In this document: in pieces, positions 1-64,000 of the stretch
How positions within the stretch are numbered: position 1 is the stretch's first letter
Layout: every line of letters begins with the position of its first letter
Assembly (NCBI RefSeq): GCF_002285435.1
Contig: NZ_NSBT01000037.1
Location: forward strand, 1,006,313 to 1,070,312
DNA from: Actibacterium ureilyticum
Lineage (GTDB): Bacteria; Pseudomonadota; Alphaproteobacteria; Rhodobacterales; Rhodobacteraceae
Direction of reading: 5' to 3'
Length of the DNA: 64,000 bases
Made by a program: the position numbers and the translations under genes
The notes under the pieces: model-generated
What the model was told of the DNA's origin: nothing
What the model saw: only the letters and a program-made list of their open reading frames with translations
Databases searched by the model: none

Positions 1-1430
1 GGCCCCTCGTCCGGCGCAAAGCCACAGGCGCGGGTGATGACCTCGACCGGCTCGTAAAGCCCGCCATGAACTTGCAGGTTGTCCCGCAGCCAACCCGTCG
101 CGGGGCCCAGATCGCCCGCCGCCAGTTGCGCATCCAGATCCGGCACCGCCCCGCGCAGCGCCTGCATCAGGCACCCGGCATAAAGGTTGCCCAGCGCATA
201 GGTCGGGAAATAGCCGAAAAGCCCCACCGACCAATGCACATCCTGCAGCACGCCATGCGCGGGCCGGTCAACCACCGCGCCGAAATCGCGGGCAAAGCGG
301 TCGTTCCACGCCGCCTCCAGATCCGCGACCTGCAAATCGCCCGCGACTAGCGCGCGCTCCAGATCGAAGCGCATCATGATGTGCAGGTTGTAATGCACCT
401 CGTCGGCCTCGGTCCGGATGAAGCCCGCATGCACGCGGTTGATCGCGGCATAGAACGCATCGGCATCCGCCGCGCCCGCGTCCCCGAACACATCGCCCAT
501 GCGGTCGAACAGGAACCCGGTAAAGGCGCGGCTGCGGCCCAGCTGGTTTTCATAGATCCGGCTTTGGCTTTCATGCACGCCCATCGACACGCCATGACCC
601 AGCGGCGTCAGGCGATAGGCGGCGTCGATATTCTGCTCGTAACAGCCATGCCCGACCTCGTGGATTGTCGAATACAGGCAATTCAGTGGATCGCGTTCAT
701 CCACCCGCGTGGTGATCCGCACATCCGCGGCCGAGCCGCTGGAGAACGGATGCACCGCCTTGTCGATCCGCCCGTGGGCGAAGTCATAGCCGAAGCGCCC
801 CGCGACCTCGCGCGCCAGTGCCAGCTGCGCGGCCTCGGGGAAATGGCCCTGCAACGCGGGCGGGGTCATCGCCGCGCCCATCACCCGCTCGCGCAGGGCC
901 ACCAGCCGCAGCCGCATCCGGTCGAAGATCGCGGCAATATCGGCCGCCTTGGCGCCCGGCTCGTAATCGTCCAGCAGCGCGTCATAAAGATCGCCATCCC
1001 CGGCCAGCGCGGCGGCCTCCTCGCGCTTCAGGCGCAGCACCTCGGCCAGAACCGGCAGGAACTTCGCCACGTCGCCTTCGGCCCGCGCCTCGGCCCAGAT
1101 GCCCTGCGCCCGGCTGGTCACGCGGGCCAACGCGCTGGCCAGCGCCTCGGGGATCTTGGTGTTGCGCGCATGGCTGCGCCGGATCAGCCGCAGTTTGGCC
1201 TGCGCCACCGGGTCCAGCCCCGCGTCGTCGATGGCCGCCAGCCAGTCGGCCAAGCGCGGATCGGTGCGGCGACGGTGCAGAACCGCCTCCAGCGCGGCCA
1301 TCTCCTCGGCCCGCTGATCGGCGGCACCGCGCGGCATCATGGTTTCCTGGTCCCAGCCCAGCCGCCCCGAGATCTCGGCCAGCGCCTCGGTCTCGTGCTG
1401 ATGAGCCATCAGCGCATCAAATGCAGTCAT
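1..1430 (-). CDS. Carboxypeptidase Taq (M32) family metallopeptidase, 3'-truncated by the window edge; start ATG at 1430
   Basis: Reverse-strand translation gives HEVGHGCYEQ (HExxH), HESQSR and GVLQDVHWS motifs typical of M32 carboxypeptidases. The ATG overlaps the ctaA stop (ATGA). No stop lies inside the window, so it is absent from the ORF track. Confidence 0.8.
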   Translation of the reverse strand, partial: MTAFDALMAHQHETEALAEISGRLGWDQETMMPRGAADQRAEEMAALEAVLHRRRTDPRLADWLAAIDDAGLDPVAQAKLRLIRRSHARNTKIPEALASALARVTSRAQGIWAEARAEGDVAKFLPVLAEVLRLKREEAAALAGDGDLYDALLDDYEPGAKAADIAAIFDRMRLRLVALRERVMGAAMTPPALQGHFPEAAQLALAREVAGRFGYDFAHGRIDKAVHPFSSGSAADVRITTRVDERDPLNCLYSTIHEVGHGCYEQNIDAAYRLTPLGHGVSMGVHESQSRIYENQLGRSRAFTGFLFDRMGDVFGDAGAADADAFYAAINRVHAGFIRTEADEVHYNLHIMMRFDLERALVAGDLQVADLEAAWNDRFARDFGAVVDRPAHGVLQDVHWSVGLFGYFPTYALGNLYAGCLMQALRGAVPDLDAQLAAGDLGPATGWLRDNLQVHGGLYEPVEVITRACGFAPDEG

Positions 1431-2575
1431 GCCGCCCCCCGTACAGATTGCGCCATCGGATATTGCGCCAGGAACCGCGCCCGCAGGATCAGCACCCACA
1501 GCACCACCGCACCCAGCTGGTGGGTGATCGCGATATGCCATTGGGCCGAGTTCATCACCGTCACGATCCCCAGAACCACCTGCCCGAACAGCAGCGCCGC
1601 CATCCAGTCGAATGCCGTCCTGGTCGCGCGATTGCCGCTCTTGCGCGCCCGCCGCCAGGTCACGATCCCGAAGATGAACAGCAGATAGCCCGCCATCCGA
1701 TGCATGAACTGCACCAGCCCGTCATTCTCGAAAAAGTTGCGCCAAAGCGGGCTCAGCCCCAGCGGCTCGGGCGGCAGAAAGCCCCCCGCCATCAGCGGCC
1801 AGTCGATATAGTTCCGCCCGGCATCGATCCCGGCCACCAACGCCCCCAGCAGGATCTGCAGGAACGCCAGATGCATCACCCCGGTCGACATCGAAAACAG
1901 CTTCGCCTCGCGCCCGCGCCGGGCCTGCATCAGCGCCGCCTCGGGCCGCGCCAACAGGAACACGTACCACGCGATCAGCCCCAGAATGGCAAAGGCCAGC
2001 CCCAGATGCGTGGCCAGCCGGTAAGATGCCACATCCAGCATCTCGCCCCCCAGGCCCGAGCTGACCATCCACCAACCGATCGCACCCTGCAAACCGCCCA
2101 GCACGCCCAGCCCCAGAAGCCGCCCGGTCCAGCCCACCGGGATCCGCTTGGTGAGCCAGAAAAACAGGAACCCGACGGCCCAGACCAGCCCGATCACCCG
2201 GCCCAGCTGCCGATGACCCCATTCCCACCAATAGATCGACTTGAACTCTGCCAGCGTCATCTGGTGGTTCTGCAACTGGTATTCCGGGATCTGCTTGTAC
2301 TTATCGAACTCCACCTGCCAATCGGCCGCCGACAGCGGCGGAAGCGCCCCGGTCACGGGCTTCCATTCGGTGATCGACAAACCGCTATCGGTCAGCCGGG
2401 TCAACCCGCCCACCAGGATCATCGCGACGACCAGCGCAAACACCACCATCAGCCAGACACGGATCGCCCCCCGCGCCCCCCGGCGCGCCCGGTCGATCCC
2501 CCCCGCCTGCGGCGTGGGCGGGACTTGGGCTTTCTCGGCCCCGACCTCTTCAAAAATACTGCGTTTCTGGCTCAT
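1427..2575 (-). CDS. ctaA: Heme A synthase (COX15/CtaA)
   Basis: ORF 1427..2608 is a polytopic membrane protein with CtaA-like conserved His-rich TM segments. The start was chosen at MSQKRS (2575), which has a GGAAGG RBS 8 nt upstream. Confidence 0.8.
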   Translation of the reverse strand: MSQKRSIFEEVGAEKAQVPPTPQAGGIDRARRGARGAIRVWLMVVFALVVAMILVGGLTRLTDSGLSITEWKPVTGALPPLSAADWQVEFDKYKQIPEYQLQNHQMTLAEFKSIYWWEWGHRQLGRVIGLVWAVGFLFFWLTKRIPVGWTGRLLGLGVLGGLQGAIGWWMVSSGLGGEMLDVASYRLATHLGLAFAILGLIAWYVFLLARPEAALMQARRGREAKLFSMSTGVMHLAFLQILLGALVAGIDAGRNYIDWPLMAGGFLPPEPLGLSPLWRNFFENDGLVQFMHRMAGYLLFIFGIVTWRRARKSGNRATRTAFDWMAALLFGQVVLGIVTVMNSAQWHIAITHQLGAVVLWVLILRARFLAQYPMAQSVRGAA

Positions 2576-2659
2576 GCGTCTGTCCTTCCGGTCGCCACGG
2601 CGCGGCACATACTGATACGTTTGCCCGGCGCGTCAACCCGGACCAAGCGCCGCGCCCCC

Positions 2660-2712
2660 TTCATCTTGGCCCAAATACCTCGGGGGAGTCGCCCGGTCGG
2701 GCGACGGGGGCA
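2660..2712 (+). repeat. Intergenic double-hairpin repeat element, copy A (aaatacctcgggggagtcgccc-NNNN-gggcgacgggggcagcgccccc)
   Basis: Near-identical sequence recurs at about 7262-7322 (same orientation) and about 3542-3592 (inverted). It contains a 7-bp stem gtcgccc/gggcgac with a variable 4-nt loop, plus a GGGGGC/GCCCCC hairpin. Confidence 0.7.
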
Positions 2713-2719
2713 GCGCCCC

Positions 2720-3475
2720 CTAATCCCCGCGTTCCTTCCAGCGCACCATCTGGCGCAGCATCCCGTGCAGGATCTGCACATCGGCCCGGGTCAGGGGCAT
2801 CCGGCTCCACATGTTGCGCAGGTTCAGCTTCATCCCTTCGGCCTTGGTCTGGGGGAAAAAGAACCCCGCCACGTCCAGCCGCTCTTCGAAATGATCGCCC
2901 AGCTTCTCGATCTCGGTCGCGTTGGCAAACTCGGTCTTGGCCATCTCCACCACCTCGGGCACAACCTGGGTCGTCTGGCGCCGCCATTCATAGGCGGTCA
3001 GCAACACGCATTGCGCCAGGTTGAGCGAGGCGAAATCGGGGTTCACCGGGACCGAGATGATCGCATTGGCCCGCGCGATATCGTCGTTTTCCAGCCCCGC
3101 CCGTTCGGGGCCGAACAGCACCGCGACCTTGCGCCCCTCGGCGATCATGGCGCGGGACTGTTCCATGGCGCGTTCGGGGCTGACCACGGGTTTCGTCAGC
3201 CCGCGCGCCCGGGCGGTCGTGGCATAGACGTAATCGCAATCGGCCAGCGCCGCGCCCGTCGTCTCGAAAAGTCCCGCCGCATCCAGCAGCCGGCCCGCGC
3301 CGCTGGCCATCGCGACCGCCTTCTGGTTCGGCCAGCCATCGCGCGGGTCGACGATGCGCATCCGGTCCAGGCCGAAATTCCACATCGCGCGCGCCGCACC
3401 GCCGATATTTTCCCCCATCTGCGGGCGCACCAGCACGAAGGCGGGTTGCGGGCCGGTCCAGTCCTGATCGCTCAC
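2720..3475 (-). CDS. SpoU/TrmH-family RNA 2'-O-methyltransferase (TrmJ-like)
   Basis: C-terminal 251 aa of ORF 2720..3955 carry the VLVRPQMGENIGGAARAMWNFGL SpoU motif. A GTG start at 3475 is preceded by AAGGA; the upstream part of the ORF is GC-junk. Confidence 0.75.
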   Translation of the reverse strand: MSDQDWTGPQPAFVLVRPQMGENIGGAARAMWNFGLDRMRIVDPRDGWPNQKAVAMASGAGRLLDAAGLFETTGAALADCDYVYATTARARGLTKPVVSPERAMEQSRAMIAEGRKVAVLFGPERAGLENDDIARANAIISVPVNPDFASLNLAQCVLLTAYEWRRQTTQVVPEVVEMAKTEFANATEIEKLGDHFEERLDVAGFFFPQTKAEGMKLNLRNMWSRMPLTRADVQILHGMLRQMVRWKERGD

Positions 3476-3541
3476 GTCGGCATGTCCTTGCTGTGATCGT
3501 TGCGCGGGTGATACGCGGACCTGCGCGGATCGGCAAGCATG

Positions 3542-3592
3542 GCGGGGGCGCTGCCCCCGTCGCCCCTTGGGCGACTCCCCCGGAGTATTTCG
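3542..3592 (-). repeat. Intergenic double-hairpin repeat element, copy B (inverted orientation)
   Basis: The reverse complement matches the copy A/C core (ggggagtcgccc aagg ggcgacgggggcagcgccccc); only the loop differs. Confidence 0.65.
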
Positions 3593-3697
3593 TGAACAAT
3601 GAAGCGCCGGTCGGGTTCGGCGCCGCAACCGCCGCCGATGGTCAAGCGGAAAAAACCCGGCTATAGGGGCGGGAAGCGCAGAAAGGAGAGCCCTGCA

Positions 3698-4318
3698 ATG
3701 GCCGAGATCGAGCGTCCGCAGATTTACCTGATCACCCCGCCGGAATTCGAATTGTCGTCCTTCCCCGATCGGTTGGCGCGGGTGCTGGACGCGCACGAGA
3801 TCGCCTGTCTGCGCCTTTCGATGGCCAGCCGGGACGAGGACCGCGTGTCGCGCGCCGCCGATGCGCTGCGTGCCGTGGCCCATGCCCGCGACATCGCCAT
3901 CGCGATCGAGGAACATGTGCAGCTTGTGGAACGGCTGGGGCTGGACGGCGTACATCTGACCGATGGCGCACGTTCGGTCCGCAAGGTCCGCAAGGAGCTG
4001 GGCGCCGATGCCATCGTGGGGGCGTTCTGCGGCGCCTCACGCCATGACGGGATGAACGCGGGCGAGGCCGGGGTGGATTATGTCAGCTTCGGGCCGGTGG
4101 GCGCCACGGCGCTCGGCGATGGGGCGGTGGCCGAACCCGCGCTGTTCGCCTGGTGGTCCGAGATGATCGAGGTGCCGGTGGTCGCCGAAGGGGCGCTGTC
4201 GGTGGAAAGCGTGGCGCAACTGGCGCCGGTCACCGATTTCTTCGGCATCGGGGACGAGATCTGGGGCGCCGACGATCCGGCGGCGGCGCTTGGCGCGCTG
4301 ATCGCGGCCATGGGCTGA
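3698..4318 (+). CDS. Thiamine-phosphate synthase (ThiE)-family protein
   Basis: ORF 3599..4318; start set at MAEIERPQIYLITPP (GGAGAG RBS). IYLITP and ThiE-like TIM-barrel motifs are present. There is no TPP-riboswitch signature upstream. Confidence 0.6.
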   Translation: MAEIERPQIYLITPPEFELSSFPDRLARVLDAHEIACLRLSMASRDEDRVSRAADALRAVAHARDIAIAIEEHVQLVERLGLDGVHLTDGARSVRKVRKELGADAIVGAFCGASRHDGMNAGEAGVDYVSFGPVGATALGDGAVAEPALFAWWSEMIEVPVVAEGALSVESVAQLAPVTDFFGIGDEIWGADDPAAALGALIAAMG

Positions 4319-4398
4319 GCGCCGGTGCCGCCACGTCCGGCTTGCGTCAACGGTCCGCATCCGCCACGCCAAAAGGGACCCAGCCGGAGGAGCCCCGC

Positions 4399-4689
4399 AT
4401 GTCAGACGCCGTTTCCCGCATGATCGATTTCCTGGACCCCCGCGCCCGTGGCCAGATCAGGGGCAGCGCCAAGCTGGTCCTGCCGGGCGAGGGCAGCCTG
4501 ATCCTGACCGAAGAGGGCGCGCGCGCCGGTGACGATGCCGCCGATGTCACCCTGACCGCGAGCGAGGACACGTTCCGCGCGATTGCCGAGGGCACGCAGA
4601 ACCCCGTCACCGCCTTCATGACCGGCAAGCTCAAGGTCGACGGCTCGACCACCCGCGCGCTGAAGGTCAGCGCGGTTCTGACGGGATAA
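4399..4689 (+). CDS. SCP2 sterol-binding domain protein
   Basis: The 96-aa C-terminal part of ORF 4153..4689 (MSDAVSRMIDFLDP...FMTGKLKVDGS) behind a GGAGGAG RBS matches the SCP-2 fold signature. Confidence 0.65.
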   Translation: MSDAVSRMIDFLDPRARGQIRGSAKLVLPGEGSLILTEEGARAGDDAADVTLTASEDTFRAIAEGTQNPVTAFMTGKLKVDGSTTRALKVSAVLTG

Positions 4690-5509
4690 GCCGCGCGGCA
4701 TCCATCCCGCGCCGCACCGCATCCTCGCAATGCGCCGCCAGCGCCTTGCGCTCCGGGAAGTCCGCAACCGCGACGGGCGGATGATAGACGACCTCGACCG
4801 CCCCCTGCCGCGGCGCGGCCAGCACCTTGAGCAGGTGGCTGCCGAAATCCATGTCGCCCCACCAGCCATAGAACCGCGCATCCGCGCCCGCTGGCGCACG
4901 ATAGATCACGGTGACCGGCTGCACCTGCATTTCCTGCCGCAAGCCGTCGGCAAAGAATGCCGCGAACAGCGTCGATTTGAACGGCAGAACCCGGATACCG
5001 TCGGTCGATGTCCCCTCGGGGAAGAACAGCAGCTTGTGACCGGCATGCAGGCGATCCTCGAACAGCTGTTTCTGGGCCCGCGCCTCGCGCCGGTCGCGGT
5101 TGATGAACACCGTGCCCGTGGCGCGCGCCAGCCAGCCGATGCCGGGCCAGGCCGCGACCTCGGCCTTGGACACGAAATAGATCCGCTTGCGCGCATTCAG
5201 GGTAAAGATATCCAGCCAGCTGGCATGGTTGGCCACCACTGCGCCTGGGCCGCGCATCAGCTCGCCCGTCGTCCGATAGGGCATGCGCAGGATGCGGAAC
5301 GCATTGCGACAGACAAACTGCGTGATATGCGGCGTCACCGGGCGGCGCAGGCCGAACAGCGGCCGTTCGATCAGCCGCACCAGCAGCAATAGCGCCAGGC
5401 AGCCGAAGGTCAGTGTTCCCAGCAGCCCGCCACGCCACAGCACGCGCAGCCAGCCCGCCGCGCCGATCGGCACGGGATCGGGCCGGGCCGCTTCCCAATC
5501 TTGGGTCAC
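4667..5509 (-). CDS. olsA: Lyso-ornithine lipid O-acyltransferase (PlsC family) OlsA
   Basis: NHASWLD and FPEGT acyltransferase motifs are present. A GTG start at 5509 overlaps the olsB stop (GTGA), and the gene lies immediately downstream of olsB. Confidence 0.75.
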   Translation of the reverse strand: MTQDWEAARPDPVPIGAAGWLRVLWRGGLLGTLTFGCLALLLLVRLIERPLFGLRRPVTPHITQFVCRNAFRILRMPYRTTGELMRGPGAVVANHASWLDIFTLNARKRIYFVSKAEVAAWPGIGWLARATGTVFINRDRREARAQKQLFEDRLHAGHKLLFFPEGTSTDGIRVLPFKSTLFAAFFADGLRQEMQVQPVTVIYRAPAGADARFYGWWGDMDFGSHLLKVLAAPRQGAVEVVYHPPVAVADFPERKALAAHCEDAVRRGMDAARLIPSEPR

Positions 5510-6282
5510 CCCGCCCGCCCCCCGGTATAACGGGCGCGCGATTTGGCATTCATCCGCGCGGTATCCATTACCAGGCAAACGTCGATGGTGTTGAAGGCAT
5601 GGTCGATAAACGCCCCCTCGCCCACGAACCCGCCCAGCCGCAGATAGGCCTTGATCAACGCGGGCGTGGCCAGCATTGCCGCCTTGCGGTCCACCGCATC
5701 GGCGGGGATCAGGTCCATCGGCTGGAAATGCGCCTCCAGCGCCCGCACCCGCAGATCGGGCGGCGCCAGGTGGTTGTGATGCAAAAACGCCAGCGGCTGT
5801 TCCAGCGCCACCGGATCGGTCCCGTGGAACGAGGCCACGCCGAACAGCACCTCGATCCCGCGTTCCAGAACGTAATCGGCCAGCCCGGTCCACATGTGAT
5901 GCATCGCCATGCCGCCGCGATAATCGGCATGCAGGCACGACCGGCCCAGCTCCAGCAGCTTGCGCCCGCCGGATTTCAGCACGCTCAGATCGTATTCATC
6001 CTCGCTATAGAACCGGCCCAGCACGGCGGCCTTGTCGCCCGGCAACAGGCGATAGACGCCGACAACGCCGTCCAACTCCCGCGGGCCATCGGGATCGATC
6101 AGCAACAGGTGATCGTAATGGTCGTCGAAGGCGTCAGCCTCGATCCGGGCATCGTGATCCACCATCGGGCCATCGCCGCCCAGTTCGGCCACGAACACCT
6201 CATAGCGCAACCTCTGCGCCGCCCGCAGGTCGGCCTCTCCATCGGCCAGCCGGACCTGAAACTGCCTGTCTTCGACGATCAT
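5506..6282 (-). CDS. olsB: Ornithine N-acyltransferase (GNAT/hemolysin-like) OlsB
   Basis: 258-aa ORF with the OlsB-type GNAT fold, translationally coupled to the olsA homolog. The olsBA arrangement is typical of alphaproteobacteria. Confidence 0.75.
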   Translation of the reverse strand: MIVEDRQFQVRLADGEADLRAAQRLRYEVFVAELGGDGPMVDHDARIEADAFDDHYDHLLLIDPDGPRELDGVVGVYRLLPGDKAAVLGRFYSEDEYDLSVLKSGGRKLLELGRSCLHADYRGGMAMHHMWTGLADYVLERGIEVLFGVASFHGTDPVALEQPLAFLHHNHLAPPDLRVRALEAHFQPMDLIPADAVDRKAAMLATPALIKAYLRLGGFVGEGAFIDHAFNTIDVCLVMDTARMNAKSRARYTGGRAG

Positions 6283-6429
6283 CTGCGAAACAACGGTTCC
6301 GATTGCGCCCCATGCGTTCGAAGGCTTCTAGGCAGCGGCGCGGCAAATTGCAACTGCACTGCCCGGTTGACGGGTATTAACCCCCCGTTAAGGATGATCG
6401 CACTACGGATGGGGAAGCCGCGCATCTGT

Positions 6430-6594
6430 TCAGGAGTCGAAAACCGGTATGAGCTCAACCTGCGCCCCGTCGATCACCACCTTGCCCTGGTGTTCGAAAT
6501 TGACGGTGATCCGTCCGTTGATGTTCGATTGCACCTGGCCCAGCCCCCAATCCGCCTCGCGCGGGTGGCGCACGAACATGCCCGGCTCCAGCAT
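6430..6594 (-). CDS. DUF3553-family small protein
   Basis: The C-terminal 54 aa of ORF 6430..7167 (MLEPGMFVRHPREADWGLGQV...VELIPVFDS) resemble DUF3553. The upstream part of the ORF is antisense to chpT. Confidence 0.5.
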   Translation of the reverse strand: MLEPGMFVRHPREADWGLGQVQSNINGRITVNFEHQGKVVIDGAQVELIPVFDS

Positions 6595-6648
6595 TGCATT
6601 CAGGTCACTCAAGACTTTCATCCATTTCTTCAAGGGATCCATCACATC

Positions 6649-7254
6649 ATGAGCACTTCCGGCCCCGATCTGACAGCTTTGGTCGGCTCGCGAATCTGTC
6701 ACGACCTTATCAGCCCTCTGGGGGCCATCGGCAATGGTCTGGAACTGCTGGGCATGGCCCAACCGGGTCAGGCCGGATCCGAAGAACTGTCGCTGATCCA
6801 CCAAAGCGTCGCCAACGCCAATGCCCGCGTGCGGTTCTATCGCGTGGCCTTCGGTGCCGCCGACCGCACCCAAAAGATCGCCCGGACCGAGCTGACCTCG
6901 ATCCTGCGCGACAGCTTCACCGGCGGGCGGATCGCGGTGGAACAGACATTGGGCGACGATCTGAACCGCGCCGACGCGAAACTGGCGCTGCTGTTGGTGC
7001 TGTGCCTGGAAACCGCGCTGCCCCGGGGCGGCACGATCAGCGTCACGCAGGACGGGCCGCGCTGGCACCTGTCGGGCACTGGCCCGCGGGTTTCGGCGAA
7101 CGAGGTGCTGTGGCAATCCATCACCTCGCCGGTCCTGGACGCCCATTTCAGCGCGGCCGAGGTGCAATTCGCCCTGCTGCCCGCCGCCACCGCCCGCGCC
7201 GGACGCGCCCTGTCGGTGTCGCTGGGGGAAAGCGCGATCGAAATCCGCTTCTGA
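6649..7254 (+). CDS. chpT: Histidine phosphotransferase ChpT
   Basis: The 201-aa product begins MSTSGPDLTALVGSRICHDLISPLGAIGNGLELL, the HisKA-like phosphoacceptor region of ChpT. It is embedded in the long spurious ORF 5413..7254. RBS AAGGGA. Confidence 0.8.
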   Translation: MSTSGPDLTALVGSRICHDLISPLGAIGNGLELLGMAQPGQAGSEELSLIHQSVANANARVRFYRVAFGAADRTQKIARTELTSILRDSFTGGRIAVEQTLGDDLNRADAKLALLLVLCLETALPRGGTISVTQDGPRWHLSGTGPRVSANEVLWQSITSPVLDAHFSAAEVQFALLPAATARAGRALSVSLGESAIEIRF

Positions 7255-7261
7255 CCGCTTT

Positions 7262-7322
7262 CATCTTGGTCAAATACCTCGGGGGAGTCGCCCGACCGGG
7301 CGACGGGGGCAGCGCCCCCACC
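7262..7322 (+). repeat. Intergenic double-hairpin repeat element, copy C
   Basis: catcttggtcaaatacctcgggggagtcgcccgaccgggcgacgggggcagcgccccc is almost identical to copy A, including the 5' flank. Confidence 0.7.
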
Positions 7323-7331
7323 CGATGCCGA

Positions 7332-8594
7332 TCAGGGGCGCACCGCCCCGTCCGCTTCGACGATATACTTGAAGCTGGTCAATTGCTCGGCGCCCACCGG
7401 ACCGCGCGCATGCATCTTGCCGGTGGCGATGCCGATCTCGGCGCCCATCCCGAACTCGCCCCCATCGGCGAACTGGGTCGAGGCATTGCGCATCAGGATC
7501 GCGCTGTCGAGCCGGGCAAAGAACCGCTCGGCCACCGCATCGTCGGCGGTGATCACGCAATCGGTGTGGTTCGATCCGAATTGCCGGATATGCGCGATGG
7601 CCCCGTCGATGTCATCGACGATCTTCGCGGCGATATCCATGTCCAGATATTCGCGCCCCCAATCCTCGTCAGTTGCCGCAACGGTGCCGGACAGGCCCGC
7701 GCCCGCATGTACCGTCACGCCCGCCGCCATCAGCTCGTCCAGCACCTGCTGGCCCAGCCCGCCCGCGATGTCGCGATGGATCAACAGGCATTCGGCGGCA
7801 CCGCAAATGCCGGTGCGCCGGGTCTTGGCGTTCATCACTACCTTGCGCGCGATTTCAGGGTCCGCGGCCTTGTCCAGGAAAATATGCACGATCCCCTCAA
7901 GATGGGCGAAAACCGGCACCCGCGCCTCGCGCTGGACCAGCCCCACCAGCCCCTTGCCGCCACGCGGCACGATCACGTCAATCGTGTCGGTCATGGTCAG
8001 CATTTCCTGCACCGCCGCGCGGTCGCGGGTGGGCACGCGCTGGATCGCATCCTCGGGCAGGCCCGCCTGGCGCAGCCCCTCGACCAGACAGGCATGGATC
8101 GCGCCCGAGCTGTGGAAGCTTTCCGAGCCGCCGCGCAGGATCACCGCATTGCCCGCTTTCAGGCAAAGCGCGCCGGCATCGGCGGTCACGTTGGGGCGGC
8201 TTTCATAGATCACCCCCACCACGCCCAAGGGCGTGCGCACCCGACGGATATGCAGGCCCGAGGGGCGGTCCCATTCGGTGATGACCTGCCCCACCGGATC
8301 GTCCTGAGCGGCCACGCTGCGCAGCCCGTCGCAGATCCCCTGGATCCGCGCCTCGTCCAGCAGCAGCCGGTCCAGCATGGCGGGTGTCAGGCCCTTGGCC
8401 CGGCCATACTCCATATCCTGCGCATTGGCGGCGATGATCTCGTCGCGCCGCGCCCAGACCGCATCGGCCGCGGCTTCCAGCGCCGCGCGTTTGACATCCG
8501 CCGGGGCGAAGGCCAGCTCGGCGGCGGCGGCTTTCGCCCGCGCGCCCAGATCAGCCATCAGTTCGGGGATGTTTTCGGCGTGGTCCTTCATCAC
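7332..8594 (-). CDS. proA: Gamma-glutamyl phosphate reductase
   Basis: 420-aa ORF with full-length ProA similarity (aldehyde dehydrogenase fold, catalytic Cys region). Confidence 0.9.
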
Positions 8595-8655
8595 AATCGT
8601 CCGTCCTTGCGGCGCGCGGGGCGCCTGTTTGAGTATTTATACCAAGAAGAAGCGG

Positions 8656-11329
<2,674 letters not shown>

Positions 11330-11333
11330 CGGA

Positions 11334-11873
11334 TCAGCTCAGCTTCTTCAGATAGGTCCAGGTGGCGACATTGGCGTTGCGGGCCACGCTGAAGACCTCG
11401 GCATCGCCCAGGTATTCGAAGCCGGCATTGGTCAGCACACGGGCCGAACCGGGGTTGTCCTGAAACACCTTGGCAAAGACGGTCTTGTTGTCCAGCGGGT
11501 TGGCCTTCAGCAGGGCGCCCACTGCCTCGGACGCGATGCCGCTGTTCCAAAGCGCGGGCGCGACCCAATAGCCGATCTCGGACTGGTCGCGATCCAACCG
11601 CTTGAGCGAGATCACCCCCAGAAGCTCGCCCATCCCGCCGGCAGAGCCGTCCATGATCCAGACATCCTCGTCCCGATCATCGGACACTGACCGGGCGATG
11701 AACGCCTCGGCCGCGCCGGGCGGCAGCGGGTGCGGGATCGAGCTGGTATTGCGGGCGACACGTTCGTCCCCGGCATACATCCTGAGCAGCCCTTCGTCCG
11801 ATTTCCGCACGGGCCGCAGCCCGAACCGTTCCGCCGCGATGGTCGGCTGGTTCACAATCGCTTCAATAATCAT
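11334..11873 (-). CDS. GNAT family N-acetyltransferase (second, paralogous)
   Basis: Start at MIIEAIVNQ with a GGAGGAGGGAAGG RBS. The upstream part of ORF 11334..11993 lacks an RBS and has poor composition. Confidence 0.7.
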   Translation of the reverse strand: MIIEAIVNQPTIAAERFGLRPVRKSDEGLLRMYAGDERVARNTSSIPHPLPPGAAEAFIARSVSDDRDEDVWIMDGSAGGMGELLGVISLKRLDRDQSEIGYWVAPALWNSGIASEAVGALLKANPLDNKTVFAKVFQDNPGSARVLTNAGFEYLGDAEVFSVARNANVATWTYLKKLS

Positions 11874-12234
11874 GCCTTCCCTCCTCCGAAAACAATCGCG
11901 CGCCCCGGGGGACACACGGCACGGGCACGGCGCGCTGACGCCGGGCGGACGCAAGATGCCGAAATCCGGCACGCGCGGCCTTGCCAAGCCCAAGTGAAAT
12001 GGCGATCACCACCACCCCTTGCAAGAGATGCAGGTTCGCCAGCGCCTGCACCCCTCCCTGGTGCAGGCTCAGCGCCGCCTGGGGGTGCGAGCCGATCGAG
12101 GCCAGCGATCCGGGCGGCGGGCCGGACGACGCCATGCGCATCCCGGCCATCTTCAAACTCAGCCAGCACAGGGCAGCGGACGCCAGACCGATACAGGCGA
12201 CGGTGAAACCGGACCGGTGGCCGGTATCGGGCAT
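11863..12234 (-). CDS. Possible small membrane protein (two predicted TM helices), uncertain
   Basis: The minus-strand ORF has GC3-rich codons in its first ~80 codons and a GGGGA RBS before MPDTG. It begins right after the rpmA terminator and overlaps the GNAT start by 11 nt. Its later codons are AT-ending. Confidence 0.25.
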   Translation of the reverse strand: MPDTGHRSGFTVACIGLASAALCWLSLKMAGMRMASSGPPPGSLASIGSHPQAALSLHQGGVQALANLHLLQGVVVIAISLGLGKAARAGFRHLASARRQRAVPVPCVPRGARLFSEEGRHDY

Positions 12235-12296
12235 CGGGGGCGTCCCCGTCAGGATCGTCTGGTTCTGCAACATGCGTTTGACTGACTTAAACAAAA

Positions 12297-12335
12297 GAAG
12301 GGGGACCGGCTTGCGCCGATCCCCCCTGATATTTC
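12297..12335 (-). terminator. Rho-independent terminator downstream of rpmA
   Basis: The minus strand reads gggggatcggcgcaagccggtccccc followed by ttcttttgttt. Confidence 0.7.
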
Positions 12336-12353
12336 TTTTTCGCGGGTCTCGGC

Positions 12354-12623
12354 TTACTCAGCGGCCTCCGCCACCGGGAGAACCGAAATAAAGGTGCGGC
12401 CTTTCAGGCCCTTGTGGAAGGTCACCGCGCCTTCGACGGTTGCGAAGATGGTGTGATCCTTGCCCTGGCCCACGCCTTCACCCGGCCACCACTTATTGCC
12501 GCGCTGACGCACGATGATGTTGCCGGGGATGACGGCCTGGCCGCCGAATTTCTTTACACCAAGGCGGCGACCGGCTGAGTCGCGGCCGTTACGGGATGAA
12601 CCGCCTGCTTTCTTGTGTGCCAT
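12354..12623 (-). CDS. rpmA: 50S ribosomal protein L27
   Basis: 89 aa with canonical L27 sequence ([16 protein letters not shown]...). Confidence 0.95.
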
Positions 12624-12635
12624 TCCAGTCTCTCC

Positions 12636-13286
12636 TTAGCCTTTGGCCAGCTCTTTGGCCTGATCCACCCAGCCCTCACGCTCGATCCGGCCTTTGAACG
12701 ACAGTTTCTCGTCGAACTCGGCGATATCGGCTTCGGTCCAGGCAGCGATCTGTGCGAACGTGGTCACGCCAGCAGCCACCAGTTTCTTTTCCAGCGCCGG
12801 GCCCACGCCCGACAGTTTCTTCAGGTCGTCCGCGCCAGCATCCGCCTTGGGCGATTCGGCCTTGGCTTCGGCTTTCTTCGGGGCGGCCTTCTTCGGCGCT
12901 GCCTTGGGTGCCGGGGCCGCGGCGGCAACGGCCACGGCCGATGCGGCACCAACGGCGGCCTTCACGCCCGACTTGTCAGCACCCTTTTCCAGGATGTCGG
13001 TGATGCGCAGCAGCGTCAGTTGCTGGCGATGGCCACGGGTGCGCTTCGAGCTGTGCTTCCGGCGGCGCTTGACGAAGGTGATGGTCTTCGCGCCCTTGAT
13101 CTGTTCGATCACCTCGGCCTGCACGGCCGCGCCTTCGATGGTCGGCGTGCCGATCTGGTCACCCACCATCAGAATATCGTTGAATTGGACCTTGTCGCCA
13201 GCTTCGGCAGCCAGCTTTTCGACACGCAGTACATCGCCGCTTTGCACTTTGTACTGCTTGCCGCCTGTTTTCAGGACCGCAAACAT
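12636..13286 (-). CDS. rplU: 50S ribosomal protein L21 with a ~110-aa C-terminal Ala/Lys/Pro-rich and HhH-like extension
   Basis: The N-terminal 103 aa are canonical L21 ([14 protein letters not shown]...). The C-terminus carries an [10 protein letters not shown] low-complexity linker and an [15 protein letters not shown]...[15 protein letters not shown] domain. Confidence 0.9.
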
Positions 13287-13647
13287 CGGGTCTTTCCTTT
13301 GTCTATCCGCGTCCTGTGGCCCCGCCGGTGCGGTGTTGGATGCATCTGCGCCATCGGACAGCGCGCCCCGTTCAGGGCGTCATTTCACGAATCCACACCG
13401 GACAAACCCGGTGCAGAGGCCGCTATATCCCGAAAGATCGCCCGCAAGTCAACCCTGAATAGCCGCCGCGCCCGCCGCTCACATTGCCGTGACCGACAGG
13501 ATTATCCCCGCCCCCTTGGCGTTGATCCCCCTGTGCGGGCGCGATCGCTCTGCCCGCGCTCAATGCTCCTCAATCCGCTTCGGTCCCGGGCCACCGGGTC
13601 CGAAGCAATCCCTTTTGCAACCCCTTACCCCCCTCAGGACAAGATCC

Positions 13648-14415
13648 ATGCCCCATTCCCCCCGTTTCGCACCCGCGCTGGCCATCGGCGCGTTCCTGCT
13701 GGCCGCCGCCAGCCCTGCCGCCGCCGATCTGGCGCTGTTCGGCCCCGGCGGTCCCGCCCCCGCGATGAAAGAGGCCGCCGCCGCATTCACCGCCGAAACC
13801 GGCATCCCCGTCAGCGTCACCGCCGGCCCGGCGGGCAAGTGGATGTCCGACGCGCAGATGCAGGCCGACGCGATCTTTACCGGCTCGCAGAACATGATGG
13901 ACGATTTCGTCGTGGCCCATGGCGCCACCCTGCCCGAGACAATCACGCCGCTGTTCCTGCGCCCCTCGGCCATTCTGGTGCGCAAGGGCAATCCCGACGG
14001 CATCAGCGGCCTGCGCGACCTGATCGAGCGTGACCTGAAATTCATGGTGGTCGATGGCGCGGGCCAGGTCGGCCTGTGGGAGGACATGGTCGGCCGCACC
14101 CGCAACATCGCCGACATGGCCGCCTTTCGCGGCAGCATCGACCATCTGGCGCCCAACAGCGGCGCGGCGCGCAAGCTGTGGACCGAAGATGACAGCTTTC
14201 AGGCCTGGCTGATCTGGAACCACTGGCAGATCGACAACCCCGATATCGCCGACATGGTTGCGGTCGAACCCGATCTGGCGGTCTATCGCGACACCTCGAT
14301 CGTCACGACGCAGAAAGGGGCCGAAAACCCCGATCTGGCGGCGTTTCTGGCGTATCTGGACAGCGATGCGGGCGTGGCGATCTTTGCCGCCCATGGCTGG
14401 CAGAAAAGCTTCTGA
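13648..14415 (+). CDS. Periplasmic substrate-binding protein, ModA/WtpA-like PBP2 fold (orphan)
   Basis: Signal peptide MPHSPRFAPALAIGAFLLAAASPAAA followed by a PBP-like domain. No ABC permease or ATPase is adjacent. Confidence 0.55.
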   Translation: MPHSPRFAPALAIGAFLLAAASPAAADLALFGPGGPAPAMKEAAAAFTAETGIPVSVTAGPAGKWMSDAQMQADAIFTGSQNMMDDFVVAHGATLPETITPLFLRPSAILVRKGNPDGISGLRDLIERDLKFMVVDGAGQVGLWEDMVGRTRNIADMAAFRGSIDHLAPNSGAARKLWTEDDSFQAWLIWNHWQIDNPDIADMVAVEPDLAVYRDTSIVTTQKGAENPDLAAFLAYLDSDAGVAIFAAHGWQKSF

Positions 14416-14460
14416 GCCTGCTCCCGTCCCGGCGCGCACCCCGCGCCGGGACCCGGGGGC

Positions 14461-15282
14461 TCAGATATCCTCGCCCACGATCATCTTGGCCGCGGCCAAT
14501 CCAAGCTCGCGCGAGATCCGGCGATACAATACGTCGAATGCCGAAAACAGCGCCCGGTTCAGCGCCTGGCCCTCGGGCGTTTCCGACATGTCGATATAGT
14601 CGGTCAGTTCGGCATCCGACAGCGGCTTATACGCCAGCGCCAGATAGGAATAGAGCCAATCCTGGGTCTCGGCCTCGATCTCGGCCTCCTGCGACCAGAC
14701 ATCGGCCAGGATCTGATCCTCGGTCATCTCGAACGGGAACGCGCCGCCATCGGTCAGGCCGATATAGAATTCATAGTTGGAGTTCAGCGCCCCCGACAGG
14801 TTCAGGTCCACCAGATCGTTGGCATCGATGAACTGCCCCACCAGATCCAGACGCGGATCGGCATCGTCGCGCAGTTCCTGCAGCTTTTCCAAGCTGGCCT
14901 CCTCGGCGCCCGGCTCCAGCAGCGCCCGCCGCGCGGACACTTCCAGATCGGTCACCCGCGCGCCCGGACCGTCCGAGTAATAGGCCACCAGCGGCGCCAG
15001 ATCGACATCGGCCAACGCGGCGCGCATGCCGTCCTGCATGATTTCGTCCATCCGCTCGGTGCTGTAGATCCGCGCCACCATCGCCGCCCAGCGGTCGCCG
15101 CCGCGTTCGGGGAACATCTCGCCCTGGATCTCGTCGCCATAGCTCATCCCCTCTTCGCGCATGATGTCCAGCAGGTCCGCCATGTGCAGCGCCTGGTACA
15201 GGCGGTCGAACTGGGCATCCGATTGCGCCGCAAGACGCAACGGGAAAAGCAGAAGGATGATCAGAAGAAAAGCGCGCGCCAT
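14461..15282 (-). CDS. Hypothetical secreted acidic protein (possibly DUF2059-like)
   Basis: 273 aa with an N-terminal signal peptide MARAFLLIILLLFPLRLAA and a consistent GC3-rich frame. Confidence 0.5.
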   Translation of the reverse strand: MARAFLLIILLLFPLRLAAQSDAQFDRLYQALHMADLLDIMREEGMSYGDEIQGEMFPERGGDRWAAMVARIYSTERMDEIMQDGMRAALADVDLAPLVAYYSDGPGARVTDLEVSARRALLEPGAEEASLEKLQELRDDADPRLDLVGQFIDANDLVDLNLSGALNSNYEFYIGLTDGGAFPFEMTEDQILADVWSQEAEIEAETQDWLYSYLALAYKPLSDAELTDYIDMSETPEGQALNRALFSAFDVLYRRISRELGLAAAKMIVGEDI

Positions 15283-15441
15283 ATCGGTGTCCCATGAAAA
15301 TACCCCCGAAATCTAAGCACAGCACGCGCCGCTGCCAACCCGTTGCACGGCCTCTGCGAAAGAGATTTCCGATCTCGGCGAAAAACCGGTTGCGCTGTTT
15401 GGCGCTTGCCCTTAAATCAGCCGCTCACGGACTACACGTGC

Positions 15442-15531
15442 GGAGAGGTGCCGGAGTGGTCGAACGGGGCGGTCTCGAAAACCGTTGTGGGTGCAAGCCC
15501 ACCCAGGGTTCGAATCCCTGTCTCTCCGCCA
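15442..15531 (+). tRNA. tRNA-Ser (anticodon CGA)
   Basis: Cloverleaf with acceptor GGAGAGG/CCTCTCC, a long variable arm, anticodon loop CTCGAAA, T-loop GGTTCGAATCC and an encoded CCA. Confidence 0.85.
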
Positions 15532-15727
15532 TTATCCCCCCCTAACATCGCAGCCCCGCGCCTTGGGCTCGGGGCTTTCCCCAGCCGACCGCGACGCGCG
15601 CCGCTCTTGTGGCGAAACGCCGCGTTTTGGTGGTGTAACCGCGTCCTGGCGATTTTTCGCGACGGAACCTCACAACTTTGCCGTTAGGGATGCAAAGGCC
15701 AATCGTGCCGGATGTGAGGGTAAGCAG

Positions 15728-16976
15728 ATGGGTTCCGACGACAAAGACATTTCCACAACCATCGGTCTGGGCCGAAAGCGGCGGGTGCCGTGGCTGGCGA
15801 TTGCCGGGGGGCTTGCCGTTGTGGTGGCCGGCGCGGTCTGGTTCTGGATGCAGGATGACGGCGCGGCTGGCACACAATATGTGACACGCCCGGTCGAGCG
15901 GGCGTCGTTCGATGTCACGGTCTCGGCCGTGGGGTCGATCGAGCCCACGGACATGTTCGACATCTCGTCCGAGCTTTCGGGGACCATCGACGACGTTCTG
16001 GTCGATTTCAATGACGAGGTCGCGGTCGGCACGGTGCTGGCGCGTCTGGACACCACGAAGCTGGAAGCCGAACGCGCGGTCAAGCAGGCCTCGGTCGAGA
16101 ATGCGATTGCCGGCGTGGCGATGGCCGAAGCCTCGTTGCAGGAGGCGCAGGAGCTTTACGAGCGCGGATTGGAGTTGAAGGCGCGGGGCGTGGAATCCGA
16201 GACCACCTTCATCGCGCAAGAGGCCGCCTATGTCCGCGCCGCGGCCGAGCTGAAGGCGGCGCAGGCGTCGCAGCGGGTGGCCGAGGCGAACCTGGAATAC
16301 GTCAAGGTCGATCTGGAAAAATCCTGCATCTGCAGCCCGGTGGACGGTGTCGTGCTGGACCGTGCGGTCGAGCCGGGGCAGATCGTCGCCGCCTCGCTTT
16401 CGGCGCCGACGCTGTTTACCGTGGCCGAGGATCTGACGCGGATGGAGCTGCAGGTCTATGTCGACGAGGCCGATATCGGCAAGGTCGCCGTGGGCCAGAA
16501 CGCCACATTCACCGTCGATGCCTATGACGAGCGCAGCTTTCCGGCGGATATCTTCCAGGTGCGTTTCGCCAGCGAGACCGTCGATGGCGTCGTCAGCTAC
16601 AAGGCGATCCTGAGCGTCGACAACTCGGACCTGTCCTTGCGGCCGGGCATGACGGCATCGGCCGATATCGTGGTCGCCGCGGTGCAAGATGCGCTGGTGG
16701 TGCCCAATGCCGCGCTGCGCTATGCCCCCGCGACGCAAGAGGCCGAAACGACCCAGAGCGGATCCCGCAGCGGGCTTGTCGGGATGATCATGCCGGGCCG
16801 GCCCGGGGGCGGTCAGCGGACGGTCGCGACCGAAACGGTGCAAAGCACGGTTCATGTGCTGCGCGGCGGGGTGCCGGTGGCGATCGACGTGCAGGTGGGG
16901 GAAACCGACGGTTCGGTGACGGCGATCGTGACGACCGAACTGGCCGAGGGCGACCTGGTGATCACGGATCAGACCG

Positions 16977-16987
<11 letters not shown>
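15728..16987 (+). CDS. Efflux transporter periplasmic adaptor subunit (HlyD/MacA family)
   Basis: N-terminal TM anchor, coiled-coil and beta-barrel adaptor domains; GAGGG RBS before MGSDDKD. Followed by the ABC ATPase and FtsX permease. Confidence 0.8.
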
Positions 16988-17680
<693 letters not shown>

Positions 17681-17684
<4 letters not shown>

Positions 17685-18892
17685 TGCTTTGGGAAACCAT
17701 CAAACTGGCGGTGCAGTCGATCCTGCGCAACCCGATGCGCAGCTTTCTGACCATCCTGGGCGTGGTGATCGGCGTGGCCGCGGTGATTGCGATGGTAACG
17801 GTTGGCAACGGTTCGTCGGCGCAGGTGACGACCGATGTCGAAAGCCTGGGCGCGAACCTGCTGACATTGCGGCCCGGTCAGGACCGGATGGGACCGGGCA
17901 GCGATCAGGGCGGCGCGGCGCGGCCCTTTGACCTGGACGATATCGACCGCATCCTGGATCAGATCGGCGCCATCTCGGTCGCGGTGCCCACCGGTTCGCA
18001 AACCATTGTCGCCGTGTTCGAGGGCGAGAATTACCAGACCACCGTCACCGGCACCCAGAACGGCTATTTCGAGGCCAAGGACTGGGCGCTGAGCGCCGGG
18101 CGGCTGTTCTCGAGCTCGGAGGAAAGCGGCAAGACCGCCTGCATCATCGGCCAGACCGTGCGCGAGGAGCTGATGGGCAGCGCCGATCCCATCGGCCGCA
18201 AGATCCGGATCGACAACCTGAACTGTACCGTCGTCGGGCTGCTCGAGGCCAAGGGGGCGAACACCTTCGGCCAGGATCAGGACGACACCGTCATCATGCC
18301 GTTCAAGACCTTTGCCCGCCGGATCGCGGGATCGACCGATGTCTCGTCGATCACGCTGTCGGTGCGCGACGGCTATTCCACTGACCGGGCCATCGACGAC
18401 CTGACCAACCTGATGCGCGAGATCCGCCGCATCCAACCCGGCGATGACGACGATTTCTCGATCCGCGACACCGAACAGCTGGCCAACATGCTGGGCAGCG
18501 TCACGTCGGTTCTGACCGGGCTGCTGTCGGCGGTGGCGGCGGTCAGCCTGCTGGTGGGCGGGATCGGGATCATGAACATCATGCTGGTGTCGGTCACCGA
18601 ACGCACCCGTGAAATCGGCATCCGCATGGCGGTGGGCGCACAGGCCAGCCAGGTGCTGCTGCAATTTTTGGTCGAGGCGATTGTCCTGTCGGCCCTGGGC
18701 GGCGTGATCGGCATTGCCCTGGGGCTGGCGATGGGGGCCATCGGCTCATCGATGCTGAACGTGCCCTTCATCCCCGATCCGGGCACCATCGCGCTGGCCT
18801 TCGGGTTTTCGGCGGTGGTGGGCATCGTCTTCGGCTATTTCCCCGCCCGCGCCGCGGCCCGTCTGGACCCGATCGAGGCCCTGCGCCACTAG
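17681..18892 (+). CDS. ABC transporter permease (FtsX/MacB-like)
   Basis: 403 aa with MacB_PCD-like periplasmic domain and FtsX C-terminal 3-TM bundle. Confidence 0.85.
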
Positions 18893-18948
18893 CGCATCGC
18901 ACCCTACCCGGGTTGATGCGGCTTATGGACGCGGGTCTTTGGGGTGGG

Positions 18949-19038
18949 TGGCGGAGACGAAGGGATTCGAACCCTCGAGACGGTTTCCCGCCTACTCCCT
19001 TAGCAGGGGAGCGCCTTCGACCACTCGGCCACGTCTCC
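18949..19038 (-). tRNA. tRNA-Ser (anticodon GCT)
   Basis: Minus-strand cloverleaf with acceptor GGAGACG/CGTCTCC, anticodon loop CTGCTAA, a long variable arm and an encoded CCA. Confidence 0.8.
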
Positions 19039-19054
19039 GCCGACCCGTGTATCG

Positions 19055-19075
19055 GCCCCGTGCGGCGAAAACAAG
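19055..19075. terminator. Hairpin GGCCGAttgTCGGCC flanked by T-rich tracts, likely a bidirectional terminator
   Basis: Perfect 6-bp stem with T-runs on both strands; lies between the end of the secreted-protein gene and the tRNA-Ser. Confidence 0.5.
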
Positions 19076-19102
19076 AGCGAAATTGGCCGATTGTCGGCCC
19101 GT

Positions 19103-20956
19103 TTATTTGTCGAGCCGCAGCGCGTCGATCAGCGAGGGCACGGCCGCGTCGGCACTGGGCAATTCGGCATCCAGCAAAATCGTGCGCTCTGCCGCGGCCT
19201 CGCCGTTGCGACCCGAGAACACCTGGATGCGCACCGGGCGGTGGGTGGCGATCAGTTCCAGATAGTTCTGGTTCACGTTCTGGAAATTTCCGGCCACCAT
19301 TTCGGCCGACAGGCGGAACTCGAAATTACCGTTGTTCTGCGCGGCCTGGGTGAATTGCGCGGCCTCGGCCGGGGTCATCTTCAGTTCGGTCAGGTTCGGA
19401 AAGAACGTGTTGCGCATGTTGAAGCCCAGCTGAAGCGCGTCGAATTGCTGGTATTGTGCGTTCAGTCCCTGCAGCGGCATCACCTTGCGCACGGGATCAT
19501 AGGTGCCGATGCGCAGCGTGCCGCGAAAGCTCATCATCCGCGGCCCCTTGGTTTCGCCCAGCGCGGCGAAGGCCTCGGCGCGGCGGGCGTCGGGGTTGGG
19601 CTGGCCCAGGGCATAGGCATCGGCCAGCGCCTTGGCGGCGGCCTCGTTGCCATTGATTGCGTTGACGGCGCGCACGAAATCCTCGCCGCCCGATATCGGC
19701 TGACCCAGGTAAAGCGCGGCCTTGTCCGCCTGTTGCTGGCGCGCCTTCAGGACCGGGGTGAAATCATACAGCACCTGGCTGAGCCCCTGATCGGCAAAAA
19801 GCGCGATCTGCACCAATTGGGTGTGCATGCCCGGGCGGCTGTTGCCATAGCTTTGCTTGATCGACGGCGGCAGCTCGGGGTCGATCTCGGCGAAGACCGC
19901 CATGTAGAGCCGTGTGTCGTTGCGGCTGCGCAGATAGGCGTCCAGCTGCCGGGCCTGTTCGACGCTGGTCTTCAGCTCGGACGGCAGGACGATCGAATCG
20001 AAGGCATTGCGCAGCGACACCGCGTTCCACTGGGCGCCGGGATGGTTGCGCAGCCCACTGGCATTCAGCGGAAACGCCCCGGTTTCAAAGCTGTATTCGC
20101 CCAGCTGGACCGGCACCGAATGATAGACCTTGATCGGCCCGGTCTGGCGCCGCTGATCCAGCCCCGGTTTCAGCTGGGTGCGGATGCGGTTGGCCAGATC
20201 GCGGCGTTCAAACACCGAAAGCTGCGACAGGTGCTTGCCCGCATAGGGGCCCATCAGCTGCTGATGTTCGGCAGGTGTCAGCATCTGTTCGACCAGCGCC
20301 ATCGCCATCTGGTCGTCGTTCAGCATCTGCGGCCGCTCGGCATAGGCCCGGGCGGCCAGCACCCGCTGCCAGATCCGGTCATTGCCAAGCGCGAAATGCC
20401 CGCGCACCGATGCGACCGAGCCAAAGAGCGGCGTGAATTGTTCGAAACTCAGGCCCGGGGCGACCTTGGGGCGCTCTGGCACCACGGGCTCGGCCGGTTT
20501 GGCGGGCGCCGCGGCTTCGGCGGTCTTGGCGGGGGCCGTCTTGGCCGCGACAGGCTGCGGGGCAACGGCGGGTTCGGTCACGGCGGCAACCGGCGTATCG
20601 GCGGATTTGGGCGCCGGGGTCGCGGGATCCAGGCGCCAGTCCCGGTCGCGCGTCACGTCGAAGCTGAAATCGATGCCGCGAAAGCTGCCCTTTACCGTCA
20701 GCGCGTCGATATCGGGACAGCTTTTGCCCAAGCCCCCGGCCATGCGTGCCACCAGATCGACCACCGCCTTGCGGTCGTCGGAAAACAGCACCACCGCCGG
20801 CCCCTCGAGCGTGAATTCGGGTGGGGATTTGCACGAGATCGCCGAGGGCGCCCAGATCGTGAACCCCGATGCGGAAAGTTCGGTTCTGTCCTTGGCCGCC
20901 ACGGCCGATGCGGCCAGAATACCCGCAGCCGCGATCCGAAAAGTCGTGCAAAACAT
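19103..20956 (-). CDS. Large secreted hypothetical protein (617 aa) with signal peptide, N-terminal domain, Pro/Ala-rich linker and a ~430-aa C-terminal domain
   Basis: ATG at 20956 behind a GGGGAAA RBS, then MFCTTFRIAAAGILAASAVAA signal peptide. A PAPKSADTPVAAVTEPAVAPQPVAAKTAPAKTAEAAAPAKPAEP linker follows. No recognisable catalytic motifs. Confidence 0.7.
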   Translation of the reverse strand: MFCTTFRIAAAGILAASAVAAKDRTELSASGFTIWAPSAISCKSPPEFTLEGPAVVLFSDDRKAVVDLVARMAGGLGKSCPDIDALTVKGSFRGIDFSFDVTRDRDWRLDPATPAPKSADTPVAAVTEPAVAPQPVAAKTAPAKTAEAAAPAKPAEPVVPERPKVAPGLSFEQFTPLFGSVASVRGHFALGNDRIWQRVLAARAYAERPQMLNDDQMAMALVEQMLTPAEHQQLMGPYAGKHLSQLSVFERRDLANRIRTQLKPGLDQRRQTGPIKVYHSVPVQLGEYSFETGAFPLNASGLRNHPGAQWNAVSLRNAFDSIVLPSELKTSVEQARQLDAYLRSRNDTRLYMAVFAEIDPELPPSIKQSYGNSRPGMHTQLVQIALFADQGLSQVLYDFTPVLKARQQQADKAALYLGQPISGGEDFVRAVNAINGNEAAAKALADAYALGQPNPDARRAEAFAALGETKGPRMMSFRGTLRIGTYDPVRKVMPLQGLNAQYQQFDALQLGFNMRNTFFPNLTELKMTPAEAAQFTQAAQNNGNFEFRLSAEMVAGNFQNVNQNYLELIATHRPVRIQVFSGRNGEAAAERTILLDAELPSADAAVPSLIDALRLDK

Positions 20957-21014
20957 CTTGTTTCCCCAAATACCCTGCAAACAGGTTTCAGGGCGGGGCA
21001 GATTCTGTCAAGCG

Positions 21015-22112
21015 TCAGGCATTGAAAAGGAAGTGCATGACATCGCCGTCCTTGACCAGATAGCTCTTGCCTTCGGCGCGCATCTTGCCGGCATCCTTGG
21101 CGCCCTGCTCGCCATTCGCGGCGACATAATCGTCATAGGCCACGGTTTCGGCGCGGATGAAGCCACGTTCGAAATCGCCATGGATGACGCCCGCCGCCTG
21201 CGGTGCCAGCATACCCCGGGTGATGGTCCAGGCGCGTGCCTCTTTCGGGCCGACGGTGAAATAGGTCTGTAGCCCGAGCAGGTCGTATCCGGCGCGGATC
21301 ATGCGATCGAGCCCCGCCTCTTTCAGGCCCAGCTCGTCCAGGAACATTTCGGCCTCGTCGGCGTCCAGCTGGCTGATCTCTTCCTCGATCTTGGCCGAGA
21401 TCACCACATGCGCCGCGCCCTGTTCGGCGGCCATCTTGGCCACGGCCTCGGAATGGGCGTTGCCGGTGGCGGCCTCGTCCTCGGCCACGTTGCAGACGTA
21501 AAGGATCGGCTTGGTGGTCAGCAGTTGCAGCATGTCCCAGGCCTTGCGGTCATCCTCGGCCACATCGACCGTGCGGGCGGGTTTACCGGATTCCAGCACC
21601 GCCTGCGCCTCTTTCAACAGGCGTTCCTGCTGGACGGCCTCCTTGTCGCCGCCGCGCACCTTGCGCACGATGTTCTGCAACCGCTTCTCGATACTTTCCA
21701 TGTCGGCCAGCATCAGCTCGGTCTCGATCACCTCGGCATCCTCGACCGGGTTCACGCGCCCCTCCACATGGGTCACGTCGCCATCCTCAAAGCAGCGCAG
21801 CACATGGGCGATGGCGTCGCATTCGCGGATATTGGCCAGGAACTGGTTGCCCAGCCCCTCGCCCTTGCTGGCGCCCTTCACCAGGCCCGCGATATCGACG
21901 AAGGTCATCCGCGCCGGGATGATCTGCTTCGACCCGGCAATGCCCGCCAGCGTGTCCAGCCGCGCATCCGGCACGGCGACCTCGCCCACATTCGGCTCGA
22001 TCGTGCAGAACGGGAAATTCGCCGCCTGCGCCGCGGCGGTTTTCGTCAATGCGTTGAACAGCGTCGACTTGCCCACATTGGGCAGGCCCACGATACCGGT
22101 CTTGAACCCCAT
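21015..22112 (-). CDS. ychF: Redox-regulated ribosome-binding ATPase YchF
   Basis: GLPNVGKST Walker A, TGS domain, full-length similarity to YchF/Ola1. Confidence 0.9.
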   Translation of the reverse strand: MGFKTGIVGLPNVGKSTLFNALTKTAAAQAANFPFCTIEPNVGEVAVPDARLDTLAGIAGSKQIIPARMTFVDIAGLVKGASKGEGLGNQFLANIRECDAIAHVLRCFEDGDVTHVEGRVNPVEDAEVIETELMLADMESIEKRLQNIVRKVRGGDKEAVQQERLLKEAQAVLESGKPARTVDVAEDDRKAWDMLQLLTTKPILYVCNVAEDEAATGNAHSEAVAKMAAEQGAAHVVISAKIEEEISQLDADEAEMFLDELGLKEAGLDRMIRAGYDLLGLQTYFTVGPKEARAWTITRGMLAPQAAGVIHGDFERGFIRAETVAYDDYVAANGEQGAKDAGKMRAEGKSYLVKDGDVMHFLFNA

Positions 22113-22238
22113 GACGGCGCCCTTTCATTCGATGTCGCGCCGCTTCTACGGTGCGGAACCGGCACGCGCAAGCCGCAGAGGCCGACCGATATGTTACATT
22201 CGCCCAATAGACTGCAACCGACCCTGACGGAGACCCCG

Positions 22239-22649
22239 ATGCCCAGCCCATATATTCACTTTCACGACTGCTGCCGTGCGGCGATGGAATTCTATCGCGA
22301 TGTGTTCGGCGGCACGCTTGAGCTGATGGGATACGACCAGATGCCCGATGCCCCGGACGAAGTCGCAAGCTCGGACAAGGTCATGCATGCCACCCTGTCC
22401 ACGCCACAGGGTCCGATCTTTGCCTCGGACGCCTATCCGGGTCATACCGCGCCGCCGCAGGCGTCGGTGTCGATCTCGTGGGACACCGCCACGGTCGACG
22501 AGGGGCGGTCGATCTTCGACGCGTTGCTGGCGGATGGTGGCGAGGTCACGATGCCCTATACCGAAACCTTCTTCTCCCCCGGCTTCGGCATGGTCAAGGA
22601 CCGTTTCGGCACCCATTGGATGATCATGACCTATCCCGAAGCGGGCTGA
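22239..22649 (+). CDS. VOC/glyoxalase-family protein (PhnB-like)
   Basis: 136 aa at the C-terminus of ORF 21408..22649 ([25 protein letters not shown]...THWMIM). Confidence 0.65.
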
Positions 22650-22714
22650 TCCGGCTTGCCCTTTGCGGCGCGCTCTGGCACTTGGTTTTGACGACAGATC
22701 CAGGGAGCGCCCGC

Positions 22715-23506
22715 ATGAGCCGTATCGACGCCAAATTCGCCAAGCTAAAGGCCGAAGGCAAGAAAGCCTTTGTCGCCTATGTCATGGCGGGCGATCCCGA
22801 TTACGATACGTCACTGGAAATCGTGAAAGGGCTGCCCGCCGCCGGTGTCGATGTGATCGAGCTGGGCATGCCGTTCACCGACCCGATGGCCGATGGCCCG
22901 ACAATCCAGCTGGCCGGTCAGCGCGCGCTGGAGGGCGGCCAGACGCTGGACAAGACCCTGCAGATGGTGCGCGAGCTGCGCAAGACCGATCAGGAAACCC
23001 CGGTGGTGATGATGGGCTATTACAACCCGATCTACAGCCGTGGCGTCGACACCTTCCTGGCCCAGGCGCAGGAAGCCGGGATCGACGGCCTGATCGTGGT
23101 CGACCTGCCCCCCGAAGAGGATGAAGAGCTGTGCATCCCCGCGCAAAAGGCCGGGCTGAACTTCATCCGGCTGGCCACGCCCACCACCGATGACAAGCGC
23201 CTGCCCAAGGTGCTGCAGAACACCAGCGGTTTCGTCTATTACGTGTCGATCACCGGCATCACCGGCGCGGCCGAGGCACAGGCCGGTGACGTGGGCCCCG
23301 AGGTCGCGCGCATCAAGTCCCAGACCGATCTGCCGGTGATCGTGGGCTTCGGCATCAAGACGCCCGAGGCCGCCGAACAGATCGCCAGCGTGGCCGATGG
23401 CGCCGTCGTCGGTTCGGCCATCGTGAAGCTGGTGCAGGAAAAGCGCCCGGTGCCCGACATTCTGGCTTACGTCAAATCGCTGGCCGACGGCGCGCATCGC
23501 GCCTGA
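22715..23506 (+). CDS. trpA: Tryptophan synthase alpha chain
   Basis: 263 aa with canonical TrpA motifs ([32 protein letters not shown]), GGGAG RBS. It is not linked to trpB. Confidence 0.9.
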
Positions 23507-23517
23507 TCGCGGGCGGT

Positions 23518-24291
23518 TCAGCCCAGCGTCACATCCAGGATCATCATCAGGATCAGCCCCACCATCAGCCCGGTGGTGGCCGCGTCCTGATGCCCGTGGC
23601 GGTGCGTTTCGGGGATGATCTCGTGGCTGATGATATAGAGCATCGCGCCTGCGGCAAAGGTCAGCCCCCAGGGCAGCACCAGCGCTGAAACCCCAACCGC
23701 CGCCGCGCCGATCACCCCGCCCAGCGGCTCGACCAGCCCGGTGGCCAGCGCCACGCCAAAGGACCGCCAACGCCCGAACCCCTGCCCGCGCAATGCCACG
23801 GCAACGGCCAGCCCCTCGGGCGCGTTTTGCAGGCCGATCCCCGTGGCCAGCGCGGCGCCGTTGGCGATATCGCCGCCGCCGAACCCAACACCCACGGCCA
23901 TGCCTTCGGGGAAGTTGTGGATGGTGATGGCGATGACAAACAGCCAGATCTTGGCCAGCGCACCGGCATCGGCGCCCTCGGGACCCGTGATGAAATGCTC
24001 ATGCGGCAGCGTCTTGTTCAAGACCGCCACCAGCAGCCCGCCCAACGCAATGCCGCCCCCCGCGATCAGGGCCGCGGCCAGCACCGAGCCATAGACCGCC
24101 TCGGCCGCCTCCAGCCCCGGCAGGATCAGCGAAAAGAACGCCGCCGACAGCATCACCCCGGCGGCAAACCCCAGCATCCGGTCATTGGCCCGCCGCGACA
24201 CCGCGCGTCCGGCCAGCACCGGCAAGGCGCCCACCGCCGTCATCATGCCAGCCGCCAGCGACCCCAGAAATCCCAACAGAACGATGCTCAT
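23518..24291 (-). CDS. zupT: ZIP-family zinc transporter
   Basis: 257 aa with 8 TM helices and the HNFPEG and HEIIPE/H-rich motifs of ZupT. Confidence 0.85.
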   Translation of the reverse strand: MSIVLLGFLGSLAAGMMTAVGALPVLAGRAVSRRANDRMLGFAAGVMLSAAFFSLILPGLEAAEAVYGSVLAAALIAGGGIALGGLLVAVLNKTLPHEHFITGPEGADAGALAKIWLFVIAITIHNFPEGMAVGVGFGGGDIANGAALATGIGLQNAPEGLAVAVALRGQGFGRWRSFGVALATGLVEPLGGVIGAAAVGVSALVLPWGLTFAAGAMLYIISHEIIPETHRHGHQDAATTGLMVGLILMMILDVTLG

Positions 24292-24359
24292 GCCCCATCT
24301 ATGCCCCCTGCGCGCGGGACTGCCAACGGGACAAATAGCGGTTGAATGAAATCCGCCCC

Positions 24360-24382
24360 ATTGGTAACGATTTCTTACCAAT
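24360..24382. promoter_or_regulatory. Perfect palindrome ATTGGTAA-cgatttc-TTACCAAT in the zupT/lldD divergent promoter region, 11 nt upstream of the lldD RBS
   Basis: 8-bp perfect inverted arms. The half-sites resemble FadR-subfamily GntR (PdhR/LldR) boxes, ATTGGT/ACCAAT. Confidence 0.5.
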
Positions 24383-24393
24383 AGGAGCATCCC

Positions 24394-25557
24394 ATGCCCA
24401 CAATCACCTGTATCGAAGACCTTCGCCGCCTGTACAAACGCCGCGCGCCCAAGATGTTCTATGACTATGCCGAGGCGGGCAGTTGGACCGAACAGACCTT
24501 TCGCGAGAACACCAGCGACTTCAACAAGATCTATCTGCGCCAGCGGGTTGCGGTGGATATGACGGGGCGCTCGACCGCCAGCCGGATGATCGGCCAGGAT
24601 GTCGCGATGCCGGTGGCGCTGGCGCCCGTGGGGATGACCGGGATGCAATCGGCCGATGGCGAGATCAAGGCCGCCCGCGCTGCCGAAAGATTCGGCGTGC
24701 CCTATACCCTGTCGACCATGTCGATCTGTTCGATCGAGGATGTCGCCGCCCACACGCAGAAACCGTTCTGGTTCCAGCTTTACGTGATGCGCGATCAGGA
24801 TTACGTCGCCCGGCTGATCCAGCGCGCCAAGGACGCCAAATGCAGCGCGATGGTGCTGACGCTGGATCTGCAGATCCTGGGCCAGCGGCACAAAGACCTG
24901 AAAAACGGCCTGTCGACCCCGCCCAAACCGACGCCGCGCACCTTGTTGGATCTGTCGACCAAATGGCGCTGGGGGATCGAGATGTTGCAGACCCAGCGGC
25001 GCCAGTTCGGCAATATCGTGGGCCACGCCAAGGATGTGGCCGACATGAGCTCGCTCATGGATTGGACCCACAAACAGTTCGACCCGCAACTCGACTGGGA
25101 GAAGGTCAAGGAATACAAACGCATGTGGGGCGGCCCGCTGATCCTGAAGGGGATTCTGGACGCCGAAGACGCGAAAAAGGCGCTGGATGTGGGGGCCGAT
25201 GCGATCATCGTGTCGAACCATGGCGGGCGTCAGCTGGATGGCGCGCTGTCGGCCATTCGCGCCCTGCCCGCGATCCTGGATGCGGTGGGCGACAAGATCG
25301 AGGTGCATCTGGACAGCGGCATCCGGTCGGGTCAGGACGTGCTGAAAGCCGTGGCGATGGGGGCCAAGGGCACCTATATCGGGCGCGCCTATATCTATGG
25401 GCTTGGCGCGATGGGCGAAGCGGGCGTGACCAAGGCGCTGGAAATCCTGCACAAGGAACTGGACACGACCATGGCGCTTTGCGGGCGCAAGCAGGTCACC
25501 GATCTGGACCGCGACATCCTGCTGGTGCCCGAGGATTTCACGGGCCGCTGGGCCTGA
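24394..25557 (+). CDS. FMN-dependent alpha-hydroxy acid dehydrogenase (L-lactate dehydrogenase/glycolate oxidase family)
   Basis: 387 aa with FMN_dh fold motifs (catalytic-His region SNHGGRQLD) and an AGGAG RBS. Confidence 0.85.
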   Translation: MPTITCIEDLRRLYKRRAPKMFYDYAEAGSWTEQTFRENTSDFNKIYLRQRVAVDMTGRSTASRMIGQDVAMPVALAPVGMTGMQSADGEIKAARAAERFGVPYTLSTMSICSIEDVAAHTQKPFWFQLYVMRDQDYVARLIQRAKDAKCSAMVLTLDLQILGQRHKDLKNGLSTPPKPTPRTLLDLSTKWRWGIEMLQTQRRQFGNIVGHAKDVADMSSLMDWTHKQFDPQLDWEKVKEYKRMWGGPLILKGILDAEDAKKALDVGADAIIVSNHGGRQLDGALSAIRALPAILDAVGDKIEVHLDSGIRSGQDVLKAVAMGAKGTYIGRAYIYGLGAMGEAGVTKALEILHKELDTTMALCGRKQVTDLDRDILLVPEDFTGRWA

Positions 25558-25597
25558 TCCGGACCCGCGCCGAAAACCCGTTGAAAACCGCATGAAA

Positions 25598-25635
25598 CGG
25601 CAGATTCCCCCCTTTTCAAGCTGGGAAATCTGCCG
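25598..25635 (+). other. Imperfect ~12-bp inverted repeat (cggcagattccc ... gggaaatctgccg) with a 13-nt loop, between lldD and rplY
   Basis: Stem-loop without a U-tract. It could be an lldD terminator or an rplY leader structure. Confidence 0.35.
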
Positions 25636-25700
25636 TATACGCGCGGCTTCATCTGGGCATACACCCTTGGAGGATGCCCGCAACCTTAGGAGAATACATC

Positions 25701-26345
25701 ATGGCTGGTCAGATTCCTGATCTGAATGCCACGGTACGGACGGGGACAGGCAAGGGGGCCGCTCGTCAAGCACGCCGTGAAAATCTGGTACCGGGCGTTG
25801 TTTATGGCGGCGGGACCGACCCGATGCCGATCAACGTCAAGTTCAACGAACTGTTCAAGATGCTGAAGGCGGGTCGTTTCCTGTCGACGCTCTTCAACCT
25901 GAAGATCGAGGGCGAGGAAGACGTGCGCGTGATCTGCCGCAATGTGCAGCGCGACGTCGTCAAGGACCTGCCGGTGCACCTGGACCTGATGCGTCTGCAC
26001 CGCACTTCGCGGATCAACCTGTTCATCCCGGTCGAGTTCCAGAACGAGGAAGAGGCGCCCGGCCTGAAGCGCGGCGGCGTTCTGACCATCGTCCGTCCCG
26101 AGGTCGAGCTGAAAGTCACCGCGGGCGATATCCCCGAGAAGCTGACCGTTGACCTGAGCGGCCTGGACATCGGCGACACGATCACGATCTCGTCGATCAC
26201 CCTGCCCCAGGGCACGCGCCCGATGATCACCGACCGTGACTTCGTCATCGCCAACATCGCCGCGCCTTCGGGCCTGCGGTCGTCCGATGACGCCGACGCG
26301 GGCGAAGGCGAAGCCGAAGCCGAAGAGGCCACCGCCGAAGAATAA
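25701..26345 (+). CDS. rplY: 50S ribosomal protein L25/general stress protein Ctc
   Basis: AGGAGAA RBS, L25 N-terminal domain plus Ctc-type C-terminal domain, acidic tail. Confidence 0.9.
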
Positions 26346-26377
26346 GTGTCCGCGGATACTTGAAGCCAGTTTGAAAC

Positions 26378-26416
26378 GCGAGGGGGACGCCCCCTCGCGT
26401 TTTTCTTTTGCCGCCC
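26378..26416 (+). terminator. Rho-independent terminator after rplY
   Basis: gcgagggggacgccccctcgc followed by gtttttctttt. Confidence 0.75.
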
Positions 26417-26463
26417 TGCGGCGTTCGCCCTAAAACGGGCGCCAACGAAGACGGAGCGGAAAC

Positions 26464-27147
26464 GTGCGGCTGTTTGTAGGATTGGGAAACCCCGGCGCGA
26501 AATACGCGCAGAACCGGCATAATATCGGGTTCATGGCGCTGGACCGGATCGCCGAGGATCACGGCTTTGCCCCCTGGCGCGGCAAGTTTCAGGGATCGGT
26601 ATCCGAAGGGCGGCTGGGATCGGACAAGGTCATCCTGCTGAAACCCGAAACCTTCATGAACCTGTCGGGTCAATCCGTGGGCGAGGCGATGCGGTTCTAT
26701 AAGCTGACCCCCGCCGATGTGGTGGTGTTCCATGACGAGCTGGACCTGGCCCCCGGCAAGGCCCGTGTCAAACAGGGCGGCGGTCATGCGGGCCACAACG
26801 GGCTGCGGTCGATCCACGCCCATATCGGGGCCGATTACGGCCGTGTGCGGCTGGGCATCGGCCACCCGGGCCACAAGGACGCCGTGGCGGGCTATGTCCT
26901 GCGCGATTTTCCCAAGGCCGATGCCGATTGGCTGGACGACCTGCTGCGCGGGATCAGCGATGGCGCGCCGTATCTGGCCGATGGCGACAGCGGCAAGTTC
27001 ATGAACGCGGTCGCCCTGCGCGTGGCCCCGTCCCGGTCATCGACGACCAAGGGCGCGGCGAAGCCAGCCCCGGCCCCCAAGCCGCAGCCGGAGCCGGAAC
27101 CCGATGCGCGCAGCCCGCTGCAAAAGCTGGTGGACAAGTTCAAGTGA
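26464..27147 (+). CDS. pth: Peptidyl-tRNA hydrolase
   Basis: GTG start with GGAG RBS; [11 protein letters not shown] and HNG motifs; C-terminal Pro/Ala-rich extension. Confidence 0.9.
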
Positions 27148-28214
27148 GCCCCCGCGCCGCCTTTCGCAAGCAGGCCATGTCTTGCGAGGGGTTGGGCTCG
27201 CCCTTTACCGCGCGGCTGCTGCGGCTGATTGCCGACCGGCTGGAACCGGGGGGCGCCGTGGCCGACCGGATCCTGAGCTGGCGCGGCGATATCGGCAGCG
27301 CCGGTGCGTCGGTCCCGTTGCGGCTGGCGGGCACGCTGCATGGGCTGGTTCTGGATGGAAGCGCCCCGGACCTGGCCGCGCAGTATCCCCCCAACGGCAC
27401 CGATGACGATGCGCTTTGGCACGCTATCGAAACCGCCCTGCACACGCATGAGGCCCGCATTCAAACATGGCTGGACAGCCCGCCCCAGACGAACGAGGTC
27501 CGGCGCAGCGCGGCCCTGATCGCGGTGGCGCATTGGCTGAGCGCGCGCACGGGCCTGCCCCTGATCCTGTCCGAAATCGGGGCCAGCGCCGGGCTGAACC
27601 TGCATTGGGATCGCTATGCGCTGCGTCTGCCCGGTGCGACATTCGGCCCGGACCAACCGGTTCTGACCCTGTCGCCCGATTGGGCCGGCCCCCTGCCCCC
27701 GGCCGTGCGCCCGCGCATCGCGGATCGGCGCGGTGTCGATCTGAACCCGCTGAACCCCGCCGATCCGGCGCATGTGCTGCGGCTGCTGTCCTATATCTGG
27801 CCCGATCAGCCCGACCGGATGGAACGCACCCGCGCCGCACTGACCCTTCCGCCCGCGCCGGTCGATCAGGCCGACGCGGTGGACTGGCTGGGGCCGCGCC
27901 TGGCGGCCCGGCACCCGGGACATGTGCACCTGATCTGTCACACGGTCGCCTGGCAATACCTGCCGGCAGAGGCGCAATCCCGCGGTGAAGCAATCATTGC
28001 CGCAGCCGGTGCACAGGCCACCGCAGATGCGCCGCTGGCCTGGTTCGGGATGGAGGCTGACGGCCACGCCCCCGGTGCTGCGCTGACCCTGCGGCTGTGG
28101 CCCGGCGATGTGACGATCCCCATGGGTCGGGCCGATTTCCACGGCCGCTGGATCGACTGGCAGGCCCCCGCGCCCGAGGGCGCTGTGAAAAATTTCACCA
28201 CCCCCCGCGAATAA
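27144..28214 (+). CDS. DUF2332 domain protein
   Basis: A GTG start overlaps the pth stop (GTGA). The N-terminus [22 protein letters not shown] matches the conserved DUF2332 start. Confidence 0.65.
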
Positions 28215-28353
28215 TCGCGCGCCCCAAGGCGTTGTTACTGTGACGGCACCGCAAACGCCGTCGCAGAAGACCCAGACCACCGCAGCGGTGCTGCATATTG
28301 AAACCCGCGCCGGGTGGGCTGACGAACTACATTAAGATCAGGGAATTTCATAA

Positions 28354-28521
28354 TGAAAACATTTGCTTGTGTATGTCTCGTAATGTGTGCCCTGACGGGT
28401 GGCGCCCTTGCCAAAGGGGGCGTGTCGGCATCGGCGACACTGTCCAGCACCCAAAGTACCAAGACCGGCACCGGGTTCGGCGATCTTAATACCGTCGACA
28501 CCCTGCGCTGGTTGCCCTGAA
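28354..28521 (+). CDS. Small secreted peptide (55 aa; Sec signal peptide plus a 35-aa Ser/Thr-rich mature peptide); not in the ORF track (<60 aa)
   Basis: AGGGAA RBS 7 nt before ATG. MKTFACVCLVMCALTGGALA-KGGVSASATLSSTQSTKTGTGFGDLNTVDTLRWLP. Unusually AT-rich codons. Coordinates +/-1. Confidence 0.45.
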
Positions 28522-28565
28522 CGACAACCCTATCTGAAACCGAGATATTGAACCGGAGATCCAAG

Positions 28566-29102
28566 ATGAAAACCACAATCCTGTCCCTTGCCGCAGTCAC
28601 CCTGATGTCGGGCGCGGCCCTGGCCGCGGGGTCGGACAGCACGACCCCGCCGAAGCCCACGGAAACCACGACCGTCTGCCAGGATGGTCAGATCTTTGAC
28701 GCCGCGACCAAGACCTGCCTGGATTCCAAGGCCGATCTGTTCGACGACACCAACCGCTATGAGGCGGCGCGCGAGATGGCCTATGCCGGGCAATACACCG
28801 AGGCCCTGACCGTTCTGGCCAGCGCCGAGAATGCCAGCGATCCGCGCATCCTGAACTACAAGGGGTTCGTGAACCGCAAGCTGGGCCATTCGGACCTGGC
28901 GATGGCGTATTACACCGCCGCGCTGAAGGTCGACCCCGACTATATCCTGGCGCGGTCCTATATGGGTCAGGGCCTGGTGGCCGAGGGCGATTTCGTCGGC
29001 GCCCGCAACCAGCTGATCGAAATCCGCGCCCGTGGCGGCGAAGGCAGCTGGGCCGAAGCCTCGCTGGAACAGGCCCTGATGGGCCAAGTCAGCGACTGGT
29101 AA
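28566..29102 (+). CDS. Secreted TPR-like repeat protein with a conserved Cys pair
   Basis: Signal peptide MKTTILSLAAVTLMSGAALAAG with a GGAGA RBS; CQDGQIFDAATKTC; TPR-like helices (AYAGQYTEALTVLAS, AMAYYTAALKVDPDY). Confidence 0.65.
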   Translation: MKTTILSLAAVTLMSGAALAAGSDSTTPPKPTETTTVCQDGQIFDAATKTCLDSKADLFDDTNRYEAAREMAYAGQYTEALTVLASAENASDPRILNYKGFVNRKLGHSDLAMAYYTAALKVDPDYILARSYMGQGLVAEGDFVGARNQLIEIRARGGEGSWAEASLEQALMGQVSDW

Positions 29103-29209
29103 ACCCCGTGCAGGCGCGTGCCCACATATCCAATGCCGCGTCGGGGCCGATCCCCGGCGCGGTTCGGGCGCGGGTACATCCTGTCTTTACCTATCAGACC
29201 TGCGCTGGC

Positions 29210-29743
29210 ATGATCCGCGCAAAAGACGATGCGGGGGTTGGTGTGGCCGATACGGACAGGCTGAGACAGGCGCTTGTTGCGCAATTGCCGCGGATGCGGC
29301 GTTTTGCCTGGTCATTGACGCGCAACCACGCCGATGCCGAGGATCTGCTGCAATCCAGCTGCGAACGCGCGATGCTGAACGCAGCCAGCGCGCCCGATGG
29401 CGATGGGCTGTTGCCGTGGACCTTTACCATGATGCGCAACCTGTGGATTTCCGAAACCCGCAAGCGCGGCGTGCGCCAGGGTGCGGGCCAGGTCGACGCG
29501 CAGGACGCAACCGAGCTGAAGACCGCATCGGGCCCCGAGGATGCCGTGCGCAGTTCCCAGCTGATGGCCCAGATCCGCGCCCTGCCCGAAGGGTTTTCCG
29601 CCGTGTTGCTGCTGGTCAGCGTCGAAGGGCACAGCTATCAGGAAGCCGCCGATATCCTGGGTATTCCCGTCGGAACGGTGATGTCCCGCATGTCGGGCGC
29701 GCGACAGAAACTGAAAGCCGCCATGGCGGAGGAACCGGCATGA
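29210..29743 (+). CDS. ECF (sigma-70 family) RNA polymerase sigma factor
   Basis: Region 2 (ADAEDLLQSSCERAMLN...WTFTMMRNLWISETRKR) and region 4 (SYQEAADILGIPVGTVMSRMSGARQKL) are present. The start is uncertain (ATG 29210 or an upstream GTG). Confidence 0.75.
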   Translation: MIRAKDDAGVGVADTDRLRQALVAQLPRMRRFAWSLTRNHADAEDLLQSSCERAMLNAASAPDGDGLLPWTFTMMRNLWISETRKRGVRQGAGQVDAQDATELKTASGPEDAVRSSQLMAQIRALPEGFSAVLLLVSVEGHSYQEAADILGIPVGTVMSRMSGARQKLKAAMAEEPA

Positions 29744-30540
29744 CGACCCCGTCCCCTATCACCGATCCCGCCCTGCTGGAGCGTCTGAGCGCCTATGTCG
29801 ATGGCGCGCTGTCGCCTGACCAGATGACCGAGGTCGAGGCGCTGGCCGCACGCGACCCCGCCGTTCTGGCCGAAATCGAGAGCCTGCAGGCGCTGGATCT
29901 GCAATTGAACGATGCCTTTGACCAGATGCTGGATCTGCCCGGCGCGGATGCGCTGCCCCCGGCGTTGCAACCCGTGGCGCCCACGGCCGCCAACCTGAAC
30001 CAGGCCCCCAGCTGGGGCTTCGGGCAGATTGCAGCGATGCTGGCCATGTTGCTGGTCGGCGCGGGCGGCGGCTGGTTCGTGGCACAGAACAGCGCGCCCC
30101 CGGCGCAGGTCGCGCAAGCGCGCGGCTGGATGGCCGAGGTCGCCGATTACCACCGTGTCTATGCCACCCAGGTGCGGCACCTGGCCGAGGTTCCCGCCAG
30201 CGAGAAAGAGCATATTGAGGCCTGGCTGGGCCAGACCACCGGCGTCCCGTTCAAGGTGCCCGACCTGTCCGCCGCAGGCTACACGTTCCAGGGGGCGCGG
30301 CTGCTGGTGGCGGCGGGCAAGCCGGTGTCGCAGCTGCTTTACACCGATGCGGCGGGCCAGGTTCTGGCGATCTGCGCGATTGCCGGCGGCGATCCCGAAG
30401 GCACGGGCGAGTTCACACCGCGCGATTTCGGGGATGTGCAGATGGTGAACTGGAAAACCGGGACGGCGTCCTATGTTGTTGTGGGCACACCCGATATGGA
30501 TCTGCCGGTCCTGGCCCGGCAGGTCGCCCAAGAGATCTGA
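29740..30540 (+). CDS. Anti-sigma factor (single-pass membrane; N-terminal anti-sigma domain, periplasmic C-terminal domain)
   Basis: ATG overlaps the sigma-factor stop (ATGA). The N-terminus reads LLERLSAYVDGALSPDQMTEVEAL, followed by TM FGQIAAMLAMLLVGAGGGWFVA. No Zn-finger cysteines. Confidence 0.7.
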   Translation: MTTPSPITDPALLERLSAYVDGALSPDQMTEVEALAARDPAVLAEIESLQALDLQLNDAFDQMLDLPGADALPPALQPVAPTAANLNQAPSWGFGQIAAMLAMLLVGAGGGWFVAQNSAPPAQVAQARGWMAEVADYHRVYATQVRHLAEVPASEKEHIEAWLGQTTGVPFKVPDLSAAGYTFQGARLLVAAGKPVSQLLYTDAAGQVLAICAIAGGDPEGTGEFTPRDFGDVQMVNWKTGTASYVVVGTPDMDLPVLARQVAQEI

Positions 30541-30560
30541 TCACCAACGGAACTTTGCCC

Positions 30561-30956
30561 GTGAACAAAGACCCATCGCTGAACATCCTGGGCACCGCAC
30601 TGGCGCCCTGTTCGACCGCCCCGATGACCGGCTATTTCCGCAACGGCCATTGCGACACCTGCGCCGAAGACACCGGCAGCCACACGGTCTGCGTCGTGCT
30701 GACGGCCGAATTTCTGGCGTTCTCGAAATATGTCGGCAACGATTTGTCGACCCCGCGCCCCGAAATGCGCTTTCCCGGCCTCAAGCCCGGCGACCGCTGG
30801 TGCCTGTGCGCCAGCCGGTTCCTGCAGGCGCATGAAGAGGGCTGCGCGCCGCGTGTCGATCTGACCGCCACCCATCAGCGGGCGCTGGAGATCGTGCCGA
30901 TCGAGGTTCTGAACATGCATGCGGCGGATCGTCTGGACCCCTCGACCGGCGCTTGA
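30561..30956 (+). CDS. DUF2237 family protein
   Basis: NILGTALAPC...GYFRNGHCDTCAEDTGSHTVCVV matches the DUF2237 Cys-rich signature. GTG start; lies 20 nt after the anti-sigma stop. Confidence 0.65.
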   Translation: MNKDPSLNILGTALAPCSTAPMTGYFRNGHCDTCAEDTGSHTVCVVLTAEFLAFSKYVGNDLSTPRPEMRFPGLKPGDRWCLCASRFLQAHEEGCAPRVDLTATHQRALEIVPIEVLNMHAADRLDPSTGA

Positions 30957-31051
30957 CCCGGGCGCGCGGATCGGCTCATCTCGACCGGCAAGCCATTTTC
31001 CAGGCACTGGAACGCGCCAGCCCACACGTCAATTCCAGCCGAGAGCACACC

Positions 31052-31372
31052 ATGACCTATATCGCCATGAACCGTTTCAAGGTCCGCCCGGGGTCCGAAG
31101 AGGATTTCGAGAACATCTGGCGCAGCCGCGAAAGCCATCTGAAGGAGCTGAAGGGATTTCGCGAATTCCGCCTGCTGAAGGGACCCCAGGGCGACGGCTA
31201 TCAGCTGTATTCCAGCCATGTGATCTGGGACAGCCGCGCCGATTTCGAAGCCTGGACCAAATCCCAGCAATTCCGCGATGCGCACAAGGACGCGGGCAAT
31301 CGCGGCACGCAATCGGCGCTGATGGGGCCGCCGCAATTCGAAGGGTTCGAAACCATCCTGGAAGAGGTCTGA
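31052..31372 (+). CDS. Antibiotic biosynthesis monooxygenase (ABM) domain protein
   Basis: 106 aa (MTYIAMNRFKV...) with the ferredoxin-like ABM fold; GAGAG RBS. Confidence 0.65.
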   Translation: MTYIAMNRFKVRPGSEEDFENIWRSRESHLKELKGFREFRLLKGPQGDGYQLYSSHVIWDSRADFEAWTKSQQFRDAHKDAGNRGTQSALMGPPQFEGFETILEEV

Positions 31373-31385
31373 CCCCAACGGAATG

Positions 31386-31420
31386 ACCCGCCCGGACGTA
31401 TCCGGACGGGTCCTGTTTTC
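31386..31420. terminator. Convergent terminator hairpin (GACCCGCCCGGA cgta TCCGGACGGGTC) followed by CTGTTTTC
   Basis: 12-bp stem with 1 mismatch; lies between the ABM (+) and slipin (-) gene ends. Confidence 0.6.
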
Positions 31421-31430
31421 AGCCCCAGTT

Positions 31431-32576
31431 TCAACCTTGGCGCAAGCGCACCAGATCGCTCATCAGCCCTTCGGTCCCGTTGTGAACCGTCAGCTGATCG
31501 ACCTTGCCGGCGATGGTTTCCAGCGCCTCCAGCTCTTTCAGGCGCAGCATCACCGGGTTGTCGGCCATGACCTTGGCCGTGTTCAGAAGCGACCGCGTTG
31601 CGTTCGTTTCCTCGCGGCGCCGGATCACGTTGGCCTCGGCCTCTTTCTGGGCCTCGACCACCTGGTTCAGGATCGCGCGCATCTCGCCCGGCAGGATCAC
31701 GTCCTTCAGGGCGATCTCGCCGACCTCGATCCCGATCCCGGCCATTTCGGCCCGCACGGCCTGGGCCGCCGCGACATCGACCGACACCTTGTCGGCCAGC
31801 AGCCGGTCCAGCGTCAGCGCCCCCAGCGTCTTGCGGAACGCCAGTTGCAGCGCGCGGTGCAGCGCCTCGGCGAAGTCGGCCACCGCCGTGACCGCCCGCA
31901 GGGGATCCGTGACACGATAGGTGGCCGACAGGTTCACCCGCAGCGACACGCGGTCGGCTGTCAGGATCTCCTGGCCTGTCACCTCCTTGGTCTGCCAGCG
32001 GGTATCCACCAGCCGGATCAGATGCTTGCGCCCCAGGTTCCAGAACCAATAGGTCCCGGCGGGCAGCACCCGGGTCTGCACCCCGTCGACCGACAGGATC
32101 CCGACCCGGCCCTCGGCGATCTCGGCGCTGGTCATCTGCGCCACCAGCCCCGACCGCATCAGCCGACGCGCCAGCACAGGCGGCACCGCATGGTCCCCCG
32201 CGACATCCAGACGCTCCACCATCCAGCGAGCGGCATCGGTCCAGACGACCCGGCGGGTGTCCTGGGTGATGACCGCGAACGCCCGGCCGTCGCGATACAG
32301 GATCGCGATCTCGTCGGCGCCGGTCTCGACCACCGTCAGATGGGTTTCGACCAGGTCGGGGCGTTCCCGCAGAAGCGCATCTTCATAGACGCTTTCGAAA
32401 CGCGGAGTGTTCAGATCAAACAGGGTCACCTGCACGTCCCGGCGCGGCATCCGGTGTTCGCCGGGGCCAAGGATCGTGTCGAACCGCCCCTTGCGCAGCA
32501 CCAGGGCACGCTGGGTTTCGGTCAGGGTCAGGCGCTGCTTTTGCAGCAGAAAATCAACGATACGTGTCATGATCAT
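31431..32576 (-). CDS. SPFH/band-7 (slipin/stomatin-like) family protein
   Basis: 381 aa from MIMTRIVDF behind a perfect GAAGGAG RBS; band-7 domain and C-terminal coiled coil. Confidence 0.8.
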   Translation of the reverse strand: MIMTRIVDFLLQKQRLTLTETQRALVLRKGRFDTILGPGEHRMPRRDVQVTLFDLNTPRFESVYEDALLRERPDLVETHLTVVETGADEIAILYRDGRAFAVITQDTRRVVWTDAARWMVERLDVAGDHAVPPVLARRLMRSGLVAQMTSAEIAEGRVGILSVDGVQTRVLPAGTYWFWNLGRKHLIRLVDTRWQTKEVTGQEILTADRVSLRVNLSATYRVTDPLRAVTAVADFAEALHRALQLAFRKTLGALTLDRLLADKVSVDVAAAQAVRAEMAGIGIEVGEIALKDVILPGEMRAILNQVVEAQKEAEANVIRRREETNATRSLLNTAKVMADNPVMLRLKELEALETIAGKVDQLTVHNGTEGLMSDLVRLRQG

Positions 32577-32978
32577 CACTCCTTCATTCGTTTCGTCATC
32601 GTCGTCGCAAGATGCGATCTCCTTTGGTTTCAGGGGGTTGCGCCGTGTGGCGACAGGTGTGTGACCAAGGCGGGATTGCCATGGGCGGAAATGTGACAGG
32701 CGCCGGGGCCGCCCCACGCCAAAGCCCTGCGCGGGATGGGGGCGAGCGGGGCGCGGGCCACGGGGCGCGCCATCGGGCAAAGCCGTCAGGCGGGCCAAAG
32801 GCCGGCGGCACCATCATCCCCCGCTCCGGCTCAGGGCCAGAGCAGCGGCGGGCCGTTGCCGCGCACCCCACGGGGCGCTTGGCGCGGAACCACCCCTGCT
32901 GGGGCAACCCCGGAGCCCGAATTTTGAACCGTTTGCGTACGGTCCGGCTTAAAAGGCCGGTGCTGCTGTCGCAGCGAA

Positions 32979-33052
32979 GTGCAAAGACGGGAGTCGAACC
33001 CGTGACAAATCGAGCCTGAATCGATTGCTCTACCAGACTGAGCTACGTTGCG
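32979..33052 (-). tRNA. Atypical tRNA-like gene: class-I cloverleaf with anticodon CAG (Leu codon CUG) but no long variable arm; two acceptor-stem mismatches; possible pseudo or unusual tRNA
   Basis: D-arm GCTC/GAGC, anticodon stem ATCGA/TCGAT with loop TTCAGGC, T-arm ACGGG-TTCGACT-CCCGT. Acceptor CGCAACG vs CTTTGCA. No encoded CCA. Overlaps the next tRNA by 2 nt. Confidence 0.45.
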
Positions 33053-33123
33053 GTTTTGGAAGGACTCGAACCTTCGCCCACAGACCCAAAATCTGTTGCT
33101 CTATCCAACTGAGCTACAAAACA
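33051..33123 (-). tRNA. tRNA-Gln (anticodon TTG), no encoded CCA, U1.C72 terminal mismatch
   Basis: D-arm GCTC/GAGC, anticodon stem ACAGA/TCTGT with loop TTTTGGG, T-arm GAAGG-TTCGAGT-CCTTC, acceptor TGTTTTG/CAAAACC. Confidence 0.65.
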
Positions 33124-33334
33124 CCCGAACAGATCGAAACCGGCCCAGGCATACGGGGCTGGCAGCGCCGCCCGCACCGGCAGAGTGATCACCTCTGGCC
33201 GCTTGGGTCCGGTCCGTTTCGGCCGGGGCTGCTGAATACGGCGGGTGCGGGGATTCGTTCAACCAAACGGTTAAGCGTCAAATCGGCCTGTGGCGCGGGC
33301 GCAACAAAATTACCCACCTACGCAACAATCGAAA

Positions 33335-33366
33335 AGGGCGGCCCACCGGACCGCCCCCTGTCGCAC
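33335..33366 (-). terminator. Rho-independent terminator after trpB
   Basis: The minus strand reads gggggcggtccggtgggccgccc followed by ttttcgattgtt. Confidence 0.65.
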
Positions 33367-33396
33367 ACCGTCAGCGGCGTTTCATTTGCGAAAATT

Positions 33397-34662
33397 TCAC
33401 TCGAACACGCGGCCTTCGGGACCGGACATGTCAAAGCCCAGATGGCGGGCCACGGTGAAGATGTCCTTGTCGCCCCGGCCACACATGTTCATCACGATGA
33501 TATGGTCGGCGGGCAGGTCCGGCGCGATCTTGGTAACATGGGCCAGCGCGTGACAGGGTTCCAGCGCGGGGATGATCCCCTCGGTCTTGCACGACAGCTG
33601 GAACGCCTCCAGCGCCTCGGCATCGGTGATCGAGACATATTCGGCCCGCCCGGTATCGTGCAGCCAGGAATGTTCCGGCCCGATCCCGGGATAGTCCAGC
33701 CCGGCCGAGATCGAATAACCCTCCAGGATCTGACCATCGTCGTCCTGCAACAGATATGTCCGGTTGCCGTGCAGCACGCCAGGCCGCCCCCCGGTCAGGC
33801 TGGCGCAATGTTCCATCTTTTCGTTGACGCCCTTGCCGCCGGCCTCGACCCCGATGATGCGCACATCCTTGTCGTCCAGGAACGGATAGAACAGGCCCAT
33901 GGCGTTCGACCCGCCCCCGATGGCGGCGATCACGGTATCGGGCAGGCGCCCCTCGCCCTCTTGCTCGGCCAGTTGCCAGCGGACTTCCTTGCCGATGATC
34001 GACTGGAAATCGCGCACCATCGCCGGATAGGGATGCGGCCCCGCAACCGTGCCAATGCAGTAAAACGTCTCACGCACATTGGTCACCCAGTCGCGCAACG
34101 CGTCGTTCATCGCGTCCTTCAGCGTGCCGCGACCGGATGTGACCGGCACGACCTCGGCCCCCAGCAGGCGCATCCGGAACACGTTCGGGGCCTGACGTTC
34201 CACGTCATGCGCGCCCATATAGACCACGCATTTCAGCCCGAACTTGGCGCAGACCGTAGCCGTCGCAACACCGTGCTGACCGGCGCCGGTTTCGGCGATG
34301 ATCCGGGTCTTGCCCATGCGCCGCGCCAACAGGATCTGGCCCAGCACGTTGTTGATCTTGTGCGCGCCGGTGTGGTTCAGTTCGTCGCGCTTCAGGTAAA
34401 TCTTGGCGCCGCCCAGATGGGCGGTCAGACCTTCGGCGTAATAAAGCGGGCTGGGACGGCCGACATAGTGTTTCCACAGGTCGTTCATCTGATCCCAGAA
34501 GCTCTGGTCGGTCTTGGCCTTCTCGTATTCCTCTTCCAGGCTCAGGATCAGCGGCATCAGGGTTTCGCTGACAAAACGCCCGCCGAAATCACCGAAGCGG
34601 CCCTTTTCATCGGGGCCATTCATGAAGCTGTTGAAAAGATCGTCGGCCATCAAGGTCTCCAT
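33397..34662 (-). CDS. trpB: Tryptophan synthase beta chain
   Basis: 421 aa from METLMADD behind an AGAAGGA RBS; [12 protein letters not shown]-lysine motif and a GGGSNA loop. Confidence 0.95.
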
Positions 34663-34726
34663 TCGCGTCCCTGTCCTTCTTAGGATCAGAACGCCGGTTG
34701 TGCCATGCGAAAATGCGGCGCGGGCG

Positions 34727-35401
34727 TCACCGCAGCGACGGCACCGCCAGTTCGCCGCCCTGCGCGGCGGTGACAAAGGCGCGGATGCGGTCGGGATCCT
34801 TGACCCCCGGCGCGCTTTCGACGCCGGACGACACATCGACCTGCCGCGCCCCGGTCAGGCGCACGGCCTCGGCCACGTTATCGGCGGTCAGCCCACCGGC
34901 CAGCATCCAGGGCCGGGTCCAGTATTTGCGCCCCGCCAGCAGCCGCCAGTCAAAGGCCAGCCCGTTCCCCCCCGGAAGCGTCGCGTCCTTCGGCGGCTTG
35001 GCATCGATCAAAAGCTGATCGGCAACGGCGGCATAGGTGTCGATCTGATCCAGATCGACGGCATCGGCGATCCCGATCGCCTTCATCACCGGCAGGCCAT
35101 AGCGCGCCCGGATCTCGGCCACCCGCGCGGGGCTTTCGTGGCCGTGCAGCTGGAGCATGTCGAGCGGAACCCGCTCAAGAAGCTGATCCAGAAACACGTC
35201 ATCGGCATCCACCGTCAGCGCGACCTTGGCCACGCCGGGCGGCACCTCGGCGGCCAGGGCGGCGGCCTGTTCCGGCGCGATATGGCGCGGTGACTTGGGA
35301 AAGAATACGAACCCGACATAGGCCGCACCGGCATCCACCGCCGCCGCAACCTGGGCCGCATCCCGCAGCCCGCAGATTTTCACACGAATTCCCGAGGTCA
35401 T
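34727..35401 (-). CDS. trpF: Phosphoribosylanthranilate isomerase
   Basis: 224 aa starting VKICGL, TIM-barrel PRAI. Confidence 0.9.
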
Positions 35402-35410
35402 GGCCGGAGT

Positions 35411-35776
35411 TTACCCCGCCGCCTTGCCATCCTCAAGCAGGGCCAGCACCTCGTCCTTGCCTTCGGCCTTGGCCTCGCGCCGTTTCAGGCGGTTGACCTC
35501 GCGCTCCAGCTTGACCGCGTCGCGCTTGGCGCGGCTGGCCTCGGTCCGGTGCTTGCCCTCGCGCAGCCATTCCCAGACAAAGCCCAGCAGCAGCCCGACA
35601 ATGATGCTGCCGAAGACCACCAGGAACAGCGGCATCTGGATCGACCACGAGAACCGCGCGAATGCCGCCAGATCGTCGGGCAGAAGTGTCAGCGTGACAA
35701 GCTGACGGTTGGCCAGCGCCACGGTGATCAGGCAAATGCCCAGAACAAGAAGGAAAAGATAGCGCAGATACCGCAT
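35411..35776 (-). CDS. lapA: LapA/DUF1049 family inner-membrane protein
   Basis: 121 aa with two TM helices and a C-terminal coiled coil; conserved position downstream of ihfB. Confidence 0.7.
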   Translation of the reverse strand: MRYLRYLFLLVLGICLITVALANRQLVTLTLLPDDLAAFARFSWSIQMPLFLVVFGSIIVGLLLGFVWEWLREGKHRTEASRAKRDAVKLEREVNRLKRREAKAEGKDEVLALLEDGKAAG

Positions 35777-35791
35777 GATCGCCCCGATTGG

Positions 35792-36073
35792 TTACTTGCC
35801 GTTCAACCGATCCCTTAGAAGCTTCCCGGTCTTGAAGAAAGGCACATATTTCTCTTCGACCGCTACGCTTTCGCCCGTGCGCGGATTGCGGCCGGTGCGC
35901 GCGTCGCGCTTCTTGACCGAAAACGCGCCGAACCCGCGCAGCTCGACCCGGTCGCCCGCGGACATCGCTTCGATGATCTCTTCGAAGATGGTGTTCACGA
36001 TCCGCTCGACATCGCGCTGATACAGATGCGGGTTCTCATCTGCTATTTTCTGGATAAGTTCTGACCGGATCAT
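35792..36073 (-). CDS. ihfB: Integration host factor subunit beta
   Basis: 93 aa from [11 protein letters not shown]...[13 protein letters not shown] fold. Confidence 0.9.
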
Positions 36074-36317
36074 ACTGAAATCTATCCCCCCATCGAACGC
36101 TTCGACTGAAACCCAATTTTCATCATGGGCTTGATCGACTATAGGCGCGTTTTTCGAAGTGAGAAACAGAAAGCCTTTGAAAAACGGGGGAAAACTGCGA
36201 CTTTGGCAGTATTGAACCGCGTAAAATGCGTGCCGTTGCGGGCCAAAAGAGGATTTCCGCATCGCTGCATGAAACGCCGCGCTGCGGCATCAGGATTTGA
36301 TTCGCTGGTCAAACAAA

Positions 36318-36350
36318 CGGCCCCGCCGAAACCGGCGGGGCCGCGAACCC
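36318..36350 (-). terminator. Rho-independent terminator after rpsA
   Basis: The minus strand reads ggccccgccggtttcggcggggcc followed by gtttgtttg. Confidence 0.7.
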
Positions 36351-36368
36351 GATAACGGGTCGGTGTCG

Positions 36369-38048
36369 TTATTCGTCGCCTTTCAGCGCCGCGCCCAGGA
36401 TATCGCCCAGCGATGCACCCGAGTCCGACGAGCCGTACTGTTCCACGGCCTCTTTCTCTTCGGCGATCTCGCGCGCCTTGATCGACAGGCCCAGACGGCG
36501 GGTCTTGGCGTCGACATTGGTGATGCGCACATCGACCTTGTCGCCGACCTGGAAGCGCTCGGGGCGCTGCTCGGCACGGTCACGGCTCAGGTCCGAACGG
36601 CGGATGAAGGACTTCATGCCTTCGTATTCCACCTCGATGCCGCCATCTTCGATCGCGGTCACTTCAACGGTGATGATCGAGCCGCGCTTGATGCCACCAG
36701 TGGCTTCAGCGAACTTGTCACCGCCCAGCGCCTTGACGCTCAGGCTGATGCGTTCCTTGTCGATATCGACCTCGGTCACGACCGCCTTGACGACATCGCC
36801 CTTGCGATAGTTCTGGATCGCATCCTCGCCACGCTCGTCCCAGGACAGATCGGACAGGTGCACCATGCCGTCGATGTCGTTGTCCAGGCCGATGAACAGA
36901 CCGAATTCGGTGATGTTCTTGACCTCGCCCTCGACCTCGGTTCCGACCGGGTGAGTGTCGGCGAAGTTTTCCCACGGGTTGCGCATGGTCTGTTTGAGAC
37001 CCAGCGAAACGCGACGCTTGGCTTCGTCGATCTCCAGCACCATGACTTCGACTTCCTGCGAGGTCGAAACGATCTTGCCGGGGTGGACGTTCTTCTTGGT
37101 CCACGACATTTCGGACACGTGCACCAGACCCTCGACACCGGGCTCCAGCTCGACGAACGCACCGTAGTCGGTGATGTTCGTGACGCGGCCGGTATGCACC
37201 GAATCCAGCGGGTACTTGGCGGTGACCGAATCCCACGGATCGTCCTGCAGCTGTTTCATGCCCAGGCTGATGCGGTGGGTTTCCTTGTTGATCTTGATGA
37301 CCTGGACTTTCACGGTCTCGCCGATCGACAGGATCTCGGACGGGTGGTTCACACGGCGCCATGCCATGTCGGTGACGTGCAGCAGGCCGTCAACGCCACC
37401 CAGATCCACGAAGGCACCGTATTCGGTGATGTTCTTGACGACACCATCCACGGCCTGGCCTTCGGTCAGGTTGCCGATAACCTCGGCGCGCTGTTCGGCA
37501 CGGCTTTCTTCCAGGATCGCGCGGCGCGAGACAACGATGTTACCACGGCGACGGTCCATTTTCAGGATCTGGAAGGGCTGCTTCAGACCCATCAGCGGGC
37601 CGGCATCGCGCACGGGGCGCACATCGACCTGGCTGCCGGGCAGGAAGGCCACGGCGCCGCCCAGATCGACGGTAAAGCCGCCCTTGACGCGACCGAAGAT
37701 CGCGCCTTCGACGCGGGCGTCGTCGGCATAGGCTTTTTCCAGGCGATCCCAGGCTTCCTCGCGGCGGGCCTTGTCACGGCTGATGACGGCTTCGCCACGG
37801 GCGTTTTCCACGCGGTCCAGGAACACTTCCACCTCGTCGCCAACAGCGATCTCGGGGGCTTCACCGGGGTTTGCGAATTCTTTCAGATCGACACGGCCTT
37901 CCATCTTGTAGCCGACGTCGATGATGGCCTGACCTGCTTCGACAGCGATCACACGGCCTTTGACAACGGACCCCTCGTTGGGCGTGTCAATTTCGAAGCT
38001 TTCTTGCAGGAGGGCTTCGAATTCCTCCATCGATGCGTTTTGAGCCAT
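36369..38048 (-). CDS. rpsA: 30S ribosomal protein S1
   Basis: 560 aa from MAQNASMEEFE with six S1 domains. The upstream extension of ORF 36369..38135 is not coding. Confidence 0.95.
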   Translation of the reverse strand: MAQNASMEEFEALLQESFEIDTPNEGSVVKGRVIAVEAGQAIIDVGYKMEGRVDLKEFANPGEAPEIAVGDEVEVFLDRVENARGEAVISRDKARREEAWDRLEKAYADDARVEGAIFGRVKGGFTVDLGGAVAFLPGSQVDVRPVRDAGPLMGLKQPFQILKMDRRRGNIVVSRRAILEESRAEQRAEVIGNLTEGQAVDGVVKNITEYGAFVDLGGVDGLLHVTDMAWRRVNHPSEILSIGETVKVQVIKINKETHRISLGMKQLQDDPWDSVTAKYPLDSVHTGRVTNITDYGAFVELEPGVEGLVHVSEMSWTKKNVHPGKIVSTSQEVEVMVLEIDEAKRRVSLGLKQTMRNPWENFADTHPVGTEVEGEVKNITEFGLFIGLDNDIDGMVHLSDLSWDERGEDAIQNYRKGDVVKAVVTEVDIDKERISLSVKALGGDKFAEATGGIKRGSIITVEVTAIEDGGIEVEYEGMKSFIRRSDLSRDRAEQRPERFQVGDKVDVRITNVDAKTRRLGLSIKAREIAEEKEAVEQYGSSDSGASLGDILGAALKGDE

Positions 38049-38244
38049 TAGGTCTCGGTTTCCTTTTACATTTGTTTCTGGCCGTGCGGTTGTCTCCGCC
38101 GGTCTTGGGTTTGGTCCTGACGCGCCATAAAACAAAGAGGGCCGGCATTCCCGACCCTGCTCGTCTGTTGTTTTATGGCATATGCGCCTTGTCGACGGGC
38201 GCCTCTATAGCCAGTTTGCCCCAAGCCTGCAAGGGGTTTGCGCC

Positions 38245-38841
38245 CTAATCGCAGATCACGCGCCGGATCTGCAGATCCCAGCCGCCCGGCGGCAGGGGGC
38301 GTTCGGACAGGCCGCGCGCGGACGGGCGCGGTTCGAAACCCGGCTCGGGGTCCGGGACAGGCTCCAGCGCGATGCGCTGACAGACCGACTGCCCGTGCAA
38401 TGTCACATCGAAACCGTCACCCTCCGCATCCGGGATCAGCCCGACCACATGCCCCGCCTTGCGCGCCACCCCCTCGATCGCGAAGTCCAGCGGCGGGTCG
38501 ATCTGCAACCGCCCCGCCCCCTCGCCCGGGGTAAATCCGCGTTCTTCACCCTGCCAGTCCTGGCCATAGGCCAGATCGACCACATAGCGCCCGTTGGGCA
38601 CCAGCACCCGAAAGAACCGCCCGCCCTCGATCCCCGCGGCCAGAACCGGTGCGGTGGTCTCGGCATCCAGCAGTTGCAGGTAAAACCACATCCCCGGCGG
38701 CGTCTTCACCACCAGCGGGAACTGCGCCGACAGCGGCGAGTCGCGCCACAGCAACCCATGCGTCAGTTGCGCAGCGGCCCCCTGCCCCGCACCGGCCAGC
38801 ATAAATATGGAAAGCAAAACGGCCGTCAGACAGCGGATCAT
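38245..38841 (-). CDS. Hypothetical secreted protein (signal peptide; Pro/Glu-rich C-terminus)
   Basis: MIRCLTAVLLSIFMLAGAGQGAAA signal; 198 aa; lies between rpsA and cmk, which are usually adjacent. Confidence 0.55.
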   Translation of the reverse strand: MIRCLTAVLLSIFMLAGAGQGAAAQLTHGLLWRDSPLSAQFPLVVKTPPGMWFYLQLLDAETTAPVLAAGIEGGRFFRVLVPNGRYVVDLAYGQDWQGEERGFTPGEGAGRLQIDPPLDFAIEGVARKAGHVVGLIPDAEGDGFDVTLHGQSVCQRIALEPVPDPEPGFEPRPSARGLSERPLPPGGWDLQIRRVICD

Positions 38842-38895
38842 CGCACACCTCTGCCCCCTAGATGGGGCCGGCGCGCGGGCTTTCCAGCGCGGCGC

Positions 38896-39504
38896 TCAGT
38901 CGCGGCGCGCCTCGATCACCGCAACGGCACGGGCCACGGCGGCTTCGATCGACATGTCCGACGTGTCGATGATCACCGCATCCTCGGCGGGTTTCAGCGG
39001 CGCGTCGCTGCGGCCCATATCGCGGGCATCGCGTTCGCGCACATCGGCCAGCACCTGCTCGCGGCTGACCAGCAGACCCTTGGCCTCCAGCTCCAGATAC
39101 CGGCGTTCGGCGCGCACCTCGGCGCTGGCGGTGACGTAAAGCTTCACCTCGGCCTCGGGGCAGATCACCGTGCCGATATCGCGCCCGTCCAGAACCGCGC
39201 CCCCGGCCCGCCGGGCAAAGGCGCGCTGGAAATCGATCAGCGCCGCGCGCACCTGCGGGATCGCGGCAACCTTGCTGGCGGCTTGTGCCACGGCGGGCGT
39301 GCGCAGCGCATCGCTTTCCAGGTCTTCGGCCACCAGCGCCTGCGCCGCCTCGACCGCCGGGGTGCCGTCCAACGTGTGTGCCCCGACGGCGCGATAAAGC
39401 AGCCCGGTATCCAGATGCCCGAACGCGAAATGCGCGGCCACCGCCCTGGATATGGTGCCCTTGCCCGCTGCGGCCGGGCCGTCGATTGCAACCGTAAAGC
39501 TCAT
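38896..39504 (-). CDS. cmk: Cytidylate kinase
   Basis: [12 protein letters not shown]-loop and an NMP-binding domain. Confidence 0.9.
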
Positions 39505-39902
39505 GTCACCTGCGTCGTCAGTTCCGGATCGTCACCAGCGGATTGCGGCAACCCATCGGCAATTTCATAGTAATCGCCCTTGTCGGCGCAAAAGATATGG
39601 CCCTTCAGGGTTAATCCGGTCGGCGCGTCCAGCGTACCGGCAAATATCGACAGGTGGCTGCCCGGCCCGTCCCAGAACAGGTTCGATCCGCAGTTCGGGC
39701 AAAAGCCGCGCCGTGCACCGTCGGACGATGCATACCAGCGCAGCGCGCCGTCGATCTCGATCCGGTCCCGCGCGACCGAGGTCGCGGCGACATGGTGCCC
39801 GGATGTCTTGCGGCACTGGGTGCAGTGGCACGCGATCACCGGCCTGAGCGGCCCATCGACGCGATACCTCACCGCGCCACACAGGCACCCGCCGGTTCTC
39901 AT
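39501..39902 (-). CDS. GFA (CENP-V/glutathione-dependent formaldehyde-activating) family protein
   Basis: 133 aa with CLCGAVRY...CHCTQCRK...CPNCGS zinc-binding cysteine pattern; stop overlaps the cmk start (ATGA). Confidence 0.75.
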
Positions 39903-41251
39903 GCCTTGGTCCGCTGAAGCTGCGCGCCCAGCGTTTCCATCAGCGGCTCGAAAATCGGGAAGGATGTCGCAATCGGCCCCGCATCATCGACCGAAACCGG
40001 CTGCTGCGCCGCCATGCCCGCGCACAGGAACGACATGGCGATCCGGTGATCCAGCCGCGCCTGGGCAACGGCCCCGCCGGGCAATCCGCCCGGCCCCATG
40101 CCGTGCACGATCAGCGTGTCCTCGTCCTCTTCGATGCGGGCGCCATTGGCCTCCAGCCCGCGGGCCATCGCGTCGATCCGGTCGGATTCCTTCACCCGCA
40201 GCTCTTTTACCCCGCGCATGATGGTCTGGCCCGCGGCGAAACAGGCCACGACCGACAGGATCGGATATTCGTCGATCATCGAAGGCGCGCGTTCGGGCGG
40301 CACCTCGATCCCCTTCATGTCGGGCGAAAAGCGCGCGCGCAGGTCGGCCACCGGCTCGCCCCCCTCTTCGCGCGGGTTCTCGAAGGTCAGGTCGGCGCCC
40401 ATTTCCTGCAACGTGGTGAACAGCCCCGCGCGCGTCGGGTTCAGCCCGATATTGGGCACCAACACGTCCGAACCTTCAACGATCAGCGCCGCACAGACCG
40501 GAAACGCCGCGCTGGACGGATCGCGTGGCACCACGATGGTCTGCGGCGTCAGCTCTGGCTGCCCGGTCAGGGTAATGACCCGACCCTCATCTGTCTCCTC
40601 GACCGTGATCTCGGCCCCGAAACCTGCCAGCATCCGCTCGGTATGATCGCGGGTCGCTTCCTTTTCGATCACCACGGTCTGGCCCGGCGCGTTAAGCCCC
40701 GCCAGCAACACCGCCGATTTCACCTGGGCCGAGGGCATCGGCACGGTATAGCGCACCGGCACCGGATCGGCCGCGCCCACGATGGTCATGGGCAAACGCC
40801 CACCCTGACGGCCGTGGGACTGCGCGCCGAACAGCGCGATGGGATCGGTGATCCGCCCCATCGGGCGCCCGCGCAAGGACGCATCGCCGGTAAAGGTCGC
40901 GGTGATGGGCGATGTGGCCATCGCCCCCATGATCAGCCGCACCCCGGTGCCCGAATTGCCGCAGTCGATCACATCCTCGGGCTCGGCAAAACCACCCACA
41001 CCCACGCCATTCACGGTCCATTCACCCGCGCCATGATGCGTGACCTCGGCCCCGAAGGCGCGCATCGCCTTGGCGGTGTCCAGCACGTCCTGCCCTTCCA
41101 GCAGCCCCGAGATCCGCGTCTCGCCCACCGACAGCGCGCCCAGGATCAGCGACCGGTGACTGATCGACTTGTCGCCCGGCACCTCGGCCACGCCGGTCAG
41201 CGGCCCCGCGCGGCGGGCTGTCATTGGAATCGGATCACCGTGGCCGGACAT
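39899..41251 (-). CDS. aroA: 3-phosphoshikimate 1-carboxyvinyltransferase (EPSP synthase)
   Basis: 450 aa with LGNSGT-like and EPSPS fold motifs throughout. Confidence 0.9.
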
Positions 41252-41365
41252 GCGTCACTCTCCCTCAAAGCTTTGCCCGCCTGATAGCGCAGCGAAACGG
41301 GGCCGTCCATGCGCGACCGCCCCCTTCATTGCTCGAAAAATACTCCCGCCGGAGGCGTCCCGCCC

Positions 41366-42121
41366 TCACCGCCGCCGGAACGTCAGGTAATGCGGCACCC
41401 GCCCCTCGCGCAGGGCCTTCTGTTCATACCGGGTCGAGATCCAGTCGCCCCAGGGCTGCCGCCAGTCATCGGGGCGCTCTGCCAGCCAGTCGAACCCGTG
41501 ACGCGGTACCTGTTCCAGCGTCTGGCGCACATAATCGGGAATGTCGGTCGCCACGCGAAAGATCGCGCCGGGTTTCAACACCCGGTGCAGCGGCGCCAGA
41601 TATTCCGGCGTCACGAAACGCCGCCGGTGATGGCGCTTCTTTGGCCAGGGATCGGGATAAAGCAGGAACGCCCGGGCAATCGAGGCATCGGGCAACACAT
41701 CGAACATGTCGCGCACATCGCCGGGATGCACGGCCACATTGTCCGTGCCCGCATCGCGGATCTTGCCCAGCAGCATCGCCACACCGTTGATGAAAGGCTC
41801 GCAGCCGATGATCCCCACATCGGGGTTCTGCGCGGCCTGATGCACCATATGCTCGCCACCGCCAAAGCCGATTTCCAGCCACACATCCCGCTCGCCGAAC
41901 AGCGCCGACAGGTCGATGGGGGTGCGATCTGGGTTTTCTTCCCACCCGACCGGGCCGGGGGACAGGGCCGCCAGGTCCTGGTCCAGGTATTCCTTCTGGC
42001 TGTCGCGCAGGGTCTTGCCCTTGAAACGACCATAGAAGTTGCGCCACGGGGCGCCCGAGGGATGCTTGCCATTGCTCATGGCCGCGCGGTTTAGCGCCCA
42101 TTGGCCCCCGGCACAATCCAT
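41366..42121 (-). CDS. trmB: tRNA (guanine46-N7)-methyltransferase
   Basis: TrmB SAM-MTase motifs (LEIGFGGGEH, YPDPWPKKRHHRRR). Start either 42121 (GAAGG RBS) or 42079. Confidence 0.85.
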   Translation of the reverse strand: MDCAGGQWALNRAAMSNGKHPSGAPWRNFYGRFKGKTLRDSQKEYLDQDLAALSPGPVGWEENPDRTPIDLSALFGERDVWLEIGFGGGEHMVHQAAQNPDVGIIGCEPFINGVAMLLGKIRDAGTDNVAVHPGDVRDMFDVLPDASIARAFLLYPDPWPKKRHHRRRFVTPEYLAPLHRVLKPGAIFRVATDIPDYVRQTLEQVPRHGFDWLAERPDDWRQPWGDWISTRYEQKALREGRVPHYLTFRRR

Positions 42122-42177
42122 CAGCGCGGGCCTTCAGCGCGGGCGCGCCGCCGAAACACGCGCCCGCAGATCAGCGA

Positions 42178-45100
42178 TCAGTCGTCGTCCATCGCGTCGA
42201 CCACCTCGCTGACCTTGTCATAGATGTCCTTGACCTCGTCGATCACCTCGCTGATCGGCGGGTTGGGAATGTGCTCCAGGATTTCCTGCGCGGTGTTTTC
42301 AATGATCTCGCCAATCGGGCCACGATCTTTGCTTTCGATCCATTTGCTGACCGTACCGGTGGGGTCTCGAACGAAATTCTCGCCCTCTTCCACCACGTCA
42401 TCGACGAAATCACCGACCTGATCGCCGATGCTTTCATCCTCGTCCTCATCCTCGCACTTGTCGCCGCGCGCCTTCTCGTCCTCCAGCTCCTGTTCGGTGC
42501 GCTCGGCTTCCGCGTCCTCCAGCTCTTCCTGACGTGCCAGGATCGCCTCGGCCTCGGCCTTGACTTCGGCGGCCTTTTCCAGCGCGGCGTCATAATCGCC
42601 AGCCACTCCCAGGCTCTTCGCGTCTTCATAAAGACCGCGCAGCGCCTCTGCCCGAACAGCCAAATCCTCGGGTTCGGTCACGGCAACCGCACGGGTATAG
42701 ACACTCAGCAGCCCGCTCATGCGTTCATCGAACCGGATCTTGTCGCCCTGCAGCGCCTCTTCGGCCTTGTCGAACGCCGCCAGCGCGCCTTCGACCTCGG
42801 CGGCCTTCTGGATCGCGCGGCGATAGTCATTGTCGTCTTCGACAATGTCCTTCATCGTCTTGAACGCCGCTGTCACCGCATTCAACAGGGGCACGAGCTC
42901 TTCTTCCGAGGTATTTGGCGACCCTTCGGCCGCCGTCACGCGCGGCTGAAGCGACTCCAGCTTGCCCTCGTATTCTGCCTTCAACTCGCCTTCGGTTTTC
43001 AGCGCGTCCTCCAGCAGGCGCATCTTTTCGTTGAATGCCGACAGCTTGTCGGTGATCGCATCCAGATCATCGCCATTCAGCACGCCCTCAAGCGCCTCTT
43101 TCGCGCCTTCGGCAGCCTTGTATTCATCCTCGGCGCGACCCTCGGCATCGCTTGGCAGCGCCTCCCAACGGCGCAGCGCAGCGCGGGCTTCGGCGATCTT
43201 CTTCTCTTTCGCGACCAGCAGCTCGGAATGGCGATCCTCGATATTCTGCGCCCGGCGCATCAGTTCTTCGGCCTTGGATTTGGCTTCGGCATAATTCTCG
43301 GTGCCTGCCGCCGTTTCCATCGCGGATTTCAGATCGTCGAGCTCGCCTGCCGCCTTCGACAGCTCTTCGAACTCTTCGGCCTTTTCCTTGGCATTGTCAT
43401 AGGCGGCAATCGCCAGGTCGCGCACGATCTCATAGGCTTCGCGGGCATCGCCGAACTGGTCGACCTTTTCCAAGTACTTGTCGATCAGCGCATTGACCTC
43501 GTCGGCCTTGGCAACGGCGTCGATATATTCGTCGGCATCGCCCAGCGCGGTCATTGCGTCATGGCCCTGGATCACCGCGTCGGCGGCGGATTGCGCTTCT
43601 TCGATGGTATTGGCCCGCACCACGGCGATCTTGTCGGCCATATCGGCGGCCAGCTTTTCATAGACGGCCTTTTGCAGCGTCAACTGTTCGTTCAGCGCAA
43701 CGATGGCGGTCAGCTTACCCTCCAGCTGCTCCATCTTCGTCATCGCCTCGCGCAGGCGTGCCGCGGCGGCGTCGGCCTGCATCGCGGTGTAAAGGTCCTC
43801 GATCTCCTGCTTGTCGTCGATGAGCGATTTGAAGGTGAAGCCGCGCGCGGTTTCAACGCGCGGTTCGACCAGTGCAAGGCGGCGCTTGTATTCCTTCAGC
43901 AGGGCTCCCAGCACCTGAAACTCGGCCAGTGGCGCGATCAGCGCGGTCGCCTTCTGTACGGCGGTCTGGTAATCCGTCGCCTCGGCGGCGGCCAGCATCT
44001 CGTCCCGCAGCGCCAGGATCTCGGCCTTTTTACCGGCCAGTTCCTCGTGATCGCAGGATTCCACATCCTCGATCTGACCCTTGATCGAGTCATAGAGCGC
44101 CTCGTACTGGACGCGCAGCGCCTCCAGATCGCCCATGCGGGCCTCCAGATCGTTCAGCTTGCGCTCGATGGCGTTCAGGTGATCCAGCGCGGTCGGAAAA
44201 TCCAGCGCGGTCGCGGCCTGTTCCATGTTGGCGCGCAGCGTCGTCAACTCGCCCCGCACCGGTTCCAGCTCGGCGAAATCGCATTGCATCAGCCCGTCGA
44301 ACCGCGCAATCAACGGCGGCATCCGGGTTTCAAATTCGGCCCGCGCGGCATCCAGACTGTCGCGAGTCGCCTCGATCCCGTCCAGCGCGACCGCCAGTTG
44401 GTCCAGCATCGTCAGCGCCTGGATGTAATCGCCCTGCGTCACCGCATCCTCGATCTGCGTGCGCAGATCGATCAGTGCCTGATGATCGGGCAAAAGCTGC
44501 GGGTATTCGCATTGCGACACGCCATCGCAGCGCGCCAGCACATCCGGCGACCGGCGCTCGTATTCCTCCCTAGCCGCATCCTGCGCCGCGATCAGCCCCA
44601 TCAGCGCGGCGATCTGCCCCTCGGCGGTCTGCAACAGCGCAATCGCCTGGATATAGTCGCCTGCGGCGGCTGCGGATTCCGCCTGTGCTTTCAAATCCGT
44701 AATCGCGATGCTCATGTCATCCAGCACCGGATAGGTGCAGACGGCGGCATCGGCAAATTGCGGTTCCAGCCGCGCCAGAAGCTCTTCGAATTCACGGCCC
44801 AGACGGGCCTGTTCCAACTCGACCAGATAGGCGTCGATCATCTGCACCAGACCATCCATCTCGCTCAGCGCGGTCTCGTAGTCGTGGTTGGTCGCCGCCG
44901 CGTGCATCCGGTCGGCCGAGGCATTGATATCGCTCTGCTGCTGCGCCAGCGCCGGGAACTCGGTGGTCTGGCACTGGGCCAGATCGGCCTCGACCCCCGG
45001 CAGGCGGGAGTCATAAATCTCCTGCTCGGTCGCGGATTCCTCGAACGCGGTGAGGAACGTGTCGATCTTGCCCGACAGGTCCGCAATCATCTCAAGCGCG

Positions 45101-45912
45101 CGGGCATAGTCGCCCTCTGCCGCCACGGTCGGGATCTGTTCCGACAGCGCGATGATATCTTCCTGCATCGGCACCAGATCGGGATATTCGCAGGTGGCCG
45201 TCTGATGCAGGCGCGGCTGGATCGCGGCCCATTCGCCATCGTATTGCTCGGCCTGCAGGCGCAGGGTTTCAAGGTCGATCTCGACCTGCTCCAAGCGCAG
45301 CACCAATTCCCGCAACAGTTCCAACGCGCTGACATAGTTCACCGCATCCACGTCGGTCTGGATCGGCGGCAGGCCCGCCTCGATGCCCGCCAGATCGTTG
45401 CAGATCTGGTCGCTGATCGGGGGGGCGCCATTCGCGGTCTGCATGCGGGTGTCGAAATCGGCGCGCAGGGTTTCATAGTCGGCCTTGGCCTGAGATTGCA
45501 GAAGATAGTCGTCATAGACCGGGCCCATCGTGGTTTCGGCCTGATCCAGCGCCGTGGTCGCATCGGCCCAGCGCTGATCGTCCACGCACTCGCCAATCGC
45601 GGCGACCTCGTCCTCGACCCCGCCGGCATCGGGATGGCCAAAGGCGCGCAGATCATCCAACCGCGAGCGCAACTGCGAATAATCCCGCGCGCGCCCTTCC
45701 CAGATATTGCGGTTACGCTCGATCTCGGCCCGAAGGTCGGCAATCACCTGTTTTAACTGGTCGATCTTGCCCGCGATCCGGTCAAGCTGCGCCTGTTCGT
45801 CCCGGTCGATCGTGCCGTCAGACATGAAGTCTCTGCGCATCTTGCGTTCTTCGGAAACAAGCGTGTTCGACTGCCGCTCGGCAGCCTCGATCTGTTCAAT
45901 CTTGGGGTTCAT
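42178..45912 (-). CDS. Giant acidic alpha-helical repeat protein (1244 aa): ~8 tandem ~76-aa repeats each starting C-(E/T)-(Y/F)-P and containing GDY..A..L, followed by a coiled-coil region and an Asp/Glu-rich C-terminal tail; unknown function
   Basis: ATG at 45912 behind a GAGGA RBS (ORF extends to a GTG at 45933). No signal peptide or TM. Ala/Glu/Asp/Leu-dominated. Repeats include CEYPDL...GDYARALEM, CTYPVL...GDYIQAIAL, CEYPQL...GDYIQALTM and CDFAEL...LDFPTALDH. Tail EDEDEDESIGDQVGDFVDDVVEEGENF...DAMDDD. Confidence 0.8.
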   Translation of the reverse strand: MNPKIEQIEAAERQSNTLVSEERKMRRDFMSDGTIDRDEQAQLDRIAGKIDQLKQVIADLRAEIERNRNIWEGRARDYSQLRSRLDDLRAFGHPDAGGVEDEVAAIGECVDDQRWADATTALDQAETTMGPVYDDYLLQSQAKADYETLRADFDTRMQTANGAPPISDQICNDLAGIEAGLPPIQTDVDAVNYVSALELLRELVLRLEQVEIDLETLRLQAEQYDGEWAAIQPRLHQTATCEYPDLVPMQEDIIALSEQIPTVAAEGDYARALEMIADLSGKIDTFLTAFEESATEQEIYDSRLPGVEADLAQCQTTEFPALAQQQSDINASADRMHAAATNHDYETALSEMDGLVQMIDAYLVELEQARLGREFEELLARLEPQFADAAVCTYPVLDDMSIAITDLKAQAESAAAAGDYIQAIALLQTAEGQIAALMGLIAAQDAAREEYERRSPDVLARCDGVSQCEYPQLLPDHQALIDLRTQIEDAVTQGDYIQALTMLDQLAVALDGIEATRDSLDAARAEFETRMPPLIARFDGLMQCDFAELEPVRGELTTLRANMEQAATALDFPTALDHLNAIERKLNDLEARMGDLEALRVQYEALYDSIKGQIEDVESCDHEELAGKKAEILALRDEMLAAAEATDYQTAVQKATALIAPLAEFQVLGALLKEYKRRLALVEPRVETARGFTFKSLIDDKQEIEDLYTAMQADAAAARLREAMTKMEQLEGKLTAIVALNEQLTLQKAVYEKLAADMADKIAVVRANTIEEAQSAADAVIQGHDAMTALGDADEYIDAVAKADEVNALIDKYLEKVDQFGDAREAYEIVRDLAIAAYDNAKEKAEEFEELSKAAGELDDLKSAMETAAGTENYAEAKSKAEELMRRAQNIEDRHSELLVAKEKKIAEARAALRRWEALPSDAEGRAEDEYKAAEGAKEALEGVLNGDDLDAITDKLSAFNEKMRLLEDALKTEGELKAEYEGKLESLQPRVTAAEGSPNTSEEELVPLLNAVTAAFKTMKDIVEDDNDYRRAIQKAAEVEGALAAFDKAEEALQGDKIRFDERMSGLLSVYTRAVAVTEPEDLAVRAEALRGLYEDAKSLGVAGDYDAALEKAAEVKAEAEAILARQEELEDAEAERTEQELEDEKARGDKCEDEDEDESIGDQVGDFVDDVVEEGENFVRDPTGTVSKWIESKDRGPIGEIIENTAQEILEHIPNPPISEVIDEVKDIYDKVSEVVDAMDDD

Positions 45913-46177
45913 GGTGTCCTCGATGAATGTCACGCGCGGCGCTGTGAAAGGGCCGCTGAAAAGCTAGGGATTTACAAAATTGGGTGGGCCGAAACGGGCC
46001 CGGGACGATGAAGCGAAACTGACGGAACGGTCCTTGTGAAACGATGGGTGGTTAATTCGAGGTCTTTAAAAATCGGTCTTTGAATGGCGCCCAATCTAGC
46101 GCGAAATCCGGTTCCAGACAATCCTCTGGTGCCAGAAGCCACGGCGCAGGGGGCTGCCCCCGCGCCGTGTCCGGTGG

Positions 46178-47758
46178 TTATTTCTGCACGATACGGCCGT
46201 CCAGATAGGGGGCATAGGGGCCGGATTCGGCCAGGTATTCCGCCGTCACATCGGCCAGGTCGGGGCCGAAATCATAGGCGTTCATCCCCTCGGACGAGAA
46301 CATCTTGTACCCGTCGCCGCCGTTGCGGACGTAGTTGTTGGTCACCACGCCATAGACGCCTTCGGGATCGATGGGCGCCCAGCCGTCGCCGTCCTTGACC
46401 AGCACCTCGGTGATGCGCCCCTCGCCCGCGGCGACAGACGGATCCCAGGTGAATTTCATCCCCGCGACCTGCGGGAAGCGGCCTGCGCCCTCCTCGACCT
46501 GGCTCACGCCGTTTTCCAGCGCGTCGATGATGGTCTGGCCCTTGGCTTGGAAGGTCGACAGGGTGTTCTGGAACGGCAGCACGGTCAGAACCTCGCCCAT
46601 CGTCACCTCGCCCGCGTCGATGCTGGCACGCAGCCCGCCCGAGTTCGCAATCGAGATGGTCACGCCCTGATCGGCCACGCGGGCCAGCATGGCATCGGCC
46701 ACCAGGTTGCCCATCGCGCATTCCTGCACGCGGCAGACCGAGCGGTCGCCCTCGATGGCATCGGCGGCCTGGGCCACGACCTTGCTGCGGATTTCCTCCA
46801 GCGGGGTGGCCAGCTCGGCGATGCGCGACACGGTGCCTGCGTCTTCGGTCACGGCGGCATCCATGACCAGCGGCTCGCCCACGGCCTCGGTGATCTCACC
46901 CGCGTCGTTGAAGGTCACGTTCAGCTCGCCCAGGAATTTGCCATAGGCATAGGCCTGCACGATGGCGGTATTGCCGACCATGGTCGGGTACGGACCCTTG
47001 GCGTCTTCGGACGTGTTGGACAGATAGGTGTTGTCATGGCCGCCCACGATCACGTCGACCCCGGTGGTTTCGGCGGCAACCTTCTGGTCGACACCATAGC
47101 CCGAGTGGCTGAGCACGATGATCTTGTTCACGCCCATCTCGGTCAGCTTGTCGACCTCGCCCTGGACCGCCTGTGCGGGATCGGTGAAGATCACGTTCGG
47201 GCCGGGGCTGGCCAGTTCATCGGTGTCCTGCGGGGTCAGGCCGATCAGGCCCAGCTTCTCACCGCCACGCTCGATCACGGTGGATTTCGCCAGCTTGTCC
47301 GACAGCAGCGGCTCGCCCGAGACATCGGCATTCGACATCAGCACGGGGAAATCGACGGCATCCATGAAGCCGCGCAGAACCTCGGGGCCATCGTCGAACT
47401 CGTGGTTGCCCACGGTCATCGCGTCATAGCCGAGCTTGTTCATCATCTCGGCCGCGACCTTGCCCTTGTAATAGGTATAGAACAGCGTGCCCTGGAACTG
47501 GTCGCCGCCATCGACAAGGATATAGTTGTTGGTGCGCTGCTTGGCGGCCTCGACCGCCGTGACCAGACGCGCGGTGCCGCCGAAACACTTGCCCTCGGCA
47601 TTGTCCTCGGCGCTGCAGGCGCTGTCATATTTCGAAATCGGCTCGAAACGGGCATGGAAATCATTGGTGTGCAGAATTGTCAGCGAATAATCCGCCAGCG
47701 CGGCGCCGGACCCCAGCGTGATGGCAACTGCGGTTGAGGAAAGTAAGCGAATGGACAT
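46178..47758 (-). CDS. Periplasmic bifunctional 5'-nucleotidase/UDP-sugar hydrolase family metallophosphatase
   Basis: Signal peptide MSIRLLSSTAVAITLGSGAALA; HTNDFH and GNHEFD metallophosphatase motifs; 5'-nucleotidase C-terminal domain; GGGAGA RBS. Confidence 0.85.
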   Translation of the reverse strand: MSIRLLSSTAVAITLGSGAALADYSLTILHTNDFHARFEPISKYDSACSAEDNAEGKCFGGTARLVTAVEAAKQRTNNYILVDGGDQFQGTLFYTYYKGKVAAEMMNKLGYDAMTVGNHEFDDGPEVLRGFMDAVDFPVLMSNADVSGEPLLSDKLAKSTVIERGGEKLGLIGLTPQDTDELASPGPNVIFTDPAQAVQGEVDKLTEMGVNKIIVLSHSGYGVDQKVAAETTGVDVIVGGHDNTYLSNTSEDAKGPYPTMVGNTAIVQAYAYGKFLGELNVTFNDAGEITEAVGEPLVMDAAVTEDAGTVSRIAELATPLEEIRSKVVAQAADAIEGDRSVCRVQECAMGNLVADAMLARVADQGVTISIANSGGLRASIDAGEVTMGEVLTVLPFQNTLSTFQAKGQTIIDALENGVSQVEEGAGRFPQVAGMKFTWDPSVAAGEGRITEVLVKDGDGWAPIDPEGVYGVVTNNYVRNGGDGYKMFSSEGMNAYDFGPDLADVTAEYLAESGPYAPYLDGRIVQK

Positions 47759-47884
47759 GGAAGTCTCCCGTTGCATATCCTGTTCAGATTGACGCCGGGC
47801 CCGGCACGAGTCAAAGCCCGATTGCAGCCACTTGACGTAACGTCCGACAGAGTCGTGTGGGAAGAGTGGACCAAAAACAACGGC

Positions 47885-48490
47885 TTAAGACAATGCGAAT
47901 GTGCCCCCGTCCGCCGCACGCAACCAGGGGCCGCACAGCGTCGCGGCCAGCGTATCGGTGTCGGCTGTCAGTTTCCCCGCCAACAGCCGCATCCAGGCCA
48001 GCCCCATCAGCGCGTCGATGGCAATCTCCAGGTCCAGACCGGGCGACAGCTCGCCCCGGTCGGCGGCTCTGGCCAGCATGGACCGCAGCCCGTCGCGGCG
48101 TTCCTGGCGATATTCCTCCAACGCCTCGGCCATGTCGGGATCGGATTGCGCACCGGCGATGATCAGCCGGAAAAGCCGTCCGTCCGGGCGCGACCAGAAC
48201 GCGAAAAGCAGCTTGTAAAACAGCGCGATATCGGTTTGCAGCGCGCCGGTATCGGGCAGCGCGAAATCGGCCTTGGACCGTTCGTAAACCGCCAGGATCA
48301 GTCGCCCGCGCGTCGGCCACCAGCGATACAGCGTCGCCTTGCCCGCCTGTGCGCGCCTGGCGACGGCCTCCATCTTCAGGCCTGCGATGCCGACCTCGTG
48401 CAGGATCGATTCGGCGGCATCCAGGATCGCCTTTTCGGTTTCCGGATTCCGCCGCGCACCGATGGACCTGCGCGAAATCTCTGCGGGCAT
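47885..48490 (-). CDS. TetR/AcrR family transcriptional regulator
   Basis: N-terminal HTH (ILDAAESILHEVGIAGLKMEAVARRAQAGKATLYRWW); start MPAEISRRS behind an AAGGGAGG RBS. Confidence 0.85.
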   Translation of the reverse strand: MPAEISRRSIGARRNPETEKAILDAAESILHEVGIAGLKMEAVARRAQAGKATLYRWWPTRGRLILAVYERSKADFALPDTGALQTDIALFYKLLFAFWSRPDGRLFRLIIAGAQSDPDMAEALEEYRQERRDGLRSMLARAADRGELSPGLDLEIAIDALMGLAWMRLLAGKLTADTDTLAATLCGPWLRAADGGTFALS

Positions 48491-48512
48491 GTGGGCCTCC
48501 CTTGACATATCG

Positions 48513-48548
48513 GAACGTCGCGTTCATATAATCGGAACATTCCGTTCC
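48513..48548. promoter_or_regulatory. Two operator-like palindromes (GAACG-tcg-CGTTC and GGAAC-attcc-GTTCC) in the tetR / small-membrane-gene divergent intergenic region
   Basis: Inverted repeats sharing GGAAC/GTTCC half-sites lie between divergent start codons; typical TetR autoregulatory layout. Confidence 0.5.
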
Positions 48549-48561
48549 ATAGGAGCCTTTC

Positions 48562-48780
48562 ATGTCTCATCCCGCCCGTAAACCCTCGCGCGTCAGATTT
48601 GCGATTTTCGTCTTTCTGGGCGTCTATCCGCTGGTCACGCTGCTGTCCTATGTGCTGGGGCCGCTGGTGCTGCACCTGCCCGTGTGGGAGCGGAACCTGA
48701 TCACCGTTCCGATCATCGTCGTCTGCATGGTCTGGTTCATCATCCCGCAGATTCAGATGCGCTGCGCGCGCTGGCTCTGA
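48562..48780 (+). CDS. Small hydrophobic membrane protein (72 aa, 2 TM), divergent from tetR
   Basis: AGGAG RBS 7 nt before ATG; hydrophobic sequence VRFAIFVFLGVYPLVTLLSYVLGPLVL... Confidence 0.55.
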   Translation: MSHPARKPSRVRFAIFVFLGVYPLVTLLSYVLGPLVLHLPVWERNLITVPIIVVCMVWFIIPQIQMRCARWL

Positions 48781-48825
48781 CCAAACGGCATTGACCCGGC
48801 CGGGTTCTCAGGGCATCACCCGGCC

Positions 48826-49164
48826 ATGCTGATTTTCAAGATCTTCCGCCGGCCCGAATGGCAGGCGCTGCAAACCAGCGGCCGCACCAGCGGCGCGCCG
48901 GTCGATCTGGCAGATGGCTTCATCCATTTTTCCACCGCCGCACAGGTCACCGAAACAGCCGCCAAGCATTTCGCTGATGAAAGCGATCTGGTCCTGGTGG
49001 CTGTCGAGGCGGACACCCTGGGCGATGCGCTGAAATGGGAACCATCGCGCGGGGGCGCGCTGTTCCCGCATCTCTATCGCGATCTGACGCTGGCCGATGT
49101 GGTCTGGGACAAGTCGCTGCCGCTGGGCCTGACCGGGCATATCTTCCCCGAGGGCGTGGTATGA
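48826..49164 (+). CDS. DUF952 domain protein
   Basis: 112 aa with FKIFRRPEW...GFIHFST signature; stop overlaps the pyrD start. Confidence 0.7.
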
Positions 49165-50219
49165 GCGCGGTGGAAAAGCTGGGCCTCTGGGCGCTGCACC
49201 GCTGTGATCCCGAACGCGCGCACGGGCTGTCGATCCGCGCGCTGAACGCGGGTCTTGCGCCGCTGCCGGGCACGATCACATCGGACCGGCTGCAAACCGA
49301 TCTGGCAGGGCTTGCGCTGCCCAACCCGGTGGGGCTGGCCGCAGGGTTTGACAAGAATGCCGAAGCGCTGGAGCCGCTGAATCGCGCCGGTTTCGGCTTT
49401 GTCGAGGTCGGCGCCGCCACCCCCCGCCCGCAACCCGGCAACCCCAAGCCGCGCCTTTTTCGGCTGACGCGGGACCGCGCCGTGATCAACCGGTTCGGCT
49501 TCAACAATGACGGGATGGAGGCGATCGCCCGCCGTCTGGCCGCCCGGCCCGAAACCGGGATCGTCGGCCTGAACCTGGGCGCCAACAAGGACAGCGCGGA
49601 TCGCGCCGGCGATTTCGCGCAGGTGCTGACGCGCTGCGGCATGTATCTGGATTTCGCCACGGTCAATGTCAGCTCGCCCAATACCGAAAAGCTGCGCGAT
49701 CTGCAGGGGCGCGCGGCGCTGACCGCATTGCTGGATCGCGTGATGGCCGCCCGCGCCGAGCTGGACCGCCCGATCCCGATCTTTCTGAAGATCGCGCCCG
49801 ATCTGACCGATGACGAACTGGCCGAGATCGCCGAGGTCACGCAGGACGCCAAGCTGTCGGGCATCATCGCCACCAACACCACCCTGTCGCGCGAAGGTCT
49901 GAAAAGTGCGCATCGCGATCAGGCGGGCGGGCTGTCCGGCGCGCCCTTGTTCGAAAAATCCACGCGTGTCCTGGCGCGTCTGTCCCAACTGACCGGCGGG
50001 CAGATGCCGTTGATCGGTGTGGGCGGGATCGGCTCGGCCGAGGACGCCTATGCCAAGATCCGCGCAGGCGCGAGCGCGGTGCAGCTTTACTCTGCGATGG
50101 TCTATCAGGGCCTGTCGCTGGCGCCGCGCATCGTGCGCGGGCTGGACGCGCTGCTGGCGCGCGACGGCTTCGACAGCGTCGCCAGCGCGGTGGGCACCAA
50201 ACGGGACGACTGGCTATGA
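49161..50219 (+). CDS. pyrD: Dihydroorotate dehydrogenase (quinone), class 2
   Basis: N-terminal membrane-association helix and FMN-binding TIM barrel ([20 protein letters not shown]). Confidence 0.9.
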
Positions 50220-50563
50220 CCGACATCACCATCTGGCACAATCCGCGCTGCTCCAAGTCCCGCCAGACGCTGGCGCTGATCGAGGAGCGCGGCGGCACGA
50301 TCACCATCCGCAAGTATCTGGACGACGCGCCAAGTGCCGACGAGATCCGGGAAACGCTGGCGCTGCTGGGCATGCCCGCGATCCAGATGATGCGCCCGAA
50401 AGAGGCGCTGTTTGCCGAACTGGGCCTGTCGCGCGACGATACCGACGACACGCTGATTGCCGCGATGGCCGCGCATCCCAAGCTGATCGAACGGCCCATC
50501 GTCTTTGCCAATGGCCGCGCCGCGATGGGCCGCCCGCCCGAGGCGGTGTTGCAGATCCTCTAG
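50216..50563 (+). CDS. ArsC/Spx/YffB-family protein (thioredoxin-like fold)
   Basis: [19 protein letters not shown] catalytic Cys motif; 115 aa. Confidence 0.8.
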
Positions 50564-51882
50564 GCCTTGTCGGCCTCGGCCTCCAACGCCGGATAGCGCA
50601 GGGCCAGTGTGATGCCGCGCACGACGAAGGAAATCAGGAACGCGATCCAAAGCCCGTGATTGCCGAAAGCCGGGATCAACAGCGCCGCGGCGGCGGCATA
50701 GATCAGCGCCGATACGATCATCATGTTGCGCATATCCGCGCTGCGGGTCGCGCCGATGAAGATGCCATCGAACATCCAGGCCGCCACACCCGCCAGCGGC
50801 GCCAGCACCATATAGGGCAGGAAATCGCGCGCCACCTGCCGCACGTCGGGGGCCGTGGTCATCAGGTCGATGATCGCACCGCCAAAGACCGCGAAGCTCA
50901 GGCTCAGCAGGATCACGACGCCCAGCGCCCATTGGCTGGTCATCCACGCCCCCTGCCGCAGCGCGTGACGCGACCGCGCGCCCAGCGCCTGGGCCACCAG
51001 CGCCTCGGCGGCAAACGCGAAGCCATCCATCGCATAGGCGGTGATTTCCAGAAATTGCAGCAGGATCTGGTTCGCCGCCAGCGGCACATCGCCGAAATCG
51101 GCGCCCAGGAACAGGAACGACACGAAAATCGCCTGTAGCAGCACGGACCGGATCAGGATGTCGGAATTGACCTTGGCCATGCGGATCAGCCGGGCGCGGT
51201 CGAAGACGCGCGGCCAGTCGCACCAATCCGCCCCCCGAAACGCATCCCGGCACAGGTAAAGCCCCAGCGCCAGCCCCGACCATTCGGCCAGAAAGGTCGC
51301 AAATGCTACGCCGGTCACGCCCCAGCCCAGCCCCAGCACGAACCACAGGTCCAGCGCGATGTTCAGCCCGTTCATCCACAGCTGGATCATCAACACCGCG
51401 CGCGTGCGCTCTTGCGCGATCAGCCAGCCGGTGATGCCATAAAGCGCGATGGCGGCGGGGGCGGAAAAGATGCGGATGCCCATGTAATCCCGCGCCAGGC
51501 CTTCGACCTCGGCACTGGCGGGCGAGACGCGGAAGGCGCCCGCGAAAAGCGCCGCGCGAAACAGGATCATCAGCACGCCCGCCATGACCCCGATCATCAG
51601 CGCCCGGGTCAGCAGCGCGCGCACCTCGGCCCCGTCGCCCGCGCCCTGCGCCTGTCCCACCAGCCCGGTGGTGCCCATCCGCAGAAAGCCGAAGATCCAG
51701 TAGATCGCCGCCAGGATGATCGCCCCGATCCCCACCGCGCCGATGGGGGCCGCAGCGCCCATCTGGCCTACCACGCCGGTATCGACCGCGCCCAGGATCG
51801 GCACGGTGGCATTCGACAGCACGATGGGCACCGCGATCTTCAGCACCCGCCGATGGGTGACGGCCCGAATCGGTTCAGTCAT
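50560..51882 (-). CDS. MATE family efflux transporter
   Basis: 440 aa, 12 TM, NorM-like conserved loops. Confidence 0.85.
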   Translation of the reverse strand: MTEPIRAVTHRRVLKIAVPIVLSNATVPILGAVDTGVVGQMGAAAPIGAVGIGAIILAAIYWIFGFLRMGTTGLVGQAQGAGDGAEVRALLTRALMIGVMAGVLMILFRAALFAGAFRVSPASAEVEGLARDYMGIRIFSAPAAIALYGITGWLIAQERTRAVLMIQLWMNGLNIALDLWFVLGLGWGVTGVAFATFLAEWSGLALGLYLCRDAFRGADWCDWPRVFDRARLIRMAKVNSDILIRSVLLQAIFVSFLFLGADFGDVPLAANQILLQFLEITAYAMDGFAFAAEALVAQALGARSRHALRQGAWMTSQWALGVVILLSLSFAVFGGAIIDLMTTAPDVRQVARDFLPYMVLAPLAGVAAWMFDGIFIGATRSADMRNMMIVSALIYAAAAALLIPAFGNHGLWIAFLISFVVRGITLALRYPALEAEADKA

Positions 51883-52384
51883 GCGGGTACGGCATCAGGA
51901 AATGCCCCGTCGCCTGGGCGAAAAGCCGGGCGCGATTGTCCTGCCAGGCCTCGACATGCACGCTGGCATAGCGCCGCCCCGAGCGATTGACGCGCGCCCG
52001 CGCATAGGCATCGCGCGGCAGGCCCGAGCGCAGGTAATCCACGGTGAAATCAATCGTCTTGGGCATGCGCGGCATGGTGTCTGGTGTCAGCGAAAGCGGG
52101 TCCAGCTCGCCTGCCTCCATCCGTTCCCAAAGCGTCGACCAGCTGAGCTCCAGATGCGCGGTCATTTCCAGAAAGGCCGCCGTCACCCCGCCATGAAGCG
52201 CGGGCAGCAGCGGGTTGCCGATCAGCTTGTCGTCAAACGGCAGGATCACCGTCAACTCGTCGCCCCGGCGGTCCACATGGATGTCCAGAAACCGCATATA
52301 GGGCACCGCCTGCACCAGCGCGTTGAGCGCCGCATCGCGCCGCTGCTTGACCACCTGCACGGGTTCGCGCGCGGGGCGGCTCAT
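51875..52384 (-). CDS. PaaI-family hotdog-fold thioesterase
   Basis: HGG motif (LHGGVTAAFLE) and hotdog fold. Confidence 0.75.
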   Translation of the reverse strand: MSRPAREPVQVVKQRRDAALNALVQAVPYMRFLDIHVDRRGDELTVILPFDDKLIGNPLLPALHGGVTAAFLEMTAHLELSWSTLWERMEAGELDPLSLTPDTMPRMPKTIDFTVDYLRSGLPRDAYARARVNRSGRRYASVHVEAWQDNRARLFAQATGHFLMPYPHD

Positions 52385-52818
52385 GCGCCCTGCTCCTTGG
52401 GCCGTTCGACGGTGAAGGCCCCCGTCGCGGTCGCCACCGGCCTTGCGTCGTCGTCATCCGTCGCCGTGGCGCGCACAAAGGCCACGTTGCGTGTGACGTG
52501 GTAACATTCGGCCCGCGCCCGGATCCGCTGTTCGGGCGTCGCGGGACGCATATAGTCGATCCGCAGGTCGATCGTCGCCGTGGCGCTGAGCGTGTCGCCA
52601 TGGCTCATCACCGCCGCGCCGCAACAGGTATCCATCAGCGCCGATACCGCCCCGCCATGGATCACCCGGTTGACGGGATCCCCCACCAGACGGTCGTCAT
52701 AGGGCATCGAGATCTCGGCGACGCCATCTTCGATCCGCTCCAGCCGCATGGAAAGCGCGCGGGAATGCGGAATCGCCTCGATGAATTGGCGGGCAAGCTG
52801 CTCTTTTTGGGTGCTCAT
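52381..52818 (-). CDS. PaaI-family hotdog-fold thioesterase (tandem paralog)
   Basis: IHGGAVSALMD motif; stop overlaps the start of the downstream paralog. Confidence 0.75.
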   Translation of the reverse strand: MSTQKEQLARQFIEAIPHSRALSMRLERIEDGVAEISMPYDDRLVGDPVNRVIHGGAVSALMDTCCGAAVMSHGDTLSATATIDLRIDYMRPATPEQRIRARAECYHVTRNVAFVRATATDDDDARPVATATGAFTVERPKEQGA

Positions 52819-52920
52819 GGGGGCTCCTGCTGGCTGCGCTCAAGTTATTGACCTTGAATAATCGGCTGCAAGTGATAAATACTGATATTGAGAATTATTC
52901 GCATTTAAGGTCAGGCCAGC

Positions 52921-54072
52921 ATGACGGCGCCCGCAGATCCGCAACTGACACATGAACCGATTGCCGCAAACGGGTATTTCGGCCCGTTCCGGCAACGTCG
53001 GCTGCTGGTGGCGCTGATCTATGCCGCGCTGGCGCTGGCCCCGGGCGAGCTGGGCCGGCTGACCCGGTCGCTGATGACCGACGCCTATGTGCAGGTCAGC
53101 GTGTTCGTTGCCGCCACCCTGCTGCTGTTTTATGGCGCCGAGCGTCTGCTGCGGTTCAATATCGGCGAATCCCTGCAAAATGCGCGCGGATTCCAGGTGC
53201 CGCTGGCCGCGCTGCTGGGGGCCACGCCCGGATGCGGCGGGGCCGTGGTGGTGATTGCGGCCTTCAGCTCGGGGCATGTGGGCTTCGGGGCCGTGGTCGC
53301 CGCGCTGACCGCCACGATGGGCGACGCGGCGTTTCTGTTGATCGCCACCCGCCCCGAGGCCGCGCTGGTCGTTCTGCCGCTGTCCTTTGCGGTGGGGATC
53401 GTGTCGGGCTGGGTGGTGGACCGGTTCAACAGGATTTCGTTCGCACCCACATCCGCGGGCAGCTGCGACATCGCCCCCCGGATCGGCCGGACACGGTTGA
53501 AACACCTGCTCTACCTGCTGCCCGCCCTGCCCGGGCTGATCGTCGGCGGCGCGCAGCTGGCACAGATCGAAATCGCGGGGATCCTGGGCCTGCCGATCGG
53601 CTGGTTCGCGATGGCGGGCACGTTCGTGGGCCTGTTCATCTGGGCCACCTCGCCGCTGCAGGCGATGACATCCAGCCAGGACAGCCCCGTTACCCGCATG
53701 GCCGAGGAAACCGCCTTTATCTCGGTCTGGGTGATCGGCGCCTATCTGGCCTATGACTATGCCGCCGAATTCGCCGGGCTGGACATTGCCACCTGGTTCA
53801 ACAGCATCGCGCCGATCCTGCCGCTGGTCGCCATTGTCGTGGGCTTTGTCCCCGGCTGCGGGCCCCAGGTGCTGGTCACGACCCTGTTCCTGAACGGCGC
53901 AATTCCCTTTGCGGCGCTAATCGGCAACGCGATCTCGAACGATGGCGACGCGTTGTTCCCGGCCATCGCGCTGAACCCCCGCGCGGCGATGGTCGCCACG
54001 ATCTATTCCGCGATCCCTGCGCTGATTGTTGCCTATGGCTTCTATTTTCTGGCCCCCGATTTCATGAACTAG
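52921..54072 (+). CDS. Putative 10-TM metal-ion transporter with two inverted TPGCGG / PGCGPQ motifs (ArsP_2/DUF2899-like)
   Basis: 383-aa polytopic membrane protein with an internal inverted-repeat topology carrying two GCG motifs. Family assignment is inferred only. Confidence 0.55.
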   Translation: MTAPADPQLTHEPIAANGYFGPFRQRRLLVALIYAALALAPGELGRLTRSLMTDAYVQVSVFVAATLLLFYGAERLLRFNIGESLQNARGFQVPLAALLGATPGCGGAVVVIAAFSSGHVGFGAVVAALTATMGDAAFLLIATRPEAALVVLPLSFAVGIVSGWVVDRFNRISFAPTSAGSCDIAPRIGRTRLKHLLYLLPALPGLIVGGAQLAQIEIAGILGLPIGWFAMAGTFVGLFIWATSPLQAMTSSQDSPVTRMAEETAFISVWVIGAYLAYDYAAEFAGLDIATWFNSIAPILPLVAIVVGFVPGCGPQVLVTTLFLNGAIPFAALIGNAISNDGDALFPAIALNPRAAMVATIYSAIPALIVAYGFYFLAPDFMN

Positions 54073-54131
54073 AGGGATTTGCCCGAAGCGTTTGCACCGC
54101 AGCCACGAAGCGTCTATTGTGCAAATGCTGA

Positions 54132-54515
54132 ATGGACCCGGTTGAAATGCCCGATCAACACCTGTCTTTCAAAGAGATGTGTGCCAAGTTCGATGTAACC
54201 CCTCGAACGCTCCGGTATTACGAGTATATCGAGCTGCTGCAGCCCGAAAAAGAAGGCCGTTCGCGGTTCTATACCGCGCGCGAGGTCGCACGCATGACGC
54301 TGATCATGCGGGGGCGGCGCTGGGGCTTTTCGCTGGAAGAAATCCGGCAATGGCTGGAGCTTTACGACCAAGAGGGCACATCGGCCCAGATGCGGTCGAT
54401 GGTGGAAAAGGCCGATGCGCAGCTGGTCATCCTGAAGGAACAGCAACAGCAATTGCAGCAGACCATCGACGAGCTGCAATCGATGCGGGACGAGGTCGCC
54501 TCGGGCCTGGACTAG
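54132..54515 (+). CDS. MerR family transcriptional regulator (LiuR-like, no metal-binding Cys)
   Basis: HTH MCAKFDVTPRTLRYYEYIELL and a coiled-coil dimerisation helix; no C-terminal Cys. Confidence 0.8.
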   Translation: MDPVEMPDQHLSFKEMCAKFDVTPRTLRYYEYIELLQPEKEGRSRFYTAREVARMTLIMRGRRWGFSLEEIRQWLELYDQEGTSAQMRSMVEKADAQLVILKEQQQQLQQTIDELQSMRDEVASGLD

Positions 54516-54622
54516 CGTCCGCCGGCCCTTACTCCGCGTCAGCGGCGGAATGACGCCACGTTCCCTTTACGCGCACGTCAACTTCACTTGAAAACCGCCG
54601 GATTTTGCTCATCCTTCCCCGC

Positions 54623-55039
54623 ATGAGGGACGAGACCGACAAGACCACCACCGACGCGCAGATGACGATCCGTCAGATCTGCGACGCCTATGATGTGACA
54701 CCGCGCGCCTTGCGGTTCTATGAATCCAAGGAATTGCTGTTTCCGATCCGCGAGGGCCAGAAACGCCTGTTCACCCGCAGCGACCGCGCCCGGCTGAAGC
54801 TGATCCTGCGCGGCAAGCGTTTCGGGTTCAGCCTCGAGGAAATCCGGCAGCTTCTGAACCTTTACGACGCCGACGACCAGCACCTGACCCAGCTGGAACA
54901 GACCTGCGTCATCGCGCGCGAGCGGCTGGTCGACATGGAGCGGCGCCGCAACGAGCTGGACCTGGCCATCGAAGAGCTTCGGGACCAGCTGAAATGGGGC
55001 GAGGAGAAGGTCGCCTCGCTCAAGACACAAGAAAACTGA
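54623..55039 (+). CDS. MerR family transcriptional regulator (paralog of the upstream MerR; start uncertain 54605/54623/54662)
   Basis: [24 protein letters not shown]; about 45% identical to the upstream MerR. Confidence 0.75.
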
Positions 55040-55059
55040 TCGTTTCAGGGAGGACCAAC

Positions 55060-56835
55060 ATGCCCAGCTACACACCGCCGACGAAGGATCTGCAATTCGT
55101 TCTGCACGACCTGCTGAAGGTCAGCGAAAGCACGATCCCCGGCTATGCCGATCTGGACCCCGATTTCACCAGCGCCATCCTGGAAGAGGCCGGCAAGATC
55201 ACCAGCCAGGTTCTGGCGCCCCTGAACGCGGTGGGCGACACCGAAGGCTGCGTGCTGGAAAACGGCGTGGTGCGCACGCCGACCGGCTTCAAAGAGGCGT
55301 TCGAACAGGTCAAGGAAGGCGGCTGGACCGGCCTCGACTGCGATCCCGAATATGGCGGCCAGGGCATGCCCTATGTCATGGGCACAGCGGTGGGCGAGAT
55401 GTTCTCCGGCGCCAACCAGGCCTTCACCATGTATCAAGGCCTGACGCATGGCGCCTATTCGGCCATTCACGCGCACGGGTCGGACGCACAAAAGGCCACC
55501 TATCTGCCGAACATGGTCAGCTGCGAATGGACCGGCACCATGAACCTGACCGAGCCGCATTGCGGTACCGATCTGGGCCTGATGCGCACCAAGGCCGTGC
55601 CGCAGGGCGACGGCACCTATAAGATTTCGGGCCAGAAGATCTTCATCTCGGCCGGCGATCACGACATGTCCAGCAACGTGATCCATCTGGTCCTGGCCAA
55701 GATCCCCGGCGGACCCGAAGGGATCAAGGGCGTCAGCCTGTTCATCGTGCCCAAGTTCCTGGTGAAGGAAGACGGCTCCCTGGGCGAGCGCAACGGTGTC
55801 TCGGTCGGCAAGATCGAGGAAAAGATGGGCATCCACGGCAACTCGACCTGCGTCATGAACTATGACGAGGCGACGGGGTATCTGCTGGGTACCGAACACA
55901 AGGGCATGCGCGCCATGTTCACCATGATGAACGAGGCCCGCCTGGGCGTCGGCATGCAGGGTATGGCCCAGGCCGAAGCCGCCTATCAGAACGCGCTGGA
56001 ATACGCCAAGGACCGGCTGCAGGGCCGCGATGTAACCGGCGCCAAAAATCCCGACGGCCCCGCCGATCCGCTGATCGTGCACCCCGATATCCGCCGCAAC
56101 CTGATGGATCAGAAATCCTTCGTCGAAGGCGCGCGCGCCTTCCTGCTGTGGGGCGCCTCGCTGATCGACCAGGCGCATCGGTCCGAAGATGCCGAGGCCG
56201 ATGGCCTGATCTCGCTGATGACGCCTGTTATCAAGGGCTTCCTGACCGATCGCGGCTTCGAATGCGCGATCAACGCCCAACAGGTCTATGGCGGCCACGG
56301 CTATATCGAGGAATGGGGCATGTCCCAATTCGCCCGCGACGCCCGCATCACCCAGATCTACGAGGGTGCGAACGGCGTACAGGCGCTGGACCTGGTTGGC
56401 CGGAAACTGGCCCAGGATGGCGGCAAGCATGTGATGGCCTTCTTCGAGATGGTGAAAGCCTTCTGCAAGGACAATGCCGAGGTCGAGGGCATGGCCGAAT
56501 TCGTTGAGCCACTCAAAAAGGCCAGCAAGGACCTGCAAGCGGCGGGCATGTATTTCATGCAGAACGGCATGAAGAACCCTAACCACGCGCTGGCCGGGTC
56601 CTATGACTTCATGACCATGATGGGCCATGTCTGCCTTGGGCTGATGTGGGGCCGCATGGCGCGCGCTTCGCTGGACGCTTTGGCCGCAGGGGCCAGCGAC
56701 ACGGTCTTCTATGAAACCAAGCTGGCCACCGGGCGCTATTACATGGCGCGCCAATTGCCCGCCACCGCAATGCACTTGGCCCGGATCGAAAGCGGGGCCG
56801 ACACAGTTATGGCGCTGGAGGCGGCGAACTTCTAG
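55060..56835 (+). CDS. Long-chain acyl-CoA dehydrogenase (FadE-like, with C-terminal ACAD extension)
   Basis: GGGAGG RBS; 591 aa with ACAD N-terminal, middle and C-terminal domains plus an extra C-terminal domain. Confidence 0.9.
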
Positions 56836-56890
56836 GCTTTGGCAAACGGGCCCGGTCATTCCGGGCCCCGCCGCAACAGGGAGATTTGCA

Positions 56891-57103
56891 ATGCCGAAAC
56901 GTTTCCGCCTGACCCGCCGCTTTCCATGCGCCATGACCGAAGACGGCTATCGCCGCCTGCGCCGTTTCGCGCAAGAGGCCGGGCTGGACGAGGGCGAGGC
57001 GCTGTCCTTCCTGTTCGAGAATTTCGACAGCGTGACGGATACCGATAACCTGACCCACAGGCTGCGGCTCCTCAACGCGGAACTGGAGGCGCGCAAACGC
57101 TGA
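56891..57103 (+). CDS. Small basic hypothetical protein (70 aa) within the beta-oxidation operon
   Basis: GGGAGA RBS 8 nt before ATG; MPKRFRLTRRFPCAMTEDGYRRLRRFAQEAGLDEGEALSFLFENF...; possibly RHH-like. Confidence 0.5.
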   Translation: MPKRFRLTRRFPCAMTEDGYRRLRRFAQEAGLDEGEALSFLFENFDSVTDTDNLTHRLRLLNAELEARKR

Positions 57104-57374
57104 ACGCGGCGCCAACGGTCAAGGGAGGAATTGAGTATTTGGACCAAGAAGAAGACAGCAGATGTGACATTCCGCCAGCCGGCACGCAAGCGGCGGGCCG
57201 ACGGAATGCCTTCTCCTTGGGCGGTCATCGGCTCTCCAGCCTGTACCGCAAACCCAAGGCTAGACCGGGTTGGTTAATGAAGCCTGAACCTGCCCCTTCT
57301 TCTTGGCGAAAATACTCCACGGGGGTGCGGGGGTGTGAAACCCCCGCCGCAACAGCAGGGATGAAGGACCACCG

Positions 57375-58010
57375 ATGAGCATGCGACTGCACTGTTTCGG
57401 CGAAAGCGGCCATTCCTACAAGGTCGCGCTGATGATGGAACTGGCCGGGATCGACTGGGAGCCGGTCTTTGTCGACTTCTTCAATGGCGAGGCACGCTCG
57501 ACCGCCTATCGCGAAACCGTCAACGCCATGGGCGAGGCCCCGGTGCTGGTCGATGGCGACCTGAAGCTGTCGCAATCGGGCGTCATCCAGCAATACCTGG
57601 TCGACAGGTTCGGCAAATTCGGCGGCGCGCCCGACGACAAGTACGAGGTGCTGCGCTGGGTGCTGTGGGACAATCACAAACTGTCCAGCCAGGTCGGTGC
57701 AACGCGGTTCCTGATGAATTTCCTGCCCCCGGACAAGCGCCCGGGCGAGGTGATCGCGTTCCTGCAGGGCCGCTGCAAGGCCGCGTTCAGCGTTTTGGAA
57801 AATCACCTTCAGGGACGCGACTGGATCGTGGGCGAAGGCCCGACCGTCGCCGATCTGAGCTGCTGCAGCTATCTGTATTACCCCGAACCCTTCGGCTTCG
57901 ACCGCGCCGACTGGCCCCATATCGACGCCTGGCTCACGCGCATCAGCGCCCTGCCCGGCTGGAAACACCCCTATGACCTGATGCCGGGTTCGCCCGCCGA
58001 TCGGGCCTAA
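57375..58010 (+). CDS. Glutathione S-transferase family protein
   Basis: N-terminal thioredoxin-like and C-terminal helical GST domains; GAAGGA RBS. Confidence 0.8.
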   Translation: MSMRLHCFGESGHSYKVALMMELAGIDWEPVFVDFFNGEARSTAYRETVNAMGEAPVLVDGDLKLSQSGVIQQYLVDRFGKFGGAPDDKYEVLRWVLWDNHKLSSQVGATRFLMNFLPPDKRPGEVIAFLQGRCKAAFSVLENHLQGRDWIVGEGPTVADLSCCSYLYYPEPFGFDRADWPHIDAWLTRISALPGWKHPYDLMPGSPADRA

Positions 58011-58027
58011 CCAAAAAGAGGCAAAAC

Positions 58028-59239
58028 ATGACCGAAGCCTATATCTATGACGCCGTGCGCACCCCGCGCGGCAAGGGCCGCAAGGATGGCGCCCTGCACG
58101 AGGTGACCAGCGTGCGCCTGTCGAGCCAGGTGCTGAACGCGCTGAAAGACCGCAACAACCTGGACGGCCATGCGGTCGAGGATGTGATCTGGGGCAACGT
58201 GACCCAGGTGGGCGAACAGGGTGGCTGTCTGGCGCGGACCGCCGTGCTGGCCAGCGATCTGGACGAATCCATCCCCGGGCTGGCCATCAACCGTTTCTGC
58301 GCCAGCGGGATGGAGGCCGTGAACCTGGCCGCCAATCAGGTCAAGGGCGGCGCGGGCGAGGCCTATATCGCCGGCGGGGTCGAGATGATGGGCCGCGTGG
58401 CCATGGGCAGCGACGGCGCGGCGATTGCCGTCGATCCGTCGGTCGCCATGAACACCTATTTCGTGCCGCAAGGCATCTCGGCCGATATCATCGCCACCGA
58501 ATACGGCTTCACCCGCGACGATGCCGATGCGCTGGCCGTGGAATCCCAGAACCGCGCCGCCGCAGCCTGGGCCGACAACCGGTTCGAAAAGTCGATCATC
58601 ACCGTGCGCGACCAGAACGGGTTGCCGATCCTGGAGCATGACGAATACATGCGCCCCGGCACCGACATGCAGGCGCTGGGCAGCCTGAAGGCCAGCTTCA
58701 AGGATATGGGCGAGGTCATGCCCGGCTTCGACAAGATCGCACTGATGAAATATCCGCATCTCGAGGCGATCAACCACATCCACCACGCGGGCAACAGCTC
58801 GGGCATCGTGGACGGCTCTGCCGGGGTGCTGATCGGCAACGCGGAGTTCGGCAAGAAATACGGGCTGAAGCCGCGCGCGCGCATCCGCCAGACCTGCAAG
58901 ATCGGGACGGATCCCACCATCATGCTGACCGGCCCGGTGCCCGCCACGCAAAAGATCCTGGCCGATAGCGGCATGAGCATCGGCGATATCGACCTGTTCG
59001 AGGTGAACGAGGCCTTTGCCAGCGTCGTGCTGCGGTTCCAGCAGGCCTTCGATGTCGATCCCGCACTGGTCAACGTGAATGGCGGCTCGATCGCCATGGG
59101 CCACCCGCTGGGCGCCACCGGTGCGATCATCATCGGCACGCTGCTGGACGAGCTGGAGCGCAGCGACAAAGAGGTCGGCCTTGCCACGCTCTGCATCGCA
59201 TCCGGCATGGGTGCGGCCACCATCATCGAACGCGTCTGA
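58028..59239 (+). CDS. fadA: Acetyl-CoA C-acyltransferase (3-ketoacyl-CoA thiolase)
   Basis: Thiolase active-site Cys (NRFCASGM), C-terminal GGSIAMGHPLGATG and catalytic Cys region. Confidence 0.9.
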   Translation: MTEAYIYDAVRTPRGKGRKDGALHEVTSVRLSSQVLNALKDRNNLDGHAVEDVIWGNVTQVGEQGGCLARTAVLASDLDESIPGLAINRFCASGMEAVNLAANQVKGGAGEAYIAGGVEMMGRVAMGSDGAAIAVDPSVAMNTYFVPQGISADIIATEYGFTRDDADALAVESQNRAAAAWADNRFEKSIITVRDQNGLPILEHDEYMRPGTDMQALGSLKASFKDMGEVMPGFDKIALMKYPHLEAINHIHHAGNSSGIVDGSAGVLIGNAEFGKKYGLKPRARIRQTCKIGTDPTIMLTGPVPATQKILADSGMSIGDIDLFEVNEAFASVVLRFQQAFDVDPALVNVNGGSIAMGHPLGATGAIIIGTLLDELERSDKEVGLATLCIASGMGAATIIERV

Positions 59240-59255
59240 TCGGGGGGACAGGAAC

Positions 59256-61454
59256 ATGACCGATTTCACAATGAAAACCGATGCGGACGGCGTTGCCATC
59301 ATCACATGGGACACCGTCGGCAAATCCATGAATGTCATGACGATGGACGGCTGGCCGCTGCTGGAAAGCCTGGTCGATCAGGCGCTGGCCGATGGCGCGG
59401 TCAAGGGCATCATCATCACCAGCGGGAAAGAGGGCTCTTTCGCCGGTGGCATGGATCTGAACGTCATCGCCAAGATGAAGGAAAGCGCGGGCGACAACCC
59501 CGCCAAGGGGCTGATGGACGGGCTGATGAACGCCCACGGCATCCTGCGCAAGATCGAGCGCGCGGGTATGGACCCCAAGACCAACAAGGGCGGCAAGCCG
59601 ATTGCCGCAGCCCTGCCCGGCACCGCGCTGGGGATCGGTCTGGAAATCCCGCTGGCGTGTCACCGGATCTTTGCCGCCGACAATCCCAGGGCCAAGATCG
59701 GCCTGCCCGAAATCATGGTCGGCATCTTTCCCGGCATGGGCGGCACCACACGGCTGGTGCGCAAGATGGGCGCGATGGCGGCGGCCCCGCTGCTGCTCGA
59801 GGGCAAGCTGAACACCCCCGCCAAGGCCAAGGCCGCCGGTGTGGTGGACGAGGTGGTGCCCGCCGACGAGTTGATCGCCAAGGCCAAGGAATGGGTCCTG
59901 TCCGAGCCGAAGATCGTGAAGCCCTGGGATGAAAAGGGGTACAAGATGCCCGGCGGCGCGCCCTATCACCCGGCGGGCTTCATGACCTTTGTCGGCGCCA
60001 GCGCGATGGTCAACGGCAAGACCCAGGGCGTCTATCCGGCGGCCAAGGCGCTGCTCAGCGCGGTGTACGAAGGCGCGCTGGTGCCCTTTGATACCGCCCT
60101 GAAGATCGAGGCGCGCTGGTTCACCAATGTGCTGATGAACCCCTCGTCATCCGCGATGATCCGGTCGCTGTTCATCAACAAGGAAGCGCTGGAAAAGGGT
60201 GCCAACCGTCCGGCGGTCGATGACCAGACGGTGAAAAAGGTCGGCGTTCTGGGCGCGGGCATGATGGGCGCGGGCATCGCGCTGGTCTCGGCCCTGGCGG
60301 GGATCGAGGTTGTGCTGATCGACCGCGACCAGGAAGCCGCCGACAAGGGCAAGGCCTATACCACCGCCTATATGGACAAGGGAATCTCGCGCAAGAAAGC
60401 CACGCCCGAGAAGAAGGAGCAGGTGCTGGCGCAGATCACCGCCACTACCGACCTGAACGCGCTGGCCGGTTGCGACCTGATCGTCGAGGCCGTGTTCGAA
60501 GACGTGGGCGTCAAGGCCGAGATGACGAAGGCGGTCGAGGCCATCGTGGGCGAGGATTGCATCTTTGCCACCAACACCTCGACCCTGCCGATCACGGAAC
60601 TGGCCAAGGCCAGCGTGCGGCCCGAGCAGTTCATCGGCATCCATTTCTTCAGCCCCGTCGACAAGATGATGCTGGTGGAAATCATCAAGGGCCAGCAGAC
60701 CGGCGACCCGGCCGTGGCCAAGGCGCTCGATTTCGTGCGCCAGATCCGCAAGACCCCGATCGTTGTGAACGATGCGCGCTTCTTCTATGCCAACCGCTGC
60801 ATCATCCCTTACATCAACGAAGGCATCCGCATGGTGGCCGAGGGCGTCGCGCCCGCGCTGATCGAAAACGCGGCCAAGCTGGTCGGCATGCCGCTGGGCC
60901 CGCTGCAGCTGGTGGACGAAACCTCGATCGATCTGGGCGTCAAGATCGCCAAGGCGACCAAGGCGGCGATGGGCGATGCCTATCCCGATGGGGCGGTGGA
61001 TGACGTTCTGTTCTGGATGTTCGACCAGGGCCGTCTGGGCCGGAAATCGGCTGCCGGTTTCTATGCCTATGACGACAAGGGTAAGCGCGCGGGGCTGTGG
61101 GACGGTCTGGCCGCGCAATACCGCCAGGCCGACGATCAGCCCGACGTGACGACGGTGCAGCACCGTCTGCTGTTCGCGCAGGTGCTGGAAGCCGTCCGGG
61201 CGCTGGAAGAGGGCGTGCTGGAAGACATCCGCGAAGGCGACGTGGGCGCGATACTGGGCTGGGGCTTTGCCCCCTGGTCGGGCGGGCCGTTCAGCTGGCT
61301 GGACATGATCGGCGCGGGCAAAGCGGTGGAGCTGTGCGATGCGCTGACCGCCACATATGGCGAACGCTTCGCCACCCCCGCCCTGCTGCGTGAGATGGCC
61401 GAGAAAGGCCAGACATTCTATGGCCGGTTCGGGACGCAGGCCAAGGCCGCCTGA
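59256..61454 (+). CDS. fadB: Fatty-acid oxidation complex alpha subunit (enoyl-CoA hydratase/3-hydroxyacyl-CoA dehydrogenase)
   Basis: 732 aa with an N-terminal crotonase fold and a C-terminal NAD-binding 3HCDH domain (VGVLGAGMMGAGIA). Confidence 0.9.
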   Translation: MTDFTMKTDADGVAIITWDTVGKSMNVMTMDGWPLLESLVDQALADGAVKGIIITSGKEGSFAGGMDLNVIAKMKESAGDNPAKGLMDGLMNAHGILRKIERAGMDPKTNKGGKPIAAALPGTALGIGLEIPLACHRIFAADNPRAKIGLPEIMVGIFPGMGGTTRLVRKMGAMAAAPLLLEGKLNTPAKAKAAGVVDEVVPADELIAKAKEWVLSEPKIVKPWDEKGYKMPGGAPYHPAGFMTFVGASAMVNGKTQGVYPAAKALLSAVYEGALVPFDTALKIEARWFTNVLMNPSSSAMIRSLFINKEALEKGANRPAVDDQTVKKVGVLGAGMMGAGIALVSALAGIEVVLIDRDQEAADKGKAYTTAYMDKGISRKKATPEKKEQVLAQITATTDLNALAGCDLIVEAVFEDVGVKAEMTKAVEAIVGEDCIFATNTSTLPITELAKASVRPEQFIGIHFFSPVDKMMLVEIIKGQQTGDPAVAKALDFVRQIRKTPIVVNDARFFYANRCIIPYINEGIRMVAEGVAPALIENAAKLVGMPLGPLQLVDETSIDLGVKIAKATKAAMGDAYPDGAVDDVLFWMFDQGRLGRKSAAGFYAYDDKGKRAGLWDGLAAQYRQADDQPDVTTVQHRLLFAQVLEAVRALEEGVLEDIREGDVGAILGWGFAPWSGGPFSWLDMIGAGKAVELCDALTATYGERFATPALLREMAEKGQTFYGRFGTQAKAA

Positions 61455-61475
61455 ACCACATCACCCGAAACGAAA

Positions 61476-61509
61476 AAAAGGCGCGCCAACATGGCGCGCC
61501 TTTGTCGTG
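61476..61509 (+). terminator. Rho-independent terminator after fadB
   Basis: ggcgcgccaacatggcgcgcc followed by tttgtcg, preceded by an A-tract (possibly bidirectional). Confidence 0.75.
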
Positions 61510-61596
61510 GAGGGAAGGGTGACTTATATACAGATCAAAAGGTATGGATAAAATGAGGGAAGGTGCGGCGGGTAAGACCGCAGGGGAGTAAACTTT

Positions 61597-62262
61597 TCAG
61601 GGCTCCTCGGCCCGGCTTTCGGGGATGACATGTTGCAGATCGTCGATCACGGCCTGCATCTCGGTTTCGGGCAAGGTGCCATAGGCGGTTTCGGCGCCGC
61701 CGAAGATCACATCTTCGATCAGGGCGGGCTGGTGCGTATCGTGCGCGAGACAGAAGACCAGCGCCGAGCCGTTCACGAACAGCACCTGATCGACCGCGAA
61801 ATGCAGCGTGACGATCTCCAGCGGTTCGGTCGGGGCCTGCGCCCGGATCTGACGCGTGCCGTTCAGGGCGCGCGCCGGGATCATGGCAAAGGGGTCGTCG
61901 TAAAGCTCTTCCGCCAGGTCGGATTCCAGCATGACGCAAGCATTGCTGAGCAGCGTCAGCGGCGTCACATTGTCCAGCGCGCCGACCGGGACATGCAGCG
62001 GCCACAGCTCTTGCGGGCAGTGATCCGCCGATGTCCACAGCCGCCCGCTGGAGACCTGGGCAACAGGTTGCATGCCATTGTCGAATGTCAGGACCAGATC
62101 GCCCGCTTTCAGCGATTGCACCGGCCGCCATCCCATCGGCGTTCCGACACAGGTGCCCGCGACCAGGCCCGTTTCGATCATCTGTGAAGCGTCGGCCAAG
62201 GCGGGCAGCGCTGGCGTGGGCTGCGATGCAGCCTCGATCCGCGTTTTCCATCCCGTCTGCAT
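61597..62262 (-). CDS. Hint (Hedgehog/intein) domain-containing protein
   Basis: LVAGTCVGTPMGWRPVQSLKAGDLVLTFDNG is the Hint-domain start typical of Rhodobacterales Hint proteins. Confidence 0.7.
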   Translation of the reverse strand: MQTGWKTRIEAASQPTPALPALADASQMIETGLVAGTCVGTPMGWRPVQSLKAGDLVLTFDNGMQPVAQVSSGRLWTSADHCPQELWPLHVPVGALDNVTPLTLLSNACVMLESDLAEELYDDPFAMIPARALNGTRQIRAQAPTEPLEIVTLHFAVDQVLFVNGSALVFCLAHDTHQPALIEDVIFGGAETAYGTLPETEMQAVIDDLQHVIPESRAEEP

Positions 62263-62493
62263 TTCCGGCTCTCCATCCGGAAGGTCTGGCCACCGATCCG
62301 GTCCGGGTTGTCAGTCATCGACGGGGGCGTGGCAGCGCCTTCCCGCCTTGGTTGAAACAATGAAACGCCCCGACCGTGCCGAGATATGGGCGTGAATGTG
62401 GTCAGATTGCGGCACTGTTTCGCTTTGGACAACAGTTTTACTAAAAAATGGAAACTGATCGCGAAATTTCGCCTGCGAAATTCCAAAACCTAT

Positions 62494-63159
62494 CTAAAAG
62501 GACAGGTCAGACCTGCCCGAATAGCCAAATCTCGCGATATCCGCCGCACAGATTCGCCCGACACGGTCATATGTGGCCGCATCGTAATAGCGCCGATAAT
62601 CGCGGGCCCGGTCAGAGGCGTTGACCCCCGGCGTCAGCGCCACGGGAAAGCCCAGATGCCGCTCCAACGGCGCCAGATCCGCCTCAAGGCATTCCAGCCG
62701 GATGAAGGCGTCACAACGCTCGGCCCCGGTGGTGTCCTGAACATAGCTGCCATAGGGGCCGGCCCGAATGCTTTCGCCGATCTGCGGATGGGCGACGAAA
62801 TCGGCAAAGGACAGCGATTGCGCCAGCGACACGGCGGCGTGGTCGAAGCTTTGCGCTTGCAGCCAGTGGTAATAGCTGACCATCCGGTCCCAGGGATTGC
62901 GCACCAGGGTAAAGACGAAATAGCTGGCGACCTGCTGGGGCGTCACCAGCCCGTCAATATCGCGCAGGCGGGCATGTTTCCACAACCGCCCCGCCGCCTG
63001 CATCGTCTTGACCCGGCGCCGGCGCCGCAGCGCCTTGGGCGTATCCCCGATCAGGATGTCATCGGCCATCGCCCGCTGTTCCAGCGCCAGCGCCATCGCC
63101 GTTCCGCCGGTTTTGGGAATATGGACAAAGATATAGCGCCGGCCATGCGATATGATCAT
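62494..63159 (-). CDS. Sulfotransferase family protein
   Basis: Start MIISHGRRYIFVHIPKTGGTA (PAPS-binding 5'-PSB motif KTGGT) and an RNPWDR 3'-PB-like motif. Confidence 0.7.
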   Translation of the reverse strand: MIISHGRRYIFVHIPKTGGTAMALALEQRAMADDILIGDTPKALRRRRRVKTMQAAGRLWKHARLRDIDGLVTPQQVASYFVFTLVRNPWDRMVSYYHWLQAQSFDHAAVSLAQSLSFADFVAHPQIGESIRAGPYGSYVQDTTGAERCDAFIRLECLEADLAPLERHLGFPVALTPGVNASDRARDYRRYYDAATYDRVGRICAADIARFGYSGRSDLSF

Positions 63160-63268
63160 GCGCGCGACCCTAACGCGGCAACCTGCCACGGCAAAGATAC
63201 GATTGCCGCTTTTCATCCCCCGCCGCTGCGGCCAATATCGCGCCACTGAGTCCAAGGGAGGTATCGCG

Positions 63269-64000
63269 ATGGGTTGGCTGGCTGATGAAACGGGTCTGGA
63301 TCGGTGCGCGGCAAACCACGTTCCCCTGACACCGCTGTCGCATCTGCGCCGCGCGGCGGATATCTTTCCCGGCCATCTGGCCCTGATCGACCGCGACCGG
63401 CGCTGGACCTATGGCGAGCTGCACCGTGATGTGACCAAGCTGGCCAGTGCGCTGACCGCACGCGGCATCCAGCCCGGCGATGTGGTGGCCACGCTGCTGC
63501 CCAACACCGCCGCACAGGTACTGGCCACCTGGGCCGTGCCCGCCTGCGGCGCGGTGCTGAACACGATCAACACAAGGCTCGAGGCCGAGACGATCACCTA
63601 TATCCTTGGCCATGGCGACGCGAAGATCCTGCTGTGCGATGCCGCGTTGCTGCCGCTGGCGGAACAGGCGATTTCTGTCATGGATGCCGACGAGATCCCG
63701 CAAATCATCGCCGTGGCCGACCATCAGGCGGGGCATCAGCCCGACGACCGCCACCCCGATTTCGACGATGTGCTGGCCAGTGGCGACGCGGATTTCGACT
63801 GGATTCTACCGCAGGACGAATGGGAAAGCATCGCGCTGAACTATACCTCGGGCACCACGGGGCAGCCCAAGGGCGTGGTCTATCACCATCGCGGGGCGTA
63901 TTTGTCGACAATGGGACAGGTGATTTCCTGGCGGCTGATCATGCACCCGCGCCTGCTGACCATCGTGCCGCTGTTTCACTGCAACGGCTGGTGCCACACC
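63269..64000 (+). CDS. AMP-dependent synthetase/ligase (acyl-CoA synthetase), 3'-truncated at the window edge
   Basis: AAGGGAGG RBS; AMP-binding motif I YTSGTTGQPKGV; no stop in the window. Confidence 0.8.
   Translation, partial: MGWLADETGLDRCAANHVPLTPLSHLRRAADIFPGHLALIDRDRRWTYGELHRDVTKLASALTARGIQPGDVVATLLPNTAAQVLATWAVPACGAVLNTINTRLEAETITYILGHGDAKILLCDAALLPLAEQAISVMDADEIPQIIAVADHQAGHQPDDRHPDFDDVLASGDADFDWILPQDEWESIALNYTSGTTGQPKGVVYHHRGAYLSTMGQVISWRLIMHPRLLTIVPLFHCNGWCHT

Follow-up and report, generated by a model that had tools for sequence, protein, structure and literature searches.

The window analysed here, a stretch of 64,000 nucleotides from Actibacterium ureilyticum, carries two abutting tRNA-like cloverleaves between trpB and a gene for an SPFH/Band-7 protein. 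ARAGORN called them on the minus strand as tRNA-Gln(ttg) (33050..33123) and a class-I tRNA-Leu(cag) (32979..33052), with three coordinates in common. The generic tRNA model of Rfam (RF00005) scored domain 1 at 59.3 bits and domain 2, taken alone, at 54.0 bits; domain 2 is hidden in whole-window RF00005 scans because overlapping matches of the same clan are removed. The MFE structure is a cloverleaf for both halves, in agreement with the ARAGORN calls, and the minus-strand pair of tRNA-Gln(TTG) and class-I CAG cloverleaf described in the original prediction is therefore real. Read along the minus strand, the features of the locus are as follows:

33233..33262, minus strand: candidate sigma-70-like promoter, picked by eye (TTGAAC at 33262..33257, 18-nt spacer, TATTCA at 33238..33233)
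33140..33212, minus strand: 5' three-way-junction domain, from the MFE fold of 33136..33216
33051..33123, minus strand: tRNA-like domain 1 (ARAGORN tRNA-Gln(ttg), RF00005, MFE fold, covariation)
32982..33050, minus strand: tRNA-like domain 2 (ARAGORN tRNA-Leu(cag) at 32979..33052, RF00005 when scored alone)
32944..32975, minus strand: two hairpins just 3' of domain 2, GCUGC-GACA-GCAGC (32975..32962) and CCGGC-CUUUUAA-GCCGG (32960..32944)
32699..32918, minus strand: structured spacer domain specific to Rhodobacterales, with a closing stem of GGGCUCCGGGGUUGCCCC (32918..32901) and GGGGCGGCCCCGGCGCC (32715..32699) that encloses two branches
32596..32624, minus strand: Shine-Dalgarno sequence AAGGAG and candidate mini-ORF TTG CGA CGA CGA TGA (32610..32596; M-R-R-R-stop)
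31431..32570, minus strand: SPFH/Band-7 gene ("slipin family protein", 379 aa; Pfam Band_7)

Domain 1 possesses D-, anticodon- and T-arms and an acceptor (UGUUUUG/CAAAACC) of 6 bp with an unpaired 1.72 position (U1.C72) and G73, and CCA is not encoded after it. Domain 2 follows directly, with no spacer. Its acceptor (CGCAACG/CUUUGCA) contains two mismatches, and the short acceptor CAACG/CUUUG consists of four Watson-Crick pairs and one C.U. The D-stem is GCUC/GAGC, the anticodon stem AUCGA/UCGAU with the loop UUCAGGC, and the T-arm ACGGG/CCCGU; the variable region is 5 nt long and position 73 is C. The mismatch and missing CCA of domain 1, as well as the arms, variable region and acceptor mismatches of domain 2, had been described correctly before. 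Three readings had been offered for them, namely a decaying tRNA or att remnant, a suppressor or recoding tRNA, and a tRNA-like regulatory RNA. The last proved essentially right, and the other two were not supported.

If the domains were genuine tRNAs, they would represent a tRNA-Gln(UUG) and a class-I CAG tRNA that decodes or recodes CUG. As happens in mitochondria, they would be processed from a dicistronic precursor in which their ends overlap. Both pass the generic model and are called by ARAGORN, and both have 7-nt loops with U33. A two-cloverleaf covariance model (R1), built without the window, also gives real tandem tRNAs similar scores. R1 had been tried as a membership test and was dropped as a discriminator because real tandem tRNAs score similarly or higher (132 bits for genuine Thr-Met tandems, 110.9 bits for the window). 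Bacterial tRNA-Leu, however, is a class II tRNA with A73, and the U1-A72 pair serves the recognition of tRNA-Gln, for which G37-G38 is atypical. A domain 2 with a 5-nt variable arm and C73, and a domain 1 with U1.C72 and G37-G38, thus argue against genuine tRNAs, as do the missing spacer, the short acceptors (6 bp and 4-5 bp) and the invariant linkage to SPFH described below. Mischarging of a CAG tRNA would, moreover, cause errors at the Leu codon that is most frequent in a genome with ~65% GC.

The comparison with other genomes points in the same direction. The abutting pair was found in Alpha-, Beta- and Gammaproteobacteria and in Bacteroidota, and the RNA class is possibly also present in Firmicutes. 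The contig scan behind this sample relied on a junction pattern that was too permissive and picked up many ordinary tandem tRNAs as well as YrlA loci; copies in which the second D-arm is complete are over-represented in the sample. Helix covariation was assessed across 26-31 homologues. In the MAFFT alignment, 91.9% of cells pair versus at most 49.8% with the partners slid, with double changes in 21 of 32 pairs; in the model-guided alignment, 95.9% of cells pair versus at most 44.5%, with compensatory changes in 31 of 39 pairs. The anticodon-like stem of domain 2 is 99-100% paired and all five of its pairs covary, and 16 different loop triplets occur among the 27 homologues with 7-nt loops. 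The loop of domain 1 measures 7 nt in only 11/31 homologues and ranges from 2 to 7 nt, with loops of 2-6 nt, tetraloops included, in other lineages; over both domains of the homologues, loop lengths are 2-8 nt.

The CAG species, which the original prediction had suggested comparing across Rhodobacterales, is not conserved there. Orthologous loci in sister genera are called as Thr(tgt), Asn(gtt), Lys(ttt), Leu(tag), Ile(tat), Ser(gct), undefined, or Leu(tag)+Met(cat). Judged from these alignments, the "anticodon" of the tRNA-like domains is arbitrary and under no decoding constraint, and we consider genuine tRNAs very improbable. The original prediction had itself named ordinary tRNAs, recognised by covariance-model scoring, as the outcome that would speak against it. 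Formally this holds by half, because the generic tRNA covariance model accepts both domains, but the comparative data say that they are not ordinary tRNAs.

The original prediction leaned towards an integration remnant because of the adjacent "islet". Accordingly, the cloverleaves would be a decaying duplicated tRNA or an attB/attL remnant that borders an integrated element at 28.2-33.1 kb. The GC content of the cloverleaves (0.48-0.54) is below that of the surroundings, the 5' halves of domains 1 and 2 are 77% alike over 35 nt, and the nearby genes for an ECF sigma factor, an anti-sigma factor and a TPR protein change position between genera. These three genes are, however, the only variable part of the supposed accessory islet. 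The order trpF-trpB-RNA-SPFH-DUF2237 is kept in several genera of Rhodobacterales, and trpB-RNA-SPFH(-DUF2237) synteny holds across the Rhodobacterales loci that were fetched. The "slipin", which had been counted as islet cargo, is instead a conserved gene that invariably accompanies the RNA in lineages from Alpha- to Gammaproteobacteria. A direct repeat of the tRNA 3' half had been suggested as a sign of integration, but neither tRNA half is directly repeated anywhere else in 26.5-34.5 kb, and no integrase domain was found among the Pfam-scanned ORFs of 26.9-38.1 kb.

Decay is likewise at odds with the conservation of the element, since covariation of the stems is its opposite. The cloverleaf element is identical to that of the nearest relative (145/145, zero substitutions), while the neighbouring coding sequences differ by 3-4%. 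The whole trpB-SPFH gap is more conserved than these flanking genes in the same relative (intergenic region 98.1% identical, versus 96.3% for the SPFH coding sequence and 97.2% for trpB). Identity and covarying helices together indicate, at the level of sequence, that the tRNA-like element is more than a product of chance. The oddities that had been taken for decay (U1.C72, missing CCA, a class-I body with a Leu anticodon, a weak second acceptor and a 2-nt overlap) turned out to be traits of the family: acceptors are 6 bp in domain 1 and 3-5 bp in domain 2, overlap and mismatches are family-wide, and the 1.72 position of domain 1 is unpaired in 14 of 29 homologues. A decaying tRNA or att remnant is hence exceedingly improbable.

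The RNA lies directly upstream of a constant partner gene. In 28 of the 30 double-element loci among the matches listed, the window included, the next gene on the same strand belongs to one SPFH/Band_7 family, and the two exceptions are loci cut off at the edge. Nine Rhodobacterales loci were additionally fetched via the protein, which provides an unbiased check as the RNA was not used for selection; in each of them a tRNA-like element is called 400-500 nt before SPFH. In other lineages the SPFH genes downstream of the RNA are full-length orthologues with 38-57% identity. The protein of the window is a 100% match to an Actibacterium ureilyticum protein. In it, a beta-rich N-terminal extension of ~180 aa precedes the SPFH domain, and a long helix forms the C-terminal part. 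No transmembrane segment was apparent when the sequence was read, and the protein is probably soluble. NCBIfam yielded only sub-threshold HflK/C matches for it, and PADLOC has no model for it. Its AlphaFold2 model (pLDDT 84.8) was matched by Foldseek to stomatin, HflK/C, prohibitin and major vault protein. The partner is thus confidently modelled as sharing the architecture of the ring- or cage-forming proteins stomatin, HflK/C and major vault protein.

The gene for the RNA ligase RtcB follows SPFH in gammaproteobacterial, betaproteobacterial and Bacteroidota loci. By tblastn, RtcB and Rsr are absent across the 64-kb window, which also contains neither RtcR nor RtcA, and RtcB was found neither in the nine Rhodobacterales loci nor in the Bradyrhizobium/Mesorhizobium loci. 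Because RtcB is missing from these alphaproteobacterial loci, its linkage is frequent but not universal in the assembled set.

Upstream of domain 1 lies a further conserved domain, a 5' three-way junction with a closing stem CCGGACCCA/UGGGCCGG, a P2 hairpin (CAGAG..CUCUG) and a near-invariant P3 (CCGGUGCGGGCGGCGCUGCC..CGUAUGCC). RNAalifold on 11 Xanthomonadales sequences independently gives the same architecture, and the outer stem and P2 covary. The profile of the Rhodobacterales 5' block matches Xanthomonadales loci with E down to 1e-9. A profile built from Xanthomonadales only has its best match in the window at the expected place (33141..33183), albeit a weak one (E 0.075). The shared junction occurs only at SPFH-linked loci; as a family feature it was derived in this analysis and not from the literature. 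The candidate promoter occupies a position that is conserved in the aligned intergenic regions of Rhodobacterales, and gammaproteobacterial homologues show a sigma-54-like TGGCnnCAGCCGGCAAT at the equivalent place. A consensus promoter and terminator scan of 32.5-33.6 kb called neither.

The region 3' of domain 2 is also structured. The fold of 32940..32980, which covers the two hairpins, has z = -4.05, and 0 of 200 shuffles were as stable. Other lineages have hairpins at the same position, and no U-tract follows those of the window. Every lineage has a spacer of 250-440 nt between RNA and SPFH. For eight Rhodobacterales spacers RNAalifold returned 64 pairs, 29 of them with compensatory changes. 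The candidate mini-ORF ends 25 nt before the SPFH start and overlaps a small conserved hairpin (UCGCn-nnn-nGCGA). Together with its Shine-Dalgarno sequence it is invariant in the window and six related Rhodobacterales loci, with a stop that varies between TGA, TAA and TAG, and it is in frame also in the divergent Rhodobacterales loci L128 and L129. In five confident genes CGA accounts for 2 of 146 Arg codons (1.4%). CGACGACGA has one occurrence in the window.

These observations bear on a role of the RNA in cis. Together, the 5' junction, the tRNA-like domains, the structured spacer and the mini-ORF could make up a regulatory 5' UTR of ~650 nt that controls SPFH synthesis and has no trans-acting role in a ribonucleoprotein (RNP). 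It might act through RNase P/Z cleavage at the tRNA mimics, or through ribosomes that stall at the three rare CGA codons if tRNA-Arg runs short or is damaged. This would fit the scan, in which no terminator was called between the RNA and SPFH, the spacer found in every lineage with its fold conserved in Rhodobacterales, the invariant Shine-Dalgarno sequence and TTG-CGA-CGA-CGA-stop shortly before the SPFH ATG, the rarity of CGA, and the conservation of the whole gap above the flanking coding sequences. The structured spacer and the possible mini-ORF even suggest that the RNA might serve mainly in cis regulation. Both the spacer sequence and the mini-ORF are, however, confined to Rhodobacterales, and their profiles gave no match in other lineages. 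The tRNA mimics and the 5' junction span phyla, so that the universal function should lie with them. CCA is encoded after the acceptor in ~20/31 domain-1 copies, where it mimics a mature tRNA end and thereby suggests a released, protein-bound RNA, and the positional equivalence with Rsr-YrlA likewise argues for an RNP. We therefore regard an exclusively cis-acting leader as rather unlikely. The two explanations are compatible and not mutually exclusive.

According to our analysis, it is very likely that 32979..33123 is the core of one non-coding RNA of an SPFH-linked tRNA-mimic family and does not encode decoding tRNAs. The RNA would extend roughly over 33212..32944, with the 5' three-way junction, two head-to-tail tRNA mimics and the terminal hairpins, and it is most likely co-transcribed with the SPFH gene. 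Such an RNA, the b7a-tRNA, was predicted by Burroughs & Aravind (Nucleic Acids Res 2016). As quoted in 10.1101/312249, the Band-7 protein and b7a-tRNA adjoin RtcB and are interchangeable with Rsr and YrlA. The b7a-tRNA has been linked to RNA repair and is a predicted analogue of the Ro60-Y RNA. In 2018 its existence was given as unvalidated (10.1101/312249). Our literature searches found no experimental follow-up on the b7a-tRNA. The window RNA is a new member of this predicted class. As a whole, an RNA of the b7a-tRNA class encoded just before its obligate SPFH partner is our best explanation, to which we assign a probability of about 0.7.

We posit more tentatively, at slightly less than even odds, that the SPFH protein would serve as the scaffold of a ribonucleoprotein. 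The tRNA-shaped domains might be freed from the operon transcript or left attached to it. By binding to the SPFH oligomer they would build a particle comparable to that of Ro60 and its tRNA-like Y RNA, YrlA. Mimicry of tRNA may then recruit, or compete with, tRNA-handling enzymes or damaged tRNAs in RNA-damage responses. Many Gamma- and Betaproteobacteria would link the module to the RtcB ligase, while Actibacterium and other Alphaproteobacteria would use the RNA-SPFH pair alone. For the window the link to RNA repair is an extrapolation only, because RtcB and Rsr are missing across its 64 kb. A bolder and quite improbable extension would be a Ro- or vault-like RNP that monitors tRNA integrity, for example against Arg-specific anticodon nucleases of the colicin D type, independently of RtcB in Alphaproteobacteria. 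It would combine the probably soluble, cage-forming SPFH protein with a large multi-domain RNA made up of the 5' junction, the two mimics and the hairpins, joined in Rhodobacterales by the 220-nt structured domain and the rare-codon M-R-R-R leader peptide.

The class is of practical relevance for annotation. tRNA finders label these elements tRNA-Gln, -Leu, -Lys and so forth with arbitrary anticodons, and such calls could make tRNA gene sets too large or otherwise misleading and give rise to mistaken claims of "recoding" or "pseudogenes". Rfam 15 holds no model for an SPFH-linked tRNA-like RNA; a dedicated model that draws on the 5' junction and on the SPFH neighbourhood would remedy the misannotation. 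Biologically, the class pairs a tRNA-mimic RNA with a scaffold from the SPFH family, whose proteins are otherwise seen as organisers of membranes. The core-genome copies of marine Rhodobacterales, which lack RtcB, indicate that the RNA-SPFH pair is a conserved unit by itself, and its function is therefore broader than assisting RtcB. The candidate mini-ORF with its invariant CGA triplet offers a handle on a possible link to tRNA-Arg status.

Compared with the b7a-tRNA as it is described by citation, the window likewise shows tRNA-like cloverleaves beside a Band-7/SPFH gene and an anticodon that is not conserved. Its SPFH gene is orthologous to those beside RtcB in Pseudomonas, Xanthomonadales and Burkholderiales; in P. 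aeruginosa, the SPFH gene PaFlo8 lies within the rtc locus. In contrast, the pair of the window stands alone in a trpB-SPFH-DUF2237 neighbourhood, with no RtcB, RtcA or RtcR within 64 kb. The window and the examined homologues further have a tandem of two mimics with a 5' junction and 3' hairpins, and domain 1 of the window is not followed by an encoded CCA, unlike that of about two thirds of the homologues.

YrlA, the bacterial Y RNA that binds Ro60/Rsr (RF02553), is similarly a tRNA-mimicking non-coding RNA beside the gene of a scaffold protein. The SPFH-linked RNA fills the same operon slot before rtcB, as illustrated by locus L073 (RtcR / Rsr / YrlA / RtcB), and the T-loop and D-loop consensus sequences are common to both. 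The window RNA could even be taken for a YrlA-type RNA, as RF02553 matches across the junction of the two domains (33001..33097; 31.6 bits, E 8e-5) and true YrlA loci are matched by the same DNA pattern. The match lies far below the gathering threshold of 69, however, and only reflects the order of T-arm, short linker and D-arm across the junction. YrlA has a single, circularly permuted tRNA-like domain that is closed by the helix to which Ro60 binds, whereas the window holds two complete, unpermuted cloverleaves. Because each of them has a complete D-arm, T-arm and closed anticodon stem, the RNA is not a permuted tRNA closed by such a helix, and the strands required to pair (UCUGU and AUCGA) are not complementary. 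The neighbours are trpB and SPFH, and tblastn with the Rsr of L073 found no Rsr/TROVE gene in the window. The partner is thus SPFH instead of the TROVE/vWA protein of YrlA, and a YrlA-type RNA is almost certainly not what the window encodes.

Genuine tandem tRNAs, such as actinobacterial tRNA-Thr/tRNA-Met and Firmicutes tRNA-Arg/tRNA-Pro, resemble the element in having two cloverleaves 0-4 nt apart and score equally on R1. Unlike the element, they keep their anticodons across taxa, have 7-bp acceptors and lie in tRNA/rRNA clusters, with no SPFH gene or 5' junction. The eukaryotic vault, composed of major vault protein (MVP), vault RNA and the TROVE protein TEP1, offers a further parallel. As modelled, the SPFH partner would share with the cage-forming MVP an SPFH-type 'shoulder' domain and a long helix, aligning to MVP chains over 430-480 columns in Foldseek (E ~1e-11), and both systems would include a small structured RNA.

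According to our analysis, the element at 32979..33123 on the minus strand mimics tRNA with two domains, is maintained by selection and is accompanied by a conserved 5' domain. With a probability of about 0.9, we identify it as an RNA linked to an SPFH/Band-7 gene (31431..32570, minus strand) and not as decoding tRNAs. The RNA unit extends past these coordinates, within which the original prediction had placed two overlapping tRNA-like genes. The features of the locus are as follows:

33140..33212, minus strand: 5' three-way-junction domain, from cross-class conservation and fold
33050..33123, minus strand: domain 1, called tRNA-Gln(ttg) by ARAGORN
32979..33052, minus strand: domain 2, called tRNA-Leu(cag) by ARAGORN
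32699..32918, minus strand: structured spacer with a conserved long-range fold (RNAalifold) in Rhodobacterales
32596..32624, minus strand: SD and candidate mini-ORF, AAGGAG-N9-TTG CGA CGA CGA TGA (M-R-R-R-stop), 25 nt before the SPFH ATG
30555..30956, plus strand: DUF2237 gene, next to the SPFH gene and convergent with it

ARAGORN reported four tRNA-type genes in the window, two being ordinary class-II tRNA-Ser and two the units of the predicted pair, whose existence is thereby confirmed. Each domain folded into a cloverleaf by itself. On the Rfam tRNA model, domain 1 reached 59.3 bits and domain 2, unreported in whole-window scans, 54.0 bits when scored alone, so that it was merely dropped there as an overlapping match of the same clan. 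Reading of the sequence agreed with the earlier description: domain 1 has the U1.C72 mismatch and no CCA; domain 2 combines flawless D-, anticodon- and T-arms with a variable region of 5 nt, the anticodon CAG and an acceptor that shows two mismatches when forced to 7 bp. These "defects" are present in the window, but they are not signs of decay, since mismatch and weak acceptor are characteristic of the family. In 14 of 29 sequences, domain 1 has no pair at position 1.72, which makes its acceptor effectively 6 bp long, and an encoded CCA follows this domain in ~20 of 31 copies. The acceptor of domain 2 has only 3-5 bp among family elements, and the supposed 2-nt overlap of the units is therefore an artefact of forcing 7-bp stems.

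The structure of the double cloverleaf is under selection, while decoding is not. In a MAFFT alignment of 26 elements, with the structure set by the row of the window, 91.9% of cells were paired as against at most 49.8% with partners slid, both-sided changes occurred in 21 of 32 pairs, and the observed pairing values were reached by none of 500 shuffles. A model-guided alignment of 31 elements, itself tilted towards the structure, gave 95.9% against at most 44.5%, with 31 of 39 pairs compensatory. The loop of domain 1 has 7 nt in only 11 of 31 sequences and 2-6 nt in the remainder, including GAAA and GUGA tetraloops; that of domain 2 has 7 nt in 27 of 31 and presents 16 different triplets, which differ even among close relatives (GTT or TTT in Bradyrhizobium, TTT or GTT in Luteimonas). 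The CAG species is not conserved in Rhodobacterales, where the "isotype" differs between genera and the orthologous element reads Gln, Thr, Asn, Lys, Leu, Ile, Ser, undefined, or Leu+Met. Two real tRNAs, as named by ARAGORN, are a highly improbable reading of these loops and triplets. ARAGORN isotypes for SPFH-linked elements include Ser, Leu, Pro, Lys, Phe, Asn, Asp, Met and others, with class-I "Ser" and "Leu" among them (for example at loci L046, L052, L083, L089, L109 and L129). Arbitrary-anticodon calls of this kind may find their way into genome annotations as spurious tRNA genes.

Species-representative genomes were scanned with a degenerate junction-spanning pattern, which was too loose. 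Three kinds of loci appear among the matches listed: tight tandem tRNAs (ordinary Thr-Met in Actinobacteria, Arg-Pro and Gly-Pro in Firmicutes), true YrlA RNAs (L012 and L073, both over the RF02553 threshold), and abutting double cloverleaves with arbitrary or undefined anticodons, carried among these matches by Xanthomonadales, Pseudomonas, Thiothrix, Bradyrhizobium, Mesorhizobium, Roseibium and several MAGs. When all ORFs of 30 double-cloverleaf loci and the window were clustered, 28 of the 30 loci had a member of one protein family as the next gene downstream on the same strand, the sequence of the other two ending at the locus edge. This family is the SPFH gene of the window. Pfam confirmed Band_7 in Pseudomonas, Bradyrhizobium and a gammaproteobacterial MAG, and identified RtcB as the gene after SPFH in four gammaproteobacterial loci. 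Over their full length, a ~150-aa N-terminal extension included, the SPFH proteins of other loci share 38-57% identity with the window's, and in all nine loci gathered via the protein a tRNA-like call lies 400-500 nt upstream of SPFH. The tRNA mimic with its 5' domain is obligately linked to one SPFH subfamily.

Y RNAs adjoin Ro60/Rsr. Across the junction of domains 1 and 2, a YrlA match (RF02553) scored 31.6 bits against a gathering score of 69; we rejected this identity, as the match is below threshold and merely reflects the order of T-arm, short linker and D-arm. Neither Rsr nor RtcB genes were found in the 64-kb window by tblastn, and a Y RNA is a most improbable identity for the element. 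In a tblastn census of all comparison loci, the non-canonical matches split cleanly into Rsr(+RtcB)-linked and SPFH(±RtcB)-linked groups, the latter also holding Burkholderiales, Bacteroidota, a deltaproteobacterium and a Lachnospiraceae MAG. The SPFH-linked RNA and Rsr-YrlA are interchangeable in the operon position before rtcB. In L058, a Burkholderiales MAG, Rsr and an SPFH orthologue both lie within 8 kb, in line with reports that the two scaffold systems are occasionally mixed. L012 (Novosphingobium) carries two tandem YrlA copies (1584..1709 and 1719..1831), both over the Rfam threshold.

The block upstream of domain 1 is common to Rhodobacterales and Xanthomonadales (nhmmer, E 1e-9). 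For 11 Xanthomonadales, RNAalifold independently predicted a three-way junction, both cloverleaves and downstream hairpins; window positions 33136..33216 fold to the same junction, and two very stable hairpins lie directly 3' of domain 2 (z = -4.05). Inside the junction domain, CCGGUGCGnGCGGCnnUGCC..GCGUAUGCC is near-invariant. The domain, for which there is no Rfam family, also precedes domain 1 in L042, L057, L041, L047, L050 and other loci, and is common to Alpha- and Gammaproteobacteria and restricted to SPFH-linked loci. Across ~1 Mb (window plus loci), a Xanthomonadales-only profile scored significantly at SPFH-linked sites only; its hit at 33141..33183 is weak (E 0.075), but is the window's best match and lies at the expected position. 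In gammaproteobacterial L042, L041, L050, L039 and L057, a sigma-54-like TGGCnnCAGCCGGCAAT stands ~25 nt upstream of the 5' block, in keeping with RtcR control. In its stead, a TTGAAC-N18-TATTCA-like stretch is conserved in Rhodobacterales (window 33233..33262, where the promoter scan called no promoter), which suggests that loci without RtcB/RtcR have changed their regulation.

The partner SPFH protein gave a confident AlphaFold2 model (pLDDT 84.8; 94.4 for the N-terminal 185 aa alone) with three beta-rich repeats, an SPFH domain and a long helix; no hydrophobic segment was noticed on reading by eye. As no terminator was called between the RNA and the SPFH gene, we infer that the two are probably co-transcribed. 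We tentatively posit that the RNA could form an RNP with the oligomeric SPFH scaffold, and that its tRNA shape might recruit, or compete for, tRNA-handling or RNA-repair factors.

In every lineage, the SPFH start comes after a spacer of 250-440 nt. That of the window, ~400 nt between tRNA-like module and SPFH, is lineage-specific in sequence and is not junk: in Rhodobacterales a long closing stem (32918..32901 with 32715..32699) surrounds two branches, with compensatory changes in 29 of 64 predicted pairs. The SD and TTG-CGA-CGA-CGA-stop are invariant in the window and six related Rhodobacterales loci, the stop varying between TGA, TAA and TAG, and the candidate mini-ORF is still in frame in the divergent L128 (TTG CGA CGA TGA) and L129 (TTG CGC GCA TGA). 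CGA accounts for 2 of 146 Arg codons (1.4%) in five confident genes, CGACGACGA occurs once in the window, and the mini-ORF overlaps a small conserved hairpin. The SD/CGA stretch is a candidate leader peptide or RNA structure; a function as sensor of tRNA-Arg(ICG) status is speculative. The structured spacer and rare-codon mini-ORF favour the main rival, a purely cis-acting regulatory leader, which we consider unlikely and which does not exclude an RNP.

Upstream of the element, rpsA, ihfB, trpF and trpB lie on the same strand, as does the downstream SPFH/Band-7 gene, whose product is 100% identical to the Actibacterium ureilyticum "slipin family protein". The view of this neighbourhood as an accessory islet left by integration did not hold. 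No direct repeat of a tRNA half was found in 26.5-34.5 kb, the Pfam-scanned ORFs from 26.9 to 38.1 kb contain no integrase domain, and the order trpB, ~770-nt gap with the RNA, SPFH is kept in six of eight related loci gathered via SPFH orthologues, with DUF2237 nearby in five. DUF2237 is convergent beside SPFH in most Rhodobacterales loci (L121, L124, L125, L126, L127, L129), often followed by DUF2332; only the ECF sigma/anti-sigma/TPR trio, located between the two in the window and L127, changes place between genera. Compared with the nearest relative, a locus whose SPFH protein is 96% identical to the window's, identity is 98.1% across the trpB-SPFH gap and 145/145 in the cloverleaves, against 96.3% in the SPFH coding sequence and 97.2% in trpB. 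An att remnant thus has hardly any probability left, and the element is neither a recoding tRNA nor a mobile-element scar. Domain 2 is labile within Rhodobacterales: the window, L127 and L129 have the full cloverleaf and Marimonas (L124) an enlarged version, and only a small hairpin and the T-arm are left in Profundibacter, Tateyamaria, Litoreibacter, Ascidiaceihabitans and Actibacterium sp. 188UL27-1. Domains 1 and 2 of the window share 77% identity over 35 nt of their 5' halves (family D4), possibly a trace of a duplication that partly regenerated one of them.

The window RNA belongs to a known but obscure, experimentally unvalidated class, the band-7-associated tRNA-like RNA (b7a-tRNA) predicted by Burroughs and Aravind (2016) and summarised by Wang et al. 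(bioRxiv 10.1101/312249). In that preprint, the b7a-tRNA/Band-7 pair is described as sometimes swapped with Rsr/YrlA and as lacking experimental validation at that date. We found no later experimental work on b7a-tRNA in the literature, and Rfam 15 holds no family for the SPFH-linked double-cloverleaf RNA. A 2026 paper places the P. aeruginosa SPFH gene PaFlo8 inside the rtc locus and leaves the RNA unmentioned. This RNA-protein module is widespread and without experimental study, and tRNA finders call arbitrary-anticodon tRNA genes in it. Its tandem architecture, its 5' junction and, in Rhodobacterales, its core-genome setting without RtcB may be additions to what has been published on the class.

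Follow-up and report, generated by a model that had tools for sequence, protein, structure and literature searches.

Eukaryotic spectrin repeats, such as those of spectrin, alpha-actinin and dystrophin, have a canonical length of ~106 aa and are found in arrays of 4–20. The acidic repeat protein of Actibacterium ureilyticum described here resembles them in its predicted serial three-helix bundles, which would form a rod of defined length between terminal domains, a likeness at the level of architecture, but its period is 72–80 aa and it has no PF00435 match. In bacteria, the cytoplasmic domain of EzrA (PDB 4uxv, 4uy3) has been described as a ‘spectrin-like regulator of bacterial cytokinesis’. 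EzrA is anchored by an N-terminal transmembrane (TM) segment, has five repeats of ~100 aa and ends in a four-helix bundle, and in 2014 was described as the sole known bacterial spectrin-like example (PMC4243239). Serial repeats of this kind are regarded as rare in bacteria, and the N-terminal domain of BB0323 (BB0323-N) has since been reported as one uncommon bacterial spectrin-repeat fold (PMC12758692). EzrA and BB0323-N are the best structural matches of the repeat described here. Unlike EzrA, however, the present protein has ~15 repeats of 76 aa that are clear at the sequence level and has no anchor; it shows neither significant sequence similarity to EzrA nor a match to PF06160, and one member of its family, P0021, reaches 23.8 bits against that model, for which the cut-off is 39.6. 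Sequence identity to BB0323-N of Borrelia burgdorferi (PDB 6rjw, 6rjx), a periplasmic or outer-membrane-associated lipoprotein domain of about two bundles with a LysM C-terminal part, is 9–11%.

Two further classes of protein invite comparison. The motif aA-x-x-GDY-x-x-A-l resembles the A/B hairpin consensus of TPR, PPR and Sel1 repeats, and the repeat profile gives small summed matches to designer PPR/alpha-solenoid hairpins (~5 bits per copy). An earlier note on this DNA had called the GDY-x2-A helix reminiscent of TPR, which is true at the motif level only, as the period is 76 rather than 34–36 aa, the helices have 22 and 46 residues rather than ~14 each, and no Pfam match is found. The family as a whole resembles the cargo effectors of type VI secretion systems (T6SS; MIX, FIX, RIX and WHIX) and the LXG toxins of T7SS in having a conserved N-terminal module, a variable toxin-like end and a small downstream ORF. 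The long, helical N-terminal part recalls that of LXG toxins, and the dedicated upstream partner gene resembles an adaptor. Unlike known polymorphic toxins, the family uses a spectrin-like array as its spacer, not Rhs/YD, FilH or a simple linker, and no known marker domain was detected in it, and the protein studied here comes without a toxin domain, immunity gene, partner gene or T6SS gene within 64 kb.

The gene and its surroundings

The window is the whole 64,000-nucleotide stretch of DNA that was analysed. The open reading frame that the earlier note gave as 42178–45933 on the minus strand does exist; alignment to orthologues, whose starts (MNPK/MNVK) coincide, makes ATG 45912 the likely start (Table 1), and the product matches a hypothetical protein of A. 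ureilyticum (P0001) at 100% identity. A promoter scan of 41900–46400 found no sigma-70-like promoter. A neighbour-gene scan confirmed the 5'-nucleotidase, trmB and aroA genes that had been named beside it. The perfect 9-bp stem-loop reported before trmB is also present, ~8 nt away from the 42131–42160 first given for it. It has no U-tract, the terminator scan did not call it, and its RNA folding is not better than that of shuffled sequence (z +0.89); its significance is doubtful. The trmB of a close relative begins 4 bp past the stop codon of the gene. The housekeeping context, which had been described as conserved, is kept with trmB in a relative of 83% identity and is lost at 57%. The gene is rare and patchy, with six clusters at 90% identity and three loci among 185,579 species genomes.

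The protein contains 15.7% Ala, 12.5% Glu, 10.1% Leu and 9.9% Asp, with a pI of 4.26 and a net charge of -152. Its earlier description as acidic and rich in Glu, Asp and Leu is right, although the 17% given for Ala was slightly high. Segments like a signal peptide or a TM helix are indeed absent, the Kyte-Doolittle mean over 19 residues peaking at 1.45 in the whole protein, and the N-terminus, MNPKIEQIEAAERQ, is hydrophilic. That its family cannot be recognised holds for the curated sequence libraries, since nothing in Pfam, NCBIfam, PADLOC, PHROGs or PDB sequences matches above threshold, and judging by its sequence it is without a recognisable catalytic domain.

Table 1. Positions of the features of the repeat-protein gene in the window.
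Feature	Position	Strand	Remarks	Basis
Coding sequence, 1,244-aa acidic repeat protein	42181..45912	-	stop codon TGA at 42178-42180	ORF list, translation, upstream sequence
Shine-Dalgarno-like GAGGA	45917..45921	-	4 nt upstream of ATG 45912	read from sequence
N-terminal module, type B	45622..45912	-	residues 1-97	hhalign, conservation
Array of ~15 tandem ~76-aa repeats	42451..45870	-	residues 15-1154	self-BLAST, seed HMM, iterated HMM
Repeat unit starts			near residues 15, 87, 165, 241, 317, 392, 468, 544, 620, 692, 768, 846, 921, 1001, 1079	
Best-conserved core, repeats 4-9	43840..45192	-	residues 241-691	modelled as helix(22)-turn-helix(46) chain
Acidic C-terminal tail	42181..42450	-	residues 1155-1244, net charge -24	AF2, charge
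9-bp perfect inverted repeat (GCGGGCGCG / CGCGCCCGC, 11-nt loop), between stop codon and trmB	42139..42167	-	arms 42139-42147 and 42159-42167	sequence

The repeat array, its predicted fold and its two ends

The earlier note was correct in calling this an all-helical tandem-repeat protein, and the ~76-aa unit it proposed stands, while its extent, given as at least 8 units between residues ~100 and 720, falls short. Internal BLAST gives repeat matches with E down to 2e-16, far above chance, and an HMM seeded on six units detects 15, 13 of them at E<1e-3. Units 1 and 2 are weak matches that overlap the N-terminal module. What had been read as a C-terminal coiled coil consists of diverged copies of the same repeat; in an AF2 model (mf0e5809eecfd), units 14 and 15 show the same helix-turn-long-helix pattern with a pLDDT of 90–98. 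In the exhaustive profile search the orthologues likewise show 15 matched stretches, and when P0001 is compared with P0005 the orthologous unit is the best match for 12 of the 15. There are no DNA-level tandem repeats in the gene, implying that the array is old. Repeats 4–9 have exactly the same length, 451 aa, in P0001 and in 11 of the 13 other long orthologues, at 29–59% identity.

The AF2 repeat model (pLDDT 92.4) predicts a two-helix element of 22 and 46 residues that builds antiparallel three-helix bundles, which places the modelled repeat in the spectrin-like fold class. With 15 units of about 3.3 nm each, the rod would be ~45–55 nm long. A PopZ- or crescentin-type organiser, raised in the earlier note, is not supported: there is no Pfam match, and in place of a continuous coiled coil the model predicts a series of three-helix bundles broken by a turn every ~76 aa. 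On structural grounds, the predicted fold makes a role as scaffold or rod plausible.

The cysteines had been said to lie nearly all at repeat starts, where they might coordinate something. This is exactly so for only six of the ten (residues 241, 314, 392, 468, 544 and 620). Among 14 orthologues these columns vary between Cys, Ser, Thr and Ala, with Cys in three at column 544 and in one at column 314; Cys predominates at columns 241 and 620 alone. As Cys alternates with Ser in orthologues, the repeat-start cysteines do not appear to be metal ligands. That Cys recurs at even intervals at the start of six units, and that the Asp and Glu content is high, could still suggest an acidic metal- or Ca2+-binding protein with these cysteines as ligands. 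This reading is disfavoured and very improbable, because the unit of 76 aa offers one Cys, in the N-cap position of its first helix ([CS]-[ED]-[YF]-P-x-L), which from the predicted helix lengths would set the cysteines an estimated ~3 nm apart along the rod; moreover, acidity is a property of the whole family (median net charge -6.9 per 100 aa), and a Pfam scan found no EF-hand or RTX motifs.

At the N-terminus, the type-B module is the best-conserved region among distant homologues. It is homologous to residues 56–140 of a longer ‘type A’ domain (hhalign probability 97%, E 4e-11, 80 columns), so that the first ~55 residues of the type-A domain are missing from the present protein. At the other end, pLDDT falls from 90–98 in repeats 14–15 to 39–54 from about residue 1157 on, and the ~90-residue acidic tail is probably disordered. 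It occupies the position at which homologues carry toxin-like domains, matches no family and includes no toxin domain. Long orthologues have a related, longer acidic tail.

The repeat family and its C-terminal slot

An exhaustive profile search found the repeat in 274 representative proteins at E<1e-3 and in 182 at E<1e-10. Judged by sequence, the family is apparently undescribed, and the protein of A. ureilyticum is a 15-repeat member without a payload. Repeat number ranges from 2 to 17 per protein with a bimodal distribution (4–9 and 13–17), and the members share a homologous N-terminal module of type A or B. C-terminal tails of at least 120 aa occur in 103 of the 154 proteins analysed and fall into at least 30 unrelated clusters. 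The family thus has the common N-terminal and central region with diverse C-termini that is a feature of polymorphic toxins. In the largest cluster, 28 of the 30 proteins have an HExxH motif, with invariant H-E-x-x-H-x-x-Q ... P-x-E-x-x-S-R, and this payload is found behind type-A and type-B modules alike. No curated toxin family matches the C-termini of the homologues. They are nevertheless candidate toxin-like domains, given the HExxH motif, hydrophobic Gly/Ala-rich segments, their polymorphism and the small ORFs downstream. The HExxH members P0046 and P0048 are each followed, after 8–16 bp, by such an ORF, and these two ORFs share 30% identity and may be immunity genes; small downstream ORFs also accompany the payload-bearing genes of loci L008 and L010. 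The gene in the window is followed by the hairpin and trmB with no small ORF or immunity gene, and the same absence holds for the long orthologues.

Links to secretion are seen in some relatives. In L008, genes for TssM, TagF and a fused TssB-TssC, three ORFs, the partner gene, the family gene P0027 and a 177-aa ORF run on the same strand with tight spacing. The T6SS link of the family comes from this single locus. The partner gene is conserved upstream of the family gene in five type-A loci. In L018, three consecutive genes carry the N-domain on bodies that differ, of which two have peptidoglycan-binding domains. The partner gene is absent at the A. ureilyticum locus, and tblastn searches of the 64-kb window for TssM, TssBC and the partner protein found no match. 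About a dozen other family loci (with the window, L001–L006, L017 and L019 included) have housekeeping neighbours and no secretion genes. A Pfam and NCBIfam scan of the window protein, its homologues and the partner gene found no T6SS marker or adaptor (PAAR, MIX, FIX, RIX, WHIX, DUF4123/DUF1795), although models of the newest markers may be absent from these libraries.

Possible roles of the rod protein

Because the C-termini of homologues are polymorphic and toxin-like and one member lies in a T6SS operon, the balance shifts towards an export-associated modular carrier. The reading we favour, tentatively and at somewhat less than an even chance, is that this is a modular-carrier family in which the present protein is a fixed-length arm without payload that presents its acidic tail, is exported by a non-Sec route or sited at the envelope, and is not a toxin. 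The protein would be an elongated rod, with a ~95-residue helical N-module, ~15 serial three-helix bundles and the tail, each 76-aa unit contributing two helices, one short and one long, of which the long one continues into the following bundle. The N-module would be the docking or recognition end, encoded in a T6SS operon in one lineage and served by the dedicated upstream partner gene at five loci, and the repeat rod the spacer. The C-terminal slot would hold an exchangeable payload, such as a zincin-like HExxH domain, a membrane-active-looking domain or others, with small candidate immunity genes after it in two HExxH members; here the acidic tail alone, presumably in a binding role and with no immunity gene, would fill the slot. 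Since the protein lacks the first ~55 residues of type A, the partner gene and a payload, the export logic of the family may not apply to it. A bolder version, possible but doubtful, is that spectrin-like rods are the basis of a hitherto undescribed class of polymorphic effectors, exported and with their own N-terminal trafficking domain and upstream adaptor, using T6SS in at least some lineages, of which the Rhodobacterales 15-repeat form would be a ~50-nm ruler or arm.

A role wholly in the cytoplasm, as a spectrin-like scaffold or ruler comparable with EzrA that links or spaces envelope, division or polar components and recruits partners through its tail, would make the enzymatic ends of homologues scaffold-tethered enzymes instead of secreted toxins. 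It is consistent with the scaffolding or interaction roles of both structural matches, the strict length conservation of the rod among long orthologues, the lack of a signal peptide, toxin domain and immunity gene, and the housekeeping context retained at 83% identity. It seems on the whole unlikely, since there is no membrane anchor as in EzrA, so rare and patchy a gene, with synteny lost at 57% identity, would be odd for a core cytoskeletal element, and the many exchangeable C-terminal domains, the small ORFs beside HExxH members and the T6SS member are hallmarks of conflict systems. Type I or another one-step secretion, with the product as a surface or extracellular fibre and the acidic tail as an uncleaved secretion signal, is improbable. 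The high acidity, few cysteines and missing N-terminal signal would suit it, as would the acidic amphipathic C-terminus conserved in the long subfamily and the RTX (HemolysinCabind) genes that adjoin family genes in L002 and L019. However, the protein itself has no RTX Gly-Asp nonapeptide repeats or HemolysinCabind match, no ABC or MFP exporter genes are adjacent in any locus scanned, and a C-terminal signal is hard to square with at least 30 interchangeable C-terminal domains. An anti-phage or abortive-infection family, in which the rod senses an invader and the variable C-terminus kills the cell, the window protein being degenerate or a decoy, is more improbable still. A conserved sensor-like N-terminus with swappable effector-like C-termini (HExxH, hydrophobic) is typical of defence too, and genomes hold several paralogues of the family, but PADLOC gives only weak coiled-coil matches to the SMC-like arms of LmuB and JetC, NTPase and other signalling domains are lacking, the loci are not defence islands, and no relatives were found on viral contigs; the peptidoglycan-binding domains of some N-domain proteins and the member in a T6SS operon also speak against it.

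A 76-aa spectrin-like repeat is present ~15 times in one protein, and its family of at least 274 sequence clusters lies outside curated libraries. If the modular-carrier reading is true, the family would provide a new scaffold type, a new N-terminal marker by which effectors could be found in metagenomes, uncharacterised payload domains (among them a new HExxH domain that comes with candidate immunity proteins), and a natural protein rod of fixed length. Should the reading as a class of effectors be true, serial spectrin-like repeats, which in bacteria have been known almost solely from EzrA and BB0323, would recur as components of bacterial conflict systems. For A. ureilyticum, the family accounts for an otherwise opaque 3.7-kb gene beside trmB and aroA.

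The repeat array and its fold

The gene is present in the ORF list on the minus strand, with GTG as its first in-frame start. GAGGA stands 4 nt before the ATG at 45912 and the corresponding Met is the start in all orthologues (MNPK.../MNVK...), so the protein is 1,244 aa long. It contains 15.7% Ala, 12.5% Glu, 10.1% Leu and 9.9% Asp and has a pI of 4.26 and a net charge of -152. Hydrophobicity over 19-residue stretches peaks at 1.45, and therefore the protein has no signal peptide or transmembrane segment, as the earlier note held; the 5'-nucleotidase, trmB and aroA neighbours that it named are borne out by domain matches (see table). An antisense ORF of 1161 aa mirrors nearly the whole repeat gene, most likely as an artefact of the scarcity of stop codons opposite a coding strand that is high in GC and rich in GAx/GCx. 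The hairpin 3' of the gene has no statistical support as a terminator from a terminator scan and RNA folding.

When 80-aa tiles of the protein are compared with the whole by BLAST, many matches fall off the diagonal, at distances that are multiples of ~76 residues (for example, 239-299 with 1077-1143 and 694-748 with 848-902). An HMM seeded on six central units finds 15 units between residues ~15 and ~1154, 13 of them at E<1e-3, six of these being the seed units themselves; the units lie 72-80 aa apart, and 15 is also the number in every full-length homologue. The tandem ~76-aa repeats described earlier are real, but the array is not confined to residues 100-720. Since the units reach ~1154 and the homologues likewise carry 15, the last 450 residues, once read as a Glu/Lys/Ala-rich coiled coil, are diverged copies of the same unit. 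Its consensus is [C/S]-[E/D]-[Y/F]-P-x-L ... M-x-x-a-A-x-x-G-D-Y-x-x-A-L ... Y-E-x-R. The array is old and collinear, because no tandem repeat is found at the DNA level and 12 of the 15 units have their best match, in an orthologue of 37% identity, at the unit in the same position. Repeats 4-9 span exactly 451 residues in the window protein (P0001) and in 11 of 13 other long orthologues (29-59% identity).

Six of the ten Cys occupy the exact unit-start position; the remaining four do not, and the statement that nearly all of them do was too broad. Across 14 long orthologues the unit-start Cys columns read C/S/T/A, with Cys at column 544 in three, at column 392 in six and at column 314 in one, and mostly Cys only at columns 241 and 620. 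This exchange with S/T/A leaves the suggested Cys-based coordination unsupported. The pattern is that of a small helix N-cap residue, not a metal ligand, and it is very improbable that the window protein is a Cys- or metal-binding protein.

An AF2 model of residues 241-691, based on aligned blocks of six repeats, both orthologous and paralogous, reaches a mean pLDDT of 92.4. In strict alternation, a helix of ~22 residues leads through a 3-residue turn at the GDY motif into one of 44-48 residues. A second model (residues 1002-1244) has the same pattern in units 14-15 at pLDDT 90-98. We conclude from these models that each 76-aa unit would supply one short helix and one long helix that bridges two successive three-helix bundles, giving a compact spectrin-like rod, probably ~50 nm long if straight (15 x ~3.3 nm). 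The protein is built almost entirely of such units. BB0323-N has been described as having a spectrin-repeat fold, one seldom seen in bacteria (PMC12758692). The helix-turn-helix motif around GDY explains why the repeat seemed reminiscent of TPRs, but the helix lengths in the model do not bear out a TPR fold. The same motif alone explains a designer PPR match (E 2e-14, PDB profile search), which is the sum of nine ~5-bit matches over one 24-residue hairpin motif and not homology. The tail, residues 1155-1244, has a net charge of -24 and is modelled as helices, with too low a pLDDT (39-54) for the fold to be trusted. Related acidic tails, often of greater length, are present in the long orthologues and loosely follow the pattern ...DDG...D-x-x-D-K...L-D-G-D/E...h-P....

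Distribution, N-terminal modules and variable C-termini

Only six clusters at 90% identity come out of a word-indexed search. One is the A. ureilyticum protein; two are relatives 83-87% identical to it, one is from a Sulfitobacter MAG (57%), one is 1,322 aa long (37%), and the last, of 714 aa, has in common only the N-terminal 450 residues, followed by an HEVGH motif. An alignment-based scan of 185,579 genomes, one per species, finds three loci, all in Rhodobacterales or alphaproteobacterial MAGs. The gene is therefore rare and not a conserved housekeeping gene, and the universal conservation in the lineage that the earlier note had asked about is not found. The trmB/aroA synteny is kept in the 83% relative (locus L022) and lost at <=57% identity. 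In L022, only 4 bp separate the repeat gene's stop codon from the start of trmB, a spacing that suggests co-transcription, versus a gap of 56 nt with a hairpin in the window; L022 also has an opposite-strand HSP70/MreB-like gene between trmB and aroA, where the window has no gene. Two loci of one assembly, GCA_021776195.1 (L003 and L017), encode two different long family members, P0007 (17 repeats) and P0012 (14 repeats, no tail), and thus paralogues can coexist.

A 48-unit profile, run exhaustively with HMMER over 1.84 billion representative proteins, finds 274 repeat-bearing proteins at E<1e-3 (182 at E<1e-10, 99 at E<1e-30) with 2-17 units each, and the window protein belongs to this family. 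N-terminus types, repeat counts, acidity and tail figures rest on the 154 proteins retrieved. Repeat numbers are bimodal (4-9 and 13-17), and the median net charge per 100 aa is -6.9, against -11.2 for the window protein. The type A N-terminus (~130 aa) reads GLKxxWGVxDP ... GSDxQ..F..F ... N..LQYTA..AE; type B, to which the window protein belongs, is shorter. Type B residues 18-97 align with type A residues 56-140 (hhalign probability 97%, E 4e-11), so the two are one module with or without a ~55-residue extension.

At least 120 residues follow the last repeat in 103 of the 154 proteins, and these tails form at least 30 mutually unrelated BLAST clusters. The largest has 30 members, 28 with HExxH, and an invariant H-E-x-x-H-x-x-Q ... 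P-x-E-x-x-S-R motif, and it is found behind type A and type B N-termini alike. Many members have natural His-rich ends (HHHHHH, DHDHDHDHEH, GHGHGP and HGHTH in HExxH payloads, P0029, P0059, P0048, P0057, P0100, P0109), for which metal capture is one possibility. Another cluster looks like an anthrax-lethal-factor-type zincin (THE[S/A]MHG ... EETYAESAARYY); further clusters look like Gly/Ala-rich hydrophobic, membrane-active-looking domains and a possible papain-like domain, among others. No tail reaches family threshold in Pfam or the PDB, where a profile of the HExxH payload gives faint zincin hints only (M13, DUF6782, M60), and the tails are therefore toxin-like on architectural grounds only. 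Small ORFs of 111 and 146 aa, 30% identical to each other, lie 8-16 bp downstream of the type B HExxH members P0046 and P0048, the classic position of an immunity gene, and are immunity candidates.

A T6SS locus and the upstream partner gene

A metagenome scan with the type A N-domain finds six loci, and all type A matches are metagenome fragments. The L008 family gene (P0027, 891 aa) comes eighth in a run of closely packed genes on one strand. The run opens with TssM/IcmF, TagF and an ORF that resembles a fused T6SS sheath protein; next come three unknown ORFs, a ~430-aa partner gene and the family gene itself, and after it a 177-aa ORF. The partner gene immediately precedes the family gene in five type A loci, and every type A family gene examined has it in that place; between loci, identity over its C-terminal 140 residues is 70-78%, and its middle is acidic and of low complexity. 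It has no family match in Pfam, NCBIfam or PHROG and is a candidate adaptor or chaperone. As a homologue of the type B N-terminus it is rejected (hhalign probability <1%). Partner paralogues precede other unknown genes.

L010 carries a tandem pair of family genes. Three genes in a row in L018 open with the type A N-domain and differ in their bodies, so the N-domain also exists without the repeat rod. A common N-terminal domain joined to varied bodies, together with an adaptor-like partner and a T6SS operon, is the picture known from T6SS cargo-effector classes. Against this, only one locus shows a T6SS neighbourhood; about a dozen others, among them all long-form loci of type B, are flanked by ordinary metabolic or regulatory genes, and tblastn finds no TssM, TssBC or partner homologue within the 64-kb window. 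Large RTX-type (HemolysinCabind) genes adjoin family genes in two unrelated loci; this may be chance, or it may hint at a neighbourhood shared by secreted proteins. DUF1501 and DUF1800 genes, typical of Planctomycetes-like genomes, adjoin the type A gene in L009.

Coordinates and matches of genes in the window and at family loci
Sequence	Feature	Coordinates	Strand	Remarks
Window	repeat-protein ORF	42178-45933	-	GTG at 45933
Window	antisense ORF	42271-45756	+	
Window	5'-nucleotidase gene			Metallophos, 5_nucleotid_C
Window	trmB			Methyltransf_4
Window	aroA			EPSP_synthase
L022	repeat gene-trmB arrangement	4345-6423		window equivalent 41252-42180
L008	TssM/IcmF		same	three Pfam domains, E 1e-88 to 1e-19
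L008	TagF		same	E 9e-38
L008	fused TssB/VipA-TssC/VipB ORF, 608 aa	4392-6218	+	TssB residues 24-117, TssC N-terminal 200-471; adjoins TssM and TagF, given alongside 190-3789 and 3790-4395
L008	partner gene	8633-9937		
L010	partner gene	5638-6876		
L011	partner gene	814-2103		
L007	partner gene	39-716		partial
L012	partner gene	1168-1779		partial
L008	partner paralogue	13638-15140		PG_binding_1
L018	type A gene	7261-9681		peptidoglycan-binding PG_binding_1, Pro-rich regions
L018	type A gene	9792-14504		13 repeats, ParB-like end
L018	type A gene	14855-19615		CarboxypepD_reg/PEGA/PG_binding_1
L002	RTX-type gene	4811-7627	-	
L019	RTX-type gene	7298-10690	-	
L009	DUF1501/DUF1800 genes	5164-8760		

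Possible roles of the window protein

The window protein gives sub-threshold coiled-coil noise only against Pfam and NCBIfam (Rab11-FIP3, ASRP and DUF465 among it) and nothing above noise by phmmer against all PDB chains, in agreement with the earlier view that it has no known domain. PADLOC, PHROG and viral-contig scans are negative. The LmuB/JetC matches from PADLOC, at E 1e-4 to 1e-11 in homologues, cover only SMC-like coiled-coil arms and are judged compositional, and Rad50/SMC/SbcC matches are of the same class. Phage origin is rejected, as the protein has no PHROG match and both N-terminus types are missing from viral contigs. Spectrin-like rods and polymorphic effectors are already known kinds. 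Their combination here, a sequence-recognisable 76-aa spectrin-like repeat in arrays of <=17 units, a new N-module with a partner gene and a payload set without family assignment, is absent from Pfam (2025) and NCBIfam (2026), from PADLOC and PHROGs, and from the literature searched, which yielded no description of the family.

The main rival to a carrier role is a purely cytoplasmic spectrin-like scaffold, which would fit the structural neighbours and the housekeeping gene context but is hard to square with the patchy distribution and with the signature of a conflict system that the family shows, and on balance is rather unlikely. A T1SS-type fibre is improbable and a part in a defence system slightly more so; these two and Cys or metal binding are all less likely than either the carrier or the scaffold.

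The window protein has the shorter, type B N-module, an acidic, low-confidence tail only where relatives have a payload, and no small ORF downstream of its gene. On the best-supported reading, still a tentative one, it may be the "arm" form of a modular carrier family, fixed in length and lacking a payload: the N-module would dock to a partner or an export apparatus, the repeat rod would set the distance, and the acidic tail would be the part presented.
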